Source: a phage
Strand: one strand, 5' to 3'
Sequence record: PZ452591.1
Length of the DNA: 64,000 nucleotides
Of the stretch, positions 1-64,000 are shown one piece after another. The notes under the pieces are model-generated. The model ran no database searches. It was not told the origin of the DNA and worked only from the letters and a program-made list of their open reading frames with translations. Positions within the stretch are counted from its first letter, which is position 1. Every line of letters starts with the position of its first letter. A program made the translations under genes and the position numbers.

Positions 1-38
1 ATTAGAAACATATTTACGTTCAAAGTTAATGTAGTTCA
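1..38 (-). CDS. 5' end of a minus-strand ORF running off the left edge of the window (MNYINFERKYVSN...)
   Basis: ATG at 36-38 (minus) preceded by GGAG Shine-Dalgarno; only 13 codons visible. Confidence 0.3.
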
Positions 39-75
39 TTTTATTCTCCAAGATGTTTAATTTCGGTACAGGTAT

Positions 76-104
76 ATAATATCATGTCCTGTACCAAAGT
101 AAAC
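76..104 (-). promoter_or_regulatory. sigma70-type early promoter (-35 GTTTAC, 17-bp spacer, -10 TATTAT) inside an inverted repeat
   Basis: minus strand reads GTTTAC-17nt-TATTAT; GGTACAGG/CCTGTACC inverted repeat flanks the -10. Confidence 0.4.
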
Positions 105-106
105 AA

Positions 107-439
107 TTATTTTACTACTTTCCAATGCTGCATGTCAAGTTTACCAACTTTTTTCATCTTCTCAATTAAGCGTTCAGCACGTTGGCGAGCTGTAACATAA
201 TGCCATTCGCCTAATTCATTTTGTTCAATTTTTCCAACGATTACTGTATTCAATTCATAAATCCAACCAGTAAAGAAATTATGAACTTGAACTGTAAAGG
301 TGAAATCTGTTCCCATACCTTCTGTTGTTTCTACTTCAATAATATCACCTTCAACTGCCATTAAGAACCACATAGTTTCATTATATTTACCATTGAAGCA
401 TTTAGTTTTAACTGTAGCGTTCAGATTAATCGTTTTCAT
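107..439 (-). CDS. hypothetical protein, 110 aa (gene 30.x-like early ORF)
   Basis: ORF track; ATG at 437-439 with AGGAG Shine-Dalgarno upstream. Confidence 0.6.
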   Translation of the reverse strand: MKTINLNATVKTKCFNGKYNETMWFLMAVEGDIIEVETTEGMGTDFTFTVQVHNFFTGWIYELNTVIVGKIEQNELGEWHYVTARQRAERLIEKMKKVGKLDMQHWKVVK

Positions 440-521
440 TTTATTCTCCTTTGTTTGTGTAAGATAATACTATCACAAAGGAACCGTTACTGTAAACAAC
501 TTTGTGCAATCTTTGGAAAAT

Positions 522-545
522 AAAAAAGGACTCCCGAAGGAGTCC
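522..545 (-). terminator. intrinsic terminator hairpin GGACUCC-UUCG-GGAGUCC followed by U-run
   Basis: perfect 7-bp stem with UUCG tetraloop on minus strand, A6 run on plus side; same hairpin recurs at 53572-53589. Confidence 0.6.
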
Positions 546-550
546 TCAAC

Positions 551-727
551 TTATGCTTTCTGCTTACCAAAACGAGAAGCATCATCTCGAAGAACCGCAC
601 GTGCTCGGCGCATGATCTTCTCAACAGTTTGATTGATACGAGAGTTCGACCCACGCTTGTAACCAGCGCGTTTAGAATCACCAACTTTCTTTTCAACTGC
701 TTTCTTTGCTTTAGCTTGTTTTGCCAT
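551..727 (-). CDS. small basic protein, 58 aa (MAKQAKAKKAVEKK...)
   Basis: in-frame ATG at 725-727 inside the longer track ORF 551-769; Lys/Arg-rich; terminator directly downstream. Confidence 0.45.
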   Translation of the reverse strand: MAKQAKAKKAVEKKVGDSKRAGYKRGSNSRINQTVEKIMRRARAVLRDDASRFGKQKA

Positions 728-1014
728 TATAAATTCTCTTTTAAATGAAAATGCAGGACTTATTGGCATTGCCTGCGAAAGCCCTCAAGGGGAACATAGG
801 TTTTGAATATTTACCGACAGGATAACCATAAACCTCGTCATCATACCACCAAGACTTACACAGATAACACTTTTCTGACGCATGATAGTAACATTCAAGA
901 GGTACACCGTAAAACTGTCGGGGTCTTAAAACTATAATGATTCGCAAATCATTAATCAGACAGTTCGACGGCTCCTCGATTTAGCTCACACTAAGGCAGT
1001 GAATCTCCAATAAA

Positions 1015-1263
1015 TTACTTCAATGTTACCACAAAGTGACGAACTGCTTTTCGTGCAGCAGAAGCCAGAGGCTTAGCATACTTAAGTTCATCTTTTTCCT
1101 GAAGCTCAGCAGCTAATGCAGTTTGAGCAGGATTCAGATGTTTGAAATAACGCAGGATTTCAAGAGCTTCGGCTTCAACATCAATAGATGCGCCATAGTT
1201 TTCGTGACCATTATTCCATGCGTTTCGTTGCAGTTCAAGAGCGTGTTGTAATTGTTTAATCAT
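1015..1263 (-). CDS. rIII: rIII lysis-inhibition accessory protein, 82 aa
   Basis: ATG at 1261-1263; length and sequence match my recollection of T4 rIII; conserved position beside gene 31. Confidence 0.85.
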   Translation of the reverse strand: MIKQLQHALELQRNAWNNGHENYGASIDVEAEALEILRYFKHLNPAQTALAAELQEKDELKYAKPLASAARKAVRHFVVTLK

Positions 1264-1402
1264 TTAAAAATTCTCGTTAGAGATTAAAACTCGGTAGTCA
1301 CGTTCTTCTGAATTTCATCTTCTTTCGACAGATCTCTCAGTTGTAGACTACCACATAGAATTGTTCGGTTAACTTATTATTCCGACACCCAATTCATATT
1401 AT

Positions 1403-1410
1403 TATTTATA
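1403..1410 (-). promoter_or_regulatory. late promoter box TATAAATA (minus strand)
   Basis: exact TATAAATA octamer on minus strand about 140 nt upstream of rIII. Confidence 0.4.
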
Positions 1411-1746
1411 TCACTTATAAAGACACGGAATAGCTTTATAGTGACAAGTAACGAATTTTTGTTTAATTTCTTTTGGCTGCTTAAGACCCAGAGCTACAAA
1501 AGGATGCGGAACATTTCGAATTTGACCAACTGGAAGAGAAGTCAAATCACCAACTTCGCAGAAACCTTCAGGAACATCAGGACCGACAGAGTGAACTACA
1601 CACAGTTCAGGAACTTCACCTTGAACACGTTTACCGATAATAAGTCCTGATTCTGTAACTTCTTCATCACCGGCTTGTGCAGGTTCAGAAACTAAAATAA
1701 CATATTCACCGACAGCACGAATTGGTAGCTGTTGTACTTCAGACAT
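1411..1746 (-). CDS. 31: gp31 co-chaperonin (GroES-like), 111 aa
   Basis: ATG at 1744-1746; [19 protein letters not shown]... matches recalled T4 gp31. Confidence 0.9.
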
Positions 1747-1802
1747 CGTTTTTCCTTTCTGTTAACAGATGAATTAATAATAACAAATAATTCTTAAAGC
1801 AT

Positions 1803-2111
1803 TTATTTACCAATAAATTGGAGCAAATGCTCAACTTTCATACCATTAACGGAAATCAATTTGTCAATAGAAAAACCTCGCCACGCACCAAGTTCAACAT
1901 CAAATACTGGAATCATGTCAGTAGATTCTTTCCTAGTAGATTCCGTCAATTTACCAGTTTGCATGGTTGGCATAAAGTCTGCATCACGAGTACCTTTCAT
2001 AACACGAATAGTACCATCAGACTTTTCAAAAACTACGTTTGAAACACCCATGGACAATTTAGTTTTCAAAATTTCACGAATTGCTACTTTTTGTTCAGTC
2101 GTCAGTTTCAT
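1803..2111 (-). CDS. hypothetical protein, 102 aa (31.1 position)
   Basis: ORF track; ATG at 2109-2111. Confidence 0.6.
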   Translation of the reverse strand: MKLTTEQKVAIREILKTKLSMGVSNVVFEKSDGTIRVMKGTRDADFMPTMQTGKLTESTRKESTDMIPVFDVELGAWRGFSIDKLISVNGMKVEHLLQFIGK

Positions 2112-2348
2112 TTATTTACCTATTACAGTTTTAATATGAGTTGTTCCACGTTCTTTAAGAGTGGAAAGTAATTTTTGGCATTTTTCTAAATCAGATTTCC
2201 AACTATATGGTCTATCATTACAAACCCAATTTGTCTTATAATACTGTTTCCATTTAGAGAAAAAATATTTCTTATACTCTACAGCAAATGAGATGTTCTC
2301 GTTAGAATAAGAACTAATTGCTGTGAGCTTTACCAAACGAAATTTCAT
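2112..2348 (-). CDS. hypothetical protein, 78 aa (31.2 position)
   Basis: ATG at 2346-2348 overlapping cd stop codon. Confidence 0.55.
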   Translation of the reverse strand: MKFRLVKLTAISSYSNENISFAVEYKKYFFSKWKQYYKTNWVCNDRPYSWKSDLEKCQKLLSTLKERGTTHIKTVIGK

Positions 2349-2929
2349 TATTCACCACAGAATTCGTTGATATTTTCCCAGTTTAACTTATTCAAGTTTT
2401 TCTTAGGAACATTAAACACTTCAATACCTGCATTTCGCAGAATATCATCCCAGCCAGGTTTATTTTTATCGTATGTTTCGCAATAAACCAGCTTTTTAAT
2501 TCCAGATTGAGCTATCGCTTTTGCGCAATCTGGACATGGAGAAAGTGTTACATACATAGTAGCACCTTCAATAGAAGAACCATTTCGTGCAGCAAACAAA
2601 ATTGCATTTAGTTCAGCATGAATTTCATTTTTAGATGACCATTCCGAGTGAGCACTACGATGTTCTTTCGCCAAGACAAAACGATCAGTTGAACCAAATG
2701 ATACGCATTCAGGCTTATGACCTTGAATGATAGTATGTTTAGGCTTATTCAACAACCAACCTTGCTCAGCAGCATAATCACAACAGTTCACACCCCCTGC
2801 AGGTGAACCATTATACCCAGTAGAAATAATACGTCCATTCTTTTCAATTACTGCTCCTACCTTCCAGGAGCAACATTTTGATTCCTGCGATACTAAATAT
2901 GCAATTTGAAGTACTGTACTCGCTTTCAT
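2348..2929 (-). CDS. cd: dCMP deaminase, 193 aa
   Basis: ATG at 2927-2929; zinc-binding HAE...PCxxC deaminase motifs; matches recalled T4 Cd length. Confidence 0.9.
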   Translation of the reverse strand: MKASTVLQIAYLVSQESKCCSWKVGAVIEKNGRIISTGYNGSPAGGVNCCDYAAEQGWLLNKPKHTIIQGHKPECVSFGSTDRFVLAKEHRSAHSEWSSKNEIHAELNAILFAARNGSSIEGATMYVTLSPCPDCAKAIAQSGIKKLVYCETYDKNKPGWDDILRNAGIEVFNVPKKNLNKLNWENINEFCGE

Positions 2930-3264
2930 TTCATAATCACCAGATAAGCAGATTTAGCAGTTTCAACCCGATAAATTTCGTGACGAAGTTTAGTTATACT
3001 TTTAATAACAGAACTAATTATATTCTGCCCATCTTTAAAGCGGTTTTTCTTATCAATAAAAACGGCGCCAGTCATCTTTTTGTGAAGCTCAACCGGATAC
3101 TTCGTCACAATAATAGCATCATACACAGAAGGATGAATACTATTCACCAGAGTATCATTCATTAAAGTTATTCTAATGAACTTTGCTGTTTCAGAGTCAA
3201 GCGCTCTATGATCGCCAGTATCATTTTCAAGACAATTATCAATTATATCAGTTAAATTCATCAT
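2926..3264 (-). CDS. hypothetical protein, 112 aa (cd.1 position)
   Basis: ORF track; tandem ATG ATG at 3259-3264; 4-nt overlap with cd. Confidence 0.55.
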   Translation of the reverse strand: MMNLTDIIDNCLENDTGDHRALDSETAKFIRITLMNDTLVNSIHPSVYDAIIVTKYPVELHKKMTGAVFIDKKNRFKDGQNIISSVIKSITKLRHEIYRVETAKSAYLVIMK

Positions 3265-3500
3265 AGTACGCCATACACCCTTTGTGCTTCAACTAATCCA
3301 TCAAAATCCAGTTTAAGATGCGATATTTGATCGCCATCACCTGGATTCACAATTACTAATACTGAACGAGGAGTTTCGGTAATAACACGAACCGATGTTT
3401 CAGGAAATCGTTCAGAAACCTTATTTACTAATTCCTGTGCAAATAGTTTAACTTTTTCTTGGAATTCTTTAACAGTAATTGGTTTTTCACTTAGCAGCAT
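3261..3500 (-). CDS. hypothetical protein, 79 aa
   Basis: ORF track; ATG at 3498-3500. Confidence 0.55.
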   Translation of the reverse strand: MLLSEKPITVKEFQEKVKLFAQELVNKVSERFPETSVRVITETPRSVLVIVNPGDGDQISHLKLDFDGLVEAQRVYGVL

Positions 3501-4021
3501 GTTGATCCCAGCTCCTTACTTTCAACGTTTTTAACTAATTTGACAGAAACTAATTCAGCATCTTGAGTAATCATTACCGGACCTTCTTCATACTCTTCAA
3601 GATATTCTAGAGCTTTCTTTTTAGCTTCTTCCTTCGTATCAGTTTGAGCATAGATATAAAACATACAACCAGTAATACCTACTACTTTCCACTTAATTTC
3701 TTTATCAGTTTTAATTTCAAATTTACTGACAGAATCATCTTTTTGAACTTCTTCGAAAAAAGAATATTCTAACATATAAGCAATTGAAAATAACGGGCTA
3801 TCTTTATAGCATTCACCCATTACATCAACAGCTTTATACCAGCAGTCATCAATTTCGCGTTTAATGCTAATAACATTTTTCGCAAGATCTATTTTTACTT
3901 TAAATGAATTTTCCCCAATAAACTGGGCAATTCGTTTATTAGCCCCGCAAGTTTCATTAAAAATATCTTTATACCCAGTTTTAAAGCGATAAACCTTATC
4001 TTCTTCAAACCATTCGCTCAT
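3491..4021 (-). CDS. hypothetical protein, 176 aa
   Basis: ORF track; ATG at 4019-4021. Confidence 0.6.
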   Translation of the reverse strand: MSEWFEEDKVYRFKTGYKDIFNETCGANKRIAQFIGENSFKVKIDLAKNVISIKREIDDCWYKAVDVMGECYKDSPLFSIAYMLEYSFFEEVQKDDSVSKFEIKTDKEIKWKVVGITGCMFYIYAQTDTKEEAKKKALEYLEEYEEGPVMITQDAELVSVKLVKNVESKELGSTCC

Positions 4022-4083
4022 TTCAATTTCCTCATTTGTTTTGGTAGAGCTATAATATCACAACTCTACCGTAAAGTAAACCA

Positions 4084-4359
4084 TTAAATCGCTTTGAATT
4101 CCGCAGTTTGAGATTCAAAGCGAATGTCGCCTTTGATAGCTAGCTCAGCATCAAGACCGAATACAACAATGATATGCGCGGAACCTGGATACAACGTAAT
4201 GGCAATAGAATCCACCTGGTCTGGAAGCAAAGTGTTCAATACATGAGTCACTTGAGCGTGGATTCGAAGCTCAGCTGCGTTATCAAGTTTTTCAAACATA
4301 TTATTAGCGATAATTTGGCTAAACACTACTTCTACGATTTTAGAGTAAGTCGGAAACAT
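4084..4359 (-). CDS. hypothetical protein, about 91 aa
   Basis: track ORF starts at TTG 4389; first in-frame ATG at 4357-4359, adjacent to upstream gene stop. Confidence 0.5.
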   Translation of the reverse strand: MFPTYSKIVEVVFSQIIANNMFEKLDNAAELRIHAQVTHVLNTLLPDQVDSIAITLYPGSAHIIVVFGLDAELAIKGDIRFESQTAEFKAI

Positions 4360-4361
4360 AT

Positions 4362-4562
4362 TTACCTCGCATAATTTTCTTCGAGCCAATCAATAACATC
4401 CAAAGCGTTATCAAAAGTTGCGCCATCTACTTTGTCTTCTGTTTCATAATCAAGAACATCTAGGCCTACTCTTCCGTCAACAATAGGCCATAGACAAAAT
4501 AGATATTTCTTTTCTTTTTCAATTTTATCACAAAGACGATAAATCTTTTCTAGGTTATTCAT
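4362..4562 (-). CDS. hypothetical protein, 66 aa
   Basis: ORF track; ATG at 4560-4562. Confidence 0.5.
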   Translation of the reverse strand: MNNLEKIYRLCDKIEKEKKYLFCLWPIVDGRVGLDVLDYETEDKVDGATFDNALDVIDWLEENYAR

Positions 4563-4751
4563 ACGTTTTCCATGGTAAAGGCAGTTTAGTTTTCTTTACT
4601 ACTAGTTCAACATCAGGATTCTTTTCTCTTAATTTAAGGCATTCCTCCCATGCTCTATTTTCACTAGTAAATACACAAAATTGCCCATTACTAGTACCAA
4701 CTAAACCGCTATTTACAATAACAATAGCCCAAGTTTCATGGTGCCAAGCCA

Positions 4752-4752
<1 letters not shown>
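4555..4752 (-). CDS. hypothetical protein, about 65 aa
   Basis: in-frame ATG at 4750-4752 overlapping pseT stop by 1 nt; track ORF extends 31 nt further into pseT. Confidence 0.45.
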
Positions 4753-5657
<905 letters not shown>

Positions 5658-5885
5658 TTATTTTTTCTCAACCAGTGATTGAATATAATCATGCAGGTCT
5701 TTAGATGCTTTGCCCCACTTATTTTGATATTCATTTTTGAGATTAGCACGTGATTGAGCTAATAAAACATCATTAGTTGGAGGTAAAGATTCTAACCGCT
5801 GAATCTGGCGTCCATAAATCATTGCAGCCATCTCGGATTCATAAATCAATCCTTTGAGATGTTCAAATTGATGCCATGAAATCAT
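5658..5885 (-). CDS. hypothetical protein, 75 aa
   Basis: ORF track; ATG at 5883-5885. Confidence 0.55.
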   Translation of the reverse strand: MISWHQFEHLKGLIYESEMAAMIYGRQIQRLESLPPTNDVLLAQSRANLKNEYQNKWGKASKDLHDYIQSLVEKK

Positions 5886-6181
5886 TTACATTTATCCTCT
5901 TTTAACTCTTGACGATAATAGCATATCATAGTTTTCTGGTCATGTACATATCGTTTTACATCATTAAGCCAAATACGAAATTCCTGAGAATCTTCAAATG
6001 GCATACCGACCCAAGCTTTACCATCGATAACTTTAACTTGCCAAGATAGTTTAGCTTCGTCATATGACTTTATCTGTACAGGCCAATTAGGATGAACTGT
6101 TTCTTTCTTTACTTCTAGAGGCTTTGTCGAACAACCAACTAGAAGACCAATAGATAATATTACTGCTGATAGTTTAATCAT
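5882..6181 (-). CDS. putative lipoprotein, 99 aa
   Basis: signal peptide ending in lipobox LVGC (MIKLSAVILSIGLLVGCS...). Confidence 0.55.
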   Translation of the reverse strand: MIKLSAVILSIGLLVGCSTKPLEVKKETVHPNWPVQIKSYDEAKLSWQVKVIDGKAWVGMPFEDSQEFRIWLNDVKRYVHDQKTMICYYRQELKEDKCK

Positions 6182-6531
6182 TTAGAAAGGTCCTGGATGT
6201 CTTCTGCGAACTTGTTGAAGGAGTTGTTGATTTGTTTTTCAACCAATCCTGGCTTATGAGCCACCACATCCGCCTTCTTTGCGTCTTTGCGCAGTTTTTC
6301 ATTTTCACGCTCAATAGCAGCAATTGCCTCACGATTTTTATTATTCATCGCATCAATATAATTATACTGAATTCGCAAATTATTTAATGCTAAAGCGTTT
6401 TCATTGGCTGTTTTTGTAATTTCAGTAACTGATGTTTCTAATCTTTCTACCTTATTTTTTAAAATAATAGATGTTCCGCCAAATGCTATTACAAGTAATA
6501 GCAATCCAGCTGTAAAATTACTTACATGCAT
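6178..6531 (-). CDS. membrane-anchored coiled-coil protein, 117 aa
   Basis: N-terminal hydrophobic helix then charged, coiled-coil-like region; ATG at 6529-6531. Confidence 0.55.
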   Translation of the reverse strand: MHVSNFTAGLLLLVIAFGGTSIILKNKVERLETSVTEITKTANENALALNNLRIQYNYIDAMNNKNREAIAAIERENEKLRKDAKKADVVAHKPGLVEKQINNSFNKFAEDIQDLSK

Positions 6532-7028
6532 AAAGTTTTAATAACCTCTATAATATCGTCTTGAGAAAGACCGTTAATTAAAATATGATGTTCAGCTGGA
6601 GATTTAGAAATTTTAAAGCATGCCTCAACATCTTCTGCCATATCCGATGCACTACGATTTGGATTACTAATTCCAAGACGATGTTTTCCCGTTAAAGGAT
6701 TAACAATGATATAGCATTTGCAGCTATTGATATGAACATTGGGTTGAGTCTGATTAATGAACACTTCACAATCATACTTAGCGAGTTGATTTTCTAAAAA
6801 GACTTTCATCTCTTCAACCGCATCAGGAAGCATATCACGGGCTTGCTCAAGACGACGATTTCGATATTCTTTAATGGTCGTTTTCCGCTTGACTTGCTTA
6901 GCTAAATCTTTCTTAAGATCGGTGATATATCCAACTCGACGATTTCCTTTGAATACAGAAATCCCATCTGTAGTATCACCGTATGCTTCAACGACCATTT
7001 CAATAGTAATAAGCTGCAAATCCATCAT
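6522..7028 (-). CDS. alc: Alc, inhibitor of host transcription on cytosine DNA, 168 aa
   Basis: size and position between pseT.x ORFs and rnlA match T4; sequence recognised from memory only. Confidence 0.7.
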   Translation of the reverse strand: MMDLQLITIEMVVEAYGDTTDGISVFKGNRRVGYITDLKKDLAKQVKRKTTIKEYRNRRLEQARDMLPDAVEEMKVFLENQLAKYDCEVFINQTQPNVHINSCKCYIIVNPLTGKHRLGISNPNRSASDMAEDVEACFKISKSPAEHHILINGLSQDDIIEVIKTLCM

Positions 7029-7089
7029 AAAGTCCTCATGTTATGCCAGTAAGACTACTGTAACACAACACGAGGGACTTGTAAACAGC

Positions 7090-8677
<1,588 letters not shown>

Positions 8678-8684
8678 AATAAAA

Positions 8685-8700
8685 TGGGCCTTGCGGCCCA
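8685..8700 (-). terminator. GC-rich hairpin GGGCC-GCAA-GGCCC between nrdB and denA
   Basis: stem-loop on minus strand followed by U-rich run that leads directly into the denA ATG. Confidence 0.45.
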
Positions 8701-8704
8701 CTCC

Positions 8705-9883
8705 TTAAAAGTATTTTTTAAAACTCATCATAACTTTATCATCAACATCATTATCAATCTGTGCAACAAGGTAGGATGACAGTTCTACTTCTTGTGGTGC
8801 GGATTGAACATTATCAGAATTAAGATATTCACGAATCCAAGGATATGGATGTTTAACCGGAGCATCGGTAATTGGGCATGGAAGACCACACTGTTTCATA
8901 CGAGATACAGTTAAGTAATCAATAAAGCTCCACATGCTATTTGTATTTAATCCAGGAACATCGCCATCTTTAAATAAATGAACTGCCCAATCTTTTTCTT
9001 GGCGATTAACTTCCATGAAAATATCAACTGCTTCTTGTTCACACTCTTGAGCAATTTTAACCCATTCATCGCCATCAGTGCCAAGTTGAAGTTGACGAAT
9101 AATATATTGAGTGCCTTTAAGATGAAGCTGCTCATCACGAGCAATGAACTTCATAATCTTGGCATTACCTTCCATGATTTCCATGTTCTTATGGAAGTTA
9201 AAGGTACATGCAAAAGATACATAAAAACGAATAGCTTCTAAGGCATTAATAACGTGCAAACAGAGGTAAAGAGACTTCATTAAAGCACGTTTAGCTTCGG
9301 CTTCTTGTTTAATAGCTCGGTTTAAACGAAAGTCGGCATCAGGAGATTCTTTAGCTAGTTCTACAAATTCTTTAGCATTTTCCCATTCACGGGTTTTAGT
9401 CAGAACATCATCATAATAACGTCCAATTGATTCAGCACGTTTCATAATAGCTTCATCTAATACAATCTCATCAAATACCTTCGATGGATCAGTATAAAGA
9501 TTTCGCATGATATGAGTATATGAACGACTGTGAATAGTTTCACTAAAAGTCCATGTAGCAACCCATGTATCAAGACTTGGGTCTGAAATTAATGACATAA
9601 GTACAGCAGATGGCGCACGACCCTGAATGCTATCCAAAAGTGATTGATACTTCAGGTTGTTAGTAAAAATATTTTGCTGATATTGAGGAAGCTTATTAAA
9701 CTGTGCAGCATCCATCATTAAGTTTACTTCTTCGGGACGCCAGAAAAATGATAAGGACTTCTCTGTAAGTTCTTCAAATACTCGATGCCGTTGAATATCA
9801 TAACGCGCAATACCAAGACCTGAACCAAAAAACATAGGTTCTTTTAAAACATCAACTGGATTTGTATTAAAAACTGTGCTCAT
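8705..9883 (-). CDS. nrdB: ribonucleotide reductase small subunit, 392 aa, uninterrupted
   Basis: ATG at 9881-9883; single continuous ORF with no intron. Confidence 0.92.
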   Translation of the reverse strand: MSTVFNTNPVDVLKEPMFFGSGLGIARYDIQRHRVFEELTEKSLSFFWRPEEVNLMMDAAQFNKLPQYQQNIFTNNLKYQSLLDSIQGRAPSAVLMSLISDPSLDTWVATWTFSETIHSRSYTHIMRNLYTDPSKVFDEIVLDEAIMKRAESIGRYYDDVLTKTREWENAKEFVELAKESPDADFRLNRAIKQEAEAKRALMKSLYLCLHVINALEAIRFYVSFACTFNFHKNMEIMEGNAKIMKFIARDEQLHLKGTQYIIRQLQLGTDGDEWVKIAQECEQEAVDIFMEVNRQEKDWAVHLFKDGDVPGLNTNSMWSFIDYLTVSRMKQCGLPCPITDAPVKHPYPWIREYLNSDNVQSAPQEVELSSYLVAQIDNDVDDKVMMSFKKYF

Positions 9884-9934
9884 AAATTTTCCGCTTAGTT
9901 AATAGTTGGTGACTCGTCCGTGAGTCAAATTATA

Positions 9935-12199
9935 TCATAATTTACAGGATGAACAATCTTCAGCTTTTGGAGTTTCTATTTCATAATCATCAGTACCAGA
10001 ACCATCACGGGTATTATGATAATAGAAATTTTTAATGCCATAATACCATCCGTATAGCATGTCATCAATCATTATTGACATTGGAACCTTTCCTTTTGGA
10101 AAAATCTGCGGGTCATAGTATGTATTCGCTGAAGCTGATTGACATACCCATTTCAGCATAATAGCTACCTGTGTAAGATAAGGTTTATTACCTTTCTTAG
10201 CTAATTTCCATGTATAATCATAGAGGTCTATGTTATGCTCAATATTGGGCACGACTTGATTAAAGGAGCCCTCTTTTGATTCTTTAACAGAGACTGGTCC
10301 ACGTGGAGGCTCGATACCGTTTGTACTGTTAGAAACTTGGGAAGATGACTCACATGGCATAAGTGCTGATAATGTGCTATTACGGATGCCAAAGAGCTTA
10401 AGGTCTTCCCGCAGCGACGACCAGTCACAAACGTATTTTGGAGCTGCGATTTGGTCAATCTTTTTATTGTACCAGTCGATAGGTAATTCGCCTCGAGACC
10501 AACGAGTGTCTGAATAATATTCGCAAGGTCCTTTTTCTTTGGCGAGCTTAATGGATGCTTTAATGAGTCCATACTGTAATCTCTCAAATAGTTCATGTGT
10601 TAAATCGTTAGCATCTTCATAAGAAGCAAAGTTACTTGCCAGCCAAGCTGCATAGTTGGTAACACCTACACCGAGGTTACGACGCTTTTTAGCTTTTTCT
10701 GCTTCAGGAACTGGATATCCTTGGTAATCCAAAAGATTATCAAGAGCACGAACTTGAACTTCTGCCAATTCATTAATTTTATCTTGGTCTTGCCAGTCAA
10801 AATTATCTAGTACGAATGCAGATAACGTGCACAAGCCAATTTCAGCATCGGGGCTATTCACATCATTTGTTGGAATAGCAATTTCACAACATAAGTTACT
10901 CTGACGAATAGGTGCCTTTTCACGAATAAACGGAGTATAGTTATTCGTATTATCAATGAACTGTACATAAATCCTTGCTGTTCCTGAACGTTCAGTCATG
11001 AGCAATTCAAATAGTTCACGGGCTTTAATACGCTTTTTACGAATATTAGGGTCTTTTTCTGCTGCTTCGTATAATTCACGGAAACGGTCTTGGTCTTTAA
11101 AATAAGAATAATAAAGTTCTCCACCCATTTCATGCGGACTGAACAAAGTGATGTAATCGTTCTTTCCGAATCGTTCCATCATCAAATCATTCAGCTGAAC
11201 ACCATAATCCATATGACGAATGCGGTTTTCTTCTACACCTTTGTTATTTTTCAAAACGAGAAGATTTTCAACTTCCAAATGCCAAATAGGATAATAAGCA
11301 GTAGCAGCGCCGCCACGAATTCCACCCTGTGAGCATGATTTAACAGCAGTCTGAAAATGTTTCCAAAAAGGAATAACACCAGTATGGCGTACTTCACCCA
11401 TGCCAATCTTAGAACCTTCGGCGCGAATCATACCAACGTTAATACCAATTCCAGCGCGTTTAGAGATATATTCAACAATTGAAGCAGAAGCCTTATTGAT
11501 AGACTTCAATGAATCTCCTGCCTCAATAACAACACATGAACTAAACTGTCGAGTCGGAGTACGGCAACCAGCCATAATAGGAGTTGGCAGTGAAATCTGT
11601 CGAGTAGATACTGCTTCATAAAAACGAATAACATGTTTTAATCTATCAACAGGTTCATCTTGATGCAATGCCATTCCAATAGTCATAAATGCAAACTGTG
11701 GAGTTTCATAAATTTGACCAGTGGTTTTATCTTTAACTAGATATTTTTCTTTCAATTGCATCGCCCCGGAATAAGTAAATTCCATATCCCGCTCGTGTTT
11801 AATTTTTGATTCTAAAAATGTAATTTCTTCTGCTGAATATTTTGACAATAATTCAGGGTCATATTTACCTTCATTTACACAGTAAGAAATATGGTCAATA
11901 AATGAACGTGGTTCATACTGCCCATAAACATGCTTACGAAGAGCAAACATTAAACAACGTGCAGCTACATATTGATAATCAGGTTCTTCAACCGAAATAG
12001 AATTCGCAGCAGCCTTAATGACAATAGTCTGAATGTCATCAGTTGTCATTCCATCACGGAGATATGATTTAATATTTTCATATAATTCATAAGGATCTAC
12101 TGATGTTCCCTCAGATGCCCAAGATAAAACTTTAATAATTTTTTGTGGGTCAAAGCTCTGAGAAACACCACTACTTTTGATAACATTAATTAATTGCAT
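9935..12199 (-). CDS. nrdA: ribonucleotide reductase large subunit, 754 aa
   Basis: ATG at 12197-12199; [21 protein letters not shown]... matches recalled T4 NrdA. Confidence 0.93.
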   Translation of the reverse strand: MQLINVIKSSGVSQSFDPQKIIKVLSWASEGTSVDPYELYENIKSYLRDGMTTDDIQTIVIKAAANSISVEEPDYQYVAARCLMFALRKHVYGQYEPRSFIDHISYCVNEGKYDPELLSKYSAEEITFLESKIKHERDMEFTYSGAMQLKEKYLVKDKTTGQIYETPQFAFMTIGMALHQDEPVDRLKHVIRFYEAVSTRQISLPTPIMAGCRTPTRQFSSCVVIEAGDSLKSINKASASIVEYISKRAGIGINVGMIRAEGSKIGMGEVRHTGVIPFWKHFQTAVKSCSQGGIRGGAATAYYPIWHLEVENLLVLKNNKGVEENRIRHMDYGVQLNDLMMERFGKNDYITLFSPHEMGGELYYSYFKDQDRFRELYEAAEKDPNIRKKRIKARELFELLMTERSGTARIYVQFIDNTNNYTPFIREKAPIRQSNLCCEIAIPTNDVNSPDAEIGLCTLSAFVLDNFDWQDQDKINELAEVQVRALDNLLDYQGYPVPEAEKAKKRRNLGVGVTNYAAWLASNFASYEDANDLTHELFERLQYGLIKASIKLAKEKGPCEYYSDTRWSRGELPIDWYNKKIDQIAAPKYVCDWSSLREDLKLFGIRNSTLSALMPCESSSQVSNSTNGIEPPRGPVSVKESKEGSFNQVVPNIEHNIDLYDYTWKLAKKGNKPYLTQVAIMLKWVCQSASANTYYDPQIFPKGKVPMSIMIDDMLYGWYYGIKNFYYHNTRDGSGTDDYEIETPKAEDCSSCKL

Positions 12200-12516
12200 A
12201 AGTCCTCAACTTGAAAATCGTCTTTAAACAATCGGTTAACTATATGAGCTATTATATCACCATGACACGGCTTTGGTTTACATGTGCATCCTAGCCTCAT
12301 TCCACGTAAAGGCTCTAAATGTGCTTTAGTTATTTCTCCGGATTTAATTCGACGTATAAAATCTTTTTTGAATAATTCAATGGCAGCCTCCCGGCTGCCA
12401 GCATCTTTACCGACGTAATTTCCCCAAAATGTACCACGGTGAATATTAACATCAAAGTCGGATTTATATTTATTCACTACCCGACATAGACGGCCCGCGC
12501 GGTGATAATTCGGCAT
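12190..12516 (-). CDS. hypothetical protein, 108 aa (nrdA.1 position)
   Basis: ORF track; ATG at 12514-12516. Confidence 0.55.
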
Positions 12517-12733
12517 ATTGTTTTTCCGTTAAAACAGTAATATCGTAGTAACAGTCAGAAGAAGTTTTAACTGTGGAAATTTTATTATCAAAATACTCAC
12601 GAGTCATTTTATGAGTATAATATTTTTTACCATAAATGATAATAGGCTGATTTGGTCCTGGAACTTCTAGCTCACTTGGATTAGGAAGTGTAAAAAGAAC
12701 TACACCAGAAGTATCTTTAAATCGTAAAATCAT
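12470..12733 (-). CDS. hypothetical protein, about 87 aa (nrdA.2 position)
   Basis: in-frame ATG at 12731-12733; track ORF starts at upstream TTG. Confidence 0.5.
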
Positions 12734-12756
12734 ATATCCTCGCAATTAAATTGAAA

Positions 12757-13617
12757 TTACACCGCCATCTTTCCTTTAATTGGCGGGTGAGATACATAGT
12801 TGTTAAGAACAAAATTATGCGGCTTTGCGAATTGACTCAACCAAAATACCTGCGATTCTGTGTCCCATTCATCAAATTCATCTGGAAATTTTAATTGCAA
12901 TTCGCATAAATCCATAGGTTCACGACGCAAAATTTCTTTACATTGTTCTACGTGATTCATATAGATATGAGTATTACCACCAGAAAATATCAAATCTCCA
13001 GGAATAAGATTACACATCTTAGCTACAATATGAACTAACGTAGCATATGATGCAATATTAAATGGAAGACCGAGGAAAACATCTACCGAACGTTGATACC
13101 ACTGCAAATCCAAATAGCCATTACGCACATTAAACTGATAGAACATATGACAAGGCGGTAATGCCATATATTTAAGTTCAGCTGGATTCCATGCAGAAAC
13201 AATTTGACGCCTATCATTTGGCAATTTTTTAATACGATCAACAACTTCTATAATTTGGTCTACACCGCCAAAATCGCGCCATTGTTTTCCATAAATTGGA
13301 CCAAGTTCACCGCTATGGTATCCTAAATCTTTTGCTTGATTTTCGTAATTTTCATCCCAGACTGTTTTGCCTTGAATTAATGAATCATGTTGAATTAATC
13401 GTAAATCATTGACATTTGTGCTTCCCGATAAAAACCATATTAGCTCAGCAATGCAAGCTTTCCAGGCGAGCTTCTTAGTTGTTACTGCAGGAAAACCTTT
13501 AGTTAAATCCCAGCGTAATTTAGTACCGAACAAAGCAATTGTTCCTGTGCCCGTTCGGTCATCGGTTTCATAGCCATTTTCAAAAATGTCTTTAATTAAA
13601 TCTTGGTATTGTTTCAT
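12757..13617 (-). CDS. td: thymidylate synthase, 286 aa, uninterrupted
   Basis: ATG at 13615-13617; continuous 286-aa ORF, no intron or I-TevI-like ORF. Confidence 0.93.
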   Translation of the reverse strand: MKQYQDLIKDIFENGYETDDRTGTGTIALFGTKLRWDLTKGFPAVTTKKLAWKACIAELIWFLSGSTNVNDLRLIQHDSLIQGKTVWDENYENQAKDLGYHSGELGPIYGKQWRDFGGVDQIIEVVDRIKKLPNDRRQIVSAWNPAELKYMALPPCHMFYQFNVRNGYLDLQWYQRSVDVFLGLPFNIASYATLVHIVAKMCNLIPGDLIFSGGNTHIYMNHVEQCKEILRREPMDLCELQLKFPDEFDEWDTESQVFWLSQFAKPHNFVLNNYVSHPPIKGKMAV

Positions 13618-13662
13618 TTAGTACCTTATATAAATTATAATACATTTTATGAAGCTAAATAA

Positions 13663-14010
13663 TCAATACGGTTTAGCATCAAATTTTCTCTCAATTTCAG
13701 GCGTGAAATATAATTCTTTACCGCGTTTGGAAAAGCGACCAATAATATGATAATTATTCTCATCAAACGTAATATTACCAATATCCATAGCTTTCAACCA
13801 AATATCGATATTTCTATCCAGCTTTATGTCAAAATTCCAATACGGAGAACTATTACCGAAAATACTGCAAGCGGATTCAGTGAAACAGCTACTATAAATC
13901 TTGTCTTTAGGAACTACTAATTGATAGACACCTTTAATAAACTGAGGACCCTGCCACTTTGGCTGTTTCGCGTCTTCTTCTAATAGAATAGGGTAATAAT
14001 TAAAATTCAT
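13663..14010 (-). CDS. hypothetical protein, about 115 aa, between frd and td
   Basis: in-frame ATG at 14008-14010; fills the space between frd stop (14031) and td start (13617). Confidence 0.5.
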   Translation of the reverse strand: MNFNYYPILLEEDAKQPKWQGPQFIKGVYQLVVPKDKIYSSCFTESACSIFGNSSPYWNFDIKLDRNIDIWLKAMDIGNITFDENNYHIIGRFSKRGKELYFTPEIERKFDAKPY

Positions 14011-14030
14011 ATTTTCCGTCACGCGTTATT

Positions 14031-14859
<829 letters not shown>

Positions 14860-14869
14860 ATTATTTTCC

Positions 14870-15112
14870 TTAAACAGACTTTTTCACAATTTTCCAATCA
14901 GCTTTAAACTGCTCGACGTCAGAATGGTAAATCCAAAATCCTGCGCTTTCTCCATCCTCATAAAGAGGGCATCCATCACATTCATCTTCCCACCCCATAT
15001 CGCGTAAAAGGTGTTCAGCTTTTTCAACAAGTTCAGAATCTTTACCGATGATATTATAATACCATTTACCTCTAACTTCCGAGTCTTTGATGCTCTGACG
15101 TTGTAATCTCAT
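14870..15112 (-). CDS. hypothetical protein, 80 aa
   Basis: ATG at 15110-15112 with GAGGAG Shine-Dalgarno. Confidence 0.55.
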   Translation of the reverse strand: MRLQRQSIKDSEVRGKWYYNIIGKDSELVEKAEHLLRDMGWEDECDGCPLYEDGESAGFWIYHSDVEQFKADWKIVKKSV

Positions 15113-15169
15113 TTTATTCTCCTCAAGTTGATAAGGCTATAGTATCATTACCATAGCCTGTTGTAACAT

Positions 15170-15397
15170 TTATTTTTGGATTAAGCCCATATAAAATTTA
15201 GCATCTTCAGGATACATGCCATCACAATACTCATTGGTCATAAAACTAATAAGGTCTTCAAGAGGACCTTGGACCTCAATTTGAATACTAAAGAATTGGG
15301 TATCTTTAATGTAAGCCATACTCAAAGAAGGATAACGATTGCGGATAACTTCGTAAGTGTATTCAAAATCAACAATATCAATATTAACCTTAGCCAT
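15170..15397 (-). CDS. hypothetical protein, about 75 aa, paralog A (frd.x family)
   Basis: ATG at 15395-15397 preceded by GAGGAAAATAA; about 50% identical to the 15880-16107 ORF. Confidence 0.55.
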
Positions 15398-15426
15398 TTT
15401 ATTTTCCTCATGTAGTTGATAGGGTA

Positions 15427-15456
15427 ATAGTATCACACTACTACCCTACTGTAAAC
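15427..15456 (-). promoter_or_regulatory. early promoter (-35 GTTTAC, 18-bp spacer, -10 TACTAT)
   Basis: minus strand GTTTAC at 15451-15456, TACTAT at 15427-15432; lies within an inverted repeat AGGGTA...TACCCT. Confidence 0.45.
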
Positions 15457-15836
15457 TACTTTTTGAAAGTTTTTCGCAAAAGTTCAATGATTTCATCTAC
15501 ATTGTTTTCATCTACAATGCAGTGAATTTTTATTACGCCAGAAACCGGGTCTTTGACTTCAACTTCTTCAGAAGTCGGTTCTTTATACTCACGAAAACAA
15601 TGAAATTCGTCTTCGCAAATTTCTAAAAGTCTATCTTTGAGGTAAAAATGCTTTCCATTTGCGCATTCAATGTGTTTTACTGCTTTATATCCATTAGCGA
15701 CGGAAACTTCTTTAACTTCAAACCATCCGCCATTATCTCGAATCGCTTTAACTATTGATGAATTAGAACGTGGGCTATAATTAATAAATGTATCAATAAG
15801 TCTTGGAACAAGTTCATACTTTTTGCCAATATACAT
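15456..15836 (-). CDS. hypothetical protein, 126 aa
   Basis: ORF track; ATG at 15834-15836. Confidence 0.55.
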   Translation of the reverse strand: MYIGKKYELVPRLIDTFINYSPRSNSSIVKAIRDNGGWFEVKEVSVANGYKAVKHIECANGKHFYLKDRLLEICEDEFHCFREYKEPTSEEVEVKDPVSGVIKIHCIVDENNVDEIIELLRKTFKK

Positions 15837-15879
15837 TACGTTTCCTCATTTTGATAGGGGCTTGATAGCCCCTTGATAA

Positions 15880-16107
15880 TTACTGTTCAATAAATCCTGT
15901 GTAAAATTCTACATCTTCAGCATCCATACCGTCGCAGTATTCATTAACCATAAACTGTTTAAGACGATTTAAAGGACCTTCAATAACAACTGAAACATTA
16001 CAATTAGGATCATTTAGTGCGCTTATGATACTAAGTTCAGGATAACGATTACGAATAATTTCTTCAATATATTCAAAATCAACAACATCAATATCAATTT
16101 TAGCCAT
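15880..16107 (-). CDS. hypothetical protein, about 75 aa, paralog B (frd.x family)
   Basis: ATG at 16105-16107 preceded by GAGGAAAATAAT; paralog of 15170-15397. Confidence 0.55.
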
Positions 16108-16150
16108 ATTATTTTCCTCTTTAATCATCAGCAGTATTGCCGATAGTTGT

Positions 16151-16180
16151 ATAGTACCATAAAGCTTTATGCTTGTAAAC
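16151..16180 (-). promoter_or_regulatory. early promoter cassette (-35 GTTTAC, 18-bp spacer, extended -10 TGG-TACTAT)
   Basis: copy of the recurring motif GTGGTACTATACAACTATC with upstream A/T-rich tract. Confidence 0.5.
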
Positions 16181-16204
16181 AGTTTTGTGAAAAAATTTTT
16201 TGAA

Positions 16205-16230
16205 ATAAAAAAAGGGACCTCTAGGGTCCC
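16205..16230 (-). terminator. intrinsic terminator after gene 32
   Basis: hairpin GGGACC-CUAGA-GGUCCC followed by U-run on minus strand, 24 nt past the gene 32 stop. Confidence 0.6.
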
Positions 16231-16253
16231 CGATTAATTAGTAATATAATCTG

Positions 16254-17159
16254 TTAAAGGTCATTCAAAAGGTCATCCAGGTCCGTGTCATCAGCACTAG
16301 ATGAACTGCCAGAGCTTGAGCTCATAAAATCATCTTCAGTTTTTGTTTTGAAGTCATCAACATTGAATGCATCCAAATCATCAGCAACTTTATCAGCTTT
16401 CTTAGCAGCAGTTGCAGCGGCACCGCCCATCACAGCAGTTCCCATAACTTGACCGAATTTAGTATTCAGTTCTTCAAACGATTTGAATTTATCTTTAGAA
16501 GTCATTTCAGAAAGGTCAACCATTTGTTCGAACAGTTCTTTCTGGAAAGATTCATCATCAATGTTTGGAATCGCAGATTGATTCAGGAATTTAGATTCGT
16601 CGTAGTTACTAAATCCAGAAACCTGTTTAACTTTCAGTACAAAGTTAGCACCTTCCCACGGGCAAGTTACATCAACCGGAGTTTCACCCATTTCGACATC
16701 AACCGCAATCATTGCATTGATTTTATCCCAGATTTTCTTACCGAAACGGTATTTAAATACTTTACCTTCGTTTTCTGGAGCAGCTGGGTCTTTTACAACA
16801 AGAATATTAGCCCAGTAAGAAGTTTTACGTTTAACAAGACTGTACTCTTTATTGTCAGTGTTGTACAGATCATTTTTACTGATGTATTGACATACTGGGC
16901 AAGAATCGTAATCACCATGGGTAGATGAACATGTTTCAATATACCATTTACCATTTTTCTTGAAACCGTGATTTACAAGAATTGCGAATGGTGCTTGTTC
17001 ATCATTTTTAGACGGAAGAAAACGAATTACTGCTTGACCGTTACCCGCATTATCGAGTTTCAGTTTCCACTCGCCTTTATCTTCAGAAGAAAAACCTTTA
17101 TTGCCATTCAGTTTAGCCATTTGTGCAGCAAGTTCAGCAGTAGATTTACGTTTAAACAT
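16254..17159 (-). CDS. 32: single-stranded DNA-binding protein gp32, 301 aa
   Basis: ATG at 17157-17159; matches recalled T4 gp32 including acidic C-terminal tail. Confidence 0.95.
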
Positions 17160-17215
17160 TTTATTTCCTTTTTAATTTAATTAACAGTTGGTGCTATGAC
17201 ACTTTACCTCATAGC
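17160..17215 (-). promoter_or_regulatory. gene 32 translational operator (hairpin/pseudoknot stem plus AU-rich unstructured leader)
   Basis: minus strand GCUAUGAGGUAAAGUGUCAUAGC inverted repeat followed by UUAAUUAAAUUAAAAAGGAAAUAAA-AUG. Confidence 0.6.
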
Positions 17216-17841
17216 TGGCATAATTCGCAATACTCTGGGTCTTCGAGAGGTATCCAACCTGAGTTGAAATACTTTACCATCGATTTAGCAGTTGTATCAG
17301 TTATATTTATATTACCTTTAACTCTTCGCCATCCAGGAGTTTTACCGTACAGATTAGAGGATAATAATAACTCATAATTCTCGTAAGCAATATGAGATAA
17401 TTTCCAAGACTCTATATTAGCTCGTGATGTTTTCCAAGGTCTAAAATCGTCACGGTTCATATAATTAGCCAATCTCATATGCTCTCTAACTTCCGGGTCT
17501 TTGGCTGGATGAGTTTCACCACTCACACCAAATCCACCACCAGCATATACCAGATTAAAATAGTCTGGATTATCTCTGGCATTTACTTCAAGTTGGTATT
17601 TTCGTTCTGCTTCAATAACATCCAAGTCATCATCAATTTGAATTATTTTAACGCTCGGTTTTTGAAGCATTAGCGCATTCAAAAATCTTTTTTGTTTACA
17701 TGAGCTCCAGTATTCCTTTCCGGAAGAGTCATATATTATTCCGTTCTCAAATGAGCAATTTAATTTACTACCGATATAGTAGTATGGCGGAGTCTTATTT
17801 TTGACACGGTCTTCAAATGTAAACCAATATACTATATTCAT
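17209..17841 (-). CDS. GIY-YIG family putative homing endonuclease (seg-like), 210 aa
   Basis: ATG at 17839-17841; N-terminal IVYWFTF...YYYIGS and downstream ERKYQLEVNARDN resemble the GIY-YIG catalytic core. Confidence 0.65.
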   Translation of the reverse strand: MNIVYWFTFEDRVKNKTPPYYYIGSKLNCSFENGIIYDSSGKEYWSSCKQKRFLNALMLQKPSVKIIQIDDDLDVIEAERKYQLEVNARDNPDYFNLVYAGGGFGVSGETHPAKDPEVREHMRLANYMNRDDFRPWKTSRANIESWKLSHIAYENYELLLSSNLYGKTPGWRRVKGNINITDTTAKSMVKYFNSGWIPLEDPEYCELCQL

Positions 17842-17842
17842 A

Positions 17843-18496
17843 TCAATACTTGCAAGATTTCACAGTTTCAATGAAAACACTTTTAGCTTTCTGTGAATCA
17901 ATATTTAAAATTTTTCTATAAGCCTTTAACTTTATAGAATAATTATTCCAGACTAAATTATCAGTCTGTTCATCATGTTTATCAATTATATTTAAAAACG
18001 AATCAAGCAAGATAAACGTCTCAAACGAAATTATGTTCGATTGCAGAAGTTTAAAAATATAACTTGACTGAACCTTTGGATTATATTCAAAGATTTCTTT
18101 AAAAGCAGAAACTTCAACTTTCTTACTAAAATAATAAATGTTGCGAATATCTTCTTCAAACTTAAATTTAATTTGCTTTAAGCGTCCGATATATTCACGA
18201 TAAAACACAAGTGCATCAGCGTCAGAGATGTCACCAATCCAAGCATCTTGGTTAGCAACCAAATTACTTATAAAGATTAAAGCAAGTTCCTTTAATTTAT
18301 ATTTTTCTGATAACTTCTGGAAAAAATACTTATCCCTTCGCTTTTGATAAGCGGCATCAGACACCCGCATGCACCAATTATACTTAATTACATCATACTT
18401 TCCATTCATATGCTGTTTTATCATTAAGTATAATTTATAAACTGATTTACCATCAATGTATCTTTCACCACCAGCAGGCATGCGGAGTTTAATCAT
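17843..18496 (-). CDS. 59: helicase loader gp59, 217 aa
   Basis: ATG at 18494-18496; length and position match T4 gp59. Confidence 0.88.
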   Translation of the reverse strand: MIKLRMPAGGERYIDGKSVYKLYLMIKQHMNGKYDVIKYNWCMRVSDAAYQKRRDKYFFQKLSEKYKLKELALIFISNLVANQDAWIGDISDADALVFYREYIGRLKQIKFKFEEDIRNIYYFSKKVEVSAFKEIFEYNPKVQSSYIFKLLQSNIISFETFILLDSFLNIIDKHDEQTDNLVWNNYSIKLKAYRKILNIDSQKAKSVFIETVKSCKY

Positions 18497-18831
18497 AGCA
18501 GAAAATCTAGTGTATTAGTTTTTTCACAACGAACAACAGAAGGACGTAAAAGATTTTCGTCAATGGCTTCTGACTGAATTTTTTCAATTATACCCGAAGG
18601 AATAAATTTAGCAAATTGAGTTTCAGGAATAGAGTTTTCTTCCAAGAATGCTGTTGTAGCTTCAAGATAACTCATTCCAAACTCTTCTACCATTTTTTCA
18701 ATAATAAATCCGTTTTCTTGACGATCAAGAAGCTTTGCTATTTCATCCTTTTCTTTCTTGATTGAAAGTTCTTTTTCTGAAAGACCGGTCTCATCGACCG
18801 GACGAATATCATTTAGAGAAAACTGTGTCAT
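18493..18831 (-). CDS. 33: late transcription co-activator gp33, 112 aa
   Basis: start set at ATG 18829-18831 (MTQFSLNDIRPVD...); track ORF starts at an upstream TTG. Confidence 0.85.
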   Translation of the reverse strand: MTQFSLNDIRPVDETGLSEKELSIKKEKDEIAKLLDRQENGFIIEKMVEEFGMSYLEATTAFLEENSIPETQFAKFIPSGIIEKIQSEAIDENLLRPSVVRCEKTNTLDFLL

Positions 18832-19078
18832 AAAGTTCAACTACCTCTTCAGTTTCAGCTTCAAACACATCACGATTATCTTTATGATACAAAGCTAATA
18901 GACGATTAAACATCTTACCATCAACGCCAAGTTCATCTTTGGCACGAATTCGAATATCTTTAATCAGTTCATTATAACCGGAAATTTTCAGTTTATGGTC
19001 AGATGCTTCTTTAATAAATTTAGCCAAGTCTTCGCCATGGATAGCTTCATCAAATTCAACCATTTCTTTTTTAGCCAT
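18809..19078 (-). CDS. dsbA: double-stranded DNA-binding protein DsbA, 89 aa
   Basis: ATG at 19076-19078; size and position between 33 and rnh. Confidence 0.85.
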   Translation of the reverse strand: MAKKEMVEFDEAIHGEDLAKFIKEASDHKLKISGYNELIKDIRIRAKDELGVDGKMFNRLLALYHKDNRDVFEAETEEVVELYDTVFSK

Positions 19079-19086
19079 TATTCACC

Positions 19087-20004
19087 TCAAAATTCATTAA
19101 TGCTATTAGTTAATTTAGAAAGACCCGCTTTTACAAAATATGAATAAATTTTGCCACGCGGTGGTAATTTATATGAATTATAGTAATTCACAATGTTTGA
19201 AGCAATATTATCAGGAATATAATCAAAATCAATTAGAACTAAATTTTCTTTATAACGATTATACTCAGATTCTGAGAGAAGCACCTTAGCTTGCTCACGA
19301 TCATTAGCAATAGCTTCAACGATTGAAGTTTTCATTGAAGGAGTCCGTTCACCTTCAACTCTGGTAAACCAAAAGTCAGAACGTACTTTAACTGAAGCAA
19401 CGTTATCCTTTTTGTCACCCTTAAGAATTTTAGTCATACAATCAATTTCAGCAGAACCGCTTTTAATTTTAACCCATTTCTTGTGCATCGGTGACCATTG
19501 CTTAACATTTGGATATTTGTGAAGTTGAGTAAAGTCACCGTCCGATGAAATGATTAAAATCTTATGTCCTTCTAAAGAGAACTTTTTAACAAGAACAGCA
19601 ATGTGGTCATCTGCTTCATACTTATCAATATCCATAACAATGTATGGCATATAAGCTTTCAATTCATCTATAACTTTATGACTGGATTCAAAATAACCTT
19701 CCCAGTCCCAAGTAGATTCTTCTCGTGCTTTTCCACGGTTTTTCTTATAATAATAAGCGAAATCACGACGCCAGTATCCAGATTTCGCGTTATCAATACA
19801 TAGTACAATTTTAGTGTATCCAAGCGTTTTTGCTTTTTTGACATTAAACTTAATTGAGTTCAATATCAAATGACGAACCATTGATAAATTAATTTTTTCT
19901 TTATCTGGGAAGTTTACCAGAGCAGTTGAAAGAGCAATTTGACTAAAGTCAATAAAGCAAATTCCTTCTTTGTAATCTTCATCCAGCATCATTTCTAAAT
20001 CCAT
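19087..20004 (-). CDS. rnh: RNase H (5'-3' exonuclease, FEN-1 family), 305 aa
   Basis: start set at ATG 20002-20004 (MDLEMMLDEDYKEG...); track ORF starts at upstream TTG. Confidence 0.9.
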   Translation of the reverse strand: MDLEMMLDEDYKEGICFIDFSQIALSTALVNFPDKEKINLSMVRHLILNSIKFNVKKAKTLGYTKIVLCIDNAKSGYWRRDFAYYYKKNRGKAREESTWDWEGYFESSHKVIDELKAYMPYIVMDIDKYEADDHIAVLVKKFSLEGHKILIISSDGDFTQLHKYPNVKQWSPMHKKWVKIKSGSAEIDCMTKILKGDKKDNVASVKVRSDFWFTRVEGERTPSMKTSIVEAIANDREQAKVLLSESEYNRYKENLVLIDFDYIPDNIASNIVNYYNSYKLPPRGKIYSYFVKAGLSKLTNSINEF

Positions 20005-20066
20005 ATGAACCTCGTTCAATTAGTGAGATTTCTATTATATACTATCTAAATCTTAAAGTAAACAGG

Positions 20067-20074
20067 TATAAATA
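20067..20074 (+). promoter_or_regulatory. late promoter TATAAATA upstream of gene 34
   Basis: exact octamer about 35 nt upstream of the gene 34 ATG; GGGAG Shine-Dalgarno at 20103-20107. Confidence 0.6.
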
Positions 20075-20108
20075 CTTATTATTGAAAACACAATAGGAGC
20101 CCGGGAGA

Positions 20109-23100
20109 ATGGCCGAGATTAAAAGAAAGTTCAGAGCAGAAGATGGTCTGGACGCAGGTGGCGATAAAATAATCAACGTAGCTTTAGCTGATCGTACCGT
20201 AGGAACTGACGGTGTTAACGTTGATTACTTAATTCAAGAAAACACAGTTCAGCAATATGATCCAACTCGTGGATATTTAAAAGATTTTGTAATCATTTAT
20301 AATAATCGTTTTTGGGCAGCAGCGGATAATATTCCAAAACCTGCTGGAAATTTTAATAGAATTCGTTGGAAAGCATTACGTACTGATGCCGTATATACAA
20401 CCGTATCATCTGGACCATATCAATTAAAATCCGGAGAAGCAATTTCAGTAGATACATCAGTTGGCAATGACATTGAGTTTACTTTACCACCTTCTCCGCT
20501 TGATGGAGAAACCGTAATAATTCAAGATATCGGTGGAAAACCTGGCATAAATCAGGTTAAAATAAATTCTTCAAATCAGAGTATTGTCAATTTTAGAGGT
20601 GAACAGGTACGTTCAGTTTTAATGACTCATCCAAAGTCACAGATGGTATTCATTTTTAATAATCGTTTGTGGCAAATGTATATTGCTGATTATAGCAGAG
20701 AAGCTGCGATTGTTACTCCATCGACTGCATATCAAGCACAATCTAATGATTTTATCGTACGTAGATTTACTTCTGCCGCACCGATTAATGTTAAGCTTCC
20801 AAGATTTGCCAATCATGGAGATATCATTAATTTCGTTGATTTAGATAAATTAAATCCACTTTATCATACAATTGTTACGACATATGATGAAACAACGTCA
20901 GTGCAAGAAGTTGGAACTCATTCCATTGAAGGCCGTACATCGATTGACGGTTTCTTGATGTTTGATGATAATGAGAAATTGTGGAGATTGTTTGACGGGG
21001 ATAGTAAAGCACGTTTACGCATTATAACAACTAATTCTAATATTCGTCCAAATGAAGAAGTTATGGTATTTGGCGCGAATAATGGAACAACCCAAACAAT
21101 TGAACTTCAGCTTCCGACTGATATTTCTGTTGGTGATACTGTTAAAATTTCCATGAATTACATGAGAAAAGGACAAACAGTTAAAATCAAAGCTGCCGGT
21201 GAAGATAAAATTGCTTCTTCAGTTCAATTGCTACAATTCCCAAAACGTTCAGAATATCCGCCTGAAGCTGAATGGGTAACAGTTCAAGAATTAGTTTTTA
21301 ATGGTGAAACTAATTATGTACCAGTTTTGCAACTTGCTTATATAGAAGATTCTGATGGAAAATACTGGGTTGTACAGCAAAACGTTCCAACAGTTGAAAG
21401 AGTCGATTCTTTAAATAATTCTACTAGAGCAAGATTAGGCGTAATTGCTTTAGCTACACAAGCTCAAGCAAATGCTGATTTAGAAAATTCTCCGCAAAAA
21501 GAATTGGCAATTACTCCAGAAACGTTAGCTAATCGTACTGCTACTGAAACTCGCAGAGGTATTGCAAGAATAGCAACTACTGCTCAAGTAAATCAGAACA
21601 CCACATTCTCTTTTGCAGATGACCTTATCATCACTCCTAAAAAGCTGAATGAAAGAACTGCTACAGAAACTCGTAGAGGTGTCGCTGAAATTGCTACGCA
21701 GCAGGAAACTAATACAGGTACTGATGATACTACAATCATCACTCCTAAAAAGCTTCAAGCTCGTCAAGGTTCTGAATCATTATCTGGTATTGTAACTTTT
21801 GTATCTACCGCAGGAGCTACTCCAGCTTCTAGTCGTGAATTAAATGGTACGAATGTTTATAATAAAAACACTAATAATTTAGTTGTTTCACCTAAAGCTT
21901 TGGATCAGTATAAAGCTACTCCAACGCAACAAGGCGCAGTAATTTTAGCAGTTGAAAGTGAAGTAATTGCTGGACAAAGCCAAGAAGGATGGGCAAATGC
22001 GGTTGTAACGCCAGAAACGTTACATAAAAAGACATCAACTGATGCAAGAATTGGTTTAATTGAAATTGCTACACAAAGTGAAGTTAATACAGGAACTGAT
22101 TATACTCGTGCAGTCACTCCTAAAACTTTAAATGACCGTAGAGCAACTGAAAGTTTAAGTGGTATAGCTGAAATTGCTACACAGGTTGAATTCGACGCAG
22201 GCGTCGACGATACTCGTATCTCTACACCATTAAAAATTAAAACCAGATTTAATAGTACTGATCGTACTTCTGTTGTTGCTCTATCTGGATTAGTTGAATC
22301 AGGAACTCTCTGGGACCATTATACCCTTAATATTCTTGAAGCAAATGAGACACAGCGTGGTACACTTCGTGTAGCTACACAAGTTGAAGCTGCTGCAGGA
22401 ACATTAGATAATGTTTTAATAACTCCTAAAAAGCTTTTAGGTACTAAATCTACTGAAGCACAGGAAGGTGTCATTAAAGTTGCAACTCAGTCTGAAACTG
22501 TGGCTGGAACGTCAGCAAATACTGCTGTATCTCCAAAAAATTTAAAATGGATTGTGCAGAGTGAACCTACTTGGGCAGCTACTACTGCAATAAGAGGTTT
22601 TGTTAAAACTTCATCTGGTTCAATTACATTCGTTGGTAATGATACGGTAGGTTCAACACAGCCATTAGAATCATATGAGAAAAATGGTTATGCAGTATCA
22701 CCATATGAATTAAATCGCGTATTAGCAAATTATTTGCCATTAAAAGCAAAAGCTGTAGATAGTAATTTATTAGATGGTCTAGATTCGCTCCAGTTCATTC
22801 GTAGGGACATTGCACAAACAGTTAATGGTTCACTAACCTTAACCCAACAAACGAATCTGAGTGCCCCTCTTGTATCATCTAGTACTGCTACATTCGGTGG
22901 ATCAGTTTCAGCAAATAGTACATTAACTATTTCTAATACTGGAACGGCAACTCGTCTGATTTTTGAGAAAGGACCTCAAACTGGAACAAACCCAGCTCAA
23001 ACGATGACAGTCAGAGTGTGGGGAAATCAATTTAGTGGGGAATCAGACACAACACGTTCTACCGTATTTGAAGTTAGTGATGAAACGTCTAGTCATTTTT

Positions 23101-23978
23101 ATTCTCAGCGTAATAAAGCTGGAAATATAACATTTAATATCAACGGTACAGTAACACCGATAAATGTTAATGCTTCAGGAACATTGAATGCAAATGGTGT
23201 AGCAACATTTGGTAATTCAGTCACTGCAACTGGTGAAATTATTTCTCGAAGCGCAAATGCTTTCCGTGCTATTAGCGGAAATTATGGTTTCATTGTTCGC
23301 AATGACGGGTCAGTAACGAATTTTATGCTTACTGCATCGGGTGATCAGACTGGCGGATTTAATGGATTGCGTCCTTTAGCTATTAATAATGCATCTGGCC
23401 AAGTAACGATTGGTGAAAGCTTAATCATTGCAAAAGGTGCTACTATAAGTTCGGGTGGTTTGACTGTTAACTCGAGAATTCGTTCTCAGGGTACTAAAAC
23501 CTCTGATTTATATACCCGTGCGCCAACATCTGATACAGTAGGATTCTGGTCAATCGATATTAATGATTCAGCCACTTATAACCAGTTCCCGGGTTATTTT
23601 AAAATGGTTGAAAAAACTAATGAAGTGACTGGACTTCCATACTTAGAACGTGGTGAAGAAGTTAAATCTCCTGGTACATTGACTCAGTTTGGTAACACAC
23701 TTGATTCACTTTACCAAGATTGGATTACTTATCCAACGACCCCAGAAGCACGTACCACTCGCTGGACACGTACATGGCAGAAAACCAAAAACTCTTGGTC
23801 AAGTTTTGTTCAGGTATTTGACGGAGGTAACCCTCCTCAACCTTCAGATATAGGAGCGATCCCATCTGATAATGGAATAATAGGTAATCTTACTATTCGC
23901 GATTTCTTGCGAATTGGTAATGTTCGCATTATTCCTGACCCAGTGAATAAAACTGTTAAATTTGAGTGGATTGAATAA
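20109..23978 (+). CDS. 34: long tail fiber proximal subunit gp34, 1289 aa
   Basis: ATG at 20109; length equals T4 gp34; internal repeats of about 39 aa. Confidence 0.93.
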   Translation: MAEIKRKFRAEDGLDAGGDKIINVALADRTVGTDGVNVDYLIQENTVQQYDPTRGYLKDFVIIYNNRFWAAADNIPKPAGNFNRIRWKALRTDAVYTTVSSGPYQLKSGEAISVDTSVGNDIEFTLPPSPLDGETVIIQDIGGKPGINQVKINSSNQSIVNFRGEQVRSVLMTHPKSQMVFIFNNRLWQMYIADYSREAAIVTPSTAYQAQSNDFIVRRFTSAAPINVKLPRFANHGDIINFVDLDKLNPLYHTIVTTYDETTSVQEVGTHSIEGRTSIDGFLMFDDNEKLWRLFDGDSKARLRIITTNSNIRPNEEVMVFGANNGTTQTIELQLPTDISVGDTVKISMNYMRKGQTVKIKAAGEDKIASSVQLLQFPKRSEYPPEAEWVTVQELVFNGETNYVPVLQLAYIEDSDGKYWVVQQNVPTVERVDSLNNSTRARLGVIALATQAQANADLENSPQKELAITPETLANRTATETRRGIARIATTAQVNQNTTFSFADDLIITPKKLNERTATETRRGVAEIATQQETNTGTDDTTIITPKKLQARQGSESLSGIVTFVSTAGATPASSRELNGTNVYNKNTNNLVVSPKALDQYKATPTQQGAVILAVESEVIAGQSQEGWANAVVTPETLHKKTSTDARIGLIEIATQSEVNTGTDYTRAVTPKTLNDRRATESLSGIAEIATQVEFDAGVDDTRISTPLKIKTRFNSTDRTSVVALSGLVESGTLWDHYTLNILEANETQRGTLRVATQVEAAAGTLDNVLITPKKLLGTKSTEAQEGVIKVATQSETVAGTSANTAVSPKNLKWIVQSEPTWAATTAIRGFVKTSSGSITFVGNDTVGSTQPLESYEKNGYAVSPYELNRVLANYLPLKAKAVDSNLLDGLDSLQFIRRDIAQTVNGSLTLTQQTNLSAPLVSSSTATFGGSVSANSTLTISNTGTATRLIFEKGPQTGTNPAQTMTVRVWGNQFSGESDTTRSTVFEVSDETSSHFYSQRNKAGNITFNINGTVTPINVNASGTLNANGVATFGNSVTATGEIISRSANAFRAISGNYGFIVRNDGSVTNFMLTASGDQTGGFNGLRPLAINNASGQVTIGESLIIAKGATISSGGLTVNSRIRSQGTKTSDLYTRAPTSDTVGFWSIDINDSATYNQFPGYFKMVEKTNEVTGLPYLERGEEVKSPGTLTQFGNTLDSLYQDWITYPTTPEARTTRWTRTWQKTKNSWSSFVQVFDGGNPPQPSDIGAIPSDNGIIGNLTIRDFLRIGNVRIIPDPVNKTVKFEWIE

Positions 23979-23986
23979 GAGGTATT

Positions 23987-25102
23987 ATGGAAAAATTTAT
24001 GGCAGAGTTTGGACAAGGATATGTCCAAACGCCATTTTTATCGGAAAGCAATTCAGTAAGATATAAAATAAGCATAGCGGGTTCTTGCCCGCTTTCTACT
24101 GCGGGACCATATGTTAAATTTCAGGATAATCCCGTTGGAAATCAAACATTTAGTGCAGGTCTTCATTTAAGAGTTTTTGACCCTTCTACGGGAGCATTAG
24201 TTGATAGCAAGTCATATGCTTTTTCTGCTTCAAACAATACAACATCTGCCGCTTTTGTCAGTTTCATGAATTCTTTGTCAAACAATAGACTTGTTGCTAT
24301 ATTAACTAGCGGAAAGGTTAATTTTCCTCCTGAAGTGGTATCTTGGTTAAGGGGAGCAGGAACTTCAGTTTTTCCATCAGATTCAGTATTGTCAAGATTT
24401 GACGTGTCATATGCTGCTTTTTATACTTCTTCTAAAAGAGCTATTGCATTAGAGCATGTTAAACTAAGTAATAGAAAAAGCACAGATGATTATCAAACTA
24501 TTTTAGATGTTGTATTTGATAGTTTAGAAGACGTCGGAGCTACAGGATTTCCTAAAAGAACATACGAAAGCGTTGAGCAATTTATGTCTGCGGTTGGAGG
24601 AACTAATAATGAAATTGCGCGATTGCCAACTTCAGCTGCTATAAGTAAACTTTCTGACTACAATTTAATTCCTGGTGATGTTCTTTATCTTAAAGCACAA
24701 CTATATGCTGATGCTGATTTACTTGATCTTGGAACTACAAATATATCTATTCGTTTTTATGATGCATCAAATGGATATATTTCCTCGACCCAAGCTGAGT
24801 TTACTGGGCAAGCTGGGTCTTGGGAATTAAAAGAAGATTATGTAGTTGTTCCTGAAAATGCAGTAGGATTTACGATATATGCACAAAGAACTGCCCAAGC
24901 AGGTCAAGGCGGCATGAGAAATTTAAGCTTTTCTGAAGTATCAAGAAATGGCGGCATTTCAAAACCTGCCGAATTTGGCGTCAACGGTATTCGCGTTAAT
25001 TATGTCTGCGAATCGGCTTCACCTCCAGATATAATGGTACTTCCTACACAAGCCTCTTCTAAAACTGGCAAAGTGTTTGGGCAAGAATTTAGAGAAGTTT
25101 AA
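23987..25102 (+). CDS. 35: long tail fiber hinge protein gp35, 371 aa
   Basis: ATG at 23987; synteny 34-35-36-37. Confidence 0.88.
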   Translation: MEKFMAEFGQGYVQTPFLSESNSVRYKISIAGSCPLSTAGPYVKFQDNPVGNQTFSAGLHLRVFDPSTGALVDSKSYAFSASNNTTSAAFVSFMNSLSNNRLVAILTSGKVNFPPEVVSWLRGAGTSVFPSDSVLSRFDVSYAAFYTSSKRAIALEHVKLSNRKSTDDYQTILDVVFDSLEDVGATGFPKRTYESVEQFMSAVGGTNNEIARLPTSAAISKLSDYNLIPGDVLYLKAQLYADADLLDLGTTNISIRFYDASNGYISSTQAEFTGQAGSWELKEDYVVVPENAVGFTIYAQRTAQAGQGGMRNLSFSEVSRNGGISKPAEFGVNGIRVNYVCESASPPDIMVLPTQASSKTGKVFGQEFREV

Positions 25103-25107
25103 ACTGA

Positions 25108-25130
25108 GGGAGCCTTCGGGTTCCCTTTTT
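25108..25130 (+). terminator. intrinsic terminator after gene 35
   Basis: GGGAGCC-UUCG-GGUUCCC hairpin (one G-U pair) followed by UUUUU. Confidence 0.65.
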
Positions 25131-25133
25131 CTT

Positions 25134-25141
25134 TATAAATA
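25134..25141 (+). promoter_or_regulatory. late promoter TATAAATA upstream of gene 36
   Basis: exact octamer about 24 nt upstream of the gene 36 ATG. Confidence 0.6.
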
Positions 25142-25164
25142 ATATTAAAATAAAGGGGCATATA

Positions 25165-25815
25165 ATGGCTGATTTAAAAGTAGGTTCAACTGTAGGTGGA
25201 TCTGTCATTTGGCATCAAGGAAATTTTCCATTGAATTCAGCCGGTGACGATGTACTCTACAAATCATTTAAAATATATTCAGAATATAATAAACCGCAGG
25301 CAGCTGATAACGATTTCGTTTCTAAAGCTAATGGTGGTACTTACACCGGTCCAATTACTATTAATTACGGGGTAAATAGTTATCTTCAATTAAGTAATAA
25401 TGAAACCCCCATTCGAATTCGTTCTGGTGGCGGTACCGGTAATACTCTTGTAGTTGGTGGCTCTTCCGGCGGTATTAGTTTTAGACCTGCAGGTAGTGAA
25501 ATCACTACTGGACAAATTACTATTACACCAGAAGGTTTGACAACATTTACCAGGGCTGTAACGGCTCCATCGGTAACTGTTACATCTACTCCTTCCGCAG
25601 CATCTGATGTTACTCGTAAAGATTATGTTGATGGAGCAATAAATACTGTTACAGCAAATGCAAACTCTAGGGTATTACGCTCTGGAGACACTATGACAGG
25701 AAATTTAACTGCGCCAAACCTTTTTTCACAGAATCCTGCATCTCAACCTTCACACGTTCCACGATTTGACCAAATCGTAATTAAGGATTCTGTTCAAGAT
25801 TTCGGCTATTATTAA
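25165..25815 (+). CDS. 36: long tail fiber distal connector gp36, 216 aa
   Basis: ATG at 25165; synteny. Confidence 0.88.
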
Positions 25816-25823
25816 GAGGACTT

Positions 25824-28808
25824 ATGGCTACTTTAAAACAAATACAATTTAAAAGAAGCAAAACTGCAGGTCAACTTCCTGCTGCTTCAGTATTAGCCGA
25901 AGGTGAATTGGCTATTAATTTAAAAGATAAAACAATTTTCACAAAAGATGACTCAGGCAATGTTATAGAATTAGGTTTAAAATATGGAGGAACAATTGAT
26001 GGTTCTTTAACTGTTAATGGAAATATAATTGGAAATTTAACAGGTAACGCTGCAACTGCAACGAAATTAAAAACAGCACGAAAAATTAATGGTATATCCT
26101 TTGATGGGTCAAAAGATATCACGCTAACTCCATCTGACATAAATGTCAATAGCACAACGTTTATAAAAAATAATGGCGAATTACCTGTTGATGCTAATTT
26201 AGATACGTATGGGCCTGTTGAAGAATATCTTGGAGTTTGGTCGAAAGCAACTTCAACCAACGCTCAACCAGCAAATAAATTTCCAGAAGAAAATGCTGTA
26301 GGTGTGCTAGAAGTATTTGTGGCCGGTCAATTTGCTGGTACTCAGAGATATACAACTAGATACGGAAATGTTTATATTCGTTCCTTGACTGCTACATGGA
26401 ACGGAGTAAATGGTCCGTGGAGTGTGTGGCGAAATATTCAATCCGGTACTCGTCCACTGTCAACAACAATTGATCTTAATGATCTAGGAGGCGCTGAACA
26501 CTTTGGTTTGTGGCGAAATAGTTCAAATTCCATTGCTACCTTTGACAGAAATTTCCCAGAAGAGGGGTCGTCAGCTCAAGGTCTTTTGGAAGTATATGAA
26601 GGTGGAAACTATTCTCGTACACAAAGATATACAACCAGATTTGGTGTTGTATATACTCGTTGTCTTGCTGCCGCGTGGGATGCTTCCGCGCCTAAATGGG
26701 GACCGTGGCAACAAGTCGGTAATGTCACACCAGCGACTTTCTATGACGGAGATCTGAATGATTTTAAAACCCCTGGGTTATATAATATTTTAGGCACTGA
26801 TGCCGTTATTAACTGTCCTACAGGTGAAGGTTTGCCGACTGTTATTGTTGGTTTGCTGGAAGTTAAACAACGTGCTTCTGGCGGTGCTATTTTCCAAAAA
26901 TTTACTACTGCCGGAACGGGTGCAACTACTCGCGATCGTATTTTTGAGCGTGCATATACTGGTGGTGTGTGGGGTGCATGGAACGAAGTATATACATCTT
27001 ACTCTCTGCCAATTACTTTAGGTATGGGTGGTATTAAAACTCAATTAGCGGAGCTAGATTGGCAAACATTTGATTTTGTTCCTGGTAGTATGTTTAGCGT
27101 TCCTTTGAACAAAATAAAGAACATGCCAGCTAATATGAATTGGGGCACGATTGACGGAAACTTAATTATGTTTTCTGTTGGTCCTAGCGAGCACACCAGC
27201 ACAGGACGTACTGTTCAGGTTTGGCGTGGAACTGTATCCCAGACAAACTATCGTTATTTTGTCGTTCGTGTGTTCGGTAATTCTGGAAATAGAACTTGCA
27301 CAGTTCGCCGTGTTGTTCTTGAAGACGGATCACATACTTGGACTGCTAAACAAGATTTTAATGGCGCAGTTAACTTCGGTGCTCCTACCAATTTTAACTC
27401 TACTGTTAACCTTAATAACACTACCACATTTAAAACAGAAGTTAAATTTCGCTCATTGAATGCATTCCGTATGTATGGCGGAAAATTTGGTACATTTTTA
27501 CGTAATGATGGAGAGAGTCTTTATATTCTTTCCACCGACGAAGATGATCAAGATGGAAACTTTAATACAAATAGACCTTTCCGTTATGAATTAAGAACTG
27601 GTGATGTTACTTTGGGTGGTGCTAGTGGTGCTAACGTTTTAAAATTAAAACGTGATTCTCTCACCGCATTTTTTGGCGGTGATATTAACATTAAAGGCAC
27701 GATGACTTTTGACGCCGGACGTTTAGGATCACGAGATTATTTTAAATTTAACCATTGGGGTGATAGTAATAATGCGCGTGATAACATTATTCAGTTAGAA
27801 GACAGCAAAGGCGCTCATTTTTCCACTGAACGTACTTTAGCGACTGGTGCAATTAAGACTAAATTTTTTGGTGAAATTGAATCCGATGGTAAATTGGTTA
27901 TTAAACGTCCGGGTGATTCTATTGTATTATCAACAACTGCTAGTAATTCTTTGCATATTCGTGGTGACATAGACGGGACTGGTAACTGGTATATTGGTAA
28001 GGGTGGTGCTGATAATGGATTAGCGTTATATAGTTATGCTACTAATGCTGGTGTATACATTACAAACGCAGGAGATATCACGCTAAGTCCAAAAGGCGTC
28101 GAAATGGCCCATGTCAATAACGTTCGATTATATGTTCATGGTGAACGTTGGACTGCTAGTCAACCAGGTGATTGGGGTAGTCAGTGGCAAGTGGAAGCGC
28201 CAATATTCGTCGATCATGGTTATGTTTCACAGGATTGTTATTATCCAATTATTAAAGGAAGAAGTGTAATCACCAATCAAGGGTTTGTAACTGCCGTCGA
28301 TCTTGGTATTCGTCGTGTCAATAACAATTGGGGACAAGCAATTATTCGTGTTGGATCTGCGGAGGCATCGCCAGCGGCTGGACACCCTAACGCGGTATTT
28401 GAATTTCATTACGACGGTACTTTCTATTCTCCTGGTAATGGTAACTTTAACGATGTGTATATTCGTTCCGATGGTCGTCTTAAGATTAATAAAAAAGAGC
28501 TAGAAAACGGAGCACTTGAAAAAGTATGCCGACTGAAAGTTTATACATACGATAAGGTTAAGTCTATTAAAGATCGTAGTGTTATTAAACGTGAAGTTGG
28601 TATTATTGCTCAGGATCTTGAAAAAGAATTACCGGAAGCTGTGTCTAAAGTTGAAGTTGATGGATCTGATGTTCTGACAATTTCTAACTCTGCTGTGAAT
28701 GCTCTTTTAATTAAGGCTATTCAGGAAATGAGTGAAGAAATTAAAGAATTGAAAACGCCTCTCTTTACTAAAATTGCTCGCAAAATTAGTAAATATTTTA
28801 AATTCTAA
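25824..28808 (+). CDS. 37: long tail fiber distal subunit gp37, 994 aa, with C-terminal intramolecular chaperone-like domain
   Basis: ATG at 25824; conserved N-terminus; C-terminal about 110 aa resembles a tail-fiber/endosialidase-type self-cleaving chaperone domain. Confidence 0.9.
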
Positions 28809-28814
28809 CAACAA

Positions 28815-28832
28815 GGGGGAAATGCCCCCTTT
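28815..28832 (+). terminator. hairpin GGGGG-AAAUG-CCCCC with short U-run after gene 37
   Basis: 5-bp G/C stem directly after the gene 37 stop. Confidence 0.45.
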
Positions 28833-28844
28833 GGAGTATAAATT

Positions 28845-29636
28845 ATGGCAGTAGTTGGAGTTCCTGGCTGGATTGGAAGTTCAGCCGCAAATGAAACAGG
28901 ACAACGCTGGATGAGTCAAGCGGCTGGTCAATTAAGATTGGGTGTTCCTTGCTGGATGAGTCAATTTGCAGGTCGCTCACGAGAAATTATTCACACGCTT
29001 GGAGCAGACCATAACTTCAATGGTCAATGGTTCCGAGATAGATGTTTTGAGGCAGGTAGTGCACCTATAGTGTTTAATATTACAGGTGATTTAGTATCAT
29101 ATTCTAAAGATGTTCCTTTATTCTTCATGTACGGAGATACACCAAATGAATATGTTCAGTTAAATATACATGGCGTAACGATGTATGGTCGTGGAGGTAA
29201 TGGTGGTAGCAATAGTCCTGGCTCAGCTGGGGGTCATTGTATTCAAAATAATATTGGTGGGAGACTAAGAATTAATAATGGCGGAGCTATTGCTGGCGGC
29301 GGTGGCGGCGGTGGCGGCGGCTACTGGAATGCCGGTATAACGAGATATAGATCTGTTGTTGGTGGCGGTGGCGGACGTCCATTTGGGGCGGCTGGCGGGT
29401 ATTCTGGAGGATCAGCTTCTACCGCGGGCACTTTGACTGGGGCGGGCATTGGTTCTAAACCGGGAAATGCGATTTATGGTGGAAACGGAGGAAATGTGGG
29501 ATCTGCTGGTGGAGCTTGTGGCGGAATCTCAGGCTCTCGTTATGCTCGTTATGGTGGCGGCGCTGCTGGTTATGCTGTCATAGGGTCCGCTCCAACATGG
29601 CAAAATGTTGGAGCAATATATGGTCCAAGAGTATAA
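28845..29636 (+). CDS. 38: tail fiber tip adhesin gp38 (T2/T6-type, glycine-rich motifs), 263 aa
   Basis: ATG at 28845; several Gly-rich blocks ([59 protein letters not shown]) as in T2-type gp38 adhesins. Confidence 0.85.
29295..29321 (+). repeat. (GGC/GGT)9 trinucleotide tract encoding Gly9 inside gene 38
   Basis: ggcggcggtggcggcggtggcggcggc read directly from the sequence. Confidence 0.9.
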
Positions 29637-29666
29637 TGTGAATAAATACCCTTAAAAGGAGGGTCT

Positions 29667-30323
29667 ATGGCAGCACCTAGAATATCATTTTCGCCCTCTG
29701 ATATTCTATTTGGTGTTCTAGATCGCTTGTTCAAAGATAATGCTACCGGGAAAGTTCTTGCTTCCCGGGTAGCTGTCGTAATTCTTTTGTTTATAATGGC
29801 GATTGTATGGTATAGGGGAGATAGTTTCTTTGAGTACTATAAGCAATCAAAGTATGAAACATACAGCGAAATTATTGAAAAGGAAAGAAATGCACGCTTT
29901 GAATCTGTCGCCCTGGAACAACTCCAGATAGTTCATATATCATCTGAGGCAGACTTTAGTGCGGTGTATTCTTTCCGCCCTAAAAACTTAAACTATTTTG
30001 TTGATATTATAGCATATGAAGGAAGATTACCTTCAACAATAACTGAAAAATCACTTGGAGGATATCCTGTTGATAAAACTATGGATGAATACACAGTTCA
30101 TTTAAATGGACGTCATTATTATTCCAACTCAAAATTTGCTTTTTTACCAACTAAAAAGCCTACTCCCGAAATAAACTACATGTACAGTTGTCCATATTTT
30201 AATTTGGATAATATCTATGCTGGAACGATAACCATGTACTGGTATAGAAATGATCATATAAGTAATGACCGCCTTGAATCAATATGTGCTCAGGCGGCCA
30301 GAATATTAGGAAGGGCTAAATAA
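29667..30323 (+). CDS. t: holin T, 218 aa
   Basis: ATG at 29667; single N-terminal transmembrane segment and large periplasmic domain; matches recalled T4 T. Confidence 0.9.
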   Translation: MAAPRISFSPSDILFGVLDRLFKDNATGKVLASRVAVVILLFIMAIVWYRGDSFFEYYKQSKYETYSEIIEKERNARFESVALEQLQIVHISSEADFSAVYSFRPKNLNYFVDIIAYEGRLPSTITEKSLGGYPVDKTMDEYTVHLNGRHYYSNSKFAFLPTKKPTPEINYMYSCPYFNLDNIYAGTITMYWYRNDHISNDRLESICAQAARILGRAK

Positions 30324-30596
30324 TTATTTGTTCGTATACATTTCTAGATATCGATATACACCCTCAAAACCCTCGTTGAATTCATCGATGAGGGTTTTCT
30401 TATCTTCTTGAGTTAATTCAGAAACAATTTTACGGAATGAATTCTGATTTAACTTTCTACCTTCATGCGTTACTCCAATCTCATTTAGAAATGCAATAAA
30501 ATTAGCACGATTTTCGACAATATCTTCTCTAGAAAATTTAATCAAAATAGATGCAACAGTAATAATTTCACGAACTGTATCAATATTTTTATTCAT
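30324..30596 (-). CDS. asiA: anti-sigma70 factor AsiA, 90 aa
   Basis: ATG at 30594-30596; MNKNIDTVREIITVASILIKFSREDIVENRANFIAFLNEIGV... matches recalled T4 AsiA. Confidence 0.9.
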   Translation of the reverse strand: MNKNIDTVREIITVASILIKFSREDIVENRANFIAFLNEIGVTHEGRKLNQNSFRKIVSELTQEDKKTLIDEFNEGFEGVYRYLEMYTNK

Positions 30597-30628
30597 TGAC
30601 TATACCACTCAATTAGTTGACTTTGTTA

Positions 30629-30658
30629 TAATATCATCAGACGCTTGATTTGTAAACT
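30629..30658 (-). promoter_or_regulatory. early promoter upstream of asiA (-35 GTTTAC, 18-bp spacer, -10 TATTAT)
   Basis: minus strand GTTTAC at 30653-30658, TATTAT at 30629-30634. Confidence 0.5.
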
Positions 30659-30757
30659 GGTCTGTGTTATTTTCTTCAAAAATTTTTTCTACGAATTCCT
30701 TGAACGACTCACGTTCCTGAGCTACATTATGCTCGATTACCATTTCAAGATTATAAC

Positions 30758-31036
30758 TCATTCGAAATAATCTTCAATTTCGTAATCATGGACATAAATC
30801 ATTATAGTTTTTAATACATCATCAATGCTTTTTCCTGGGGCTGGAATTACGTAGAAATATCCTGCTTTTGAGAGGTCTTTATAAGTTCCAATTAAGAAAT
30901 CGTTATTCTCAAGATGTAGTTCTTCAACTAATTCATTAATAATTGAATGGTATAAATTTGGTAGAAACTTATATAGCTTTTCTAGAATATCAATTTTGAT
31001 TGTATATTGAACCACGGACTGAGAATCAATAATCAT
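30758..31036 (-). CDS. arn: Arn, anti-restriction (McrBC inhibitor), 92 aa
   Basis: ATG at 31034-31036; size and position after asiA; identity from synteny and recollection. Confidence 0.75.
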   Translation of the reverse strand: MIIDSQSVVQYTIKIDILEKLYKFLPNLYHSIINELVEELHLENNDFLIGTYKDLSKAGYFYVIPAPGKSIDDVLKTIMIYVHDYEIEDYFE

Positions 31037-31119
31037 AGACCTTCCCCTTATGTTTCTGTTTGCGATTAGATTCTTTAAACGCTTTCTTCTTATCCTTATG
31101 AACAGAAGCTTTATTAAAA

Positions 31120-31338
31120 TTATGCTTTGCGACTAAATTGTTCATAGTGCTGAATTACCTCTCTTAAACATTTGCATGTGAATGAAAACTTTTTAGCTAC
31201 ACCACATTCAAATATATGTTCTCTTAAATCGCGTGTATCAGTATATCCCATCTCAACGATAAAATGTCGTATTAGATTTTTATCTTTATCGTTTAGAGAA
31301 TTAAAATAATCAGATTTTGAATTAATTTCCCTGGCCAA
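31120..31338 (-). CDS. hypothetical protein, 72 aa (Cys-containing)
   Basis: ORF track. Confidence 0.5.
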   Translation of the reverse strand: MAREINSKSDYFNSLNDKDKNLIRHFIVEMGYTDTRDLREHIFECGVAKKFSFTCKCLREVIQHYEQFSRKA

Positions 31339-31618
31339 ATTGAATCACCTTCAGTTGACGTTTTAGTTCTTTTATCATCTCTTCGTTCATTGCAATATAA
31401 AGATCGCGTAGAGCAGGTTTTAGCATTCCATTTACCGGAGAACTAAATGGGCATACATAATCTTTTCCTACGAGCTTTTTAGTGAATTCCATATCACAGA
31501 ACTTAAATCCCGGCTCATTGGTATAAATTCCCCAATTAGTTGACATCATTTTATTGGCATATTCTAGTGCCTTAATTTGATTCATAATTCCATCAATTTG
31601 AAACTTTTTAATATTCAT
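31322..31618 (-). CDS. hypothetical protein, 98 aa
   Basis: ORF track. Confidence 0.5.
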   Translation of the reverse strand: MNIKKFQIDGIMNQIKALEYANKMMSTNWGIYTNEPGFKFCDMEFTKKLVGKDYVCPFSSPVNGMLKPALRDLYIAMNEEMIKELKRQLKVIQFGQGN

Positions 31619-32079
31619 TAGTAAAGGTCCTCAGAGTAAAGTTCTTTTTCACTACCACCACGTTCAATACGTACTTGTCCAGCGTAAGTTGCAATAATCA
31701 TTGCTTCTTCACGTGTCCAATAATTACTATATTGGTCAATAAATCCTTGGTCATCATCACAAACTTGTTGAGTAACTAATTGAGGTTTAACTACATCTAA
31801 AACTTCTGCCATATCTTTAGAATAATGACGAGCACCTGGAATAATAAGAGTTCGTCCATCTTTTAATTTAAAACGGTTGGCTGCACAGACAATTCGTCGT
31901 TGATACTTTTGGTTTTCATCCCAATATGCAGTCTGCCAACAGATTTCAGGAACTTCTGTGAGAATATCTTCTTCGGTACATTTATAACCATGCGCTTTAA
32001 ATTTTTGAACAAGACTTTCTGGAGTTTCACGAGATAAAGGAACATTCAGCATTTTTAAACGATTGATAAATGGGTTCAT
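31618..32079 (-). CDS. hypothetical protein, 153 aa
   Basis: ORF track. Confidence 0.55.
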
Positions 32080-32405
32080 TTAAACCATCCTTTAATACGT
32101 TGCCACAAAGTTTTCTGCTGAGCTTTGTTAACACCAATTGAGCGAATAACTGGTTGAGATTCCTGGAATTCTTTATAGTCAGCAAGGTAAATTTCGTAAG
32201 CTGCATCCGTAAATGAACTTATCGCTGCCATGAAATTATTGCGAATACCTACCGGAGCATCCTTATTTTCACGAATAATCATGTATTTACCAGTCTTAAT
32301 CTTTACAATAGTTCCAAGATAAGCTCCGTGGTACCAAATATCCCAACCCTCTTGAGTAGGTTCTGCACAACGACGAAGTTCATTAATAATTTCTAACTTG
32401 TTCAT
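32076..32405 (-). CDS. hypothetical protein, 109 aa
   Basis: ORF track. Confidence 0.55.
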
Positions 32406-32415
32406 TATTTATTCC

Positions 32416-33051
32416 TCACAGTTCAGATGCTACAGCGATTACTGCTTCAATGTTTTCTGCTGAGCGTTTAATGTCAAGATACACATTACCGTTTTTAGCG
32501 ATTTTACATGACATTCCGATATCAGTAAATTTCTGAATATGATGTTCCATCATTTTGTATCCAAAAATTCGCATATTTCCATTATTGTTAATTTCAAAAT
32601 TACGAATTCCGTGAGTACGTTTTTCTAAAATAGCGAGATAGTTACTGCGGTAAGTTTCAACCTTTTTAAGAACAAATCCATTTTCATCTAAAAGTTTTAA
32701 CATGAGGTCTTTATCTTCTTCCATATCAGAAGTAATCTCACGAGCTTTACGAGTTGCTCGTTTTTTCAGAAGTTCCGGAGCATTTTCCTGTGCGTATAAA
32801 GTTGCTGCGTTTGAAATAATATCCTGGGCTTCACCTGTAATGATTAAACCATCACCAGATTTCTCCACCAGGCCTTTTTTAATCAATACCCCAATATTAC
32901 TATTAACTACTGCGTTACCTAAATCTGGATGCACCTCACGAACTTCTGCAGCTGTAATGAAATCTTTCTTAGCAATAGTAATTAAAATCGCAGCAGTTTT
33001 TTCATTCAGAACATCGTTAGAAGCTTTGATGATGTAAGTTACTTTAGACAT
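32416..33051 (-). CDS. motA: middle-transcription activator MotA, 211 aa
   Basis: ATG at 33049-33051; matches recalled T4 MotA. Confidence 0.9.
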   Translation of the reverse strand: MSKVTYIIKASNDVLNEKTAAILITIAKKDFITAAEVREVHPDLGNAVVNSNIGVLIKKGLVEKSGDGLIITGEAQDIISNAATLYAQENAPELLKKRATRKAREITSDMEEDKDLMLKLLDENGFVLKKVETYRSNYLAILEKRTHGIRNFEINNNGNMRIFGYKMMEHHIQKFTDIGMSCKIAKNGNVYLDIKRSAENIEAVIAVASEL

Positions 33052-33092
33052 TTTCTAATCTCCGTAATTCTGTATCAGTAGTTGATAGTTGT

Positions 33093-33122
33093 ATAGTACC
33101 ACAGTATGCTTTGGTTGTAAAC
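33093..33122 (-). promoter_or_regulatory. early promoter cassette upstream of motA
   Basis: minus strand GTTTAC at 33117-33122, 18-bp spacer, extended -10 TGG-TACTAT at 33093-33101. Confidence 0.55.
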
Positions 33123-33146
33123 CGTTTTGTGAAAAAATTTTTAAAT

Positions 33147-33174
33147 AAAAAAAAGGGAGAGCCTCGGCTCTCCC
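33147..33174 (-). terminator. intrinsic terminator GGGAGAGCC-GAG-GCUCUCCC plus U-run
   Basis: 8-9 bp stem with A8 run on the plus side, downstream of the 52/52.1 transcription unit. Confidence 0.6.
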
Positions 33175-33179
33175 TAAAA

Positions 33180-33329
33180 TTACTGCATGACTGTGATAAC
33201 TGTCATGATAACACGTTGAATTCCGAACGCAAGAAGACCTCCTGCTACAGCTGGAACAACGCCTAAACCCGCCAGTAAAATGCTACCAGATACTAATGCA
33301 GCGCTTGTAATACCAATGAATGGACTCAT
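33180..33329 (-). CDS. small membrane protein, 49 aa (gene 52.1 position), glycine-zipper-like
   Basis: ATG at 33327-33329 overlapping gene 52 stop as ATGA; GAGGAAA Shine-Dalgarno; not in ORF track (<60 aa). Confidence 0.45.
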   Translation of the reverse strand: MSPFIGITSAALVSGSILLAGLGVVPAVAGGLLAFGIQRVIMTVITVMQ

Positions 33330-34654
33330 TTGATTTCCTCTAAATCTTTGGTGTATTCGGTAACTACATCAGTAGTTTTCCAATATTCGTTTTCTTCTTT
33401 TTTAGCTTTAGCTTCTTCAGCAAGTTTCTTTGCTTCATCGGAAGTCATATGAAAAATATTCATTCCAACTAGTTTATCAACATAAGAAGAATACATATCA
33501 ATTTTAGAAAGTTCTTCGGTCAGTTCTTTACGAGTTTTACCCTGTACAACAATTTCACCCGAAATTACTTTCTTAATGAAATGCGCCTTGGCAAAGGCTA
33601 AACGAAAAGCTGACTCAGTTTCTTTAATTTTGTTATCAATTCGTTTTTGGACATAAGTTTTACGAACTTCAACGAAGTCTTTGATTAAATCAACTACGTT
33701 ATCGTAAACTTGTAGCTTTCCTTTCTCATTAATAACCGTAATATTCTGAGAACGACGCTCAATCAGTCCGAAGTCTTTCATAATTTTTGCATGGCGTTCT
33801 TCTTCGTTATCGCTCAAAGAATATTCTTTACGGAATTTAACTTTGAATCCAAACCCGTGCTCACCGCAAGCATCATCCCATATAATGAAGCCTTTATCTT
33901 CAAGCGGGTCTAAGATTTTACTCACATAAGTTTCACGATCATACTTATACGGAATCTCAGTGATATGCATTTGAGTTCGTGAAGTAAACTTATATTTTCC
34001 ACGAATTTCATATTGCCCATCAATTTCAACGACTTCACCACGAAATTCTGGGAATTCTACCTTCGGTTTAGTTATTTTCTTTCCTTGAAGAGCTTGCAGT
34101 ACAGCTTTCTTGACAGAAGAAACACTATGAGGAAGAATGTAAGTTGCATAACCAGTTGCAATACCGGAAACGCCATTAAGAAGAACAGTAGGAATAATAG
34201 GCAAATAGAAAGCAGGCGGAATGTGTTCTTTATCTTGATGTACCGGAGCATATTCAGTATCTTTATATACGTTATAGAAATTTTTACTTACACGAGCAAA
34301 AATATAACGACTTGCTGCTGCCTTTTGGACAGTACGAGAACCGAAGTTTCCTTGACCATCTAACAGAGGAAAGTTATTATTCCAAGTGTTAGCCATCAAA
34401 GCACCTGCGTCTTGTGCAGAGTTTTCGCCATGGTGATATCCAAGGTCCGCTACACCACCTGCGATAGAAGCGAGTTTGTGAAACTTATCTTTATTTCCTC
34501 GTGCCAAATCAAGAGCTCGAGCAATAACAAATCGTTGAACTGGCTTAAATCCATCAATCATATTTGGAATAGCACGATTTTCAACCGTGTACATAGCATA
34601 AGCCAATGCTTCATTATCAATGATACTTTTTAAATCGCGATTATTCAGTTGCAT
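33326..34654 (-). CDS. 52: topoisomerase II medium subunit gp52, 442 aa
   Basis: ATG at 34652-34654; length and position match T4 gp52. Confidence 0.92.
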   Translation of the reverse strand: MQLNNRDLKSIIDNEALAYAMYTVENRAIPNMIDGFKPVQRFVIARALDLARGNKDKFHKLASIAGGVADLGYHHGENSAQDAGALMANTWNNNFPLLDGQGNFGSRTVQKAAASRYIFARVSKNFYNVYKDTEYAPVHQDKEHIPPAFYLPIIPTVLLNGVSGIATGYATYILPHSVSSVKKAVLQALQGKKITKPKVEFPEFRGEVVEIDGQYEIRGKYKFTSRTQMHITEIPYKYDRETYVSKILDPLEDKGFIIWDDACGEHGFGFKVKFRKEYSLSDNEEERHAKIMKDFGLIERRSQNITVINEKGKLQVYDNVVDLIKDFVEVRKTYVQKRIDNKIKETESAFRLAFAKAHFIKKVISGEIVVQGKTRKELTEELSKIDMYSSYVDKLVGMNIFHMTSDEAKKLAEEAKAKKEENEYWKTTDVVTEYTKDLEEIK

Positions 34655-34957
34655 AAATTTACCATACTAGTGAATGTAGTGCCATAATAACATCAGAAAT
34701 GAAAAGCACGACTTGAATTAATCCGAACATTACTCCGTAATATAGTGCTACCAATAAAGCAGCAAGGGCTAATGAATAGCCCAAGATTTTCTTAATCATT
34801 AGATAACAACACAAATGTTAAATATGCACACATACCCTGGGCTAAAGCCTGTGAAAACACACTACTGACATCGATACAGATAGTTAAAACACATGCTACT
34901 ATCCAACAAATAAATGAAATAATTCCAATAATTTTTGCAGTATTCATAGTATTCTCC

Positions 34958-35044
34958 TCAACTATTTTTAAAACCTAAAATACCGAAGTTTTTAAGATTG
35001 TTACGATAGAACTGCATCACATGTTCGTTATGGAAATTACTCAT
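34958..35044 (-). CDS. stp: Stp peptide (activator of host PrrC anticodon nuclease), 28 aa
   Basis: minus [31 protein letters not shown]; N-terminal 18 residues match my recollection of T4 Stp; ATG at 35042-35044. Confidence 0.6.
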
Positions 35045-35209
35045 ATATACCACACATTTTGCATAAACGTTCAAAACAGATATATCCACCACCAAAACAC
35101 ATCACTATAGCAACTTTATCATTAAATGGAGCACCAAAGGCCATAAAGGCTCCGACCATTGTGAATAAAACTAAAACAAATATATAACCCGTTACGAATA
35201 GACGTTTCA

Positions 35210-35668
35210 TTAGTAAGCCTGCAGGATGAATTTAAAGTTATCAGCCAACATACGGTTCATTTCTTCAAGTGTTTGATACTCAGAATGATGATTACGAGTA
35301 AACGCCAAAGCTAACTGACCTTTTCCAAATCCTGTCGTCAATGGTTTCATCTTAGAAGCAGGCAGATAAAATACTGTGTATGGAACATTGTTATTTGCAA
35401 TAGTACGCGCAAGCTGAGACCGACGCTGACGAATATGACTTAGAACCGCACTGAATCCTTGCTTAGAACGCTGATTACCTACATAAAATCGTGCGGACAC
35501 GCACGGATTACTAAATGGACGACCATCTAATTTACTCACTAAAAAGTAAAATCCAGGTTTAGATAAAATATCTTTATGCGGAGTTCCCAAAAACCACTCA
35601 CCGCCCTTGATTGTACCAATAACAGTAGCGCCTGCATTATTCAGATCAGTAACAGTCATATATTTCAT
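35210..35668 (-). CDS. ndd: nucleoid disruption protein Ndd, 152 aa
   Basis: start set at ATG 35666-35668 ([18 protein letters not shown]...) with GAGGA Shine-Dalgarno; track ORF has a 16-codon upstream extension. Confidence 0.85.
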
Positions 35669-35728
35669 ATTAATTTCCTCTAAATTATTTTCTACTCCAA
35701 GGCCGCATGAATACACACGGCCATTAAA

Positions 35729-35944
35729 TTAATCGTCGCAGTCGACGCTCAATTCCCAGAATTCTTCTACGGTATAAGTTTCAGTATCATTTTCAATACA
35801 GAAACGTTCATTACTGTTATTTGCTAAAGTAGCATTAACTGTCGGTTTCTCGCTAGTGCTCTTAAGAGGTGAAATACGAATTAACTGATCACCGTTATCT
35901 AAACAAAAAATTTCACCAACTTTTACATCTTTAAAAATTTTCAT
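35729..35944 (-). CDS. hypothetical protein, 71 aa
   Basis: ORF track; ATG at 35942-35944. Confidence 0.5.
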   Translation of the reverse strand: MKIFKDVKVGEIFCLDNGDQLIRISPLKSTSEKPTVNATLANNSNERFCIENDTETYTVEEFWELSVDCDD

Positions 35945-36059
35945 AATTCACCTCAAGGAGTATAAAATCCAAATGCAGTTGTTGACCATCCCATCCAATA
36001 TGGAAAATTTGCACCAATGTAAAACATAAGAATATAAAACCAACCGCTCAGCAAATTCA

Positions 36060-36257
36060 TCATTTTACACCGTTCCAAATTGTTTCAACCACGGATTTTA
36101 AACCATTTTGATGAATATCCATTCCGACTACCGTCATCAAATAAATTCCAACTACAACTGAACCTAAGGCAAAAATCAGCATGAAAATGAATAAAGCCGG
36201 AAAAATATTATCGAAAAACCATTCAATAAATGTAAAAGCACTGCGTTTACGCTTCAT
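36060..36257 (-). CDS. small membrane protein, about 65 aa
   Basis: in-frame ATG at 36255-36257 with GAGGAAAAT Shine-Dalgarno; predicted transmembrane helix. Confidence 0.45.
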   Translation of the reverse strand: MKRKRSAFTFIEWFFDNIFPALFIFMLIFALGSVVVGIYLMTVVGMDIHQNGLKSVVETIWNGVK

Positions 36258-36264
36258 ATTTTCC

Positions 36265-36378
36265 TCACATAAATCCAAAGTAAGCGTTTAATACATCAAT
36301 CATTAAAACGATTGGGAATATACTCAAAACTATTAGTATTATAACTACATTCCATATAGCTTTAACAATCTTTTTCAT
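36265..36378 (-). CDS. small membrane protein, about 37 aa
   Basis: in-frame ATG at 36376-36378; the track ORF N-terminal extension reads through the promoter cassette. Confidence 0.35.
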   Translation of the reverse strand: MKKIVKAIWNVVIILIVLSIFPIVLMIDVLNAYFGFM

Positions 36379-36406
36379 TTTCTGTTCCTCCGTAGTTGAT
36401 AGTTGT

Positions 36407-36436
36407 ATAGTACCACAGAGGAACAGTCTTGTAAAC
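36407..36436 (-). promoter_or_regulatory. early promoter cassette
   Basis: GTTTAC at 36431-36436, 18-bp spacer, TGG-TACTAT; recurring motif. Confidence 0.5.
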
Positions 36437-36624
36437 AACTTTTTTTTTAAAAATATTCGTAATAAATGTGAATACCAACTACTACCGCTGAAACTTGCAC
36501 AACCCACCACGCACAAGCAATAAGTACAGAATTCAAAATTTTCATAATAACCTCATCACAAAAGTAAATGTTAAACAAATTACTGGAATACTAATTAACC
36601 AAACAAAACACCACCACAATGAAC

Positions 36625-36888
36625 TCATAGTTCAATCTCAACGATTTTCATTTCATTACTATTAATAGCCGCTTTAAGACTATCTGAAAGAATTACATTC
36701 CAGTGGTCATTCATATGACCATTAACTAAGCGTGTAATTTCTTCAGGAGTTGAAAAATAAGGCTGATCAGACTCCCAATGCGATAATCCTAAGCGAGTAT
36801 AAATCATGCCTTCATCATCGCTAGAATATTCAACTGACACAAACTCATCAGTTATTTTATGCTTAGCATAATAAAATTTAAATTTCAT
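36625..36888 (-). CDS. hypothetical protein, about 87 aa
   Basis: in-frame ATG at 36886-36888; track ORF extension crosses the promoter cassette. Confidence 0.5.
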   Translation of the reverse strand: MKFKFYYAKHKITDEFVSVEYSSDDEGMIYTRLGLSHWESDQPYFSTPEEITRLVNGHMNDHWNVILSDSLKAAINSNEMKIVEIEL

Positions 36889-36922
36889 TTTACTCTCCAA
36901 ATCCGTATCAGTTGATAGTTGT

Positions 36923-36952
36923 ATAGTACCACGGTCCTTGTGGTATGTAAAC
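36923..36952 (-). promoter_or_regulatory. early promoter cassette
   Basis: GTTTAC at 36947-36952, 18-bp spacer, TGG-TACTAT. Confidence 0.5.
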
Positions 36953-36968
36953 CGTTTTGTGAAATTTT

Positions 36969-37526
36969 TTAAATGGAAAGATACCATCCGTTGTAGTTGC
37001 TTTTTCTTACAACCTTACGAAGGTCTTCTCTGTCACCGATGAACTTCGGAGTGTACTGGATGACACCTGGATGAATTTCTTTAGTGTTGAATATAATTAT
37101 ACAGTCAGCGACTTGATGATTTAGAATAGGCCCTAGATTTATTCCAGAACCATATGGATACTCTCCGCTGCATCCTGTTGTTACAGAAATCCAACGTGAG
37201 TCAGTTTGATGTGTCTTAACTTCTACACGAAGCCCACAGTATTTTGGATGCGCTAATACATCCCATGCATATGTGTACGGATCATCGACATCTTCTTGGC
37301 CTTTATTGACATATCCGCTTAGCCAATCTGCCACAAAAAACTCTGCGTACACAGCGATACGGCATCTTTCGATAACTTCTGCTTTATCCTGGTTCGGGTT
37401 TTGTTTTAAAGAGTATCTTACTGTATCAGCAATTTTGACCTTCATTTCACTAGTCAAGTCACTGTTCGATAGGGTAAATGTCGGAATCTGAAATAGTCTC
37501 TGTAAACCCGGATTCGTTTTCTGCAT
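36969..37526 (-). CDS. denB: endonuclease IV DenB, 185 aa
   Basis: ATG at 37524-37526; size and position between ndd.x ORFs and rIIB. Confidence 0.85.
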   Translation of the reverse strand: MQKTNPGLQRLFQIPTFTLSNSDLTSEMKVKIADTVRYSLKQNPNQDKAEVIERCRIAVYAEFFVADWLSGYVNKGQEDVDDPYTYAWDVLAHPKYCGLRVEVKTHQTDSRWISVTTGCSGEYPYGSGINLGPILNHQVADCIIIFNTKEIHPGVIQYTPKFIGDREDLRKVVRKSNYNGWYLSI

Positions 37527-37595
37527 TTAAACTTTCCTTTTATGTCTGAATCACTGGTATTCATATAATAAATCATAATTTCTCTTAAAACAAAA

Positions 37596-37607
37596 GGGCC
37601 GAAGCCC
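37596..37607 (-). terminator. hairpin GGGC-UUCG-GCCC (copy 1)
   Basis: UUCG-loop stem flanked by A/U runs on both sides (potentially bidirectional). Confidence 0.5.
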
Positions 37608-37612
37608 TTATT

Positions 37613-37807
37613 TTATTTGAATTGTGCAATTCTTTTCTCTAGACATTCAGCATAAGATTTCATTGAGATAAACTGCGAAAGTAACAGTTCTTGCTCAACT
37701 GCATTAACTGTTAGAAACTTTGCGCTTTCTAAAAATTTGCTCAGTGCATTAATTTTGAGCATTAATTGATCGTATTCTTCTTTTACTCGTGCTTGATAAC
37801 CTAACAT
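37613..37807 (-). CDS. hypothetical protein, 64 aa
   Basis: ORF track; flanked on both sides by identical terminator hairpins. Confidence 0.45.
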   Translation of the reverse strand: MLGYQARVKEEYDQLMLKINALSKFLESAKFLTVNAVEQELLLSQFISMKSYAECLEKRIAQFK

Positions 37808-37823
37808 AATTTTCCTTAGTTAA

Positions 37824-37835
37824 GGGCCGAAGCCC
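37824..37835 (-). terminator. hairpin GGGC-UUCG-GCCC (copy 2) directly after rIIB
   Basis: identical core to 37596-37607, directly after the rIIB stop. Confidence 0.5.
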
Positions 37836-38774
37836 TTATTTAAATTGTTCAGTAACGTCTTCAACTACTTCGTATTGGCAGGTACGCATTTTAGCATCGT
37901 TGTAATCAATCGGAATTGATACTACATCGCGAGGATGAACTTTAACTTTTACAACTCGGCTGGTTGAACTGCCAAAGTGACGAATATAAGATTTAGAACA
38001 CACATGCAGACCACGAGAACAAGTTTGTGTATCATCGTCATTCACACGAGTACGTGGCATTTTAACTACTTTACCCGGACTGTTATCAAAGGTATTTGAG
38101 TGACAGTCAAAGTAATTGCTACGAACTACTTTCCAAGCATAGAAGTAACCATCTTCTGTAATTTCAATATCGTTTGCTACCAAGAAATCAAAGAGTCGAG
38201 ATACCGCTTTTTGGCTTGGGTTTTCCAGCAGATTTTCCAAGAACGGAAAATAAAATTCAAAGTTTTCACCTTTTTCCATCGAGTCAAGAATACGATCAAC
38301 CAAACCAGACCGCAATTCAATATTTTGATAGAACAAGCTTCCACCTTCAATTCGAACATCACCGGAAATATATTTTTCAACAGCGCGACGAACATTAATT
38401 TTTTGTGCCGCTTCTTCCAACTTATCCGCTACAAGCAGATTAAGAATTTCCTGGAAGTTTGAATGAGTATTAGGAGTTGCGTTATAAGTTACACCGTCAA
38501 CAGTAATTGAAATGAATTTTTTAGATGCATTCCAAATAATGTCAGATTTAGCAACTGGAGCAATAACTGCATCGCTATTAACTTTAACTGTAATATCACC
38601 GCTAATAGTAACTTTAGAGCGTTTAGCTTCTTCGGCATTTTTCAAAACACGACGGATTGTGTCAACCGATACATCCTTCCAATAAGCTAATTCCTGTTGG
38701 GTATAATTACCACTTGAATACAGTTTAACAATTTCAGCTTGTTCGTTTTTGGTCAGGCATTTAATATTGTACAT
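37836..38774 (-). CDS. rIIB: rIIB, 312 aa
   Basis: ATG at 38772-38774; MYNIKCLTKNEQAEIVKLYSSGNYTQQELA... matches recalled T4 rIIB. Confidence 0.93.
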   Translation of the reverse strand: MYNIKCLTKNEQAEIVKLYSSGNYTQQELAYWKDVSVDTIRRVLKNAEEAKRSKVTISGDITVKVNSDAVIAPVAKSDIIWNASKKFISITVDGVTYNATPNTHSNFQEILNLLVADKLEEAAQKINVRRAVEKYISGDVRIEGGSLFYQNIELRSGLVDRILDSMEKGENFEFYFPFLENLLENPSQKAVSRLFDFLVANDIEITEDGYFYAWKVVRSNYFDCHSNTFDNSPGKVVKMPRTRVNDDDTQTCSRGLHVCSKSYIRHFGSSTSRVVKVKVHPRDVVSIPIDYNDAKMRTCQYEVVEDVTEQFK

Positions 38775-38785
38775 AATTTTCCTTA

Positions 38786-40963
38786 TTAGGCCGCAAGGGC
38801 CTTCATAGTTTTAGCGATTTGGGAAACTTCATCATCACTTAAAGAGTTGCGATAACCGATGAAGTCGGAAACAATACGGAATTTCTTGGTAAACTCAGCA
38901 ACCATTTTATCACTGTTTTTTGAAGCATTATTTGATAATACATCAAAAAGATTAGTTACTGTCCAGATGTCATGACCGATGGTATCTTTTCCACCATTGA
39001 AATATACGCCCCGTAATGAACTAACTATATTAGCGAGTCGTGTATATTCTTCAGAAACTTCATCTGTACTGAAGTACTTCATCATAAAATCTAGTTCAGG
39101 ATACTTGATAATTTTATCAATATATCGTTGAGCTGAACTTGAATAACCTACATACTTATCATAATCTACATCATCAAAAGCATCTACATATAAATCACGC
39201 AGAGTTTCAAAAATACATTGGCACTGACCGAGTTCTTTTACCTTTTTCTGCAAAAGCGGACGAATAACATAAAATTCATTAATGCCAATAAGATTAGCCA
39301 TACGAATCAAAATATTCATAGATGGATGACAAAGAGATGTAGTACCATCCATAGAGAAAATATCAGAACGATGCATATACGCTACATACCCAGTAATTTC
39401 ATCTGCTTCTGATGTGAGCGTAAATAATTCCTCTTTTTCCCAGCGCCCGTCTTTAATTTCAAACTTAAATGCTGTAGCAGCTTTAGGACGAGGAGCTTTA
39501 CTTTTAACTACCTTTGGAATATAGCTTTTAACTAAAGCTTCAATTTCTGACAAATAATGAATGTTAACTTCATCACTTTCAAACATCGCCATAATATCAG
39601 GAAGTAAATCAATCTGCGATTCTACTTCTGGATTAATAAACAGAAGACGCTCATTATGATGAATATTCAAAGTGTTATTAAATTCACTATCATCTAACGC
39701 TCGTGCTAATCCACGAACAATATTAACACGATTTTTAATATTATCAATAACGATATTAATTTTTGTTGTATTAATACCAAACAGACGATAACTTGATGCA
39801 ACGGCTGAAGTTTCATGACTTTGCTTAATGCGCTTCAGTCGAGGGTCAAGATTTACTTCATACACAACTCCTGCATTGCATAACTTACTGTCAGGTTCAA
39901 ACATGCTCTGCATCTTTTTATATGACAGATTTTTAGTCGTGAATTTGACTGAATTACTAATCATATAATCTCGAGCAGAATATCCCATCTTCATCAATTC
40001 ACGGTATGTGTGACGAGGAGATGTAGATTCTTTAAATCGTTTTACATCTTCATTAAATGCTTTCTCACTGAGTTCTTTAACTCGTTCAATAATATTTTTA
40101 CGAGTACGATCATCCAGTGAAAGAGCCTCACGAGATGGAGCAATATCAAGTGAACCCATTGGAAACTTAATGTAATTCACTTCATTGCGAATGCTTAGCC
40201 AGTTACGGTCTCTAATAACACCATCGATAGGATAAACAATACCGCCATAGATAGCATATAATCCACCACGATCAGGCCAGTATCTTTCTGGATTTACACC
40301 GTAATAGTCATCAAAATCCGGAAAATAATCAATTTCGCGGTCAAGACCATTAATGATAGCCAAATCTTTGAATGGTCGCATGATATAAGAAACTTCATAA
40401 GCAAAGTTTCTAAAGTCTTTTTCTTCAACTGGAACTACGATTTCAATACCAGTTTTATCATCTGGACCCATTTCTTTTACGAATGTAGGTTTAATCTGTG
40501 GACCATCACCATCCATGTAAGCTACATAACCACGAATTTCACCTTTATGATAAGAAGTAATACTAAACGTATCAGTATAACTAAACGGAGATTTAGAACC
40601 TAAACCAAATCCGCCAATAAAGTCATTAGATTCAGCTTTAGATGAACTGAAGTATGAATTATACAACCCAGGAGAATTATCATCACCTTGAATATCAAAA
40701 TCACTCATACCCGGACCAAAATCTCGACAAACAAATCGTGGGTCTAAACGTCCAGGAACTTGTATGATAAATTTCTCTGGATTTCCATTAAGTGCATGAG
40801 CATCAATCATGTTAGTAATCAATTCACGGACTACTGCGCGAATCTTGTTTGTATATAAATCAGATGACAGAATTTTAAATACTTTAGGAGATGCTGTGAT
40901 GCTAAATGCTTTTGATTTAGAACCATTGCCAAGAATTGTTTCTTTTTCAGTGGTGATAATCAT
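38786..40963 (-). CDS. rIIA: rIIA, 725 aa
   Basis: ATG at 40961-40963; length and N-terminal ATPase-like region match T4 rIIA. Confidence 0.93.
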
Positions 40964-40973
40964 AATTTCCTCA

Positions 40974-41177
40974 TTAATTCATATTACGCTTAATAACTTC
41001 AGCAACTTCTAGTAATTCATCTTTAGTTGCAGTGTCGGATTGAATTTTATCTCTAATATCTTTAAAGCGGTTTTTAAATTCTTCGGCTTCTCCCATATCG
41101 AAAAAGCGTTGAATGATTCTATATTCTCGATGAACTGCTTTATCAAAAAGTTCTAAATTTACTTTATATGATTTCAT
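40974..41177 (-). CDS. hypothetical protein, 67 aa (rIIA.1 position)
   Basis: ORF track; ATG at 41175-41177. Confidence 0.55.
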
Positions 41178-41231
41178 TTCAATATCCTCATTTGCCCAAT
41201 TAATTATACCACATCCTTGTGGTAAAGTAAA

Positions 41232-43049
41232 CTACTGGCTCATCCATTCTTTACGAAGGTCAGCATTATCTCCCATGAGCATTTCAAAAAGCTCTTTCCA
41301 GTTCTCAGGAAGTTTAACAACATCATATACTGGATTTTGAATCATCTCACGATATTCAGATTTTTCCAAAGAGCCAAGTCCTTTAATATAACGGATGCTA
41401 TGTTTAGGTAGAGCATCTTTAGCACTCTCATATTCAGCGACTGTATAAAACCATTCTTGTTTTTTACCAATCTGTGCGATGATTACAGGAGTTTTGACAA
41501 AGCGAATTCGTCCTTGCTCAAACAGTTCTGGCCAATTACTAAAAAATCCAAGCAGAGAAGGATAAATGCTTCCTAGACCATCATGGTCAGCATCAGTCAT
41601 AATAGCAATATTATGATAATTCAAGTTTTCAGCTTTTTCACCGAGAACTAATCCAGTGATTGCGCAAATATCAAATAGTTCTTTGTTTTTAAGCATATCT
41701 GCATAAGACATACCCCAGCTATTAAGAACTTTACCACGCAATGGATAACCACCGTGAAGTTCTTTATCACGAACATCAATAAGATATCCGATAGCAGAAT
41801 CACCCTCAGTCAAGAAAAGAGTAGTGTCAGCATCTTTACCACAAAGATTCGCTTTGATATGTTTATGAACCTTAGCTTTAGAAGCCTTTTTAGCTGCTTT
41901 AGTTTCTGCTGCTTTTTCTGCCGCCAATTTACGAGCCAAAGCAGCTTCAATAATCGGCATCAGAATTGCTTCATTATTCAAAATAGCACGTGAAATCTTT
42001 TTAGCATCAAGCTGAATATGACTACGGATTTCACCAAATGGAGAAGTCAAACGCTCTTTAGTCTGAGAATCAAATCGCATGTTTTTCATATCACGAACAA
42101 ACATAACGATAGTCAAACATTCTTTGACACGTGCTTTAGTCACATCAATTTTGAACTTACGTTTGATTTGTGGAATAAGGTCTTCACAAATATCATCCAT
42201 AACACAGTCAATGTGATGGCCACCATTCTTAGTATGAATGTTATTAACGTATGTTAATTGACGAAAACCATCCGGTGAACGACCAACTGCAATAGAACAA
42301 TTTTCTTGTTCTTGAACAATAGCATGCTCATCATATTGGCGTGCATATTTCTTAAAATTGCCCTGAACCTTTTTACCATTAAAGGTAAATTGAATATCAG
42401 GATAAACTACTGCAAGTGTCTGGAGACGGTCCAGTGTAATGTCAAGATAAACCTGAGACAGCTCATTAGTTTCAAATGACATAAAATCAGGAATGAAAGT
42501 AACACGAGTTCCTTTCCATTTTCCAGGAATAGTTTCCCATGATTTATTTTCCATGCCATTTGAACAACGAACTACAATATTATTTTGACCATCACCAGTT
42601 TCACCGACAAACATCACAGAAAAAATGTTTGTCAAACTAGAACCAACACCATTCATACCACCGGTGACACGTTCTTTATCATCACCAAAGTTACCACCTG
42701 CTTTTGGAATAGTCCATGCAGCAACAGGACCAGGAATTTCTTCACCGGTAGGTGTTTTGACCATCGCTTGTGGAATACCGCGACCGTTATCTTCAACTGT
42801 TACTTGATTGTTTTTAATAGTAACATTAATTTTATTTGCGAATTTAAACTTAGTACGAATACCTTCATCTACTGAGTTATCGATAATTTCATCAATAAGC
42901 TTAACAAGACCAGGTACATACTGAACACTTTCCCATTTACCAAACAGAAAGCGCTCATGCATTTCATTAGCAGAAGAGCCGATGTACATGCCACTGCGCT
43001 TTTTGATATGTTCAATATCGCTCAGAATTTTAATTTCATTCTTAATCAT
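41232..43049 (-). CDS. 39: topoisomerase II large (ATPase) subunit, contiguous 605 aa (equivalent to T4 gp39 plus gp60)
   Basis: ATG at 43047-43049; one uninterrupted ORF spanning GHKL ATPase and Toprim regions. Confidence 0.9.
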   Translation of the reverse strand: MIKNEIKILSDIEHIKKRSGMYIGSSANEMHERFLFGKWESVQYVPGLVKLIDEIIDNSVDEGIRTKFKFANKINVTIKNNQVTVEDNGRGIPQAMVKTPTGEEIPGPVAAWTIPKAGGNFGDDKERVTGGMNGVGSSLTNIFSVMFVGETGDGQNNIVVRCSNGMENKSWETIPGKWKGTRVTFIPDFMSFETNELSQVYLDITLDRLQTLAVVYPDIQFTFNGKKVQGNFKKYARQYDEHAIVQEQENCSIAVGRSPDGFRQLTYVNNIHTKNGGHHIDCVMDDICEDLIPQIKRKFKIDVTKARVKECLTIVMFVRDMKNMRFDSQTKERLTSPFGEIRSHIQLDAKKISRAILNNEAILMPIIEAALARKLAAEKAAETKAAKKASKAKVHKHIKANLCGKDADTTLFLTEGDSAIGYLIDVRDKELHGGYPLRGKVLNSWGMSYADMLKNKELFDICAITGLVLGEKAENLNYHNIAIMTDADHDGLGSIYPSLLGFFSNWPELFEQGRIRFVKTPVIIAQIGKKQEWFYTVAEYESAKDALPKHSIRYIKGLGSLEKSEYREMIQNPVYDVVKLPENWKELFEMLMGDNADLRKEWMSQ

Positions 43050-43104
43050 CACTTATCCTCGTTTGGTTTCGGGAATATTATACTCCGGTAATCATAAAGC
43101 TAAA

Positions 43105-43116
43105 GGCCCGAAGGCC
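43105..43116 (-). terminator. hairpin GGCC-UUCG-GGCC with flanking A/U runs
   Basis: between the lipoprotein ORF stop and the gene 39 start. Confidence 0.5.
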
Positions 43117-43118
43117 TT

Positions 43119-43379
43119 TTATTTAAAACGAATAGTTGAATCCTTAAAGAACAGCCCAGAACATACTGTTCCTTCTACTTTCTGCCCAGTAGGTCCAATA
43201 GCACGAAATCCAGTATGTTGGAAATCATTTTCAGAACAACCGAACCAGTTATATCCAGTGATTTCAATATTAGTAAAACCGCTTGAAGACAAAACTTTGG
43301 TTGCATTATCAGCATCAGTACATCCTACTAAAGACACTACTAATACTAATGCTGCAATAGAACGATTAATATATTTCAT
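43119..43379 (-). CDS. putative lipoprotein, 86 aa
   Basis: signal peptide with lipobox LVGC (MKYINRSIAALVLVVSLVGCTD...). Confidence 0.55.
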   Translation of the reverse strand: MKYINRSIAALVLVVSLVGCTDADNATKVLSSSGFTNIEITGYNWFGCSENDFQHTGFRAIGPTGQKVEGTVCSGLFFKDSTIRFK

Positions 43380-43381
43380 AA

Positions 43382-43558
43382 TTACCCTTTAAGCAAGTCG
43401 TAAAATCCGCCATTCACATGCTTAGGAGCGGAAACTAACCGAACAGCCAACCGATGACAATCAGGACATACATCAGTATCTCTTTCAGAAATTTTCTTGA
43501 TTTTTTCGTATTCTTTTGCGCAGTCTTTTGATTGACATTTATAATCATAAAGCGGCAT
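43382..43558 (-). CDS. zinc-ribbon protein, 58 aa (CxxC...CxxC)
   Basis: MPLYDYKCQSKDCAKEYEKIKKISERDTDVCPDCH...; ATG at 43556-43558; not in ORF track (<60 aa). Confidence 0.45.
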   Translation of the reverse strand: MPLYDYKCQSKDCAKEYEKIKKISERDTDVCPDCHRLAVRLVSAPKHVNGGFYDLLKG

Positions 43559-43560
43559 AA

Positions 43561-43974
43561 TTATTCCTTAAAGTGAGCTTTCAACATCTGATACAAAGAC
43601 CATGCCTGTTCATTATTTTCAATAGTAACTTTCATTACAGGGAATTTAGATTGATCAGTTATCGGTGCAGATTCTTCCTGCTCTTCAGCTGCCTGGTATG
43701 GATTTTCAACTTCATCAAAGAATTGAGCTTCACTTTTTGAAAGCCAAATAAAGTCTTCATCCAAAATATCTTTACCAGAAGATAGTACTAAATTTCCAGT
43801 AAATGACATAATTTTAATAGGACGCCCAAGAGCGTCCACATCTAAAATTTTAAAAGGGTGCATACCTAAACGCCGCGCATAAATTCCATTTTCAGTATGG
43901 TCTTTAATAAAATTTTCTTGAGCTTGTTTATTTTTAAATTGATACCATTTATTAACTTCAAATTTAATAGCCAT
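43561..43974 (-). CDS. hypothetical protein, 137 aa
   Basis: ORF track; ATG at 43972-43974. Confidence 0.55.
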
Positions 43975-44189
43975 TAATAAATTTCCTTCCAGTAAGTTGT
44001 GCCGTTTTCAGTAATTTCACGAAATACACCGTAAATTGGTTGTTTATCACCGACTTTCTCATACACATAAACCGAAGTCAAGTGAGTAAACTTGATGGTG
44101 TGTTCCTTTTGAACTACTACCAAATCTGGATCGAATAATACATCTTCAAATTCGTCATTAGTGCAATTCTGAACAATTTTACGTTTCAT
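43974..44189 (-). CDS. hypothetical protein, 71 aa
   Basis: ORF track; ATG at 44187-44189. Confidence 0.5.
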
Positions 44190-44202
44190 TACAATTTCCT
44201 CA

Positions 44203-44472
44203 TTAATTGAACAGTGGAGCGATGCGTTTCAGAAGAGTAGCAGCACCTTTGGCGAATTTTACATCATGAAAAACAGTTTCTTCTTCCGTTACAACACGAG
44301 CTTTAATGTTTTCACAATCCCAATTTTTGCGAACAATCTTCAAAAGCTGCAGTAAATCTTTACATTCAGCAATATCGATAACACATCCACGAGAATCTTC
44401 CATTATCGCACGATAACCGTAAGCCATACCATAATCGTTGAAAGATTGCTCGATGATAATTAAGTTTTCCAT
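44203..44472 (-). CDS. hypothetical protein, about 89 aa
   Basis: in-frame ATG at 44470-44472 with GGAG Shine-Dalgarno; track ORF starts at upstream TTG. Confidence 0.5.
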   Translation of the reverse strand: MENLIIIEQSFNDYGMAYGYRAIMEDSRGCVIDIAECKDLLQLLKIVRKNWDCENIKARVVTEEETVFHDVKFAKGAATLLKRIAPLFN

Positions 44473-44569
44473 TTTATTCTCCAAGTTGTTTTCTGTATCA
44501 GTAGTTGATATTGATATAGTACCATAATCAACTACTGATGTATATAGTTTTATGAAAAAATTTTAAACT

Positions 44570-45061
44570 TTATGCATAGCGAGCTTTGCTGTAGTGTTTA
44601 ATCCAACTTTCAGGAATGACTTTGTATGTTCCTAAAAATACCGCGTTGTATAACTTAACGCCATCTTCTACCCATTGATCAGTAATGTATGCACACATGG
44701 CGCGAGTACGGTTAACAACCCCTTCCTCACCTTCAGTAAATTCAAACTCATAAGGAGCAACGAACTTAATAGCTTGACCGAGTTTCCACTTAAAGTCTAC
44801 GCCTACATGCGAAGTATCAATCGTTTCAATTCCTTTAGCAGGAACAGCTTTTAAAAACGCAGACTCAAGAAATTTCGCACGAACATAGCCAAACTGGGGT
44901 TTAGACTTTCCATCTTTAGGAATGATACGCACTTTTACTTCAGAATCTTCATCTTTAACACCGTGTTTAAGCTGAATGCTTACAACTTCAACCAATTTTC
45001 CTGCTGCTTTAGAACGGGATTTATCAGATACACGAGCAATTTCACCGATATTAATAATCAT
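44570..45061 (-). CDS. motB: MotB-like DNA-binding protein, 163 aa
   Basis: ATG at 45059-45061; size and position match T4 motB; shares a C-terminal domain with the next ORF. Confidence 0.65.
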   Translation of the reverse strand: MIINIGEIARVSDKSRSKAAGKLVEVVSIQLKHGVKDEDSEVKVRIIPKDGKSKPQFGYVRAKFLESAFLKAVPAKGIETIDTSHVGVDFKWKLGQAIKFVAPYEFEFTEGEEGVVNRTRAMCAYITDQWVEDGVKLYNAVFLGTYKVIPESWIKHYSKARYA

Positions 45062-45137
45062 AGTTATCTCTCACTTGTTAAAAAGATTTTATACTCCACG
45101 GGACCATTATACTCTGGTCCCAAGAGTTTGTAAACTA

Positions 45138-45680
45138 TTAATTCAAAATAGCTACCACTGCACTACGAGGTACTACGCTAAAATCACCTGCATGAACAAC
45201 GTTCAGAAGTTCAACACCATCTTCAATCCACTGGTCTGTTACCCAACCACAGACCGAAATAAATGGGGTCTTGATAGCTACTGCACGAGTCAAAAGGTCA
45301 GTAGGATCAACTTCTTGGAAGAGGATAATCTCTGCTTCAAAGACTATAGTTTTAATTACTTCATCATTATCTAAGCGATGTGCTCGAATCACGTAAGCTT
45401 TATTCTTATCATACCAATTACTTTTTGAAAAACTTTTAACCACAAACTCACCTTCACCAAAAACACTGGTCAATGCTTTATAACCCAAATCTAGTTCAGT
45501 AGTTTTAATTTCAGTTTCAACCAGTTTGTAGGTTTTGCCAGTTTCGATGGTCCGAGCAGTCATAAATGTTTCCTTAATTTCTAATGGTTTAACAAGAGTG
45601 CCGTACATGCTTGCTATATCCATATCAAACGGTTTATCTACAGGATTCGGTGTGTATTCAGGATTATAATTAAATTTCAT
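45138..45680 (-). CDS. MotB paralog, 180 aa
   Basis: ATG at 45678-45680; C-terminal ...TDQWIEDGVELLNVV... parallels MotB ...TDQWVEDGVKLYNAV... Confidence 0.55.
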   Translation of the reverse strand: MKFNYNPEYTPNPVDKPFDMDIASMYGTLVKPLEIKETFMTARTIETGKTYKLVETEIKTTELDLGYKALTSVFGEGEFVVKSFSKSNWYDKNKAYVIRAHRLDNDEVIKTIVFEAEIILFQEVDPTDLLTRAVAIKTPFISVCGWVTDQWIEDGVELLNVVHAGDFSVVPRSAVVAILN

Positions 45681-45682
45681 AA

Positions 45683-46195
45683 TTATCTCATTTCAATAAA
45701 ATCTACAAGTTCAGCATGGGATTTACGGAACATTACTTGATGCCCACCAATGATAACTTGGTCATCTGGCACTTCATAAATCGCAATGTACATTCCACGA
45801 TCTTTTAAGTCTTCACGCTCTTCTCGGGTGAACCATCTCATCATATCATATTCAGTAGCGAAAGCAAAATGATATAATGCAATAAACCACAATGGAATAT
45901 AATTTTCAATTCGTGAATAATCTTTATTCCATTTAGTTTTAATAGCATCATTAGCATTTTCAACTAATAACTTATCATCGTGCGGAATAGGAATACTTTC
46001 ATGACTTTCATAATTATCGCTATGATGATGAAATGACGATGAATTAATACCGCAAAATTTTAGCCAAGTTCGAGTTTTCATAGAATCAAATCCACGATAA
46101 GGAGTTGATTGAACGCATAACTCTTGCCTAATTTTCATTATACCACTATCATCATTTAATGCGCTAAACGATGATTCAACACGATAAATTTTCAT
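45683..46195 (-). CDS. hypothetical protein, about 170 aa
   Basis: in-frame ATG at 46193-46195; track ORF starts at upstream TTG. Confidence 0.5.
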   Translation of the reverse strand: MKIYRVESSFSALNDDSGIMKIRQELCVQSTPYRGFDSMKTRTWLKFCGINSSSFHHHSDNYESHESIPIPHDDKLLVENANDAIKTKWNKDYSRIENYIPLWFIALYHFAFATEYDMMRWFTREEREDLKDRGMYIAIYEVPDDQVIIGGHQVMFRKSHAELVDFIEMR

Positions 46196-46258
46196 TTTAT
46201 TATCCTCAGTAGCTATGGTGTTATAATACCACAACTAACCGAGGAAGTAAACAACTTT

Positions 46259-46942
46259 TTATCGTTTTGTTGGAAGAGACAGAGGATCGCATTCTTCCTC
46301 TGACGGAGCATCTTCAAGACCCATAGCATATCGCAAAGCATACTTCATCATCAGGATGTCTTTCGCACAGTCATGAATAGAATCATGCGCAACGAATCCA
46401 TCTAAAGTTCCTTTTGGAAGAGGACATGTGGTCATATCACGAACAAGCAGAAGTGCTTCAATTCTGGTACGAATATCACGCTGATTCCAGAATTTACATG
46501 GTTCTAACTTAAATGTGTCAAGCTCATTCTCAGATACACCATTAAGGCGTTGAATATCACGAATGAGATCGACTAAAATTGGAAAATCAAACGACATTCC
46601 ACGACACCAACCCTGAGATTTCCAAGGATCGATATTATGCGCATTGATATAATCATTAAATTTTGCAATACCATCGATGGTGCTTACATCTTCATCTGAT
46701 GGTGCAATATTTTTTCGAGCTTCAGGGGATTGATTCTTCCACCATTCGATAGTACTTTTAGTAAAAAGACGATGTCCTTTTTGGCTTTTTAAATCAAATT
46801 TGATTTTAATGCCACGTGAAACTAATTCATCAAATGTTTCAACGACTTCTGGATTAGGGTCAAAAGCAATTACAGCTAAATCAATAACAGCTGCCTTTTC
46901 GCCGCTTCCCATTGTTTCAAAATCTATAATAAAATCAAACAT
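46259..46942 (-). CDS. dexA: exonuclease A (DEDD-type 3'-5' exonuclease), 227 aa
   Basis: ATG at 46940-46942; MFDFIIDFETMG... DEDD exonuclease signature. Confidence 0.9.
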   Translation of the reverse strand: MFDFIIDFETMGSGEKAAVIDLAVIAFDPNPEVVETFDELVSRGIKIKFDLKSQKGHRLFTKSTIEWWKNQSPEARKNIAPSDEDVSTIDGIAKFNDYINAHNIDPWKSQGWCRGMSFDFPILVDLIRDIQRLNGVSENELDTFKLEPCKFWNQRDIRTRIEALLLVRDMTTCPLPKGTLDGFVAHDSIHDCAKDILMMKYALRYAMGLEDAPSEEECDPLSLPTKR

Positions 46943-47184
46943 TAAATTTTCCTTGCTAAATCGCGAATTTGACCTACAGTATAGTCTTGAATATAAACTT
47001 TATTAATAGGCTCATCAATAAATTTTGCCATAGATTCAATGTCTTTTTGTATCTCTTCAAGACTGTATACTATCTTTGAAGCTTTTTCGCGAATAGTAAT
47101 ATTTTCAGGACCCGGATTTTCTTCAATGACAGCTTTAACATTTGTCATAAGAGATTTAAACTGGTACCAACTCAATTCAATCAT
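46942..47184 (-). CDS. hypothetical protein, 80 aa (dexA.1 position)
   Basis: ORF track; ATG at 47182-47184. Confidence 0.5.
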   Translation of the reverse strand: MIELSWYQFKSLMTNVKAVIEENPGPENITIREKASKIVYSLEEIQKDIESMAKFIDEPINKVYIQDYTVGQIRDLARKI

Positions 47185-47437
47185 TAATAATCGCCTTATA
47201 AAGATAGCTAATTTCGCCTAAAATATAATCATTGATTGTAACAGTTTTCACTTCACCACAAAAGAATTCTAACGCAATTAAATCTCGTTCAATTTCTTCT
47301 AATTGAAGCCTCAACTTACTAGATTCTATTTTTACAGTTTCACGATTTTTGCTATAAGCAATTTCATAAATTTCGCTTACTTTATCTTGAAGAAGATAAA
47401 ACTGATCTTTAGTTATTTCCACGAATAGCTTCCTCAA
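47177..47437 (-). CDS. hypothetical protein, 86 aa, paralog of the preceding ORF; apparent TTG start
   Basis: no in-frame ATG; shares LEEI..D...........V.I.DY..G.I motif with 46942-47184. Confidence 0.4.
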   Translation of the reverse strand: MRKLFVEITKDQFYLLQDKVSEIYEIAYSKNRETVKIESSKLRLQLEEIERDLIALEFFCGEVKTVTINDYILGEISYLYKAIIND

Positions 47438-47669
47438 ATTTAATCAGTAATTTACAAACACTTTCATCTAGTGTAATTACCGTATCTGTATTACTGTGAT
47501 ATGATTGTTTTTCAATTCGTTTAATTGCTAATATAGTATCACTTATAAGATAAAGCTTATGAAGGAGCTCAGCTCCTGTTACCATAACATTAAGATTATC
47601 TTGCTTATTAGTATGCTTCCTTATACCATCTATTAGACGATTTAAATATTTTGAATTGATGTTAATCAT
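47409..47669 (-). CDS. hypothetical protein, 86 aa
   Basis: ORF track; ATG at 47667-47669. Confidence 0.5.
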   Translation of the reverse strand: MININSKYLNRLIDGIRKHTNKQDNLNVMVTGAELLHKLYLISDTILAIKRIEKQSYHSNTDTVITLDESVCKLLIKFEEAIRGNN

Positions 47670-47675
47670 ATATCC

Positions 47676-48995
47676 TCACACATAAAATACATCATAACGA
47701 CCACGAGTAACACCAACATAAAGAAGTTGTTGAGCTAATTCAGCATCTGCATAATGAATACAAGGCGTATAAATGAAAGCACGGTCTACAGACATGCCCT
47801 GTGCTTTATGGAATGTTGATGCAGGAAGTGCTTTCACTTTACTAAACTGTGATTTAGCATCCCAAAAATCACTCCATGGAGCTTTTCCGCCTTTGTTCCA
47901 ATTTTTATAAGTTTCTGCCGTTTTACCTAAAAATAGGTTAAACTTATACAGTTCTTCATCAGATGAAATTATTTTAATCTTTTCACGATAATATTCATCA
48001 TCGCCATAAGTTTCTACTGTTAAATCCCAGTGACGAATTAGATATTCTCCAGGAACACCACGAGCTTTAACAAAGGTTGATGTATACTCTGCTTCTATAA
48101 TACGAACTAATTGTCCGTTGTTAAAAATAATTTCTGACACAGGCTTTCCATCAATTTTATATGTTTTAATTAATGGTTCCTGCATTACAATAATTTCACC
48201 GACAATAAAATCTTTATCAGTTTCAAAAATCTTTTTACGAATAATGCTATTTAACTTATCAACAGATTTATTCGTAAATGCCATTACGCGATTTTCAAAC
48301 AAATCATCTAGAGATTTGACGATTGAAAAATAATTTACCATAAAATCGCGTAAAGCGGTATCACCAGTAAATCCACGTACTCCATGCCCGTCAACAACTT
48401 TATCATAAATCCACTTACCGTTACGAACGTCAGTAGCTACATCAATAATAGGAGCATTACTGCGTTTAACTTCAGTGAGTTCACACTGATAAAAATCTTT
48501 ATGTGTAAAGAATGGACTGATATAAGCAGTGTTTTCTCCTGGGTCAACAGGTCTAATCTGCTTATTATCACCTATTCCAATTATAGTACACCACGGCGGG
48601 ATAGTTGAAAGCAGAATTTTAAATAGCTTTCTATCATACATTGACACTTCATCGCAGATTAATACCCTGCATTTAGCTAAATCTGGTACTTCCTTCTGCT
48701 CAAAGAGGACATTTTCTTCATATGTTACAGGGTTAATTTTAAGAATACTGTGAATAGTACTCGCTTCTTTCCCTGATAGTTTTGAAAGAATCTTTTTAGC
48801 TGCATGAGTAGGAGCTGCTAAAATAATACCAGTTTCACCCGTAGATATTAAAGCTTCAATGATGAACTTAGTAAGAGTAGTCTTACCGGTACCGGCAGGT
48901 CCATTAATAGTTACATGATGTTTCTTTTCTTTAATAGCCTTCATAACAATGTTAAAGGCATTTTTCTGGCCTTCGGTCAAATCATCAAATGTCAT
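47676..48995 (-). CDS. dda: Dda DNA helicase (SF1B), 439 aa
   Basis: ATG at 48993-48995; Walker A GPAGTGKTT; matches recalled T4 Dda. Confidence 0.93.
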   Translation of the reverse strand: MTFDDLTEGQKNAFNIVMKAIKEKKHHVTINGPAGTGKTTLTKFIIEALISTGETGIILAAPTHAAKKILSKLSGKEASTIHSILKINPVTYEENVLFEQKEVPDLAKCRVLICDEVSMYDRKLFKILLSTIPPWCTIIGIGDNKQIRPVDPGENTAYISPFFTHKDFYQCELTEVKRSNAPIIDVATDVRNGKWIYDKVVDGHGVRGFTGDTALRDFMVNYFSIVKSLDDLFENRVMAFTNKSVDKLNSIIRKKIFETDKDFIVGEIIVMQEPLIKTYKIDGKPVSEIIFNNGQLVRIIEAEYTSTFVKARGVPGEYLIRHWDLTVETYGDDEYYREKIKIISSDEELYKFNLFLGKTAETYKNWNKGGKAPWSDFWDAKSQFSKVKALPASTFHKAQGMSVDRAFIYTPCIHYADAELAQQLLYVGVTRGRYDVFYV

Positions 48996-49303
48996 CGTAA
49001 ATTCCCTGCAATTGGTATACTAACAATACGCCCAGTATCTAAAATTCGCTGATATAATCTTTGTGTGTCTACGTCAGGCTTAACATGTTTAACTTCTATT
49101 TTATTAAACCAAAATTTACGTGGAGTCTCAACTAATCTTGGAATTCCCTTACCTAAAGCTAGTCGATACTGCTCTTTAAGAGTAGTAAATACTTTATCAG
49201 CAATCTTCCATTCAAAAAATACAGCAGGACGATGTTCATCAAGCGGAACTGGCGCCGTAAATCCGTCTTTGTCTCGGTAAACTATCGCATATACATAAAC
49301 CAT
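48992..49303 (-). CDS. hypothetical protein, 103 aa (dda.1 position)
   Basis: ORF track; ATG at 49301-49303. Confidence 0.55.
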   Translation of the reverse strand: MVYVYAIVYRDKDGFTAPVPLDEHRPAVFFEWKIADKVFTTLKEQYRLALGKGIPRLVETPRKFWFNKIEVKHVKPDVDTQRLYQRILDTGRIVSIPIAGNLR

Positions 49304-49304
49304 A

Positions 49305-50051
49305 TTATCCTCGGATAAGTTTAAAAATTGAACAATTTAGCGGATATCCTCTTTTCAGTTTAAGTTTATCAATAAAAGACAAGTTTTGATACCGCTCTAC
49401 ACCTTGAATAATTTTATCACACATATCATATTGCATTTCTGCTTCTGACAACTTTTTCACAATTTTCCAATCCGAGCCTTTAAGAAGAACGTTCAATTTA
49501 ACAACTTCAGCGCCTTCTGCTATGCGAGAACCATCAATACGAGCTTTAAGTGCTATAATCCTCAGCTTAATGTCAGATGTCTGTTTTGATTTAGAAAGCT
49601 GAGAAATGTGTTCAATTCGGTTTTCACGTTTTTTCTGTATAGCTTTAATTTGATTATAAGTCTTTTTGATTTTAGTCCATTTCTTTTCATCTAAATTTAG
49701 TTTATGAACTTTTTTCGCAGATGAACGACCAATTCGCAAAGCAAATAAATCACGCTTTTCAATCAACTCCTCTAAAGTATAATCAGAACGAAATGTATTA
49801 TACTTTTTCTTTACTGCAATAACATTCCCTTTAATGTATCCAACGTTATTATCAAAACGTTCTAATGATAATTTCTCTCCTTCAATACGATTATCAAAAG
49901 GTTCTCCCGAGTAAGCACAAACTTTTTGATCTAAAATGTTCTTAATGTAATTGAAGTCTAAGTTAAAATCTTTAGAACGTCTTTTTGCAGATGCCTGAGT
50001 ATGCTCTAGACGACGTTTAATTTTACGAATTTGGTTATTAGACAGCTTCAT
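49305..50051 (-). CDS. srd: Srd-like protein, 248 aa
   Basis: ATG at 50049-50051; assigned by position between dda and the mod genes. Confidence 0.65.
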   Translation of the reverse strand: MKLSNNQIRKIKRRLEHTQASAKRRSKDFNLDFNYIKNILDQKVCAYSGEPFDNRIEGEKLSLERFDNNVGYIKGNVIAVKKKYNTFRSDYTLEELIEKRDLFALRIGRSSAKKVHKLNLDEKKWTKIKKTYNQIKAIQKKRENRIEHISQLSKSKQTSDIKLRIIALKARIDGSRIAEGAEVVKLNVLLKGSDWKIVKKLSEAEMQYDMCDKIIQGVERYQNLSFIDKLKLKRGYPLNCSIFKLIRG

Positions 50052-50174
50052 ATTTTTCTCACATCTTACGGACGGTTAACTACTTATACTATAACATTTT
50101 TACCTTAACTTGTAAACAACTTTATGTAAAAATGCTTTAAAACTTTCATGGTATAATGAATCTAAGTCCTTCCA

Positions 50175-50777
50175 TTATAGATTAAATCCTTCAAAATCAA
50201 GAGTATAGATAGTATATGTTGAATACTTTTTGTACTCATATCTATCTGCAATTCTAAATACACTTCCAGCTGGTATCATTACTTCTTGTTCATCTGAAAC
50301 TAATTCCATATTACGATAACGATGACTATCCGGAAACTTAAAGTTTGGATTGTATTCTTTACAGCGTAGAGCTTTTATAGCATACTCCTGGAAATTGAAT
50401 ACCATAGGAGCTTTGAATTCAAAAATAACTTGTGTGTTATACTCTAAACCGGAAGCAAAATGTAGAGCTATATTTTTATCATATGAAGCTGATACGACTT
50501 TATCAAATGTAATAATATCAATTCCTTGATTTAATACTTGCTTAGTCTCAGCTGGAACACCTCTCCAAAGAGGTTTATCGTTTGGTTCCAAACGAGATTT
50601 GATTATTTCATTTAACCAAGTATGGTCATCTGGTTTATTAGTAATACAATGAATTAAAAGTTCAATTTCAGATAAATTAAACCCTTCAGAAAGTAATTCT
50701 TCACGAATAGAAGCACGCACCGATGCATCCATTGATTTTATTTTAAAATCTTTTAGTTGCATTACTGAGTATTTCAT
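50175..50777 (-). CDS. modB: ADP-ribosyltransferase, 200 aa (ModB or ModA; assignment by gene order uncertain)
   Basis: ATG at 50775-50777; R...STS...E ART-like motif pattern (LWRG, SASY, QEVMIPAGS). Confidence 0.6.
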   Translation of the reverse strand: MKYSVMQLKDFKIKSMDASVRASIREELLSEGFNLSEIELLIHCITNKPDDHTWLNEIIKSRLEPNDKPLWRGVPAETKQVLNQGIDIITFDKVVSASYDKNIALHFASGLEYNTQVIFEFKAPMVFNFQEYAIKALRCKEYNPNFKFPDSHRYRNMELVSDEQEVMIPAGSVFRIADRYEYKKYSTYTIYTLDFEGFNL

Positions 50778-51397
50778 TCAACTACCTCAATATCATAAAC
50801 TTTAAATGTTCCAAATGAATCGTGTAATTTTTCTTTTGAAATAGAAGTTATTCTATACTTTCCAATTGGAATCATCCATTCTTGTTCACGCACAATCATC
50901 ATTAAGTTATCAGTACGCTCTGAATCTAGCCCATCAGTATCTTCATATGTATACTTAAACTCAGTATTAGGAGAAGAAAGTATAATATCGCTGATATGGT
51001 CAGAATAATTAAAAGCTTTATCAGTTTTTAAGCGAAGTATTATTTTAGTAAAATATTCAGCATAAGAAAAAGAACATGCTGTGAGCAAACTAGTAGTAAA
51101 TGAATCTACCCTGTTCGTTGAAAACACTTCTCCAACTTGTAAATCTTTAATGAGTTCTTTTGTCGATTTTGATATACCACGATATAACTGATAAGGTGAT
51201 TTAGTTAAATGCTTTTTAATGATTTTATTCAACTGCCGATGAAGAGCTTCATTCTTTTTGGCTTCCATACATTGCCAAAGAACGGATTGTTCAAAGTCAG
51301 TAAATTTTTCACAGACTTTTTTATACATATCATATTGAAAATCAACGCTTTCAGCTTTTATAGATAACTGTTCAACATCTGCAAGATTAATAATCAT
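50774..51397 (-). CDS. modA: ADP-ribosyltransferase, 207 aa (ModA or ModB)
   Basis: ATG at 51395-51397; ART-like motifs (LYRG, STN...TTS, QEWMIPIGK); paralog of preceding gene. Confidence 0.6.
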   Translation of the reverse strand: MIINLADVEQLSIKAESVDFQYDMYKKVCEKFTDFEQSVLWQCMEAKKNEALHRQLNKIIKKHLTKSPYQLYRGISKSTKELIKDLQVGEVFSTNRVDSFTTSLLTACSFSYAEYFTKIILRLKTDKAFNYSDHISDIILSSPNTEFKYTYEDTDGLDSERTDNLMMIVREQEWMIPIGKYRITSISKEKLHDSFGTFKVYDIEVVE

Positions 51398-51464
51398 GAT
51401 AGCCTCCGTATACTTCAGAAGCTATCATATCATTGTTAGAAAGGAAAGTAAACAACTTTTTGAA

Positions 51465-51647
51465 TTATTTTGCCCAGGGAGCCCAGGGCGGAGGGTCAAG
51501 ATGGTATGAAGCTAGTTCTTCTAGAAGAGCATCTGGGGCTTCAATTCCATAATTCTGTAATACTATACGGTACTCTTTCTTATAATCACTAGAATCATTC
51601 TGGTTATTCGTAGAATGATTATCTTCTAACATCTCAAATAAATCCAT
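51465..51647 (-). CDS. hypothetical protein, 60 aa
   Basis: ORF track; ATG at 51645-51647. Confidence 0.45.
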   Translation of the reverse strand: MDLFEMLEDNHSTNNQNDSSDYKKEYRIVLQNYGIEAPDALLEELASYHLDPPPWAPWAK

Positions 51648-51655
51648 ATTAATTC

Positions 51656-52126
51656 CTAGCGATAAAAACCAAAATAACGATTAGCTTCAATAATCTTTCT
51701 TTCTTCTTCGGACATTCTCCAGCGTAGTCCAACATCAAAATGAGCCCAGACCATTTTAACAAATGCATTTATATCTTTAATATCTTCAATAATGAATGTT
51801 TTACTTTTAAAAGGCTGACTCGCTAATTTAACTTTATCATCTTCAAACAGGTCAAAAAGACCATATTCATGAGCTCTTTTATAGCCTTTAATAGTTAAAG
51901 CTTCGGAAGAAGAAAACGGTGAATCAGTATTCTGCAAAATATCTTCAGTATGCTTTATAATTAGAATAATATTTTCTGGATATTTTCTTTCTTTTATATC
52001 TTTAATTAAAAAATCCGGATTTTCTGCTAAAGGAATAATTAATGAGCATTTTTTATCAAGTGTATTTACTGATTTACCTTCTTTAGACATAAATTCTATT
52101 GAATAATGTTTTGCTACTTCAATCAT
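51656..52126 (-). CDS. hypothetical protein, 156 aa
   Basis: ORF track; ATG at 52124-52126. Confidence 0.5.
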
Positions 52127-52279
52127 GGGATTTCCTTTTGCCTACTAATGGACCATCAGGAATTTTGTTTTCCTGGATATATTTCTCATTTTCTTCCATC
52201 ATTTTACTGCCAATTTTAAGAAGCAAATCCATTGCTTCATTTGCTTTTGCTTTAGCCTCTTCCAATGTCATATCTTTGT

Positions 52280-52483
52280 TCATGATTTATCACCATAGAT
52301 GTCTCTCATCAATTTAAGTGCTGAGCGTTCTAATTTCTTTTCTTTCTCAGCACTAATCATTGATTTCATCCATTCTTCCGATTCGTTCTGCATTTCTTTA
52401 TTTGCTTGTTCAACCCAACCATCATCAATGTACATTGAGTTTGGTCTATTGAACCATTCAAGTATTTTCTTCAGAACTTTCAT
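52280..52483 (-). CDS. hypothetical protein, 67 aa
   Basis: ORF track; ATG at 52481-52483. Confidence 0.45.
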
Positions 52484-52943
52484 TTGTTTTACCTAAAACA
52501 ATAGTAGGAGCATTGTCAAATTTATGAATTTTTAGCAAATTTGGATTTAAATTATTCCATAAAGAGGTAATAAAATATGATAGCGCACTTTCGTCCGTAA
52601 TTATAAATTTATTTCCTTTATCTATTTTCCAATCATGTATTGAATCATATGAATAGAAGGATAACGGTTTATTATTATAATATGCTTCAGCAACATCAAT
52701 ATAGTTAGATTTAGTAAATGCTTGAATTGCCATAAATGGAGAATTTTGTACAGTTTCAATAATTCCGATCTTTTTAAGTTTTATTTCAACATCTTCTGGA
52801 ATTGGCATTGAAATAAAATCTTCTACTAGATACATATTATTGTCATATCTTTTATCAATCATTACTGCTACGGTAATTGGAACATCCTTGACAAACGCCA
52901 TACTAATACTATTGATAGACATTTCAAACAAAATTGCTTCCAT
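52458..52943 (-). CDS. hypothetical protein, about 161 aa
   Basis: in-frame ATG at 52941-52943 with GAGGA Shine-Dalgarno; track ORF starts at upstream TTG. Confidence 0.5.
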
Positions 52944-52951
52944 AATTTTCC

Positions 52952-53293
52952 TCAATCACAAGATGTAGATGAACAACTAGAATCACAAGAACTTCCACAT
53001 GAATCGCCCGTCCATACATGAACAGGAACATTAGTATCATATGAATCAGAACTAGACTGTGTATTCTGCGTATTAGATGATGTAGTAGGTGTTGACCAGC
53101 GCCAAGGATTTTTATAATATTCTTGGGCTTCTTCATAAGTCATAGTAACTGCTTCTACTGTTCCATCTCCCATATAAACATATTCAACTACAGTTAAAGG
53201 AAGGTAGTCATTTGAAATAGGAACTACACCTTCTCCAGGAGTCGTAGAGAAAAAATCCGTAAAGAAACTTTTAAACCAATTAAAGATAAACAT
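52952..53293 (-). CDS. hypothetical protein, 113 aa, with Ser/Thr-rich linker and Cys/Ser-rich C-terminal tail
   Basis: C-terminus ...[19 protein letters not shown] read from the translation; ATG at 53291-53293. Confidence 0.5.
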
Positions 53294-53499
53294 TACAAAA
53301 AGCCTCTTTTGAATTCAACTTGCTTCTCACCATAATCATATCGAATTTCTGCATTAAATTCGACAGAACCATCTGCGTACATCATAAATGAATGCACAAC
53401 AACTTCTGTAGACCATGGTTGTAGTTCATATTTCTTCATTACATGTCGTGAAATGATAATATCTAAATCTTCATTTGGTTTAATCCAGCGATTTAACAT
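53293..53499 (-). CDS. hypothetical protein, 68 aa
   Basis: ORF track; ATG at 53497-53499. Confidence 0.5.
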   Translation of the reverse strand: MLNRWIKPNEDLDIIISRHVMKKYELQPWSTEVVVHSFMMYADGSVEFNAEIRYDYGEKQVEFKRGFL

Positions 53500-53571
53500 A
53501 GTGCTCTCCTCTATAAGATAATTTTATTATACCATACTCATTTTGGAAAGTAAACCGTTTAAATGAAAAAA

Positions 53572-53589
53572 GGACTCCCGAAGGAGTCC
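53572..53589 (-). terminator. intrinsic terminator after soc, GGACUCC-UUCG-GGAGUCC
   Basis: identical hairpin to 528-545; A-run on plus side; just past the soc stop. Confidence 0.6.
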
Positions 53590-53595
53590 TTGAAT

Positions 53596-53841
53596 TTATT
53601 CACCAGTTACTTTCCACAAATCTTCATTTGCAGCAATCCATTCAGTACGTTGATTTTCTTCATATACTGTAGAATATGCTGCTTTTTCTGAAGGGAATGT
53701 CTGGTAATGAGCGCCAGAAATTTTGTGAACGTCAGAATAAAGAGGGAAAGCTACAGAAATTTCCTTTCCTTCAATTTTCTTATTTCCATCTAATTTCTGC
53801 TCAAATGTTTTAATATTAACATAACCGCGAGTACTAGCCAT
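53596..53841 (-). CDS. soc: small outer capsid protein Soc, 81 aa
   Basis: ATG at 53839-53841; late promoter TATAAATA upstream. Confidence 0.88.
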   Translation of the reverse strand: MASTRGYVNIKTFEQKLDGNKKIEGKEISVAFPLYSDVHKISGAHYQTFPSEKAAYSTVYEENQRTEWIAANEDLWKVTGE

Positions 53842-53871
53842 GTAATTCTCCTTTTATTTAAATTACATGAT

Positions 53872-53879
53872 TATTTATA
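53872..53879 (-). promoter_or_regulatory. late promoter TATAAATA for soc
   Basis: exact octamer on minus strand about 30 nt upstream of the soc ATG. Confidence 0.6.
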
Positions 53880-53924
53880 ATAAATTCTCGCGGCTTTTAA
53901 GTCGTCGTTTAAATAAACGAGCTA

Positions 53925-54443
53925 TTAATAGCCTCGATCTTGACGTGCGAAATTTTCGGCATTTTTCAGATAATAAAGTTTAAAGATTTCTTCAGCTGAC
54001 ATTCCAAGAGCAATAAATTTATTCATGAAAAAGTGAAATTGGTCAATCAGTTCAAATTTAATTTCAAGCTGATCTTCGGGAGATAAATCTTGAATTTTCT
54101 TGGATTGCATTTCAGAATAACGTTTCTTCCAAGGTTTCCATACAGCAGAAGCTTCTTTTTCACCATTACTCATACCACCAAGAGAAGTATATAGCTCGCG
54201 AGTTTCGTCTGCGATATAATCGTCTTGGTTTCGCAGCCAAGCAAGAACTTCTCCTGCGGTTTCAAGTGAATCAGGATGACGATTTGTTTCTGGCTTATCA
54301 TTAGCCAAACGAATCTGTAAAGACCGCTGCATATCAAGCATAACCTGCAATGGGTCTTTTTCATCACCGAGAATATCCCGGTATTCATTTTGAGCTTTAT
54401 CAACACCTTCGATCAAATGAGCGCATTCATTAAAGTGAGCCAT
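53925..54443 (-). CDS. 56: dCTPase/dUTPase gp56, 172 aa
   Basis: start set at ATG 54441-54443 (MAHFNECAHLIEGVDKAQNEY...) with AAAGGAAAA Shine-Dalgarno; the track ORF extension begins at GTG and covers the promoter. Confidence 0.85.
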   Translation of the reverse strand: MAHFNECAHLIEGVDKAQNEYRDILGDEKDPLQVMLDMQRSLQIRLANDKPETNRHPDSLETAGEVLAWLRNQDDYIADETRELYTSLGGMSNGEKEASAVWKPWKKRYSEMQSKKIQDLSPEDQLEIKFELIDQFHFFMNKFIALGMSAEEIFKLYYLKNAENFARQDRGY

Positions 54444-54477
54444 TATTTTTCCTTTCAATTCATGGGTTAGTAGATTA

Positions 54478-54502
54478 ATTATACAATAAATATATAAAGC
54501 AA
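54478..54502 (-). promoter_or_regulatory. MotA-dependent middle promoter (MotA box TTGCTTTA, 11 nt, -10 TATAAT)
   Basis: minus strand ...ATTGCTTTATATATTTATTGTATAATTAA... about 35-60 nt upstream of the gene 56 ATG. Confidence 0.5.
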
Positions 54503-54514
54503 TAAGGAGGACAT

Positions 54515-54715
54515 ATGGTACAAAAATTAATGGCACTTGTTGATGCCATAAAAGGTAATAAGAAACGTATAGCTTTTACTATTTCTGCTATGGTAGGAAT
54601 TTTACTCTGGAACTTTATTTTATCACCTGTTGCAATTGCTCATGGTGTTAATATTCCAGTAGTTACTCTTGATACATTCGTAGATTTAGCATTTGCTTTA
54701 GTTGGGTTAATTTAA
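54515..54715 (+). CDS. small hydrophobic ORF, 66 aa, plus strand, in the 56-61 spacer
   Basis: ATG at 54515 with strong AAGGAGG Shine-Dalgarno 4 nt upstream; two predicted transmembrane segments; opposite strand to all neighbours. Confidence 0.3.
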   Translation: MVQKLMALVDAIKGNKKRIAFTISAMVGILLWNFILSPVAIAHGVNIPVVTLDTFVDLAFALVGLI

Positions 54716-55740
54716 ATCTTAGCATATTTAGATAGCCGCATTTTAGCCATCAACCCCTGTGCAATATTATTTTTCATATATTCCATAATTTGTTCAGTGG
54801 TTGCACCTTCCTTTCTAATCATATCATTAACATCTTTTGATTTCCAGGGAGATTTATCCCAAAACATAACCCTTTCTCCTGCATCAACTAATTTAGTCAT
54901 TCGCTTAATAGTGTCAGGGTGACGAGGTTCATTATCTAAGACCCACACACGTCTATCTTTAAATGGAACAACTTCTAGGTCTAATTGACCACCCGTAATA
55001 GCTATACCATTTTCAATAAAAAGTGAATCTATAGGTCCTTCTAGAACATATACATCACCATCTTTAACTCGTTCTACTCCATAGATTTTTGTTGCCTCAG
55101 GATAAGCTTTGATGGTGATATATTTTTGAGGAGCATCTTTCTTTAATGCACGCCCTTGAAAAGACTCAGCTTTTCCATTAGCATTATAAATTGGAATAAC
55201 AAGACGAGGCTCAGGTATTTCCTTTTTATATGTTCCCGGTGCTATACTATTAACTAATTTAGGCCATTCAGTTGTAAACCAAAGATATTTCCATTTATCC
55301 TTTGGAATACAACGAGCTTTTACGTATTTTATAATTGGATGGTCTTCCGCCAGTTTATCTAATCTAACACATGACGGAAGAGATTTAATTATTTTCTTCT
55401 CAGGTTGTTTAGGAAGTTCTTTAAGTTTTTCTACTGGACGACTTTTACCTTTTTCTTTTCTTATTTCAAAGATATACTCACGATATAAATCAGGTTCAAA
55501 CTCCTTTAAATATATTCCGATTGGTGCATGATAGTTACAGTTATAACAATGAATATTTCCTTCATTATTATCACCATAATACCATCCACGGGCTTTATTT
55601 TGGTCGGTTTTTGAATCTCCACACACTGGGCATCTAAACCGCAATTTAAAAGTTGAACTATTATTTACTTGTGTGAATTTAGGTAAATGAGCTAATGCAC
55701 GGTATGCAAACTCATTATCAATCCAAGGTATTGATGACAT
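54712..55740 (-). CDS. 61: DNA primase gp61, 342 aa
   Basis: ATG at 55738-55740; zinc-ribbon CPVCGDSKTD...CYNCNYH and Toprim region; matches recalled T4 gp61. Confidence 0.92.
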   Translation of the reverse strand: MSSIPWIDNEFAYRALAHLPKFTQVNNSSTFKLRFRCPVCGDSKTDQNKARGWYYGDNNEGNIHCYNCNYHAPIGIYLKEFEPDLYREYIFEIRKEKGKSRPVEKLKELPKQPEKKIIKSLPSCVRLDKLAEDHPIIKYVKARCIPKDKWKYLWFTTEWPKLVNSIAPGTYKKEIPEPRLVIPIYNANGKAESFQGRALKKDAPQKYITIKAYPEATKIYGVERVKDGDVYVLEGPIDSLFIENGIAITGGQLDLEVVPFKDRRVWVLDNEPRHPDTIKRMTKLVDAGERVMFWDKSPWKSKDVNDMIRKEGATTEQIMEYMKNNIAQGLMAKMRLSKYAKI

Positions 55741-55743
55741 TTT

Positions 55744-55907
55744 TACTCTTCTTTTTCTTTAGATTCCTCTTTTTTCTTTTTAGGAATCTGTTCAGGACCT
55801 TTATTTACTACAGCGCCTGATGTTGTTCCAGTAGAGATATTTTCAGGATTACCACCTGAATCTCCAGCGACCATATCTTCTTTGATAAATTCTTTATATG
55901 TTTTCAT
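55744..55907 (-). CDS. small charged protein, 54 aa (61.1 position)
   Basis: ATG at 55905-55907 with GAGG Shine-Dalgarno; not in ORF track (<60 aa). Confidence 0.4.
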
Positions 55908-55908
55908 A

Positions 55909-56535
55909 TTAACCTCTATTCATAAAAGCATTAAAAATTTGGTCATCAATAGAAACATTTACTTTAGACTGTTTTTCAGATGGCAATTCATATCCACATA
56001 TTACAATTTTATAATCAATATCAAAATACACAGAAGCAATATGATTAATGATATTTTCAGTAAAGTCTAAATCAACATCAATATCTTTTTGACCAAAGCC
56101 CAAAGGATAAATAATGCGAGTAATTCGATTATCTTTAACAAAGATTCCACCGACATACTCTGTACTGCGTTTAAAGTCTACACGCCGACGAAATGAAAAA
56201 TATTCAGGCTCTTTATGAGCTCGGCTCATAGGGCACAACGAATAACTAGAATAAGAGATGTCAAATCCTACGCCTTCAATATGAACTAAATTGTCATGAT
56301 TAAACCAATTATAATCATATGCCAAGTCCATTAGATTGTCATACGTGAAAGGCACCGGATTAACATCATTGGTCACAAGCATATAATTAGCAACTGCTAT
56401 AATTTCATTATTTTTAACGAATACAAACCGTGATTGATGCGAATGGCCTGGACCTGCGTTTTCACGATTAATGATATAACACTGGGCACCTTTATATTTG
56501 TACGTGTCTTTACACTTGTGCATTTGATAAAGCAT
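55909..56535 (-). CDS. hypothetical protein, 208 aa (61.2 position)
   Basis: ATG at 56533-56535; assignment to the 61.2 slot is by gene order only. Confidence 0.55.
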   Translation of the reverse strand: MLYQMHKCKDTYKYKGAQCYIINRENAGPGHSHQSRFVFVKNNEIIAVANYMLVTNDVNPVPFTYDNLMDLAYDYNWFNHDNLVHIEGVGFDISYSSYSLCPMSRAHKEPEYFSFRRRVDFKRSTEYVGGIFVKDNRITRIIYPLGFGQKDIDVDLDFTENIINHIASVYFDIDYKIVICGYELPSEKQSKVNVSIDDQIFNAFMNRG

Positions 56536-56828
56536 TATTCACCTACCACTTCAGCGATGATATTTTTATTATTAAAGTTTTTATCGCAATACAGAACATA
56601 ATTATACTGCATTACACCACCAGATTTAAGCTGTTTTTGCACTTCAGCTTTCATTTCAGGGCGATCGCGCTCAACGATATTCATAATATCTGCTTCAATT
56701 TGAGTTTCAACCTCAGTCTGATCTGCAGTCATAGACCATTCGCACAAATCTTTATCATAACCTGCCATAGCAGGCTGAGCAGCACAAGAAGCTAAAGCAA
56801 AAATTGTAGCAAAGATAAATTTTTTCAT
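56535..56828 (-). CDS. sp: Spackle (periplasmic superinfection exclusion / lysozyme inhibitor), 97 aa
   Basis: ATG at 56826-56828; cleavable signal peptide MKKFIFATIFALASCAAQPAMA; position 61.3. Confidence 0.8.
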   Translation of the reverse strand: MKKFIFATIFALASCAAQPAMAGYDKDLCEWSMTADQTEVETQIEADIMNIVERDRPEMKAEVQKQLKSGGVMQYNYVLYCDKNFNNKNIIAEVVGE

Positions 56829-56888
56829 GATAATCTCCTCAGTAGTTTATGTTTATATAGTATCTCAATTTCCAACAAAAGTAAACAG

Positions 56889-57185
56889 TTATTTTAAAAC
56901 TTCTGCATAATCACATGTTACAAACTGTTTCTCTAGCTTGACGATTTTACGAAAGTATCTTTTACATTGACGAATCTGCCGCTTCGTAGGACGTACAGCA
57001 AACTTAATAAATTCCACTCGACCAAATGGAGGGCTTTCTTCTGCTGGAATATCTAACACCAATTCCCACGTATCTGCAATAAGTGCTTTGAATTGTGTAT
57101 TTTTCCTGACGTTATACGGAGTAGGTTTAAATAAAACAATATGCATATTATCCTCGGCAATCCACTTCACATACTTTCTTGTCAT
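56889..57185 (-). CDS. hypothetical protein, about 98 aa (61.4 position)
   Basis: in-frame ATG at 57183-57185; track ORF starts one codon upstream at TTG. Confidence 0.55.
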   Translation of the reverse strand: MTRKYVKWIAEDNMHIVLFKPTPYNVRKNTQFKALIADTWELVLDIPAEESPPFGRVEFIKFAVRPTKRQIRQCKRYFRKIVKLEKQFVTCDYAEVLK

Positions 57186-57330
57186 CAATGAAAGCTTTAA
57201 CTAATGCTTTATTAACTTCAGCATATTGAGTAGTAGCCCATTGAACGTCATCTTTCATCATTGTGGTTTCTTTAGTAAACATGCTTTCATTCTTAAACCA
57301 CCCCATAAAAACTACCTTTACCAATTCCAT
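57148..57330 (-). CDS. dmd: Dmd (inhibitor of host RnlA/LsoA toxin endoribonucleases), 60 aa
   Basis: ATG at 57328-57330; 60-aa ORF directly upstream of gene 41 (61.5 position). Confidence 0.7.
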   Translation of the reverse strand: MELVKVVFMGWFKNESMFTKETTMMKDDVQWATTQYAEVNKALVKAFIDDKKVCEVDCRG

Positions 57331-57388
57331 AACAATCTCCTCATTTAACCAACAAGACTACTATACCATAGTCTTGTCAGCTTGTAAA

Positions 57389-58816
57389 CTAAAATTTTAA
57401 TTCATTCGCCAAAGCATCTAACTGAGCTCGAGTGGATTCATTTCTTTGATAGAGATTCTGCTCAGCTTGAATCTGCTGTGAACCTGCTACTTCACTCACT
57501 TCAGTTGGAGTAGAATCTTGTTCAATTTCTACCCATTTCTGATTTCCCTTTTGAACGCCCATCAAAAACTTATTCCATTTGTTCTTATCGCCATATCGTG
57601 ATTTGATTTGCTTAATGAGTTGTTGTTCAGCAGCTGCTAACTCCTCGGTTTCAATGACCGCAAGCATAAAATCGGCTGTTGCTGGAAGACCGGCAGATTC
57701 TGCAATATCGCTCATGTTAACATCGGAAGAGTCCCAAGCTTGTTTACCAACCTGTGCTGCAGTCCAAAGAACAGTTTCGGTTTCAACAGCCAGAGCACGC
57801 AATTCCTCTGCAATAGCTTTAACAGTTGTGTAACTATTTTCTGAATAAACTCTAATGCGGCAAGATTTACAAATACCTAGATAGTCGACAATAATGATTG
57901 TTGGAACAAAATTCTTCTTGAGCTTCAATTCGTTTAAAAGTGATCGAAATGTATTAGCATCTGCTCCACCAGTAGGATACTGTTTAACGATTAAACGACC
58001 AAGAGTAGATTTCTCACGCCATTTTTCCATTTTTCCTTTATACTCAGCGTAAGAAATATGCCCATCATCTATGTCATCAAGAGAAACATCAAGCATATTA
58101 GCATCAATACGTTTAGCACAGACTTCTTCTGCCATTTCCATGGAAATGTAAAGAACATTATGTCCGAGCTGTAAATAATCTGCTGCCAATGAACACAATC
58201 CTAATGACTTACCAACGTTAACACCAGCCATTAAAACGTTCAGTGTTCCAGTCTCAGCTCCGCCTTTAGTAATTTTGTTTAGAATTCTGAGTTTAAATGG
58301 AACCTTACGAGCTTTATTCATATAAGATAGCCAACGTGCTTCGTAGTCATCCATCCAATCATGACCAACATAGCTATCAAATGAAATTGATAATGCTTGC
58401 CGCATGATGTCAGGAATAGCACCAACATCCGGCATTTTCTTATTTCGTTTTTCCGGAGGAAGCTCAGCATTAGTTTGAATTTCGATTATTTTAGACGTAG
58501 CATTAAACATCGCCCTTTGCTGAACATATTTTTCTGTTTCTTTTACTAACCAACTGTGGTCTTCCGGAGAATCAGCCAGTTTTGAAATAAGTGTTTTTAC
58601 ACCAGAATATTCTGTTTCAGTAAATGAACTATTTTCTAATGCAACATTTAACGCATTAATAGATGGAACGCTATGATACTCATTGACATGAGATTTAATT
58701 AATTTGAATGTATTTTTAGCTGGACCACTTTCAAAATATTCTGAATCCATATATGGCCAAACTTTTGAAAAATAAGCTTGATCAAATATGAGATGAGAAA
58801 GAATAATTTCTACCAC
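57389..58816 (-). CDS. 41: replicative helicase gp41, 475 aa
   Basis: apparent GTG start at 58814-58816 with AAGGAG Shine-Dalgarno; Walker A GVNVGKS; matches recalled T4 gp41. Confidence 0.93.
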   Translation of the reverse strand: MVEIILSHLIFDQAYFSKVWPYMDSEYFESGPAKNTFKLIKSHVNEYHSVPSINALNVALENSSFTETEYSGVKTLISKLADSPEDHSWLVKETEKYVQQRAMFNATSKIIEIQTNAELPPEKRNKKMPDVGAIPDIMRQALSISFDSYVGHDWMDDYEARWLSYMNKARKVPFKLRILNKITKGGAETGTLNVLMAGVNVGKSLGLCSLAADYLQLGHNVLYISMEMAEEVCAKRIDANMLDVSLDDIDDGHISYAEYKGKMEKWREKSTLGRLIVKQYPTGGADANTFRSLLNELKLKKNFVPTIIIVDYLGICKSCRIRVYSENSYTTVKAIAEELRALAVETETVLWTAAQVGKQAWDSSDVNMSDIAESAGLPATADFMLAVIETEELAAAEQQLIKQIKSRYGDKNKWNKFLMGVQKGNQKWVEIEQDSTPTEVSEVAGSQQIQAEQNLYQRNESTRAQLDALANELKF

Positions 58817-58825
58817 ACTTACTCC

Positions 58826-59170
58826 TTAAAAGAATTTAAATTTTTTCTTTGACCTTTTATTAAATGCATCTTGTAGTTGCATTGTAATACATTTTTCTAC
58901 ATGAGGAGCTAACTCAGCTTTTCTTTCTTGGTCAAGAACAGCAAAGTCCATTACAACCTTTCCATCAACCCAATCCAGTTTTGTTACATACACTATATGT
59001 GTAGAACCATCTTCTAGTTTAATGACAATCTCCTGGATAACATTTTCCATAGCGGATTTAATTATCTTAAGAGACTCATTAAAAAGACGTTCTTTTCTTT
59101 CTTCTTCCCCCTCCGAAGAGGGGGATTCATCGATAATTTCTAGATCTAAATCTAAATCATCTTTATTCAT
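58826..59170 (-). CDS. 40: gp40 head-assembly accessory protein, 114 aa
   Basis: in-frame ATG at 59168-59170; overlaps uvsX stop by 8 nt; track ORF starts at upstream GTG. Confidence 0.7.
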   Translation of the reverse strand: MNKDDLDLDLEIIDESPSSEGEEERKERLFNESLKIIKSAMENVIQEIVIKLEDGSTHIVYVTKLDWVDGKVVMDFAVLDQERKAELAPHVEKCITMQLQDAFNKRSKKKFKFF

Positions 59171-60344
59171 TAAATTCTTCCATATCACTTAACTGTTCAA
59201 GGTCAGTTTCTAAATCAGCTGCTGATTTACTTTTACTTTCTGGAGATTTAAATTTTTCAACCTTTGAGTTAATCAATTCATCAACTTCAGCTTCAACAAT
59301 TTCATTACTATCAATAGCACCTAACTGATAAGCACGTTTAATAGCATCTCGGAATGGTTGATGCTTAAATAAAGGACCCCAGAATGTAGTGCAGTTAGTA
59401 TCTTTTGCACGCCAAGATTTTTCTTCGCGAATCATCTCGCCGGTTTCTTCATCAAGAAATTCACGAGCATACCAGCCATTTTTAGGTTTTACTACAAATC
59501 CTAATTCTAGAGCCATATCTAACAATCCAGAATAAGGATCGATACCACCGTCAAATTTAACATCAATAAAGAATTTACTTTTTTCTTTAACGGTACGAGA
59601 TTTTTCTACATTTAGAACAAATTGATACCCCTGAAGATCAGAACCATCTTTAATCTGACGCTTACCAATAATGAATACAGTATCAGCTGAATACATTACG
59701 CCTGTACCACCTGTCATCACGGTTTTACTAAACATTTCAATGGTTTCAATTGTATGGTTAACCGCAACACATGGAATATTTTTAATGCTAAAATAAGGAG
59801 TAACAATACGGAATAATGACTTCAGTGATTTAGCACGAGTCATATCTGCCACAGATTTTTCATTCAAGGCATCTTCCGTTTCTTTCTTGGAAGCCATATT
59901 ACCAATTGAGTCGATGAATACAATAACCTTTTCACCACGCTCAATAGCTTCAAGCTGATTCACCATATCAATTTTCAGTTGTTCAACTGACTGGATTGGT
60001 GTATGAATTACTCGTTCCGGGTCAACTCCCATGGATCGCAAATAAGCTGGAGTAATACCAAATTCGCTATCATAGAATAGACAAACCGCGTCAGGATATT
60101 TGTTTAAATATGCCGCAACCATAGTCAAAGACATATTTGATTTAAAGTGTTTAGAAGGACCTGCAAAAATGGTTAAACCAGACTGCATACCGCCATCAAT
60201 CGCGCCGGAAATAGCGATATTAAGCATTGGAATTTTTGTACGGATTACATCCTTTTCATTAAAGAATTTAGATGTAGTCAGTTCAGCAGTCATTTTAGAA
60301 GTGGAAGCTTTAATCAAACGGGATTTTAAATCTGCAATAGACAT
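59163..60344 (-). CDS. uvsX: UvsX recombinase (RecA homolog), 393 aa
   Basis: ATG at 60342-60344; Walker A GPSKHFKS; matches recalled T4 UvsX. Confidence 0.93.
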   Translation of the reverse strand: MSIADLKSRLIKASTSKMTAELTTSKFFNEKDVIRTKIPMLNIAISGAIDGGMQSGLTIFAGPSKHFKSNMSLTMVAAYLNKYPDAVCLFYDSEFGITPAYLRSMGVDPERVIHTPIQSVEQLKIDMVNQLEAIERGEKVIVFIDSIGNMASKKETEDALNEKSVADMTRAKSLKSLFRIVTPYFSIKNIPCVAVNHTIETIEMFSKTVMTGGTGVMYSADTVFIIGKRQIKDGSDLQGYQFVLNVEKSRTVKEKSKFFIDVKFDGGIDPYSGLLDMALELGFVVKPKNGWYAREFLDEETGEMIREEKSWRAKDTNCTTFWGPLFKHQPFRDAIKRAYQLGAIDSNEIVEAEVDELINSKVEKFKSPESKSKSAADLETDLEQLSDMEEFNE

Positions 60345-60421
60345 TCATTTTTTCCATAGGCATCATTATATTTTCCTCACTGGTTAAAGATAGAGTAATT
60401 ATAACACAATAAATTTAGGCA

Positions 60422-61264
60422 TTAATCAACTGCTATTGGATGAATAGCATTAAACTTATGAAATGCTTCTGATTTTTCTTTACGCGAAACGCACATGCGA
60501 AGAACCTTTAGTGGTTCATCTTCTTCACCCAACGATTTTCGTTTTTCAATATTCGATGTTTTCCAACGAGCTTGCTCTGGAAACTCTCTATTGATTTGCT
60601 CAAGCGCTCTATTATGTTTAGAATTACTACGAATTGAACTACACCCACCAGGAGCGTGTGATTTTCCAGATACAACTAGATATTTGAACAAGGCCAAATG
60701 CGGATAACCTTGATTAATTAAATTGAGAAATGCATACATATCTTCACATAAATCAATTTTTCCATACCCAATTTGTTCTGTCGTAAGTTTTCCGAGGTCA
60801 TACCATGTATTCGTGAATCCATATGAGTTTTCACGATAATTACCCCAAGATGAAGTAATTTTAAAAATTGGTAGACGAGCATGACCGTGATAATACCCGC
60901 AATCCATAGCATCCTCAACGTATTGAATTAATTCATAGAACTGTTCACGAGTTAATTGATTAATTTTATCTACGCGCCGTTTATCGTCTCTCTTTCGTAT
61001 TGAACTCATACGAATAGTAGTATCATCGTCAATCATCCAGATTCGTTGACCTGCATACATATCAGTAATTGCTTTACGAGTACCGGCAATTCCATTAACA
61101 TCATCAGGAATAGTTACAATTTTAGCTCTAGACCCATAAGCATCATAATAAGCTTTTTCTTCGTGTTCACGTACTACAATATGTGGTTCATAATCAGTCG
61201 GAAACATATCAAGGGCAGAAACTGCCCCTACACGTTGATAGCTTGGAATTACGAATTGAATCAT
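60422..61264 (-). CDS. GT-A-fold glycosyltransferase (DxD motif), about 280 aa, at the uvsX-42 locus; candidate DNA hydroxymethylcytosine glucosyltransferase
   Basis: in-frame ATG at 61262-61264 overlapping gene 42 stop as ATGA; WMIDDDTT motif; occupies the T4 beta-gt position but is shorter. Confidence 0.6.
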   Translation of the reverse strand: MIQFVIPSYQRVGAVSALDMFPTDYEPHIVVREHEEKAYYDAYGSRAKIVTIPDDVNGIAGTRKAITDMYAGQRIWMIDDDTTIRMSSIRKRDDKRRVDKINQLTREQFYELIQYVEDAMDCGYYHGHARLPIFKITSSWGNYRENSYGFTNTWYDLGKLTTEQIGYGKIDLCEDMYAFLNLINQGYPHLALFKYLVVSGKSHAPGGCSSIRSNSKHNRALEQINREFPEQARWKTSNIEKRKSLGEEDEPLKVLRMCVSRKEKSEAFHKFNAIHPIAVD

Positions 61265-62001
61265 TTCCACTCACCGTTATAATCTTTTTTCACAATATGA
61301 GTTTCGCCAGTATTCCACCAATGATCAACCAAGTAAAAATGACGAGAATATACATGAAGACTTCCAACATTCCATATAATAGAACCTGCTTTATACTGAC
61401 GAGTTGAATCGCCTGCATTCAAATCAGATACTAATTTATCTAATACGTATTTTTGCCATGCATAATCATTACGGAATCCGAAGACCACGTCATTTGAGCG
61501 CATGTTAACAACCGCATTGATTTTCTTGTCACGAATTAAGTATTGTACTGTATTCGTACACATGAAATCTGACATACCATCTTTATTGTAGTCAAATTGC
61601 ATAGATGGACGAGTATAAATCATGATACCACGTCGAGAATCAGGATTTTGACCAAGTTCAGCTAAACACATATCATACTGGGCATAGTTATCTTCTGACC
61701 AGATAGCCCAACCATAATTCGAGTTAATTTCACCTTTAGAAGATGCTACTTGTTGCCAAATCTTCGGTGTTTCACCCGGAATATCTTTAACGAACAAGCT
61801 CTTAGATTTATACCATTCAAGTTCACGCTGAATGTATTCATCATTAAGAGCGCCAAAAATAAACGGTTCATCTGCTACAAATGATGCGCCAATAATTTCA
61901 ATAGTTTTAACGCCAGTTTTATCAACTACGAAATCTTTTTCCTTTAATGCAAGCCCCAAATGAAGACGGATTTCTTCAACTGTCATAGAGTCACTAATCA
62001 T
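61261..62001 (-). CDS. 42: dCMP hydroxymethylase gp42, 246 aa
   Basis: ATG at 61999-62001; thymidylate-synthase-like fold; matches recalled T4 gp42. Confidence 0.93.
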   Translation of the reverse strand: MISDSMTVEEIRLHLGLALKEKDFVVDKTGVKTIEIIGASFVADEPFIFGALNDEYIQRELEWYKSKSLFVKDIPGETPKIWQQVASSKGEINSNYGWAIWSEDNYAQYDMCLAELGQNPDSRRGIMIYTRPSMQFDYNKDGMSDFMCTNTVQYLIRDKKINAVVNMRSNDVVFGFRNDYAWQKYVLDKLVSDLNAGDSTRQYKAGSIIWNVGSLHVYSRHFYLVDHWWNTGETHIVKKDYNGEWK

Positions 62002-62154
62002 TTAAACCTCAATTGATACATTCATATTTAACTTGTAACAGTAATAAACTCCAACCTAAAACAATAGTTGGAATCATAAGAGGAACCGTTACACTATAGT
62101 ATATACTTATTATAACCATCAAGATTAAAAGCAACACTGCTATAATTTTGCTTT

Positions 62155-62406
62155 TCATTCCTTCTCTCTGATGATAATTACCTGATTTGGCTGCGCAGAC
62201 TTTTTAGTTTCACCCGCAATTGACCAAATAAATGTAATAAACCAACCAATAATTGACCAGTTAAACAGCAAAGATGTGAAAAAGATTCCTACTGTCGATT
62301 TTGACCCACGCATCAAGGCAATAAACCATGGAAGCATGTATATAATAATAGCCAACACACCTGAAACTAAAACCATAAAAATTGAACCTGCTACTAAAGT
62401 TTCCAT
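62155..62406 (-). CDS. imm: Imm superinfection immunity protein, 83 aa
   Basis: ATG at 62404-62406; two transmembrane helices; matches recalled T4 Imm. Confidence 0.85.
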   Translation of the reverse strand: METLVAGSIFMVLVSGVLAIIIYMLPWFIALMRGSKSTVGIFFTSLLFNWSIIGWFITFIWSIAGETKKSAQPNQVIIIREKE

Positions 62407-62413
62407 GTTTTCC

Positions 62414-62794
62414 TCACTTAGTCAAATTTTTTACACATGAATTATAAGAATTCACTACATACTCCATCGGAGCATTTTTACCTGTACGCCATTGGTAATT
62501 ATTAGCCCAATTTGCCCAAAGTTCAGCGCAGTAGTTTTCAATTTTTTCTTCGCGTGTAATTACATCAGAATTACGATATGCTTGAGCAGATTCATCTGGA
62601 CGAATAGCCTCGTCAAAATTCGCCTGCATTTGTTCTACTGTCTGTTTTGGAGCTTCTTTATAACACTTGACGTTAGGATTATAAAATTTGCTTGAACAGT
62701 TTACAATTTTTCCTACATCAGAATGATTTACTACCGGTCCTTGAGCTACACAACCAGTAAGACCTAATGCAATAACCAAAATAGCGATTTTCAT
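62414..62794 (-). CDS. putative lipoprotein, about 126 aa, adjacent to imm
   Basis: in-frame ATG at 62792-62794 with GGAG Shine-Dalgarno; lipobox LTGC (MKIAILVIALGLTGC...); track ORF starts at upstream TTG. Confidence 0.55.
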   Translation of the reverse strand: MKIAILVIALGLTGCVAQGPVVNHSDVGKIVNCSSKFYNPNVKCYKEAPKQTVEQMQANFDEAIRPDESAQAYRNSDVITREEKIENYCAELWANWANNYQWRTGKNAPMEYVVNSYNSCVKNLTK

Positions 62795-62828
62795 TTCATT
62801 CTCCAAATCCGTATCAGTTGATAGTTAT

Positions 62829-62858
62829 ATAGTACCATGGAAGAACAGTCTTGTAAAC
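62829..62858 (-). promoter_or_regulatory. early promoter cassette
   Basis: GTTTAC at 62853-62858, 18-bp spacer, TGG-TACTAT at 62829-62837. Confidence 0.5.
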
Positions 62859-62947
62859 AGTTTTGTGAAAAAAATTTTTAATGAATCCAAAAGGTCCAGA
62901 ATCATCCGTTTTTCATAAGTATAGATTTATATTACTTGTATGAAAAG

Positions 62948-62963
62948 GGGACCCGAAGGTCCC
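62948..62963 (-). terminator. intrinsic terminator after gene 43, GGGACC-UUCG-GGUCCC
   Basis: UUCG tetraloop hairpin with flanking A/U runs, 14 nt past the gene 43 stop. Confidence 0.6.
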
Positions 62964-62976
62964 TAGATTTATTCTA

Positions 62977-64000
62977 TCAGCCAAACAGGAAGTCTAACGA
63001 AGCTTTTTCTTCATAGTCCATGCCAGCCGATTCACACATACCCGCAAGCGGTTTAACAAACGATTTTTGGAACAAAGTTGAGTAGTCAATCCAAGACAGT
63101 ACGTCAGAACGAATTTCTTTTGGAAGTTCTGTACCCGATGGCCAAGCAATGCACTTGTCGCCAAATGGATTTCCTTCACGTAATGGAAGAACCATTACCT
63201 TATTTCCATCCAAAATTGGAGCTACACCTAAACCGCTAACAGCTCGACGATAAGTTAGCACACCACGAATATGGAACGGGCATTTAAATCCTGGCCAACC
63301 TTTATCATCATATTTCGCTATATCGTTCGCAGTTTTTACTTCAGCAATAACTTTATAGTCAAGTTGACGATATTCTTTCTCGAAGTTCTTGTAATATTCT
63401 TGGACAGACTCTTCACCTTCCTGAAGAATACGACGAATACTTTCTTCGAGAGCTTCTTGCACTGCTTTTGGTGTTGAACTCTGCTGAGTTTCCATACCCA
63501 TGATTTTTAGATGCGGTTCAGCAAATCGCTTATCTTCCATATCATAAACGTTCAGAGCATAACGCTTTTTCGCTTTCCAAAATCCGCCAACGCCCTTTGA
63601 ACCAAGCGGAGGGCAAGAAATAGCTTCACGGTCCATATGCATCAGATGCTCGCGGTTATTCATATAATCGCATAACTCACGATATGCAACATCAATCATA
63701 GGTTCCATCTTTTTCTTACCGAACTGATTCATAAATTCAACTAAATCGTTCTGCTCTTTGAATCGGTCAAGACCTACTTTTTCAATGACTTTATCTACAC
63801 AAACATATACCGAATCAGTATCACCTGCTGCAATGAAATCTTCATCATTAGTTCCGCATACTTTATTCAGATATTCATTAATTTTACGAGCAATCCACTG
63901 AATACCAACTTGGCCGAAAATTGTGATAGCAGTAGCATTTCGCAAATCATAGTAACGGAAATGAATATTACCAAGAGCACCATAAAGACTGTTAATAAGA
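62977..64000 (-). CDS. 43: DNA polymerase gp43, C-terminal part (gene continues past the window end)
   Basis: family-B polymerase motif C ...IAAGDTDSVYVCV...; ORF is open to the window edge. Confidence 0.9.
   Translation of the reverse strand, partial: LINSLYGALGNIHFRYYDLRNATAITIFGQVGIQWIARKINEYLNKVCGTNDEDFIAAGDTDSVYVCVDKVIEKVGLDRFKEQNDLVEFMNQFGKKKMEPMIDVAYRELCDYMNNREHLMHMDREAISCPPLGSKGVGGFWKAKKRYALNVYDMEDKRFAEPHLKIMGMETQQSSTPKAVQEALEESIRRILQEGEESVQEYYKNFEKEYRQLDYKVIAEVKTANDIAKYDDKGWPGFKCPFHIRGVLTYRRAVSGLGVAPILDGNKVMVLPLREGNPFGDKCIAWPSGTELPKEIRSDVLSWIDYSTLFQKSFVKPLAGMCESAGMDYEEKASLDFLFG

Follow-up and report, generated by a model that had tools for sequence, protein, structure and literature searches.

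Between the stop codon of ndd (35210) and the start of gene 52 (34654), the phage DNA of record PZ452591.1 has a 555-bp interval (34655–35209) that is occupied by short open reading frames. We analysed a stretch of 64,000 nucleotides of this DNA, here called the window, and asked whether these frames are genes, which genes they are, and whether the C-terminus of one product, Stp, which departs from that of T4, should change its action in the host. The original prediction had described the interval as a run of tiny membrane-peptide frames, none of 60 aa or more. The frame list bears out the size limit: its longest minus-strand entries are 57, 51, 51 and 45 aa, and the longest on the plus strand is 42 aa.

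Four small genes between ndd and gene 52

The window derives from a Tequatrovirus, and its closest record is Shigella phage JK23. Approximately 1.1 kb around the cluster is 98.4% identical to JK23, and 590 T4-like phage records match. On one side, the interval is flanked by ndd (35210–35668, minus strand), which encodes the nucleoid disruption protein (152 aa; PHROG 1102, E 4.9e-65), and on the other by gene 52 (33326–34654, minus strand), which encodes the medium subunit of topoisomerase II (442 aa; PHROG 551, E 4.6e-220). Both are syntenic with their T4 counterparts. The T4 order at this place is ndd-stp-ac-52.1-52, and the initial assignment of the region as a T4-type ndd-to-52 interval was therefore correct.

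Four tightly packed genes on the minus strand fill the interval. Reading from ndd, these are orf57 (35037–35210), for a small hydrophobic protein of 57 aa; stp (34958–35044), for a 28 aa peptide of the T2/T6-type allele; ac (34792–34947), for the hydrophobic acriflavine-sensitivity protein of 51 aa; and 52.1 (34659–34799), for a predicted membrane peptide of 46 aa. The limits first given for stp and for the 57 aa frame were exact. The 46 aa frame had been recognised but ended at 34800 instead of 34799, its ATG occupying 34799–34797. A hydrophobic frame of '48 aa' had been placed at 34793–34938; the frame is real, but position 34938 is the start of a GCA codon and not a start codon, and the true frame begins with an ATG at 34947 (MNTAKIIG...). 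This frame is ac, so that both genes expected here from T4, ac and stp, are present. Neither ac nor 52.1 had been named, and it had been missed that the 57 aa frame is the sole gene of the interval that T4 is without.

The junctions are close throughout. The TAA stop of ndd and the ATG of orf57 overlap by 1 nt (TAATG), the 3′ end of orf57 overlaps the start of stp by 8 nt (ATGAGTAA), and the stop of ac overlaps the ATG of 52.1, again by 8 nt (ATGATTAA). A gap of 10 nt with a strong GAGGAG ribosome-binding site lies between stp and ac, and the ATG of gene 52 follows 4 nt beyond the end of 52.1. This junction anatomy suggests that translation of the cluster is largely coupled. The cluster would be transcribed from the minus strand together with ndd and gene 52. 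An Rfam scan of 34300–35800 (E ≤ 1) detected no RNA family, and generic sigma-70 promoters were not enriched in the region (6 sites versus 7.5 expected). A terminator scan of the region returned three weak terminator-like hairpins, none of them convincingly placed.

Gene identities, synteny, alleles and junctions are direct observations of this analysis, as is the difference in RNA folding described below. We conclude that the interval is very probably the standard T-even host-takeover mini-cluster, with 52.1, ac, an Stp that acts like that of T4, and orf57 as an ancestral member.

Conservation of the small reading frames

An AT-rich genome contains many spurious frames of 20–60 aa on both strands, and the annotation of JK23 is without stp and 52.1. 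Both points would fit the view that the small frames arose by chance in an AT-rich non-coding spacer. The conservation data rule this explanation out, and we give it practically no credence. All four frames match PHROG families over their full length, with E-values of 1e-25 (52.1), 8.5e-24 (ac, PHROG 2501), 6.7e-18 (stp, PHROG 6763) and 2.2e-21 (orf57, PHROG 5941). Two of the products are identical to characterised or annotated proteins of T4 and T6, position and length are kept across genera, and stp and ac of T4 are genetically defined genes. Pairwise dN/dS values across the small frames were 0.07–0.5 and thus below 1, which also argues against chance.

Further features are those of genes. 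All four frames are co-directional with both flanking genes, with overlaps or gaps of at most 10 nt. Two of the four products scored above the Pfam gathering cut-offs: Stp on PF08133 (Nuclease_act, anticodon nuclease activator; 53.6 bits, cut-off 25, residues 1–24 matched) and gp52.1 on PF24129 (DUF7396; 81.1 bits, cut-off 27). A Pfam search with Ac and orf57 gave only sub-threshold noise (Flu_M2, E 0.14; DUF808, E 0.28). Of the four products, three have GRAVY values of 1.1–1.7 and are hydrophobic peptides of membrane type, so that the description of the interval as a run of membrane peptides holds for these three.

gp52.1 and Ac

The 52.1 gene, immediately upstream of gene 52, is 100% identical to that of T4 in both protein and DNA. 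Its first third (34746–34782, minus strand) can form two adjacent hairpins; a 66-nt segment containing them folded at −19.1 kcal/mol (z = −3.5), and none of 200 shuffles was as stable. The second of them shares bases with a MotA-box-like TGCTTTA, and the DNA of the hairpin region is identical in T4. Also inside 52.1, 30–110 nt before gene 52 begins, are two layouts resembling middle promoters (34684–34708 and 34739–34761, both on the minus strand), each with TGCTT, a spacer of 12–15 nt and then TANNNT. This pattern occurs 36 times across the window, versus 19 expected.

Ac is identical to T4 Ac at 46 of 51 residues and has the same length and the same position between stp and 52.1. Its GRAVY is 1.44, and the homologue in JK23 is named 'acridine resistance protein'. 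Loss of Ac renders T4 resistant to acriflavine, and the peptide has been proposed to insert in the membrane and block AcrAB-TolC efflux (bioRxiv 10.1101/2025.06.30.662393). The latter idea is repeated as an assumption in a 2026 PNAS paper (PMC13250531); it is a proposal from a preprint and not an established mechanism. By analogy, Ac of the window would sensitise infected cells to acriflavine, through blocking of AcrAB-TolC efflux as currently proposed.

The ac gene of T6 (MH550421; locus L003, 882–1031) encodes a product of 49 aa whose C-terminus is frameshifted and unrelated (…AQGMWCIFNICVVI). This points either to an inactive ac in T6 or to a sequence error in the MH550421 record.

A membrane-type protein encoded next to ndd

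The orf57 product matches PHROG 5941 over profile positions 1–57 of 57. It is 98% identical to a 'hypothetical protein' of JK23 and 70–75% identical to all other coliphage copies in the collection searched; the exact protein of the window is not on record. We found homologues in 223 phage records, approximately 40 of them coliphages and Shigella phages and the rest mostly Klebsiella phages. In every genome opened, which together represent about eight genera, the homologue directly follows ndd, with stop and start overlapping or abutting. These genomes were Tequatrovirus JK23, Sf24 and 101117BS1, Dhakavirus JS98, Jiaodavirus KPV15, Marfavirus EK29, Winklervirus CHI14, Kagamiyamavirus EcS1 and Mosugukvirus PM2. 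The homologues are 57–58 aa long (61 aa in Marfavirus), and dN/dS for orf57 was 0.26–0.50. A wider protein search with orf57 gave six clusters only, and a scan of IMG/VR gave five loci, all of which duplicated known genomes or were KP15-like contigs.

The protein begins with a basic N-terminus and a hydrophobic helix some 20 residues long (residues 2–24 as predicted transmembrane helix). A short polar loop leads to another hydrophobic stretch, whose length of about 14 residues is short for a membrane span. The conserved tail reads F-E-R-[LI]-x-x-x-x-G-[VI] (FER-x-C/A-K...). An AF2 model with three helices agrees with the hydropathy, at low confidence (pLDDT 64). From hydropathy and model, orf57 would probably form a two-helix hairpin in the inner membrane with the conserved tail in the cytoplasm. 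The original prediction had called the protein Cys-rich. It does have four cysteines in 57 residues, but these appear incidental, none of the four being conserved across genera and Ac having as many in 51; a metal site formed by the four cysteines was rejected for the same lack of conservation. Since orf57, Ac and gp52.1 are all small and hydrophobic, we considered that orf57 might be a paralogue of the other two; BLASTP gave no alignment to either at E ≤ 100, and we rejected the idea.

Judging by its distribution, orf57 probably goes back to the ancestral ndd-to-52 cluster as a small membrane protein. Our best guess at its role is that of a dispensable inner-membrane modulator of host envelope function. 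No study of the gene is known, since T4, T2 and T6 are without it.

Stp and its C-terminal tail

That stp is recognisable in the window, as first noticed, is confirmed by alignment of its N-terminus with T4 Stp, in which residues 1–18 are identical (18/18). Over all 28 residues, the peptide is 100% identical to the annotated Stp of T6. It also has the size and place of its family, a peptide of approximately 26–30 aa between ndd and ac, with orf57 intervening on the ndd side. The T4 tail had been given correctly as TKGVFGRQ, and the C-terminus of the window does differ from it: six of the last eight aligned positions are changed and two residues are added. This T2/T6-type patch is present in 39 phage records, including T2 and T6.

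The window encodes the two enzymes relevant to Stp action elsewhere on the minus strand. The pseT gene (4752–5657) encodes polynucleotide kinase/phosphatase (Pnk; 301 aa, P-loop GCPGSGKST), and rnlA (7090–8214) encodes RNA ligase 1 (374 aa, ligase motif KEDGSL). The N-termini of the two products presumably agree with those of T4 Pnk and T4 Rnl1, respectively.

In T4, the PrrC tRNA-Lys nuclease becomes active when Stp inhibits the type IC restriction enzymes EcoprrI and EcoR124I, and Pnk and RNA ligase 1 provide the tRNA-repair counter-measure (PMC3014915). The function of Stp maps to its N-proximal 18 residues (PMC3014915, citing Penner et al. 1995). Suppressor mutations all cluster in residues 4–14, and removal of the eight C-terminal codons of T4 Stp lowers both activities only moderately. 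Among T4 relatives, residues 1–18 are near-invariant and the remainder is polymorphic (all PMC3014915).

We would expect Stp of the window to behave like T4 Stp, because none of its functional N-proximal 18 residues is changed. By analogy with T4, it would bind and inhibit EcoprrI and EcoR124I; on prr+ hosts, this action would unmask the PrrC tRNA-Lys anticodon nuclease, and the damage would be repaired by the Pnk and RNA ligase 1 that the phage itself encodes. As for all products of the cluster, the biochemical activities proposed here derive from homology and the literature. The suggestion that the changed tail alters the interaction with restriction and anticodon-nuclease complexes is unsupported, because the tail belongs to the T2/T6 allele found in the 39 records, the functional residues 1–18 are unchanged, and Pnk and RNA ligase 1 are encoded. 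Because removal of the C-terminal codons does lower activity moderately, an allele-specific quantitative effect of the tail is conceivable, but nothing points to one.

Stp-like peptides were also seen in T1-like siphoviruses (Drexlerviridae), in which most records leave the frame unannotated. Examples are Shigella phage Sf12 (locus L008, 1483–1575) and Escherichia phage BEK7 (locus L009, ~1501–1581), with 49.9 and 38.9 bits on PF08133, respectively (cut-off 25). In BEK7, a polynucleotide kinase gene follows approximately 500 bp downstream of the frame. We dropped these peptides as a new finding, since such a link has already been noted for the T1-like phages TLS and Stevie (PMC4319613).

The replaced patch at the RNA level

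In DNA alignments, stp is near-invariant as far as codon 18, beyond which approximately 40 nt (alignment columns 61–100), reaching into the ac ribosome-binding site, are replaced. In the window, this patch (34948–34990, minus strand) takes in Stp codons 19–28 with their stop codon, together with the ac ribosome-binding site. Stp codons 21–26 (GVFGR-) of T4, Sf24 and JS98 read GGCGUC-UUCG-GACGCC at the RNA level and form a hairpin of six pairs and the loop UUCG, which JS98 keeps by means of a G-U pair. The hairpin loci compared with the patch of the window were L004 (2000–2050, minus strand), L006 (1411–1461) and L005 (1411–1461). Predicted folds with the hairpin had −12.3 (T4), −11.8 (Sf24) and −8.9 kcal/mol (JS98). 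With the window and T6, the hairpin was absent and the fold had −5.8 kcal/mol, no better than shuffled (z about 0). Hairpins of the C(UUCG)G type are reportedly of exceptional stability and frequent between the cistrons of T4 (Tuerk et al. 1988), and the SA21RB record labels the stp hairpin 'terminator'.

The patch also affects the ac ribosome-binding site, in which GAGGAA of T4 becomes GAGGAG in the window (GAGGAGAAUA), with gain of a GGAG core. The segment GAGGAGAAUA matches the strong RegB cleavage consensus GGAGRAYARAA at 8 of 11 positions. Any consequences of the patch are more likely for mRNA stability or ac translation than for Stp targeting. Whether an RNA hairpin is there or not coincides with the variable tail of Stp, and this may explain the tail's freedom to vary: the stretch may serve mainly at the RNA level.

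Other functions considered for Stp and orf57

The same patch bears on the possibility that the T6-type tail retargets Stp, either to other type I restriction enzymes or to inhibition of restriction without activation of PrrC. The size of the change (6/8 positions and two extra residues) and the persistence of the allele in 39 records would be in line with such a shift, as would the moderate loss of both activities in the eight-codon deletion of T4 Stp, by which the tail is not entirely neutral. We nevertheless regard retargeting as improbable. The suppressors fall within residues 4–14, in a segment identical here, and C-terminal polymorphism has already been described among T4 relatives. Retention of Pnk and Rnl1 is what would be expected if PrrC activation were ongoing, and the changes in RNA structure and in the ac ribosome-binding site offer a reason for divergence outside the protein.

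For orf57, a more specific role can be envisaged, in which it is a partner of Ndd that serves as membrane anchor or modulator in moving the host nucleoid to the cell periphery, T4 having lost it once Ndd was self-sufficient. The peptide is of membrane type, the annotation of Ndd describes binding of host DNA to the membrane, and orf57 adjoins ndd in about eight genera, including Klebsiella phages without stp and ac. Adjacency inside a dense early cluster is, however, a weak sign of shared function. Ndd of T4, T2 and T6 works without orf57, and the dN/dS of 0.4–0.5 indicates only moderate constraint; we therefore hold this role to be doubtful. In an equally unlikely reading, orf57 would either join Ndd as its membrane partner or inhibit a host envelope function, and, separately, the T2/T6 patch would move ac from hairpin-dependent control to control by RegB. 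We prefer the reading of the interval as the standard mini-cluster, with an Stp that acts like that of T4 and a dispensable orf57.

Gene gain and loss in the interval

Absence of orf57 from T4, T2 and T6 corresponds to a missing stretch of 166 bp with ATGA at both ends. The gene was probably lost from these phages and from most Tequatroviruses by a 166-bp deletion between the two ATGA start contexts. KPV15 is without stp and ac, and its orf57 directly overlaps 52.1. Most simply, an ancestral core of ndd-orf57-52.1 would have gained stp and ac in coliphage lineages and lost orf57 later in T4, T2, T6 and most Tequatroviruses. The T2/T6-type stp patch occurs together with orf57 in the window and JK23 only, among the genomes seen. 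The orf57 of the window is nearer to the Dhakavirus copies (74–75% identity) than to the Tequatrovirus copies other than that of JK23 (70%).

Some relatives carry tandem Ac-family genes (T4-type and JS98-type) or an extra hydrophobic frame of 53 aa between ac and 52.1. Loci with such added genes are those of 101117BS1 (locus L002, 1045–1369) and JS98 (locus L005, 1455–1911). The interval is therefore a small gain/loss hotspot for membrane-peptide genes.

Annotation of public records

The four genes are already known: each falls in a described family, and near-identical public copies exist in JK23, T6 and T4. The interval has little discovery value, and its practical use lies in annotation. Both stp and 52.1 are frequently left out, as in JK23, and ac is easily mis-delimited. 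Two modest leads are the membrane peptide that stays attached to ndd across genera and the coincidence of Stp tail and hairpin.

Several related records carry questionable entries. The orf57 homologue of Escherichia phage vB_EcoM_ESCO10 (ESCO10) is misnamed 'sliding clamp', an ndd.4-like peptide of 37 aa in Sf24 is misnamed 'naphthalene 1,2-dioxygenase', and ndd of KPV15 (locus L007, 747–1201) is split into two frames.

Comparison with T4, T6 and other relatives

Compared with T4, the cluster of the window differs mainly around the stp-ac junction. T4 Stp (26 aa) has the same residues 1–18 and lies at the same spot just upstream of ac, but the 3′ end of its gene carries the C(UUCG)G hairpin that stp of the window is without. 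The ac ribosome-binding site is GAGGAA in T4 and GAGGAG in the window. Of the five substitutions between the two Ac peptides, all of them conservative, four are within the first 9 residues, beside the replaced patch. T4 gp52.1, by contrast, shows no difference. T6 shares the Stp allele, but its stp directly follows ndd, whereas orf57 precedes stp in the window. Members of PHROG 5941 in JK23, Sf24, Shfl2, ime09, JS98 and Klebsiella KP15-like phages are each a 'hypothetical protein' downstream of ndd, and they share with orf57 the length of 57 aa, the start on the ndd stop and the G-Y...F-E-R...G-[VI] framework.

Follow-up and report, generated by a model that had tools for sequence, protein, structure and literature searches.

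An uninterrupted gene for the topoisomerase II large subunit in a T-even phage, with short coding DNA at the place of the T4 mobA/bypass insert

Gene 39 of this phage, which encodes the large subunit of DNA topoisomerase II, is a single uninterrupted reading frame on the minus strand of the 64,000-nucleotide stretch of sequence record PZ452591.1 that was analysed (the window). Downstream of it lie rIIA.1, rIIA and rIIB; upstream are homologues of 39.1 and 39.2 and, further on, of goF and cef (Table 1). Between rIIA.1 and gene 39 is a spacer of 54 nt (41178-41231), the same length as that between rIIA.1 and gene 60 in T4; it contains no ORF, only a promoter-like site that is placed where it could serve rIIA.1 and rIIA. 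A reading made earlier from the sequence alone had stressed that no mobile-endonuclease ORF lies in this spacer. That is true, but it is no test of whether the gene was interrupted, as the mobile endonuclease of T4 sits between genes 39 and 60.

On the upstream side, a GC-rich hairpin (43102-43119, minus strand; AAAGGCC-TTCG-GGCCTTT with a UUCG loop) starts at the stop codon of the 39.1 homologue and is followed, before the gene 39 Shine-Dalgarno sequence, by GCTTTA-12 nt-TATAAT; read by eye, this arrangement resembles a terminator and then a MotA-type middle promoter. The 39.1 homologue has 86 aa and a lipoprotein-like N-terminus (MKYINRSIAALVLVVSLVGC...), while in the T4 record the annotated 39.1 product is just 65 aa long, though its DNA is collinear with the window. 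The 39.2 homologue has 58 aa, compared with 45 aa in T4.

Table 1. Coordinates of gene 39, its neighbours and related features in the window.
Feature	Position	Strand	Basis or remark
segG, retained	17212-17841		99.5% aa identity to T4
gene 52, GyrA-like medium subunit, partner of gp39	33329..34654	-	tblastn with T4 gp52; phrog_551
rIIB	37836-38774	-	
rIIA	38786-40963	-	
rIIA.1	40974-41177	-	Pfam T4_RIIA1, E = 1e-33
promoter-like site TTTACT-17-TATAAT, upstream TG	41203..41231	-	consensus match only
gene 39, topoisomerase II large subunit, uninterrupted	41232..43049	-	605 aa; ORF, Pfam, phrog_543, T6 and T4 alignments
64-nt 'empty site', codons E474-S494	41568..41631	-	blastn breakpoints; T2 identity; published 64-nt deletion
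Gly491 codon GGT, equivalent to the T4 GGA take-off codon	41577..41579	-	codon table, alignment
Shine-Dalgarno GAGGA	43056..43060	-	read from sequence; 6 nt before the gene 39 ATG (43049)
39.1 homologue, upstream of gene 39	43119-43379	-	
39.2 homologue, zinc-ribbon	43382-43558	-	

The list of open reading frames gives gene 39 as 41232..43052, which is 606 aa when counted from a GTG. The ATG at 43049, one codon further on, is preferred as the start because the Shine-Dalgarno sequence stands 6 nt before it and because the resulting 605-aa product begins with MIKNEIK, which is the N-terminus of gp39 in T4, T2 and T6; the GTG at 43052 was dropped on the same grounds. By a rough estimate, stops make up about 5-6% of random codons at such a base composition, so that a frame of 605 codons with zero internal stops is not attributable to chance. 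The claim of the sequence-only reading that the large subunit is a single 605-aa ORF is thus borne out, with the ATG as the preferred start, and a check of the codons revealed neither an internal stop nor a frameshift that would require bypass.

The domain architecture of gp39 is that of a GHKL ATPase followed by a transducer, a Toprim domain and a C-terminal tail. Pfam places HATPase_c at residues 47-149 (E = 1.9e-9, with a score of 38.4 bits where the cutoff is 26.4), the second domain of GyrB (DNA_gyraseB) at residues 250-384 (E = 1.5e-13) and TOPRIM_C, above threshold, at residues 519-604. The Toprim model itself scores below its gathering threshold on residues 410-492 (17.5 bits against 23.1), a sub-threshold score that is common to the whole T-even gp39 family; the fold is visible in the solved structure of T6 gp39 (PMC11461880). 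The catalytic glutamate (E415, in EGDSA) and the DxD motif (D486-A-D-H-D490) are contiguous on one polypeptide. Over its full length gp39 matches phrog_543, 'DNA topoisomerase II large subunit' (E = 3e-295), and beyond T6 its matches in the PDB are Topo IIα/β, yeast Top2, ParE and GyrB (E = 1e-59 to 1e-36). The GHKL ATPase/transducer/Toprim architecture is common to gp39, to bacterial GyrB/ParE and to the N-terminal halves of eukaryotic Topo II, from which the phage version differs in being compact and in having a short GyrA-like partner, the 442-aa gp52.

The closest protein of known structure is gp39 of phage T6 (PDB 8ylu chain C and five further entries), which aligns from 1-605 to 1-605 with no gaps and is identical at 603/605 residues, the substitutions being Q526H and I527V (H and V in T6). 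T2 gp39 is identical at 602/605 residues, with three that differ. At the nucleotide level the gene has 44 differences in 1818 positions from T6 and 69 in 1818 from T2. The T6 protein, for which cryo-EM structures are available (PDB 8ylu/8yo1 etc.; Nat Commun 2024, PMC11461880), is reported to be active in ATP-dependent DNA relaxation (PMC11461880), and by its identity to T6 gp39 the protein of this phage is probably enzymatically active as well. The length of 605 aa and the gene order 39.1 - 39 - rIIA.1 - rIIA are shared with T6 and T2. In contrast to the window, both have an additional ORF that separates 39.1 from 39.2 and is 372 nt long in T6 and phage 107 and 318 nt as annotated in T2. Many close relatives have this ORF (at 2986-3357 in L001 and 4600-4971 in L007, for example; the junction in the window is 43379-43382), and T4, like the window, is without it. 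Most of the best DNA matches come in two pieces; an indel inside gene 39 was considered as the cause and refuted, the break being due to this extra 372-nt ORF upstream of the gene.

A cognate GyrA-like partner is encoded in the same genome. In a tblastn search of the window, T4 gp52 aligns over 442/442 aa at 99.1% identity, and the product matches phrog_551 (E = 5e-220). The topoisomerase II of T2 and T6 consists of two subunits, gp39 and gp52 (Nat Commun 2024, PMC11461880), and the pair in this phage would form a two-subunit type IIA topoisomerase in the same way, for which the A2B2 arrangement is taken from the T6 structural work (PMC11461880).

In T4 (NC_000866) the corresponding protein is divided into gp39, of 516 aa, and gp60, of 160 aa when spliced across the annotated bypass. 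Aligned to these, the window protein is collinear with gp39(1-473) and then gp60(29-160): residues 1-473 are 98% identical to T4 gp39 1-473, and residues 474-605 are 95% identical to T4 gp60 29-160. The last 43 residues of T4 gp39 (474-516) and the first ~26 of T4 gp60 (1-26) have no counterpart in this alignment, and the large subunit is here one ORF, not two with insert-derived extensions. In blastn, window 43600->41632 aligns with T4 5881->3911 and window 41567->40900 with T4 2793->2126, so that the breakpoints are window 41632 = T4 3911 and window 41567 = T4 2793. Between them lie 64 nt of ordinary coding sequence in place of a 1117-nt insert in T4, which is made up of the mobA cassette and the 50-nt bypass; the absence of an insertion at the T4 split site is thereby confirmed. 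The left breakpoint falls after A473 and the right one at the end of S494, that is, at G491 plus 9 nt. The 64 nt do not differ from T2 gene 39 anywhere in this stretch (100% identity), and 35 of 48 positions (73%) are identical to the homologous region borne on the T4 insert.

The flanking coding DNA of T4 genes 39, mobA (60.1) and 60 is 96-98% identical to that of the window, and the encoded enzyme core is alike; the differences lie in what the insert brings. It adds a 43-aa tail to T4 gp39 and gives T4 gp60 a new N-terminus of ~30 aa together with a recoded homologous region, carries the gene for MobA, an HNH endonuclease (in the reference T4 record this gene is a pseudogene), and introduces a 50-nt coding gap with a GGA-UAG take-off, a hairpin and a GGA landing codon, none of which is present in the window. 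The ATPase and Toprim regions are contiguous here, as the sequence-only reading stated; its implication that T4 is split between the two does not hold. The split point falls inside the Toprim fold, between E415 and D486-A-D-H-D490, with the bypass directly after the latter motif, and the published work likewise places the T4 insertion within the Toprim domain (PMC11461880).

At the take-off position of T4 the window reads GAT GGT CTA GGA AGC (D490 G491 L492 G493 S494) straight through, whereas T4 has GAT GGA / UAG...50 nt...GGA / TTA GGT TCT. Gly491 is thus encoded by GGT and followed by CTA, with no GGA take-off codon and no UAG behind it. Searches of the whole window on both strands with the T4 50-nt gap gave zero exact matches for 12-mers and, for 10-mers, a few matches at scattered, unrelated positions. 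The RNA of 41530-41640 folds no more strongly than shuffled sequence (z = -1.1) and shows no take-off hairpin, while the equivalent region of T4 folds into the strong GGAUAGCCUUCGGGCUAUC take-off hairpin (z = -2.35). The combination of a 50-nt gap, matched GGA codons, a stop after take-off and a stem-loop is not found, and the claim that no translational bypass operates here stands after the search for take-off and landing codons and hairpin. The mRNA of gene 39 would accordingly be read conventionally into a 605-aa GyrB/ParE-like polypeptide, and recoding would be unnecessary.

The structure of the T4 insert and of the alleles that lack it has been described by Manning & Atkins (bioRxiv 10.1101/2022.08.31.505936). 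In their account the MobA element is an insert of ~1100 nt that deletes 55-75 nt of the 'parental Topo2L' (64 nt in the HY01 example); its 5' end lies at AA 466-473 and its 3' end just past D490/G491, or 9 nt further in clade 1, and the insert brings along a diverged version of what it deletes, with 67-81% identity to the parental sequence. The breakpoints, the 64-nt length and the 73% identity found here agree with this account, the right breakpoint with the 3' end given for clade 1. The 'parental Topo2L' alleles, such as those of RB14 and of the parent of HY01, match the window allele in their 605-aa numbering, 64-nt segment and breakpoints and differ from it in nothing of substance, so that the window holds one more parental allele. 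The uninterrupted gene is treated as the parental state both in that work and in the T6 study (PMC11461880), in line with the earlier suggestion that it is ancestral. On this comparison, 41568-41631 is the vacant site at which, in T4, the mobA/bypass homing cassette is inserted and splits the gene. No mobA or remnant of it lies between the halves of the gene, and tblastn with intact T4T MobA as query (E <= 1e-3) finds no MobA homolog, relocated or otherwise, in the 64 kb.

The site includes the MobA nick/recognition region identified in the literature (bioRxiv 10.1101/2022.08.31.505936). The same preprint reports, citing Bonocora et al. (2011), that in T2 MobA nicks the region of the 64-nt site and homes the split gene and the bypass into that phage, and also that the bypass shields an occupied allele. 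As its 64-nt site matches T2 at every position, the window allele is probably susceptible to nicking by MobA and, during a mixed infection, to homing of the cassette.

How common is the uninterrupted gene? A 201-nt query across the junction (41500-41700) matched 499 records of the phage collection, of which 456 (~91%) have the uninterrupted junction and 43 the T4-type insert. An uninterrupted gene 39 is thus the norm, in about nine in ten T4-like phages, and the T4 split with its ribosome 'hop' is a rare exception. The state found in the window is already known, in the majority and structurally characterised.

Other homing elements of T4 are missing too. Compared with T4, the window has no nrdB intron/I-TevIII, no mobE with nrdB.1, no td intron/I-TevI, no segF and no segA, the positions of the missing elements being 9207-9210, 9883-9939, 13068-13069, 53879-53925 and 60332-60422. 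Counting mobA, six of the seven T4 homing elements checked in the covered interval are missing and segG is retained. By this inventory the genome is poor in homing endonucleases, like T2.

Almost certainly, 41232-43049 is an intact T-even gene 39 that has never met MobA, is conventionally translated, is paired with gp52 and has in 41568-41631 an unoccupied cassette site; no data within the analysis speak against this. The rival that survives best, though very improbable, is that of a clean revertant: the cassette of mobA and bypass would once have been present in an ancestor and would have been removed exactly when, in a co-infection, homologous recombination brought in an empty allele. Such an exchange would leave no scar, T-even genomes are mosaic, with no relative of the window in the collection above ~96% identity over 24 kb, and cassette decay and 'hit and run' are described in other clades (Manning & Atkins, bioRxiv 10.1101/2022.08.31.505936). 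Against these points, nothing is left of the C-terminal or N-terminal extensions that the insert would have given, and the 64-nt site is of the parental type, being 100% identical to T2 and only 73% to the insert-borne region. The empty state is moreover that of the large majority (456 records versus 43), the identity to T2 and T6 suggests a place among the parental alleles, and the lack of most other T4 homing elements as well fits a lineage that they have visited little. A cryptic recoding or a pseudogene, with the 605-aa reading an artefact of ORF calling, has next to no probability, since no support for it was found and it is opposed by the lack of any stop or frame change in gene 39, by the gapless end-to-end alignment with only 2 substitutions to T6 gp39 (which has itself been expressed and purified and has a solved structure), by RNA structure at the site no stronger than shuffled (z = -1.1) and by the lack of any 12-mer of the bypass gap in the window.

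At most, the phage may serve as a natural naive recipient for cassette homing, because of the seven T4 homing elements checked it has one alone and because MobA would meet the same target in it as in T2; that the site is instead a scarless revertant is less likely. For annotation, this means that one 605-aa topoisomerase II large subunit should be called and that no bypass or split need be sought. The gene is also another example in support of the view that the split gene and ribosome hop of T4 are derived, imposed by a homing endonuclease and in the minority (43/499). From published work, the intact, T2-identical target predicts that the cassette would be gained when a MobA-positive phage infects the same cells.

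Judged from the window as a whole, the phage is a mosaic Tequatrovirus that is T2/T6-like in its homing elements, its glucosyltransferase and genes 37/38. A 282-aa beta-glucosyl-HMC-alpha-glucosyltransferase (60422-61270, minus strand; phrog_842, E = 1e-88) occupies the place of segA and beta-gt in T4, which implies a DNA glucosylation of the T2/T6 type. No alignment with T4 is obtained for the distal tail-fibre region at 25978-29642 (the C-terminus of gene 37, together with gene 38), and a T4-type gp38 is absent from the window; both would suit adhesins arranged as in T2/T6.

The window lacks the dam methyltransferase gene (T4 16846-17625), and tblastn with T4 Dam finds none in it. At the dam-less junction (54483-54504) gene 56 (53925-54536), which has diverged to 78% nt identity with T4, adjoins sequence that matches T4 from 17725, a point downstream of dam and before gene 61. 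Two ORFs on the minus strand have no T4 counterpart at their positions, one of 176 aa between the cd.2 and cd.3 homologues (3491-4021; phrog_3710) and one of 119 aa between td and frd (13663-14022; phrog_1928). A further minus-strand ORF, of 180 aa (45138-45680), adjoins motB (44570-45061) in a region that is not alignable in DNA to T4 motB.1/motB.2. It has a MotB-like C-terminal segment (residues 116-178; phrog_1671, E = 4e-17), and its equivalent in T6 is annotated 'C-terminus similar to motB'.

Follow-up and report, generated by a model that had tools for sequence, protein, structure and literature searches.

The mrh.1 locus and its expression signals

The stretch of DNA analyzed here, hereafter called the window, comprises 64,000 nucleotides from a phage (sequence record PZ452591.1) and carries a T4-type early gene block with primase 61, dCTPase 56, soc, two small ORFs, mrh, an srh-like gene, modA.x, modB and modA. 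Within this block we confirmed an ORF at 52952..53293 on the minus strand, having a translation identical to the sequence quoted in the first-pass annotation of this DNA. The ORF is the ortholog of the T4 early gene mrh.1 and is genuinely protein-coding. The coding sequence and the elements surrounding it were found to be as follows.

52952..53293, minus strand: mrh.1 coding sequence (DUF7206, PHROG 2031), 113 codons plus a TGA stop at 52952-52954
53303..53308, minus strand: Shine-Dalgarno sequence AAGAGG of mrh.1, 9 nt before the ATG and within the 3' end of mrh.2
53293..53499, minus strand: mrh.2, 68 aa, PHROG 1873, with its TAA stop overlapping the mrh.1 ATG (TAATG)
53526..53554, minus strand: promoter-like site of the sigma-70 type (TTTACT-17-TATAAT, extended -10 TG), preceding mrh.2
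53570..53591, minus strand: intrinsic terminator hairpin, 9 bp followed by a T run, separating soc from the mrh.2-mrh.1 unit

The Shine-Dalgarno sequence of mrh.1 was rated strong, and the TAATG overlap between mrh.2 and mrh.1, being the usual sign of translational coupling, suggests that the two genes are translated in a coupled manner. The T4 early promoter Pe15.0 has been placed upstream of the mrh.2-mrh.1 gene group (PMC6024815), and the promoter-like site at 53526..53554 is probably the same element as this promoter of the literature. Related records annotate terminators at the place of the hairpin at 53570..53591. Two other candidates in this region were considered and rejected. The first was a 70-aa ORF in the +1 frame (52924..53136) that was open only in close relatives, was not kept open outside Tequatrovirus and was used only by one frameshifted copy of the gene (P0006). 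The second was that Mrh.2, having a similar Y-x-DG-x-VE motif, would be a paralog of Mrh.1, and here BLASTP gave no alignment.

Identity and distribution of the Mrh.1 family

When compared with Mrh.1 of T4 (UniProt P20706; gene T4p027), the window protein was of equal length and identical at 112 of the 113 residues (99%), with the sole substitution being a Thr at position 95 where T4 has Ala, and the two genes also share neighbors and orientation. The corresponding genes are annotated in T4T as soc, mrh.2, mrh.1, mrh and srh, with the same order in JK38, and a 1.5-kb region matched 505 phage records, nearly all from Tequatrovirus, at 80-99% identity. Neither dam nor segF is present near this locus in the window phage, a difference that leaves mrh.1 itself unaffected. 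The protein matched the Pfam family PF23836 (DUF7206) with 103.1 bits against a cut-off of 25.6, covering model positions 1-107 of 107, and PHROG 2031 with E = 3.7e-33 over the full-length model. Its score, its locus position and its N- and C-terminal motifs all placed it in the DUF7206/Mrh.1 family. In view of these matches and the identity with T4 Mrh.1, the ORF should be regarded as a catalogued hypothetical gene and not as a new ORF; mrh.1 is already known, and both DUF7206 and PHROG 2031 carry no assigned function.

The family could be collected only by use of a profile search, since word-indexed searches and exhaustive searches with a single sequence recovered almost only T-even copies. 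The profile search gave 117 cluster representatives, almost all of them with PF23836. Divergent relatives, in which similarity was confined to the two ends of the protein, had come to light in IMG/VR and GenBank loci. Protein lengths in the family ranged from 82 to 201 aa. In tblastn the tail was masked as low complexity, with alignments ending at residue 94, and conservation of the tail was therefore read from extracted ORFs. No cellular homolog of Mrh.1 was found among 1.84 billion representative proteins, and the PADLOC models of defense and counter-defense gave no match for either the window protein or two divergent members.

All DUF7206 members came from T4-like phages (Tevenvirinae) infecting Enterobacterales, the hosts named in matching records being overwhelmingly of this order, and mrh.1 almost always lies inside the early host-takeover block soc/mrh.2/mrh.1/mrh/srh/modB/modA. 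In Tequatro-, Mosig-, Moon- and Kanagawavirus as well as in Klebsiella T4-like phages, soc is followed by mrh.2, mrh.1, mrh, srh and the Mod ADP-ribosyltransferases, with small ORFs in places between soc and mrh.2 and between mrh.1 and mrh. The locus of the Dhakavirus Bp7 lacks mrh, and Winklervirus has no annotated mrh.2 or mrh, which shows that mrh.1 can be retained independently of both. Even the most divergent metagenomic members were located in T4-like early regions, one of them between dda and dexA, and their context gave no functional clue. In the loci inspected, no maturase, redoxin or metalloprotein gene was a consistent neighbor of mrh.1.

Modular architecture of Mrh.1

The alignments together with structure prediction divided the protein into the following segments, given here with the codons of the two Cys residues that are conserved throughout the family.

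53249..53293, minus strand: predicted N-terminal amphipathic helix, residues 1-15, with the family core M-[IF]-x-[WF]-[LI]-K-x-[LF]-F
53111..53194, minus strand: predicted beta-hairpin around EYVYMGDG plus a short helix, residues 34-61, pLDDT 79-88, the only confidently folded part
53015..53110, minus strand: Ser/Thr/Asn/Gln-rich spacer, residues 62-93, lineage-specific, with in-frame indels and pLDDT < 50
52955..53014, minus strand: acidic tail predicted to be disordered, residues 94-113, motif S-C-D-S-[GS]-S-(S/G)n-S-C-D-COOH
52985..52987, minus strand: codon of Cys103, the Cys of S-C-D-S and the first of the two conserved in the family, in 107/110 representatives
52958..52960, minus strand: codon of Cys112, the penultimate Cys, in 110/110 representatives, followed by Asp113

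AlphaFold2, run on an alignment of 58 sequences, gave a model with a mean pLDDT of 59.5, in which the window protein was predicted to have a helix at residues 4-15, strands at 34-40 and 46-52, and a second helix at 53-61, with residues 70-113 having a pLDDT below 50. The same plan was predicted for a divergent member with two Cys (P0014), there with a helix at residues 3-8, a long helix at 55-78 serving as spacer, and a disordered tail. According to these models Mrh.1 is modular, with the N-terminal helix and the hairpin as its only structured part, followed by a variable spacer and a disordered tail. Since the models had a pLDDT of about 60 and a pTM below 0.3, and all Foldseek matches against the PDB had E > 2, no fold could be assigned. 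Searching the PDB with the family profile gave one weak match, to a major capsid protein (E = 0.052), and searching it with the tail peptide gave none.

At the N-terminus, K8 and F11 were nearly invariant in the family alignments. Of 16 members, 15 had a hydrophobic moment of 0.42-0.80 in the N-terminal 11-mer and the remaining one had 0.28, and this amphipathicity was only marginally above that of shuffled sequences, with 5% and 2% of the shuffles reaching the observed value. Such figures are suggestive of a candidate element for membrane targeting or for docking to a protein. Further conserved blocks were a P-G-E-G-x-V-P-I stretch and the E-Y-V-Y-M-G-D-G-x-x-E-E-V segment, within which Y40, G42 and G44 were invariant. 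In other genera the Ser/Thr-rich spacer gives way to a charged segment that forms a helix and differs greatly in length, and one allele (P0003) has both spacer types in tandem.

Conservation of the C-terminal tail

The C-terminal tail had been described in the first-pass annotation as unusual in its composition, with five evenly spaced Cys residues in a low-complexity background. The unusual composition held up well, with the tail ranking first among the 90 ORFs of at least 80 aa in the window, both for Cys per 15-aa window (4) and for Ser, Thr, Asp, Cys and Gly taken together per 20-aa window (19/20). A Cys cluster is also present, with the number of Cys being four, however, at C99, C103, C107 and C112, separated by 3, 3 and 4 intervening residues and followed by the terminal D113. 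About 0.56 such windows with four Cys would be expected by chance in the pool of 90 ORFs, and the cluster alone is thereby not beyond chance; that it is non-random follows from its conservation, as a C-terminal Cys...Cys-[Asp/Asn] tail was found in 110 of 118 family sequences, with 108 ending in Cys-Asp and 2 in Cys-Asn. The remaining 8 sequences were truncated or frameshifted fragments.

Among the 110 full-length representatives, the S-C-D-S motif was present in 107, the penultimate Cys in all, and the terminal Asp in 108, with Asn found in the other two. The two conserved Cys were spaced by 5-9 residues, and the loop between them consisted of 59% Ser, 22% Gly and 14% Asp. Within the last 30 residues there was no Lys or Arg in 109/110 sequences, at least one Tyr in 108/110 and no His in 81/110. 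Exactly two Cys were found in 98 of the 110 members, while C99 and C107 were extras of the T4 type (Tequatrovirus) that aligned with Ser or Tyr elsewhere, as far as the inexact alignment of such low-complexity sequence allows. A Cys-containing tail was accordingly retained in homologs from many Tevenvirinae genera, as the initial description of the tail had led one to look for, and of its Cys pattern the pair C103 and C112 was kept, 5-9 residues apart, whereas C99 and C107 were not conserved in the family. As read from these sequences, the tail has two Cys, each with an Asp directly after it, a loop of Ser and Gly between them that should be flexible, and the second Cys in the penultimate position. 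None of the 110 sequences extended past this tail, and such a strictly C-terminal location suggests that the free carboxylate matters.

Selection on the tail and its reading frame

Using the Nei-Gojobori method on 12 Tequatrovirus alleles, we obtained dN/dS values of 0.098 for residues 1-60, 0.341 for the spacer (residues 61-93) and 0.078 for the tail (residues 94-113), from a small sample with pairwise comparisons that are not independent but with a clear direction. With a pS of 0.19, the tail had ample synonymous divergence. Within Tequatrovirus, the constraint on the tail thus equals that on the N-terminal part, with the spacer being more relaxed. The Ser/Thr-rich linker noted initially is indeed present, but the alignments and its dN/dS of 0.34 show it to be lineage-specific and not a conserved property of the family.

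All indels were multiples of three and located in the spacer, except that RB14 has a duplicated Trp-Thr immediately ahead of W94. No DNA tandem repeat was found in the tail, and an origin through DNA slippage was rejected on this ground. The Ser codons of the tail were a mix of TCN and AGY, and synonymous TGT/TGC changes were seen at three of the four Cys codons, which together show that the tail is selected at the level of protein and in this frame. The concern that the tail might be a frameshifted, out-of-frame extension could hence be put aside, considering its dN/dS of 0.08 and the solely in-frame indels. Occasional frameshifted copies of mrh.1 do exist.

Published data on mrh.1

In the main texts of papers we found nothing relevant on mrh.1 or DUF7206, and the useful data came from supplements. 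According to the supplement of a time-resolved omics study of T4 (PMC9697503), the RNA of mrh.1 (P20706) belongs to the early class, and in the same supplementary data the Mrh.1 protein was undetected while Mrh, Mrh.2 and Srh were detected (PMC9697503). The tryptic peptides of T4 Mrh.1 are 8, 53, 4 and 48 aa in size, making the protein near-invisible to trypsin-based proteomics and its non-detection uninformative. As a consequence of this peptide pattern, another protease will be needed for proteomic studies of Mrh.1.

In the supplementary scores of a CRISPRi-ART screen, mrh.1 was classified as 'Semi-Fit' (score 0.79, p 0.069), with its neighbors being 'Not Fit' (PMC11879866), which amounts to a weak phenotype. 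The supplement of a HIDEN-SEQ study lists mrh.1 insertions at 31/31 TA sites and the class 'Non-essential', and in the conditional comparison shown there the log2 change was -0.16 and not significant; the ortholog in Bas37 behaves likewise in those data (bioRxiv 10.1101/2025.11.20.689424). The neighboring Mrh has been found to form a very large complex (PMC8076793), in a paper that has no report on Mrh.1. These data show mrh.1 to be an early and dispensable accessory gene in laboratory E. coli.

Possible functions of the tail

As a tentative proposal, in which our confidence stays below even, we suggest that Mrh.1 combines a docking module with a tethered dithiol/carboxylate tail, which would either chelate a metal or act on a metal or thiol center in a host target. 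The N-terminal module would attach Mrh.1 to a host protein or to the inner membrane from its cytoplasmic side, leaving the tethered tail as the working part, a putative 'warhead' reactive toward soft metals or thiols. Its two thiolates, the neighboring Asp carboxylates and the terminal carboxylate might then chelate a metal ion such as Zn, Cu or Fe, which could be either free or located in the active center of a host target, and the role served would be one in early host takeover or counter-defense.

Metal binding, as suggested in the first-pass annotation, is chemically plausible for a tail in which a flexible loop of Ser and Gly carries two Cys-Asp dyads. Against a metal reading stands that two conserved Cys are fewer than the ligands of typical structural metal sites, and also that most of the tail is made up of Ser, Tyr and Gly, all of them weak as metal ligands, with His being rare. 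Having only two conserved Cys, a single chain would be unable to complete a site of four thiolates. A conserved set of at least three to four metal ligands, such as CxxC pairs or Cys/His clusters, was not seen in the 110 members, and no match to a metal-binding family or to a solved metalloprotein was obtained from Pfam (which gave only DUF7206), from the PDB searches or from Foldseek.

The same two invariant Cys, with 5-9 residues of Ser/Gly loop from one to the other and a location at the very end of the chain in a segment predicted to be disordered, would also be compatible with a redox-active dithiol tail, cycling between dithiol and intramolecular disulfide and acting as a thioredoxin or glutaredoxin substrate, decoy or trap, or as an electron shuttle to a partner. 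The NrdA protein encoded in the same window ends in ...EDCSSCKL, a tail of a comparable general kind. Mrh.1 has no attached catalytic domain that would need re-reduction, however, and no redoxin gene was adjacent to it in any locus inspected. A redox function would furthermore explain neither why each Cys is followed by a conserved Asp nor why the position is strictly terminal, and we consider it unlikely.

The tail might also be a pseudo-substrate or recognition peptide that mimics a host tail and fills the groove or pore of a host enzyme in a metal-independent manner, which would agree with the absolutely conserved terminal position, with a protease, a kinase or a sulfur-relay protein (having a TusE/DsrC-type arm with a penultimate Cys) as candidate targets. 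The arrangement of an anchor, a spacer of free length and a conserved C-terminal peptide would suit such a function, as would the Tyr found within the last 30 residues in 108/110 members, and a target specific to the host is suggested by the family being confined to phages of Enterobacterales. On the other hand, we identified neither a host protein having such a tail nor any cellular homolog among the 1.84 billion representatives, and the T4 type has Cys at some of the Tyr positions, which argues against a strict mimic. This explanation, too, we regard as rather improbable, to about the same degree as the redox function.

A more specific variant of metal engagement would have Mrh.1 act as a membrane-docked thiol-carboxylate inhibitor, with the N-terminal helix at the inner membrane and the ...Ser-Cys-Asp-COOH end threaded into a host zinc enzyme, where the tail thiolate and carboxylate would ligate the catalytic metal in a manner likened to that of the small thiol-carboxylate drugs that inhibit zinc peptidases. 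The metalloprotease FtsH, which degrades sigma-32, would be the most attractive target, because the sigma-32-related genes mrh and srh adjoin mrh.1. We consider this variant to be a long shot; if true, it would represent a new kind of phage-encoded inhibitor, defined by its C-terminal Cys-Asp warhead.

Still less probable is a RiPP-like precursor, in which the C-terminus rich in Cys, Ser and Thr would be a core modified with azoline/azole, thioether or lanthionine groups. The T4-type tail is superficially similar in composition to such core peptides, but most members have just two Cys in a tail of Ser, Gly and Tyr, only two Cys are conserved, the protein is cytoplasmic and early, and its conserved N-terminal part is predicted to be a folded hairpin and not a typical leader. 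In none of about 20 loci inspected did a YcaO, radical-SAM, LanB/LanM or other maturase adjoin the gene, as judged from the annotations and from Pfam matches of the neighborhoods.

For the lipid-modified tail also raised in the first-pass annotation, with an acylated or prenylated Cys anchoring Mrh.1 in the membrane, nothing speaks beyond the presence of Cys near a terminus. Neither E. coli nor T4 is known to have a system for C-terminal S-acylation or prenylation, and the protein has neither signal peptide nor lipobox, has no Cys at its N-terminus and carries all of its Cys within the last 15 residues, where the surroundings are acidic, rich in Ser and not of the CaaX type, with no lipidation enzyme in the gene neighborhood; we thus find this suggestion unsupported and hardly credible.

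Equally implausible is that the tail would be neutral low-complexity sequence or an artefact of annotation or frame, for although its composition, the roughly 0.56 Cys clusters expected by chance in the ORFs of the window, the dispensability of the gene and the occasional frameshifted copies would fit, this is already contradicted by the conservation, with a dN/dS of 0.078 at a pS of 0.19, no DNA repeat, a motif that is invariant across genera having unalignable spacers, and a +1 frame that is closed outside Tequatrovirus. The probability left after all of these explanations we assign to something not considered here.

Mrh.1 is one of roughly 130 genes without a function in T4, which is the best-studied phage. 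What the present analysis adds is a precise conserved signature of the tail, maintained by selection across many T4-like genera of enterobacterial phages, together with a modular architecture, which make the function of Mrh.1 testable. The signature singles out C103, C112 and D113, as well as W6, K8 and F11, as residues for mutation. Should it turn out that the tail attacks a host enzyme as a warhead directed at metals or thiols, a new mechanism of host takeover would be added, and otherwise mrh.1 would be an ordinary accessory ORF.

Comparison with known systems

The likeness of Mrh.1 to two-Cys metal loops, to the redox tail of NrdA and to membrane-targeting helices should be seen as analogy only. 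Soft metals can be held by a pair of thiolates on a flexible loop, as with C112-x7-C120 of CueR in the MerR family. Mrh.1 resembles such MerR-family loops as well as the metallochaperone tails of SlyD and HypB in having two thiolates on what would be a short flexible loop close to the C-terminus, in an acidic context of Ser and Asp. The metal loops of the MerR family, unlike the tail of Mrh.1, sit on a folded dimeric domain and are not homologous to it. In the tails of metallochaperones, His and Cys abound, whereas the Mrh.1 tails have an abundance of Ser, Tyr and Gly and little His.

In class Ia ribonucleotide reductase, the flexible C-terminal Cys pair of the large subunit NrdA shuttles reducing equivalents. 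NrdA and Mrh.1 both have two Cys a few residues apart in an extreme C-terminal tail that is flexible or predicted to be so, but the tail of NrdA serves its own catalytic domain, which Mrh.1 lacks, and the two proteins have no sequence homology. Mrh.1 furthermore differs in its longer Cys spacing (5-9), in the Asp after each Cys and in the penultimate position of the second Cys. A penultimate Cys on a flexible C-terminal arm is known from DsrC/TusE, with the second Cys of DsrC about 10 residues upstream, and in the penultimate Cys and its probably flexible arm Mrh.1 is alike. The conserved globular fold of DsrC/TusE has no similarity in Mrh.1, and no sulfur-relay genes are found nearby.

At its other end, the predicted N-terminal helix of Mrh.1 differs from the helices of MinD, FtsA and MreB and from lambda CIII in forming the N-terminus of a larger modular protein, and has no sequence homology with them. 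Its hydrophobic moment is similar to those of the MinD, FtsA and MreB helices, and like these helices and lambda CIII it would be a short helix with one hydrophobic face, made up in Mrh.1 by the [WF]-[LI]-K-x-[LF]-F core.

Variation in mrh.1 among related phages

The mrh.1 allele of Escherichia phage 235Ecol030PP (164 aa, representing a cluster of n = 17 sequences) carries a T4-type Ser/Thr spacer together with a charged spacer of the Dhaka/Gapriver type, followed by a T4-type four-Cys tail. Both spacer types are thus found in a single allele, and this chimera indicates that recombination between genera has occurred inside the mrh.1 spacer.

Several other copies of mrh.1 appear degraded or unusual, which fits with either a dispensable gene or sequencing errors. 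One family sequence (P0006) is frameshifted to the +1 frame with a product of 141 aa, a frameshift is also seen in a metagenomic copy (IMGVR_UViG_3300006879_000208; L008/L021), and the match in Shigella phage CT01 (H82) falls in two separate pieces. The annotation in vB_EcoM-Sa45lw (P0004) is truncated at the N-terminus, and the start codon in Sf23 (L040) is GTG, not ATG.

The shortest form seen, 82 aa, was that of the Mosigvirus Escherichia phage APCEc01 (L031, 2405-2653), having W-E-Y-I-G-D-G in place of EYVYMGDG and ending with Cys-Glu rather than Cys-Asp. The CDS annotated for this form shares 35 nt with the upstream gene. On a Logan contig of a divergent T4-like phage (SRR25375751; L046), the DUF7206 gene (5001-5372) is not downstream of soc, being instead flanked by dda helicase and dexA-like genes, and the DUF7206 gene is therefore able to relocate within the early region.

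Gene content around soc

Compared with T4T, two genes are missing from the window phage within 53925..55740: dam is absent from the interval that separates gene 61/dam.1 from gene 56, and no segF is present from gene 56 to soc. This arrangement is shared by Shigella phage JK38. The following gene is a neighbor of mrh.1:

53293..53499, (-) strand, Mrh.2, 68 aa, PHROG 1873

Its motif Y-A-D-G-S-V-E recalls the Y-M-G-D-G-T-V-E of Mrh.1, and BLASTP gave no alignment between the two proteins. A weak PADLOC match of Mrh.2 to BrxC (E = 0.0066) is probably spurious.

Other C-terminal tails in the window

The C-terminal tail of the gp32-like ORF (301 aa, 16254..17159, (-) strand) ranks second in the window for Ser/Asp richness. 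The NrdA-like ORF (754 aa, 9935..12199, (-) strand), ending with ...TPKAEDCSSCKL, provides another flexible C-terminal Cys-pair tail in the window, and is useful as a comparison for redox-type tails, in which two Cys residues cycle between dithiol and disulfide.

Follow-up and report, generated by a model that had tools for sequence, protein, structure and literature searches.

Middle promoters of bacteriophage T4 consist of a MotA box, (a/t)(a/t)TGCTT(t/c)A, followed after about 11-13 bp by a sigma-70 -10 element, and they have no -35 element. The middle promoter of T4 gene 56, P(M)16.53, whose mot-box and -10 are annotated in X01416, gives rise to a transcript that is the oriA primer according to the annotation of NC_000866. 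The genes of this T4 region stand in the order soc-segF-56-dam-61 in NC_000866, just as the sequence-only reading that preceded this analysis had stated. Late promoters of T4 follow TATAAATA; a list of 50 sites contains 32 perfect ones and nine with A at -13 (PMC2988020).

The window analyzed here is a stretch of 64,000 nucleotides of phage DNA (sequence record PZ452591.1) that shares with the T4 dam-56-segF-soc locus (the oriA region) the flanking genes, the 56 middle promoter, and the soc late promoter, but lacks the T4 insertions of dam (about 0.9 kb) and segF (0.7 kb). A T4-type early region, encoded on the minus strand, occupies the window between about 53.5 and 58.8 kb. The soc gene (53596..53841, minus strand) encodes 81 aa that match Pfam PF16855 Soc with an E-value of 2.3e-55 as well as PHROG 1715. 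Its direct neighbor, across a spacer of 83 bp, is gene 56 (53925..54443, minus strand), encoding a dCTPase/dUTPase of 172 aa that starts at an ATG with MAHFNE, matches PHROG 173 (E 9e-43), and aligns to T4 gp56; the adjacency of soc and 56 had been recognized from the letters alone. Gene 61 (54712..55740, minus strand) encodes a DNA primase of 342 aa (PHROG 47, E 7.5e-107) that is near-identical to T4 gp61. The spacer between genes 56 and 61 is 268 bp long (54444-54711), in agreement with the initial description, and the sole substantial open reading frame in this interval is a 66-aa ORF on the plus strand (54515..54715), opposite to its neighbors. Gene 61 converges on the ORF, and the stop codons of the two overlap by 4 nt (TTAA). 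The ORF is preceded, 4 nt 5' of its ATG, by the Shine-Dalgarno sequence AAGGAGG (54504..54510, plus strand), which had also been read correctly. Beyond gene 61 the window continues with 61.1, 61.2, sp, 61.4, dmd, and 41. Homologues of Dam, SegF, T2_31, soc.1, and soc.2 were not detected by tblastn in the 64-kb window (best Dam E 1.6). Likewise, the proposed search for dam elsewhere in the genome, for which positions 1-135 kb of phage JK38 together with the window served as a whole-genome proxy, found none at E <= 0.01. Just 3' of soc, at 53570-53591, there is a strong bidirectional terminator-like hairpin with a 9 bp stem containing 5 GC pairs.

How unusual is this arrangement? The spacer had been described as unusual, with the proviso that the description would fall if T4-like phages generally had the same short spacer, and the compact layout proved to be common. 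With a 181-bp query spanning the starts of gene 56 and of the ORF, the contiguous junction was found in 294 phage records, T6 and many RB phages among them, the most of any layout counted. The nearest record, Shigella phage JK38 (Tequatrovirus), has an identity of 98.6% across 901 bp and of 100% across the junction. The ORF itself is present at >=90% protein identity in about 501 records (Tequatrovirus-type) and, counting all tblastn matches, in 693 phage records; T4-type Dam at >=90% identity is found in about 182 records, and SegF at >=95% identity in about 46. The ORF always lies between 56 and 61 and converges on 61, in eight Tevenvirinae genera and one metagenomic T4-like phage, and both its position and its strand are kept in T4, T2, JK42, VR25, STP4-a, Kp122, Q7622, KLB31, PM2, and L009. 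Seven other genera have the ORF between 56 and 61, and six of these are compact and without dam; phages with the compact 56/ORF/61 order include Mosigvirus, Gaprivervirus, Gelderlandvirus, Jiaodavirus, Mosugukvirus, and the metagenomic T4-like phage. Judged by these gene orders, the layout of the window is the standard compact form of a Tevenvirinae module in which 56 reads leftward, a small gene reads rightward, and 61 reads leftward. Since the compact layout is found across genera, T4 and T2 are the phages with extra cargo, a minority that carries dam (T4) or dam and T2_31 (T2) between 56 and the small gene.

The gene order of T2 is 56-dam-T2_31-ORF-61, together with soc-soc.1-soc.2-56, and in Kanagawavirus a mazG-like gene fills the slot next to 56. 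The slot between 56 and the small ORF, which is empty in the window (54444-54484), is a recurrent cargo site: it is occupied by dam in T4, by dam and the 181-aa T2_31 in T2, by the mazG-like gene in Kanagawavirus, and by another methyltransferase in Salmonella phage SG1. The locus illustrates that mobile cargo such as dam, segF, T2_31, and the mazG-like gene enters fixed slots and leaves the flanking promoter-gene units undisturbed. A second region of variation lies beyond gene 61, where the gene 61.2 region is mosaic (window 55953-56516 versus JK38 17515-18442) and identity to JK38 is 88% or lost. The window has one T4-like 61.2 of 208 aa; JK38 and T2 have a different, 118-aa gene there, and in JK38 this gene has an extra 210-aa gene beside it.

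The ORF had been presented as either a new small antisense membrane protein or the relic of a deletion. The first of these descriptions holds in part: the ORF is a genuine gene of membrane type on the strand opposite to its neighbors, but it is not new. It already belongs to PHROG 2024, whose HMM it matches with an E-value of 4.5e-31 (residues 2-66 align to positions 1-65 of the 65-position profile), and hundreds of genomes list it as a hypothetical protein. It is the orthologue of RB69ORF029w and RB32 030w, to which it is equal in length, position, and strand; these, like JK38_00030, are annotated as hypothetical proteins, and the T2 annotation cites similarity to RB69ORF029w and RB32 030w. 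ORF029w was one of the novel ORFs of the 2006 RB69 paper, which predicted a transmembrane segment at residues 21-41 (PMC1524935 supplement). Our literature searches found no published expression or functional data on any family member, and searches for RB69ORF029w, for T4 Ribo-seq or unannotated ORFs, and for possible gene names returned nothing relevant. Both the layout, which is the commonest, and the family, which is catalogued, are thus already known, and the value for a genome scan is mostly ordinary; what is added here is a modest lead on the origin and timing of a known but uncharacterized family.

T4 has its own copy. In NC_000866.4 it occupies 17738-17938 on the plus strand (L002 4239-4439), in the 309-bp "gap" between dam and 61, and its 66 aa are identical to the window protein at 64 of 66 positions. 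It is annotated neither in NC_000866 nor in the classical records X01416 and K03113, and no NCBI accession was found for the exact T4 protein. The T4 reference therefore lacks a gene that is conserved across Tevenvirinae, and since the gene is missing from the NC_000866 annotation, the screens, proteomics, and transcriptomics built on that annotation miss it too.

The absence of the gene from the T4 reference records, its shortness and AT-rich composition, and a terminator-like hairpin inside it could be taken to mean that the ORF arose by chance within a stretch that is kept for a non-coding purpose, as a terminator of 61 or an origin for example, or that it is what a deletion of dam left behind. 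The comparative data speak against this reading. Eight genera keep the frame open over 61-69 aa, at 20-55% protein identity. The dN/dS of the window ORF is 0.20 versus Mosigvirus and 0.41 versus Gaprivervirus, comparisons in which synonymous sites have reached or come close to saturation; codon position 2 shows the fewest changes (12 of 65, versus 30 and 40 at positions 1 and 3). The family splits into two subfamilies, and in Gaprivervirus VR25 (L004 2495-2901) two tandem plus-strand copies of 65 and 66 aa, one from each subfamily, lie between 56 and 61. The hairpin is unconserved beyond Tequatrovirus. Finally, a deletion relic is contradicted by T4 and T2, which hold both dam and an intact ORF, and by the seven other genera with the ORF between 56 and 61, six of them compact and without dam. 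The readings of the ORF as a relic or as spurious were consequently dropped, and we regard a chance frame or remnant as scarcely credible. Sequence conservation shows the ORF to be a real, syntenic gene under purifying selection that is common to T4. An exhaustive profile search found just 18 representative clusters in the family, all of them PHROG 2024.

What would drive the two divergent genes? On the minus strand, a well-formed motif for a MotA-type middle promoter of gene 56, which had been picked out in the first reading, is predicted at 54478..54503: the MotA box ATTGCTTTA (54503..54495) is separated by an 11-bp spacer from the -10 element TATAAT (54483..54478). This arrangement fits the definition of a MotA middle promoter given above, and a MotA box and -10 element are also visible in JK42, VR25, and L009. 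The soc gene is preceded by the late promoter TATAAATA at 53872..53879 on the minus strand (ATAAATA at 53872-53878), which lies in the 83-bp soc-56 spacer, the site of segF in T4; its T4 counterpart is P(L) 15.32 in X01416.

The small gene appears to have a late promoter of its own. A gp55-type late core, AATAAATA, with A at -13, is predicted at 54485..54492 on the plus strand, 22 nt before the ATG, with a transcription start predicted near 54498. Ten of the 11 Tevenvirinae lineages carry an nATAAATA box 12-22 nt 5' of the ATG: it reads AATAAATA in the window and JK42, GATAAATA in T4, T2, L009, and PM2, CATAAATA in VR25, Kp122, and KLB31, and TATAAATA in Q7622. STP4-a has no clean late box upstream of the ORF. 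The difference from TATAAATA is at -13, where the window has A and T4 and T2 have G. Similarly, the Shine-Dalgarno sequence is retained as AAGGAGG, AGGAGG, or TAAGGAG in nearly all orthologues. Upstream of the late box, T4 and T2 have sequence unrelated to that of the window, yet both keep the box and the Shine-Dalgarno sequence. Two distant family members have the motif CTAAATA upstream, which is the late-promoter consensus reported for phage Aeh1 (PMC1524935). An HMM scan of RB69 from 2006 did not assign ORF029w a late promoter. Apart from the ORF, no gene in the first 75 kb of JK38 lies on the plus strand. Within the window, ATAAATA shows an about three-fold depletion, with 12 sites on both strands versus 37 +/- 6 in shuffles, and the 12 sites include the soc late promoter and the box of the ORF; this depletion is consistent with selection against stray late promoters. 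From these signals we infer that the ORF is expressed late and in a gp55-dependent manner. Another of the ATAAATA sites, at 56107-56113 on the plus strand, lies inside and antisense to 61.2 with no convincing ORF downstream, and it may be a late antisense promoter.

Because the dam and segF insertions are missing in the window, the small gene's late promoter overlaps the middle promoter of 56: the late box falls inside the 11-bp spacer of the 56 promoter on the opposite strand. This geometry raises the question of whether the main product is a protein at all. Firing of the late promoter could instead shut off P56, and with it any oriA-type priming, late in infection; the transcript would then continue antisense into 61 and lower primase expression, and the ORF would be of secondary importance. 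In addition to the position of the late box, this proposal draws on the overlap of the ORF with the stop codon of 61, on the lack of any plus-strand terminator-like site for about 4 kb after the ORF, and on the transcription of both strands at some T4 sites at different times (PMC2988020). The overlap, however, is kept neither in T4 nor in other genera. The late box is about 0.9 kb from P56 in T4 and about 1.4 kb from it in T2, so the promoter overlap is not conserved, and JK42 and VR25 have the box beyond the limits of the middle-promoter spacer; it is this lack of conservation that makes promoter occlusion or an antisense role a weak rival. Selection has moreover acted on the amino-acid sequence across genera, and the strong Shine-Dalgarno sequence is conserved as well. 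We therefore consider a primarily regulatory transcript to be quite improbable. On the minus strand, a terminator scan identified a hairpin followed by a T-run (ATGGCATCAACAAGTGCCAT TAATTTTTGT) at 54530..54549, within codons 6-12 of the ORF and 160 nt downstream of gene 61. With a fold of -8.2 kcal/mol and a z of -2.1 it is weakly terminator-like, and it is kept in T4 (-8.9) and absent in Mosigvirus and Gaprivervirus. The hairpin could terminate gene 61 transcripts; we rejected it as a conserved terminator, given its weakness and its restriction to Tequatrovirus.

The AlphaFold2 model of the 66-aa protein (pLDDT 78.7) contains helices at residues 2-12, 16-42, and 52-63. Hydropathy is maximal at residues 23-41, and the hydrophobic span, residues 19-42, is followed by a 13-residue C-terminal helix. 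The N-terminal 18 residues carry a charge of +4 and the C-terminal 24 residues a charge of -2, a bias that is kept in most of the family. On the basis of hydropathy and charge bias, the protein is predicted to span the membrane once with an N-in/C-out topology. An alignment of 24 sequences from two Tevenvirinae subfamilies shows no variation at W32, N33, P38, and G44 and almost none at P48; when distant members are included (18-sequence alignment), P38 alone is invariant and N33 nearly so. Sequence searches of Pfam, NCBIfam, and PDB with the window protein returned nothing meaningful, and a Foldseek search of a viral structure library returned only family members, one of which was automatically named 'Holin'.

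Distant members of the family are more informative. Three of them match the C-terminal part of PF11351 GTA_holin_3TM at sub-threshold levels (E 0.03-0.1, 13.6-15.3 bits), and another comparison places the distant member P0119 on a holin PHROG at E 5e-4. A weak tblastn match led to RHWG_00029 of Rhodobacter phage RC1, a 170-aa protein encoded directly after the endolysin, which scores 24.2 bits on PF11351, just under the 24.8 cut-off, and whose relatives in RcWaterboi and phiM5 carry a holin annotation. We compared the family by hhalign with five RcapMu/RC1-type holins, rather than with the Pfam model, and obtained a probability of 86.7% (P 4.3e-6) over 45 columns; membrane-segment profile comparisons frequently yield false positives, and a value of 87% is not proof. 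The match covers the transmembrane helix and tail of the family and only the last membrane segment and tail of the holins. Its score of 35.8 compares with 10.9 for reversed alignments and 10.4 +/- 2.6 (maximum 18.3) for 60 column shuffles. The similarity to the holin segment is thus shown to stand above controls at the level of sequence profiles. PF11351 includes TeaA, the holin of Vibrio phage ICP1 (PMC7182436). A word-indexed search with a broad family profile found no protein with a precomputed PF11351 label, and a scan of viral contigs for relatives of the RC1 holin found none.

The genomic surroundings of the distant members can be added to this picture. One distant member belongs to a four-gene operon that ends with a T4-type lysozyme. 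A 70-aa relative (L017 7002-7214), about 1.5 kb from a lysozyme gene and a DUF2730 gene, marks the extreme end of a prophage that is inserted in yegD on the E. coli chromosome and is present in about 25 complete E. coli genomes. In three phage contexts (L011, L013, and L016) distant members adjoin a gene for an endonuclease VII like T4 gp49. The 180-aa and 109-aa genes that follow the distant member P0120 were considered as spanins and rejected, since they have no membrane or lipoprotein features, and a homologous 179-aa protein downstream of P0114 (L011) matches a minor-tail PHROG. Similarly, the 91-aa neighbor of the L013 lysozyme, with a transmembrane segment and a coiled coil, falls short of a DUF2730 assignment.

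The window protein itself gives no Pfam match to PF11351 at E <= 1 (gathering threshold 24.8 bits), has one span in place of the three transmembrane segments of that family, and is encoded far from the endolysin in T-even phages: the JK38 genome has the ORF at 16.1 kb and its lysozyme gene at 63.5 kb. Because these formal tests of score, segment number, and endolysin adjacency failed, we call the protein holin-derived or holin-like and not a member of PF11351.

We propose the following explanation, which we hold to be somewhat better than an even bet as a whole: the locus is a standard compact module whose small gene encodes an inner-membrane protein that is made late and contains a holin-derived domain. 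Two promoters would stand back to back in the 71 bp that separate the start codons of 56 and the ORF. Gene 56 would be driven by a MotA-dependent middle promoter, which corresponds to T4 P(M)16.53/oriA, and the 66-aa protein, on the other strand, by the gp55-type late promoter AATAAATA and the strong Shine-Dalgarno sequence. This protein would have a basic cytoplasmic N-terminus, one transmembrane helix at about residues 19-42 with the invariant W-N and proline, and a short periplasmic tail that is acidic and hydrophobic. The helix and tail would share a distant ancestry with the final membrane segment and the tail of PF11351 holins. Late in infection, the protein would act at the inner membrane as a holin-derived accessory that modulates membrane integrity or the timing of lysis.

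T4 lysis is already explained by t, e, the spanins, rI, and rIII, which leaves room for a different view, namely that the gene is real and late but has a function unrelated to holins or lysis, the holin-like segment being a reused membrane helix. The protein could then serve in superinfection exclusion or counter-defence, or as an inner-membrane anchor for a component of assembly or replication. In every Tevenvirinae genus examined the gene is conserved beside the replication genes 56 and 61 and not beside lysis genes; the periplasmic exclusion protein Sp is encoded among its neighbors; and the Pfam match is below threshold. What tempers this view is that the only relatives detectable outside the family are holins and that several distant members are found in or near lysozyme-containing clusters. 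On balance we rate a function apart from lysis as a serious possibility that we nonetheless tend to doubt.

The holin of T4 is gpt, which is unrelated to the ORF protein, and t mutants do not lyse. Since T4 lysis needs gpt, the ORF protein cannot be the main or a sufficient holin; under the holin-derived explanation it would most likely be an accessory for membrane integrity or lysis timing. A bolder version of this idea is that T4 and its relatives encode an overlooked late 'mini-holin' with one helix, derived from a three-helix holin and acting in the lysis decision. Such a mini-holin could tune the triggering of gpt, contribute to lysis inhibition, or depolarize the membrane. We think this version unlikely, but if it were true, the best-studied lysis system would have missed a component encoded by a gene that was never annotated in the T4 reference. 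In any case, the signs of late expression together with the PF11351 link provide a concrete and cheaply testable hypothesis for a protein of a model phage.

Finally, the protein can be set beside the membrane proteins it most resembles. T4 gpt and gpRI are late, single-pass proteins of the inner membrane, as is predicted for the ORF protein, and gpt has an N-in/C-out topology that we take to resemble the predicted one. No sequence similarity was detected between the ORF protein and gpt or gpRI, and in contrast to the large periplasmic domains of gpt and RI the ORF protein has only a 24-residue tail. The PF11351 holins, represented by those of RcGTA, TeaA, and RcapMu/RC1/RcWaterboi, have three transmembrane segments in 120-170 aa, whereas the ORF protein has one in 66 aa; yet the pattern LW(L)WN-x-I-x(5-6)-A-x(2-3)-G-x(2)-(L/I)-P-x-(M/I/V)-P-x-(D/E) occurs in both.

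Follow-up and report, generated by a model that had tools for sequence, protein, structure and literature searches.

The closest described relative of the locus analysed here is the interval between the primase gene 61 and the helicase gene 41 of bacteriophage T4, and the island that it holds is already known: the same locus was named a possible "anti-TA island" in T4 by Srikant et al. 2022 (PMC9391042). In T4, dmd and 61.4 are co-transcribed from an early promoter located upstream of dmd (PMC9391042), while 61.2, sp, 61.4 and dmd are all early in both RNA and protein (PMC9697503 supplement). Dmd is a phage antitoxin, which binds and inhibits the RNase toxins RnlA and LsoA (PMC9391042, PMC5308261 and reference 61 of PMC9697503). 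The 61.4 product, TifA (85 aa), is a protein inhibitor of ToxN, the endoribonuclease of the type III toxIN system; ToxN binding and inhibition were demonstrated for the TifA homologues of T4, T2, T6 and RB69, and the native levels of TifA overcome a chromosomal toxIN, but not a plasmid-borne one (PMC9391042). Gene 61.2 is adfA (anti-DarT factor A), which encodes an inhibitor of DarT toxins (PMC9391042, PMC11257639). Finally, sp (61.3) encodes the superinfection-exclusion protein Spackle, which acts in the periplasm, where it inhibits the tail lysozyme gp5 of incoming T-even phages, and which has been described in a Spackle-gp5 complex (PMC7677548).

The DNA that we analysed is a stretch of 64,000 nucleotides from a phage (sequence record PZ452591.1), hereafter termed the window. 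It contains five minus-strand ORFs, close-packed at positions 55743-57330 between gene 61 (primase, 342 aa; 54712-55740) and gene 41 (helicase, 475 aa; 57389-58816). The ORF list gives them, all on the minus strand, as 55743-55907 (54 aa), 55909-56535 (208 aa), 56535-56828 (97 aa), 56889-57188 (99 aa when read from a TTG) and 57148-57330 (60 aa). The junctions between the genes consist of gaps of 1-2 nt or an overlap of 1 nt, and there are only two intergenic spacers, of 60 nt (56829-56888) and 58 nt (57331-57388). The gene order 61, 61.1, 61.2, sp, 61.4, dmd, 41 is the same as in the T4 reference annotation NC_000866. This 2.1-kb stretch has matches in 630 phage records, and its DNA identity over the full length is 98.5% with Escherichia phage vB_EcoM_G8 and 98.0-98.1% with T4 strains. 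By its sequence, this DNA corresponds to the 41-61 interval of a Tequatrovirus, i.e., a T4-like phage, and the presence of five tightly packed ORFs in the 61-to-41 interval, as claimed in the original prediction, is borne out by the ORF list, the T4 gene order and the 98% DNA identity.

Compared with the T4 interval (PMC9391042), the locus is alike in its genes, their order and orientation, its promoter hexamers and 98% of its DNA. It differs by eight amino-acid substitutions spread over the five proteins of the window (two in 61.1, three in AdfA and one each in Spackle, TifA and Dmd) and by a single base in the 58-nt spacer, the 60-nt spacer showing no base different from T4. The two phages also differ beyond gene 61, where the window has a 66-aa plus-strand ORF (similar to RB69ORF029w) beside gene 61, whereas T4 dam is absent there. 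The homology search of each ORF, which had been recommended as a check, was run and gave Pfam families to all of them but 61.1 (AdfA, T4_Spackle, DUF7279 and Dmd); these four families were matched far over their cut-offs, with concordant PHROGs. We found no close PDB relative for AdfA, TifA or 61.1, no RNA family in an Rfam search of the region and no intrinsic terminator-like site in a scan of it.

In RB69, a Mosigvirus and the source of the AdfA R164H escape mutants, the segment from 61.1 to 41 likewise holds adfA, sp, tifA and dmd, arranged as in the window. In addition to these genes, RB69 has imm, imm.1 and four ORFs without a known function. Its AdfA shows 69% identity and carries the Arg of the non-binding allele at the key position; its TifA is shorter and reportedly more potent (PMC9391042); and its 61.1 belongs to the long form, with a frameshift that splits it in the reference sequence. 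The full content of this larger interval is 61.1, two small ORFs, adfA, sp, imm, imm.1, tifA, dmd and two more ORFs. In Aeromonas phage Aeh1, the genes 41, 61.1 and 61 are contiguous, without the island, and in Acinetobacter phage Konradin 61.1 lies directly upstream of gene 61, with unrelated small genes before 61.1. In T2, the slot of adfA is occupied by a 118-aa ORF, to which the C-terminal half of the AdfA profile matched at 32.5 bits. Together, the layouts of Aeh1, Konradin, RB69 and T2 place the variable cargo between 41 and 61.1, with the pair 61.1-61 as the conserved edge; gene 61.1 is therefore widely conserved beside the primase gene and does not belong to the island cargo.

We propose, with a probability of about 90%, that dmd, tifA, sp and adfA form a four-gene accessory insertion of early genes between gene 41 (helicase) and the conserved 61.1-61 pair, that each of the small proteins encoded there would act independently, binding and thereby blocking one enemy protein, and that 61.1 stands outside this cargo. 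The activities of Dmd, TifA, AdfA and Spackle in the present phage are predicted, being carried over from the T4 and RB69 experiments through identities of 97-99%. The original prediction had spoken of a counter-defence cluster. The term would suit Dmd, TifA and AdfA, but neither Spackle, which acts in superinfection exclusion, nor 61.1, the conserved primase-gene neighbour.

The dmd-tifA operon is preceded by an early-type promoter (57360-57388, minus strand), composed of TTTACA, a 17-nt spacer and TATAGT, with TG ahead of the second hexamer. In a scan of positions 55400-57700 with a threshold of 9/12 hexamer matches, this site (10/12) was among the better promoter-like sites of the minus strand and the sole one with the TG. 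It sits in the 58-nt spacer between 41 and dmd, and the single base of this spacer that differs from T4 falls outside the hexamers. The first gene, dmd (61.5; 57148-57330, minus strand), encodes a 60-aa protein that is identical to that of T4 at 59 of its 60 positions (I22T). This protein matches Pfam PF17587 over its full length (153.5 bits, E 1.8e-45), as well as the solved RnlA-bound antitoxin (PDB 5hy3_B, 'Antitoxin Dmd', E 9.6e-37), so the 60-aa ORF had been rightly named Dmd. By analogy with T4, it would stand in for the unstable host antitoxins and inhibit the RNases RnlA and LsoA.

The second gene, tifA (61.4; 56889-57146, minus strand), starts with an ATG at 57146, 1 nt past the dmd stop codon. 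Its product (85 aa) is identical to T4 gp61.4 except for one residue (84/85; I83V), it matches Pfam DUF7279 (72.7 bits for a cut-off of 24.5, E 2.3e-20) and phrog_2375 (E 2.4e-38), and its translation shows a central basic cluster, RPTKRQIRQCKRYFRKIVK. As in T4, this protein would inhibit ToxN, the RNase of toxIN. The longer frame of 99 aa beginning with TTG, which had been counted as a '98-aa' ORF, was rejected as the 61.4 product, as it overlaps dmd by 41 nt; it is also ruled out by the T4 annotation and by the experiments, which used the 85-aa ATG frame (PMC9391042). Two ORFs had been regarded as uncharacterised, namely this one and the 54-aa ORF. For the former the view has to be given up, since it corresponds to the published ToxN inhibitor; for the latter, 61.1, it stands, no function having been published.

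Downstream of tifA, the 60-nt tifA-sp spacer (56829-56888, minus strand) harbours the ribosome-binding site of sp (GAGGAG) and a weak promoter-like element, GTTTAC...TACTAT, which falls below the 9/12 scan threshold and whose role as a promoter we only infer. The next gene, sp (56535-56828, minus strand), encodes a protein of 97 aa with a signal peptide, which is identical to T4 Spackle at 96 of 97 positions (K53E) and matches Pfam PF25676 (T4_Spackle; 151.1 bits, E 1.3e-44) and, over its residues 1-97, PDB 6x6o (E 8e-62). The alignment with the mature chain 7cn6 begins at residue 23, past the hydrophobic leader ...CAAQPAMA, i.e., the protein consists of a signal peptide followed by the Spackle domain. 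The presence of Spackle with its signal peptide had been anticipated from the DNA, and both the Pfam and the PDB matches uphold it. By analogy with T4, Spackle is a protein that blocks superinfecting phages, not a counter-defence protein: it would be exported to the periplasm and, when another T-even phage infects the cell, inhibit the gp5 lysozyme of this second phage.

The gene in the 61.2 slot, adfA (55909-56535, minus strand), encodes a protein of 208 aa that is identical to T4 gp61.2 at 205 positions (the substitutions being L62P, H175Y and P190S) and that matches the Pfam family AdfA (PF23813) from end to end (protein 1-208 on profile 1-211; 450.9 bits for a cut-off of 27, E 6.4e-136). 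Hence, the 208-aa ORF encodes the counterpart of T4 gp61.2, and the link of this gene with an ADP-ribosylating toxin-antitoxin system, mentioned in the original prediction, was correct: the toxin is the DarT of DarTG (PMC11257639, PMC9391042). The AdfA of RB69 binds DarT1 only after the R164H mutation, the binding having been shown by two-hybrid assay, and the T4-type phages naturally possess a His at this position (PMC11257639). In the window, His165 of AdfA aligns with RB69 Arg164, the residue that decides on DarT1 binding, which implies that this phage has an allele of the binding type. Among 16 cluster representatives the corresponding residue is His in 14, Asn in one and Arg in one. As to the three substitutions, Pro62 and Ser190 are the common states among the 16 cluster representatives, and Tyr175, which lies ten residues off the specificity residue His165, occurs in none of the 15 others, which have His or Glu there.

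From the T4 and RB69 results, we predict that the AdfA of the window is a DarT1-binding factor, which would act by binding DarT1, a DNA ADP-ribosyltransferase. DarTG2 is not countered by AdfA (PMC11257639), and in view of this result and of the silent adfA deletion described below, DarT1 is a putative natural target of the T4-type AdfA. A rival explanation deserves attention, namely that AdfA is not directed against DarT1 in practice but targets another DarT homologue or an unrelated host protein, the DarT1 activity of plasmid-expressed T4 AdfA being a cross-reaction. We regard it as a real possibility, with a less than even chance of being right, on the following grounds. First, deletion of adfA from T4 gave no phenotype on the single DarTG1 system tested, and neither did it in a strain also lacking adfN; this silence was attributed to AdfN (gp30.3) doing the job, AdfN being the factor that actually protects T4 against DarTG1 (PMC11257639). 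Second, the authors of this work suggested that T4 AdfA is adapted to a different DarT homologue, writing that the T4 variant 'likely neutralis[es] some other DarT homolog' (PMC11257639). Third, the allele of the window carries the unusual H175Y substitution. Against this explanation, T4 AdfA provided in trans restored the growth of RB69 on DarTG1 cells, the binding of RB69 AdfA R164H to DarT1 was seen in the two-hybrid assay (PMC11257639), and the AdfA of the window retains His165. It had also been stated beforehand that deletion mutants showing no host-dependent phenotype would speak against a counter-defence role, and in T4 the deletion of adfA is indeed silent on the DarTG1 tested (PMC11257639), which weakens the claim in part.

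The last of the five genes, 61.1 (55743-55907, minus strand), ends with a stop codon located 2 nt from the start of gene 61. Its product of 54 aa comprises a leader (MKTYKEFIKE) closed by a protease-type site (I-K-E), a copy of the N-fist/N-arm region of gp23, and a tail of Lys and Glu residues. Neither 61.1 nor its long forms had a match in Pfam. The leader is identical at eight of ten positions to that of the T4 internal proteins IPII and IPIII (MKTYQEFIAE), the T4 allele of 61.1 begins with MKTFKEF, i.e., the first seven residues of IPI, and T4 61.1 and ipI share their first 22 nt. In six-frame translations of the window together with T4 and RB69 loci totalling about 38 kb (about 100 kb in all), the motif MK[TS][YF].[ED][FV] was found at 61.1 and at the three IP genes only. 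Internal proteins carry a capsid targeting sequence (CTS), which is cleaved (PMC8442874), and the sites of the T4 protease gp21 include ITE and LTE (PMC5694885). Like an internal protein, 61.1 has an N-terminal CTS-type leader ending in a gp21-type site, (L/I)-x-E, and its Glu10 occupies the same place as the cleavage site of IPII and IPIII; unlike the T4 internal proteins, most relatives of 61.1 carry a helical domain of about 100 aa instead of the leader.

The approximately 35 residues that follow the leader are homologous to residues 66-101 of gp23 (58-101 when the junction is included), which, in the terms of PMC9958956, make up the N-fist and the first part of the N-arm of the mature capsid protein. 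This homology was found in three ways. First, a PDB search with the single 61.1 sequence matched gp23 with an E-value of 0.0085. Second, a profile built from 16 relatives and run against the PDB matched it with an E-value of 1.1e-5. Third, hhalign of the 61.1 family against gp23 1-151 gave a probability of 97% and an E-value of 5.7e-11 over 41 columns. In the ungapped 61.1-gp23 alignment, 16 of 36 residues are identical and Glu10 of 61.1 falls on Glu65 of gp23, which is the gp21 cleavage site; the 61.1 peptide includes the sequence DMVAGDSGGNPENIS(T/I)GTTSGAVVNK. In contrast to gp23, 61.1 is devoid of the entire HK97-fold body and ends in a Lys-rich tail. Some automatic annotations designate 61.1 as a "major capsid domain-containing protein" or a "putative head morphogenesis protein". 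Our literature search found no interpretation of the 61.1-gp23 similarity, though annotation pipelines saw it, and no paper on the function of 61.1.

The 61.1 family comprises 51 representatives at 50% identity and 297 at 90% identity, and it is found in 609 phage records with hosts ranging from Aeromonas to Sinorhizobium. Its members are mostly 130-165 aa long and consist of an N-domain of about 100 aa, a junction, the module MVAGDSGG..NIASG.TSG.V..GP and a tail rich in Lys and Arg. At the junction, 165 of 170 members have L, I, M, F or V at position -3 from the module, and 156 of 170 have Glu right before it; as read from the sequences, this pattern agrees with the known T4 sites of gp21, ITE and LTE among them. 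In the AlphaFold model of a member of 155 aa, the helices of the N-domain are predicted with confidence (pLDDT 84-93) and the module corresponding to 61.1 is disordered; no fold match was found. From this comparison, the Tequatrovirus 61.1 looks like the C-terminal module of an ancestral gene, whose N-domain was swapped for the leader of an internal protein. In our reading, it is a shortened Tequatrovirus version of a gene found immediately upstream of gene 61 throughout the T4-like phages; its product, a peptide that is intrinsically disordered, reproduces the maturation junction and the N-fist of gp23 behind a leader of the internal-protein type.

As to what such a peptide might do, our best guess, which we put forward tentatively and from sequence features, is that 61.1 may be cut after Glu10 by the prohead protease gp21 and be associated with the head. 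A broader version of this proposal, which we hold to be doubtful, is that the family as a whole may be an overlooked substrate of the prohead protease, i.e., a mimic of the gp23 junction and N-fist that would be delivered to the prohead by the leader in the T4-type phages, or by the helical domain of about 100 aa in most others, and released at the hydrophobic-x-Glu site. Several observations count against a role in the head. On the strand of 61.1, no late promoter (TATAAATA) was found from 55.9 to 64 kb, i.e., within 8 kb upstream of the gene. In T4, 61.1 is transcribed early, and its protein escaped detection (PMC9697503 supplement). The cleaved peptide of 44 aa would be acidic, with a pI of 5.0, as compared with 9.0 for IPI* and 9.6 for IPII*; hence, the other mark of an internal protein, being made at prohead assembly and basic when mature, does not apply to 61.1. 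Furthermore, our literature search found no paper placing 61.1 in heads or proheads, or describing its cleavage by gp21.

The early expression of 61.1 may also be read in another way, in which 61.1 would serve replication or gene expression, either by working with the primase or the helicase or because its translation couples that of gene 61, the capsid-like sequence being an evolutionary leftover. The order 41 ... 61.1-61 is kept in distant T4-like phages, gene 61 starts 2 nt past the 61.1 stop codon, and 61.1 is transcribed early, along with the replication genes. Nevertheless, we find this explanation unlikely. About 20 of the 54 positions of 61.1 are invariant across 14-16 relatives (63-96% identity) and the hydrophobic-x-Glu junction is present in more than 90% of the 170 members; this strong constraint on the peptide means that a pure translational coupling does not explain 61.1. 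Besides, the PDB, profile and Pfam searches detected no similarity between the 61.1 module and any replication protein.

We consider it very unlikely that 61.1 is a fifth counter-defence gene, i.e., a decoy that would mimic the N-terminal part of gp23 to blunt a gp23-triggered host sensor, for instance of the Lit/Gol type. The core of Gol, which we take to lie at about residues 93-122 of gp23, starts about where the segment shared with 61.1 ends, so that most of it is past this segment. In addition, 61.1 is kept beside gene 61 in phages that infect Aeromonas, Acinetobacter, Klebsiella, Vibrio and other hosts, including the island-less Aeh1, unlike a host-specific cargo, and no experiment ties it to any defence. 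In favour of the decoy are the homology of the 61.1 module to gp23 58-101, the expression of 61.1 early, before gp23, its position adjoining the anti-TA genes, the triggering of the Lit protease by gp23 through the Gol region (PMC3014915), and the description of the other genes of the region as 'attractive anti-toxin candidates' (PMC9391042). Our tentative preference goes to 61.1 as a substrate of the prohead protease.

In summary, the phage studied here is endowed with the anti-toxin set of T4 (Dmd, TifA and AdfA) plus Spackle, which helps to predict the toxin-antitoxin defences that it would overcome; the island itself adds nothing to known biology. Gene 61.1, one of the roughly 100 genes of T4 whose function is unknown and for decades a 'hypothetical' one, combines two head-assembly signals with a copy of the gp23 N-fist. 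If our proposal is true, the cleaved 61.1 peptide could fill N-fist binding sites of the capsid or be ejected together with the DNA, and a virus head that ranks among the best studied would have a further conserved component in 61.1.

Within the AdfA (anti-DarT factor A) protein encoded in the window (55909-56535, minus strand), residue 175 is a tyrosine that lies 10 residues away from His165, the residue deciding DarT1 binding. This position is occupied by a histidine in T4 and 13 other AdfA cluster representatives, and by a glutamate in the RB69-type representative. Phage T2 has been described in the literature as devoid of adfA. The adfA slot of the T2 locus (AP018813, 710-1066, minus strand) contains a 118-aa ORF that matched the C-terminal half of the Pfam AdfA profile (positions 113-211) with a score of 32.5 bits, i.e. 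above the 27-bit cut-off of this profile. The T2 ORF is possibly an AdfA that has been shortened or has diverged.

At its flank beyond gene 61, the window resembles RB69 and not T4. The end of gene 61 is adjoined by an oppositely oriented ORF (54515-54715, plus strand) encoding a 66-aa hydrophobic protein, to which RB69ORF029w is 52% identical. The dCTPase gene 56 (approximately 53925-54443) comes next, and thus the dam gene of T4 is not found at that place in the window. In RB69 (NC_004928), the superinfection-immunity genes imm and imm.1 (4012-4690, minus strand) are located between sp and tifA, thereby placing Imm and Spackle, both superinfection-exclusion functions, next to each other, whereas in T4 imm occurs at another locus. 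In the distant T4-like Acinetobacter phage Konradin, a gene annotated as a "putative ADP-ribosyl transferase" (556-873 of the locus, plus strand) belongs to the variable block that precedes 61.1, where its neighbours are small hypothetical genes.

In the window, the 61.1 gene (55743-55907, minus strand) encodes a protein with an internal-protein type, capsid-targeting leader (MKTYKEFIKE), a conserved protease-type hydrophobic-x-Glu site, and a copy of residues 66-101 of the major capsid protein gp23 (the N-fist and the start of the N-arm). In most T4-like phages 61.1 occurs as a longer form of 130-165 aa, immediately 5' of the primase gene. RB69ORF032c (63 aa) and RB69 "61.1" (92 aa; together 2318-2784 of NC_004928, minus strand) are the two halves of a single 155-aa long-form 61.1 gene, which is interrupted in the RB69 reference sequence by a frameshift; Escherichia phage JM10 (P0092) carries the 155-aa form unbroken. 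Furthermore, two large viral proteins from BFVD, A0A411BBR2 (672 aa) and A0A1B1IT15 (913 aa), aligned over about 135 columns to the AlphaFold model of a 155-aa long-form 61.1, with 33-36% identity. This model-based alignment suggests that both proteins comprise a long-form 61.1 domain fused to a larger partner.

Follow-up and report, generated by a model that had tools for sequence, protein, structure and literature searches.

We analysed a 64,000-nucleotide stretch of phage DNA (sequence record PZ452591.1; hereafter the window), a T-even (Tequatrovirus) segment that runs from the tail-fibre/rII side to the start of gene 43. Neither an Rfam nor a tRNA scan across the window as a whole gave a hit. 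The gene studied here, ba-gt (also ggt or TAGT), lies between gene 42 and uvsX, and the following features were assigned at this locus:

60422..61264, minus strand: ba-gt coding sequence, 280 aa plus stop, β-glucosyl-HMC-α-glucosyltransferase; from the open reading frame list and 100% protein identity to PST, Geo and G3F10.
61261..62001, minus strand: gene 42, dCMP hydroxymethylase, upstream neighbour of ba-gt; from the open reading frame list and synteny with PST and T4.
59163..60344, minus strand: uvsX recombinase, downstream neighbour of ba-gt after a 77-nt spacer.
61261..61264, minus strand: ATGA overlap of the ba-gt ATG (61264-61262) with the gene 42 TGA (61263-61261); read from the sequence.
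61267..61275, minus strand: Shine-Dalgarno-like GGTGAGTGG, upstream of the ba-gt ATG and within the end of gene 42; read from the sequence.
61016..61039, minus strand: WMIDDDTT, residues 76-83, which holds D79-D80-D81.
61022..61030, minus strand: D79-D80-D81, a DxD-type motif (codons GAC GAT GAT), invariant in the ten-sequence alignment described below.
60740..60745, minus strand: E174-D175 ('CED'), with D175 invariant and E174 nearly invariant in the same alignment.
60629..60652, minus strand: PGGCSSIR, residues 205-212, conserved and located in a low-confidence loop of the structural model.
62829..62857, minus strand: T4-early-type promoter (TTTACA, 17-nt spacer, TG-extended TACTAT); from a promoter/terminator scan.
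62948-62963: hairpin after gene 43, preceding this promoter; from the same scan.

The program listed the ba-gt reading frame as 60422..61270 (minus strand), with a GTG start and 282 aa. An in-frame ATG at 61264 gives a 280-aa product with the N-terminus MIQFVIPSYQR, as in all homologues of the ten-sequence alignment. Because every homologue begins with MIQF and the Shine-Dalgarno-like GGTGAG, 5-10 nt upstream, is spaced for the ATG, we rejected the GTG at 61270 in its favour, which agrees with the gene of about 280 aa that the original prediction had described. Across the junction with gene 42 the minus strand reads ...GGTGAGTGGAAATGATTCAA... (in a longer reading, GGTGAGTGGAAATGATTC), so that the ATGA overlap with the gene 42 stop, likewise predicted, is directly visible; it is also annotated in PST, T2, Geo, EL, BGP and EH2. 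The Shine-Dalgarno-like stretch is a putative ribosome-binding site of ba-gt, and the overlap probably couples ba-gt translation to that of gene 42. Just past the junction, within ba-gt codons 12-18, the terminator scan flagged a 9-bp GC-rich hairpin (TAGGGGCAGTTTCTGCCCTTG, 61210-61230, minus strand). We treated this hairpin of the 5′ coding region as incidental; an influence on translational coupling is possible.

The reading frame is intact from ATG to stop. Given the base composition of the window, 280 codons would run free of stops by chance with a probability of about 3e-10. The gene differs from that of PST at 5 nucleotides and from that of Geo at 15, none of which changes an amino acid, and the codon differences from T2 comprise 31 synonymous and 9 non-synonymous changes. 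The low stop-free probability and the mostly synonymous differences together indicate a real gene under purifying selection.

Comparison of the locus with other T-even phages revealed the same gene order in PST, T2, T6 and Geo, whereas T4 carries b-gt (1056 nt, 351 aa) and segA between gene 42 and uvsX. The T4 arrangement, with a 23-nt spacer from gene 42 to b-gt followed by the segA homing-endonuclease gene, has no counterpart in the window, which lacks both b-gt and segA. The synteny with PST and T4 thus upholds the earlier statement that the 351-aa β-gt of T4 is replaced at this position. A tblastn search of the 64-kb window for α-gt, β-gt and segA, with T4 SegA included, found none of them. 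In PST, T6 and Geo, α-gt lies about 11-13 kb beyond gene 42; it is absent from the window because the window ends inside gene 43, and its presence in this phage is therefore inferred from these relatives.

The early promoter at 62829..62857 heads the gene string imm.1, imm, a 49-aa open reading frame, gene 42 and ba-gt. The hairpin after gene 43 and the placement of this promoter upstream of imm.1 make early co-expression of gene 42 and ba-gt likely, probably within one early transcription unit. The promoter belongs to a conserved early-promoter repeat family. Five conserved elements of about 100 nt lie on the minus strand of the window (62781-62885, 36363-36467, 36880-36972, 33053-33144 and 16142-16200), laid out as an A/T-rich upstream part, GTTTAC, a spacer, TGGTACTATACAAC and a conserved leader, TATCAACTGATACGGATTTGGAGA, mostly followed by ATG; from their sequence they resemble consensus T4 early promoters whose transcribed leader is unusually well conserved. 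The 49-aa open reading frame (62009-62158, minus strand) is hydrophobic, lies between imm and gene 42 with a 4-nt overlap with imm, and carries the names ORF042 (hypothetical) in PST and GEO_049 in Geo; the T4 record has an imm-to-gene 42 spacer of about 150 nt with no annotated gene. Elsewhere in the window, a 606-aa open reading frame (41232-43052, minus strand) occupies the position of the gene that relatives annotate as the DNA topoisomerase II large subunit. In T4 the large subunit is split between gene 39 and gene 60, and gene 60 contains a translational bypass; the 606-aa frame appears to be one fused gene, like that of T6-type phages.

A megablast search with a 1.1-kb region matched 527 phage records, with Yersinia phage PST as the best match (99.5%), and the majority annotation among the matching records was beta-glucosyl-HMC-alpha-glucosyltransferase. 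By tblastn, the ba-gt protein matched 689 phage records, and 52 phage records carry a protein at least 99% identical to it. Identity is 100% with the proteins of Yersinia phage PST, vB_EcoM-G3F10 and Escherichia phages vB_Eco_Geo, EL and BGP (the last three from the Durham collection), and DNA identity to ba-gt of the PST, Geo, EL and BGP group is 98.6-99.5%. In PST, Geo, EL and BGP the protein carries the annotation beta-glucosyl-HMC-alpha-glucosyl-transferase. The T2 enzyme (LC348380) is 96.8% identical over 280 aa (9 of 280 residues differ) and the T6 enzyme (MH550421) about 96% (11 residue differences), followed by homologues in CC31 and in Klebsiella, Enterobacter and Salmonella T4-like phages at about 64-66% and in Serratia phages at about 48%. 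Among the tblastn matches, ba-gt homologues adjoin gene 42 wherever the records annotate gene 42.

Family searches were consistent with these matches. Pfam PF20691 (TAGT, TET-associated glycosyltransferase) scored 39.1 bits, above its gathering score of 27.5 bits, with residues 3-207 on profile positions 2-205 of 205, and PHROG 842 (βα-GT) matched residues 1-275 with E=4e-88; an NCBIfam search with the protein returned no family match. Family score, full-length identity and synteny between gene 42 and uvsX all mark the protein as an orthologue of the T2/T6 βα-GT, which it resembles in length (280 aa), locus, ATGA overlap, DDD motif, family and fold class. That T2 and T6 have an HMC-glucose-modifying enzyme instead of β-gt is a textbook fact; the original prediction had invoked it for this locus, and the T2 identity and PHROG 842 match show that the window gene encodes this enzyme. 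Judged by its sequence, the gene is an intact T2/T6-type βα-GT, an enzyme that adds a second glucose to glucosylated 5hmC.

By contrast, no similarity to T4 β-gt was detectable in the protein. The best BLASTP match (E=4.1) extends over 35 residues and is no full-length alignment, the Pfam search gave no match to PF09198, the T4 β-gt family, and the fold matches of the structural model are GT-A. On these grounds a divergent T4 β-gt was rejected, and ba-gt falls outside that family (PF09198, GT-B) in sequence and in fold. T4 β-gt (CAZy GT63/GT72-type) shares with the window enzyme its genomic slot, UDP-glucose-dependent glucosylation of 5hmC DNA and a β linkage; it differs in length (351 vs 280 aa), in fold (GT-B vs GT-A), in the lack of sequence similarity and in its acceptor, which is bare 5hmC for T4 β-gt and α-glucosyl-5hmC for the window-type enzyme. 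The T6 TAGT has been described as GT-A and T4 β-gt as GT-B (PMC13216743), and a 2026 NAR paper had already reported that T6 TAGT has the GT-A fold and takes the place of β-GT.

We built an AlphaFold2 model from an alignment of ten sequences that included homologues down to 31% identity. The model was of medium confidence (mean pLDDT 69, pTM 0.71), with a confident N-terminal half and disordered loops at 126-151 and 194-211 (pLDDT <50 for residues 194-211). It matches GT-A fold nucleotide-sugar transferases, showing a single Rossmann-like nucleotide-diphospho-sugar transferase domain in which the central β-strand ends at an acidic motif of the DxD type. The modelled fold and the PF20691 match thus agree with the GT-A glycosyltransferase originally proposed, as opposed to a fold unrelated to nucleotide-sugar transferases, and ba-gt is, according to the model, a GT-A fold enzyme. 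A search of solved structures with the single sequence yielded chance matches only (E>1), a profile search yielded one weak GT2 match (E=0.24), and neither search found a solved structure of any TAGT.

The DxD-type motif named in the original prediction, D79-D80-D81 within WMIDDDTT, lies just after strand 74-77 of the model and is invariant across the homologues of the alignment; in the weak profile match it aligns to the DDD of the GT2 β-1,3-glucosyltransferase AvpGT (9jma). This motif presumably binds the metal and the UDP-sugar. E174-D175, which resembles the ED/TED motif known from GT2 enzymes, is a candidate for the catalytic base of an inverting GT-A enzyme. Within PGGCSSIR, residues G206, G207, S209 and R212 are invariant, suggesting a possible acceptor or DNA-contact loop. 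The N-terminal IPSY.R strand is also invariant, and every family-invariant residue is present in the window protein. Relative to the inverting GT-A enzymes of GT2 (TarP, 6h1j; AvpGT, 9jma; RmlT, 8bz4; BcsA), identity is 7-16% with a best sequence E of 0.24. The acceptor of ba-gt is a sugar on DNA, while those of the GT2 enzymes are lipid, polysaccharide or teichoic acid, and for the C-terminal half of ba-gt with its PGGCSSIR loop no GT2 counterpart could be assigned.

The chemistry of ba-gt and its effect on host defences are taken from published work. T6 TAGT adds glucose onto α-glucosyl-5hmC (PMC13216743), and a T6 Δba-gt phage has α-glucosyl-hmC only, having lost the gentiobiosyl modification (PMC11078745). 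In T2 and T6, which have α-GT and no β-GT, gentiobiosyl-5hmC accounts for about 5% and about 72% of 5hmC, respectively (PMC13216743; PMC6024577; bioRxiv 10.64898/2026.02.25.707755). HPLC/MS of Geo, EL and BGP DNA gave 5hmdC, α-glucosyl and α-gentiobiosyl forms at about 1:2:2, with no β-glucosyl form (PMC13390438). Since the proteins of these three phages are identical to that of the window, the mass spectrometry of DNA nucleosides proposed earlier as a check has already been done on an identical protein. The T6 Δba-gt phage and its DNA are more sensitive to the Brig1 DNA glycosylase (PMC11078745), and T6 Δg-gt DNA is a substrate of the BapA deglucosylase, which cannot deglucosylate gentiobiosyl-5hmC (bioRxiv 10.64898/2026.02.25.707755); GmrSD still targets gentiobiosyl DNA (PMC13216743). 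The suggestion that this gene influences modification-dependent defences is thereby supported for Brig1 and BapA, and for CRISPR we found no documentation in the literature of an effect of the gentiobiosyl form.

From these data we propose that ba-gt acts as a T2/T6-orthologous βα-GT, a reading to which, taken whole with its early expression, gentiobiosyl-5hmC product and 1:2:2 pattern, we assign a probability of about 0.93. Gene 42 would supply 5-hydroxymethyl-dCMP for incorporation into phage DNA, and an α-glucosyltransferase encoded outside the window would place the first glucose onto 5hmC. The βα-GT, expressed early from the promoter upstream of imm.1 and probably coupled to gene 42 via the ATGA, would then use UDP-glucose to attach a second glucose by a β-1,6 bond to the α-glucosyl-5hmC of duplex DNA, yielding gentiobiosyl-5hmC. 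The mechanism is probably inverting (UDP-α-Glc to a β linkage). Because the protein is identical to the Geo, EL and BGP enzymes, virion DNA would be expected to hold 5hmC, α-glucosyl-5hmC and gentiobiosyl-5hmC at about 1:2:2, without β-glucosyl-5hmC; as near-identical enzymes go with different extents (T2 5%, Geo about 40%, T6 72%), this ratio may fail if other loci set the level, and the window phage is unlike Geo in further respects, such as the missing dam region described below. The second glucose would hide α-glucosyl-5hmC from defences that recognise a base with one glucose, the glycosylase Brig1 and the deglucosylase BapA among them, and would give no protection against GmrSD-family type IV enzymes.

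The ba-gt product might instead be a primary DNA glycosyltransferase that acts on bare 5hmC, replacing β-gt in function rather than extending α-glucosyl-5hmC. It fills the exact slot of β-gt beside gene 42, solitary TAGT homologues occur in 288 of 753 phage genomes without α-GT and β-GT (PMC13216743), and some family members may use a different acceptor. However, the solitary TAGTs are distant homologues, and at 96-100% identity the window protein matches enzymes whose phages have α-gt as well. Moreover, the deletion in T6 leaves α-glucosylation in place and removes the second glucose only (PMC11078745), and Geo, EL and BGP, whose protein is identical, showed no β-glucosyl-5hmC (PMC13390438). 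We therefore consider a primary transferase very improbable.

Both public T6 genome records carry a lesion in ba-gt, a different one each, whereas the window gene is intact. In MH550421, a TAG stands at codon 10 (window equivalent 61235-61237), and the coding sequence is annotated as 261 aa from M20. In AP018814/NC_054907, one Asp of the DDD is missing (WMIDDTT) at the GAT-GAT repeat (window equivalent 61022-61030); judging from record numbering, the RefSeq protein derived from this record appears to be the TAGT reference of PMC13216743. As T6 is the textbook phage with 72% gentiobiosylation, these lesions may have arisen by mutation in the stocks or by error in sequencing, or may be variants that are tolerated.

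Lesions of this kind, the amber codon 10 and the missing Asp, arise in laboratory stocks, and the T2 gene is intact yet only about 5% of T2 5hmC is gentiobiosylated; both points could suggest that ba-gt is inactive or hypomorphic here, an accessory gene that is dispensable or in decay, and that the DNA bears α-glucosyl-5hmC only. Against this, the window frame retains all family-invariant residues, its differences from PST and Geo are exclusively synonymous, and the identical protein occurs in three phages with about 40% gentiobiosyl-5hmC by mass spectrometry (PMC13390438), so that we hold an inactive gene to be just as improbable as a primary transferase. Formation of a novel disaccharide by transfer of a non-glucose sugar, such as arabinose or an N-acetylhexosamine, is the least probable of all, for although GT-A phage transferases vary in donor and T4-like Mosigvirus phages use arabinose, the arabinosylating phages have different genes and a different precursor, and the identical protein in Geo, EL and BGP goes with the β(1→6) diglucoside gentiobiose (PMC13390438).

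Under the preferred βα-GT reading, the extent of the second glucosylation can be set beside the alleles of the enzyme. The T2, T6 and EH2 alleles differ from that of the window, PST, Geo, EL and BGP at seven residues:

Window-type allele (window, PST, Geo, EL, BGP): V50, I89, K95, R97, I101, S202, H203; about 40% gentiobiosyl of the modified-cytosine species (1:2:2).
EH2/T6-type allele (EH2, T6): I50, M89, R95, C97, V101, A202, Q203; gentiobiosyl about two-thirds in EH2 (about 67%) and 72% in T6.
T6 allele: N40, G55 and H106 in addition to the EH2 type.
T2-type allele (T2): EH2-type residues plus H11 and S251; gentiobiosyl about 5%.

Six of the seven window-allele changes fall in two poorly ordered loops of the model (82-105 and 194-211), beside the DxD motif and PGGCSSIR. 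The seven substitutions themselves may set the intermediate level of the second glucose (about 40%, vs about 67-72% in EH2 and T6 and about 5% in T2), which we regard as a tentative and rather doubtful proposal. At the level of alleles the correlation is perfect, but the sample is small, comprising three phages vs one phage plus T6, and Geo, EL and BGP, which are closely related, are set apart from the other group by further loci too, such as dam; the correlation is thus a lead rather than a result.

The genome around ba-gt is mosaic, and its 24-kb flank reaches no more than about 96-97% identity with any deposited phage. At about 54483-54504, where genes 56 and 61 adjoin, the window lacks a segment of about 1.45 kb that in Geo lies between these two genes and encodes the DNA adenine methyltransferase (dam) and the 186-aa hypothetical protein GEO_034.

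In summary, ba-gt of the window is an already known, intact and ordinary gene that has been published in detail for T2, T6 and the Durham phages, and the window adds one more copy of a common allele. The one minor addition is the assignment of the window allele to the Geo type, which coincides with an intermediate modification pattern. If the tentative link between allele and pattern is true, natural variation of βα-GT in two flexible loops would adjust the proportions of the hypermodified bases in the DNA, and with them the defence-evasion profile. In a T-even phage, ba-gt decides between mono- and diglucosylated 5hmC, thereby changing sensitivity to Brig1 and BapA without changing sensitivity to GmrSD/BrxU-type restriction, and the status of this gene is consequently useful for host-range prediction and for the choice of therapeutic phages.
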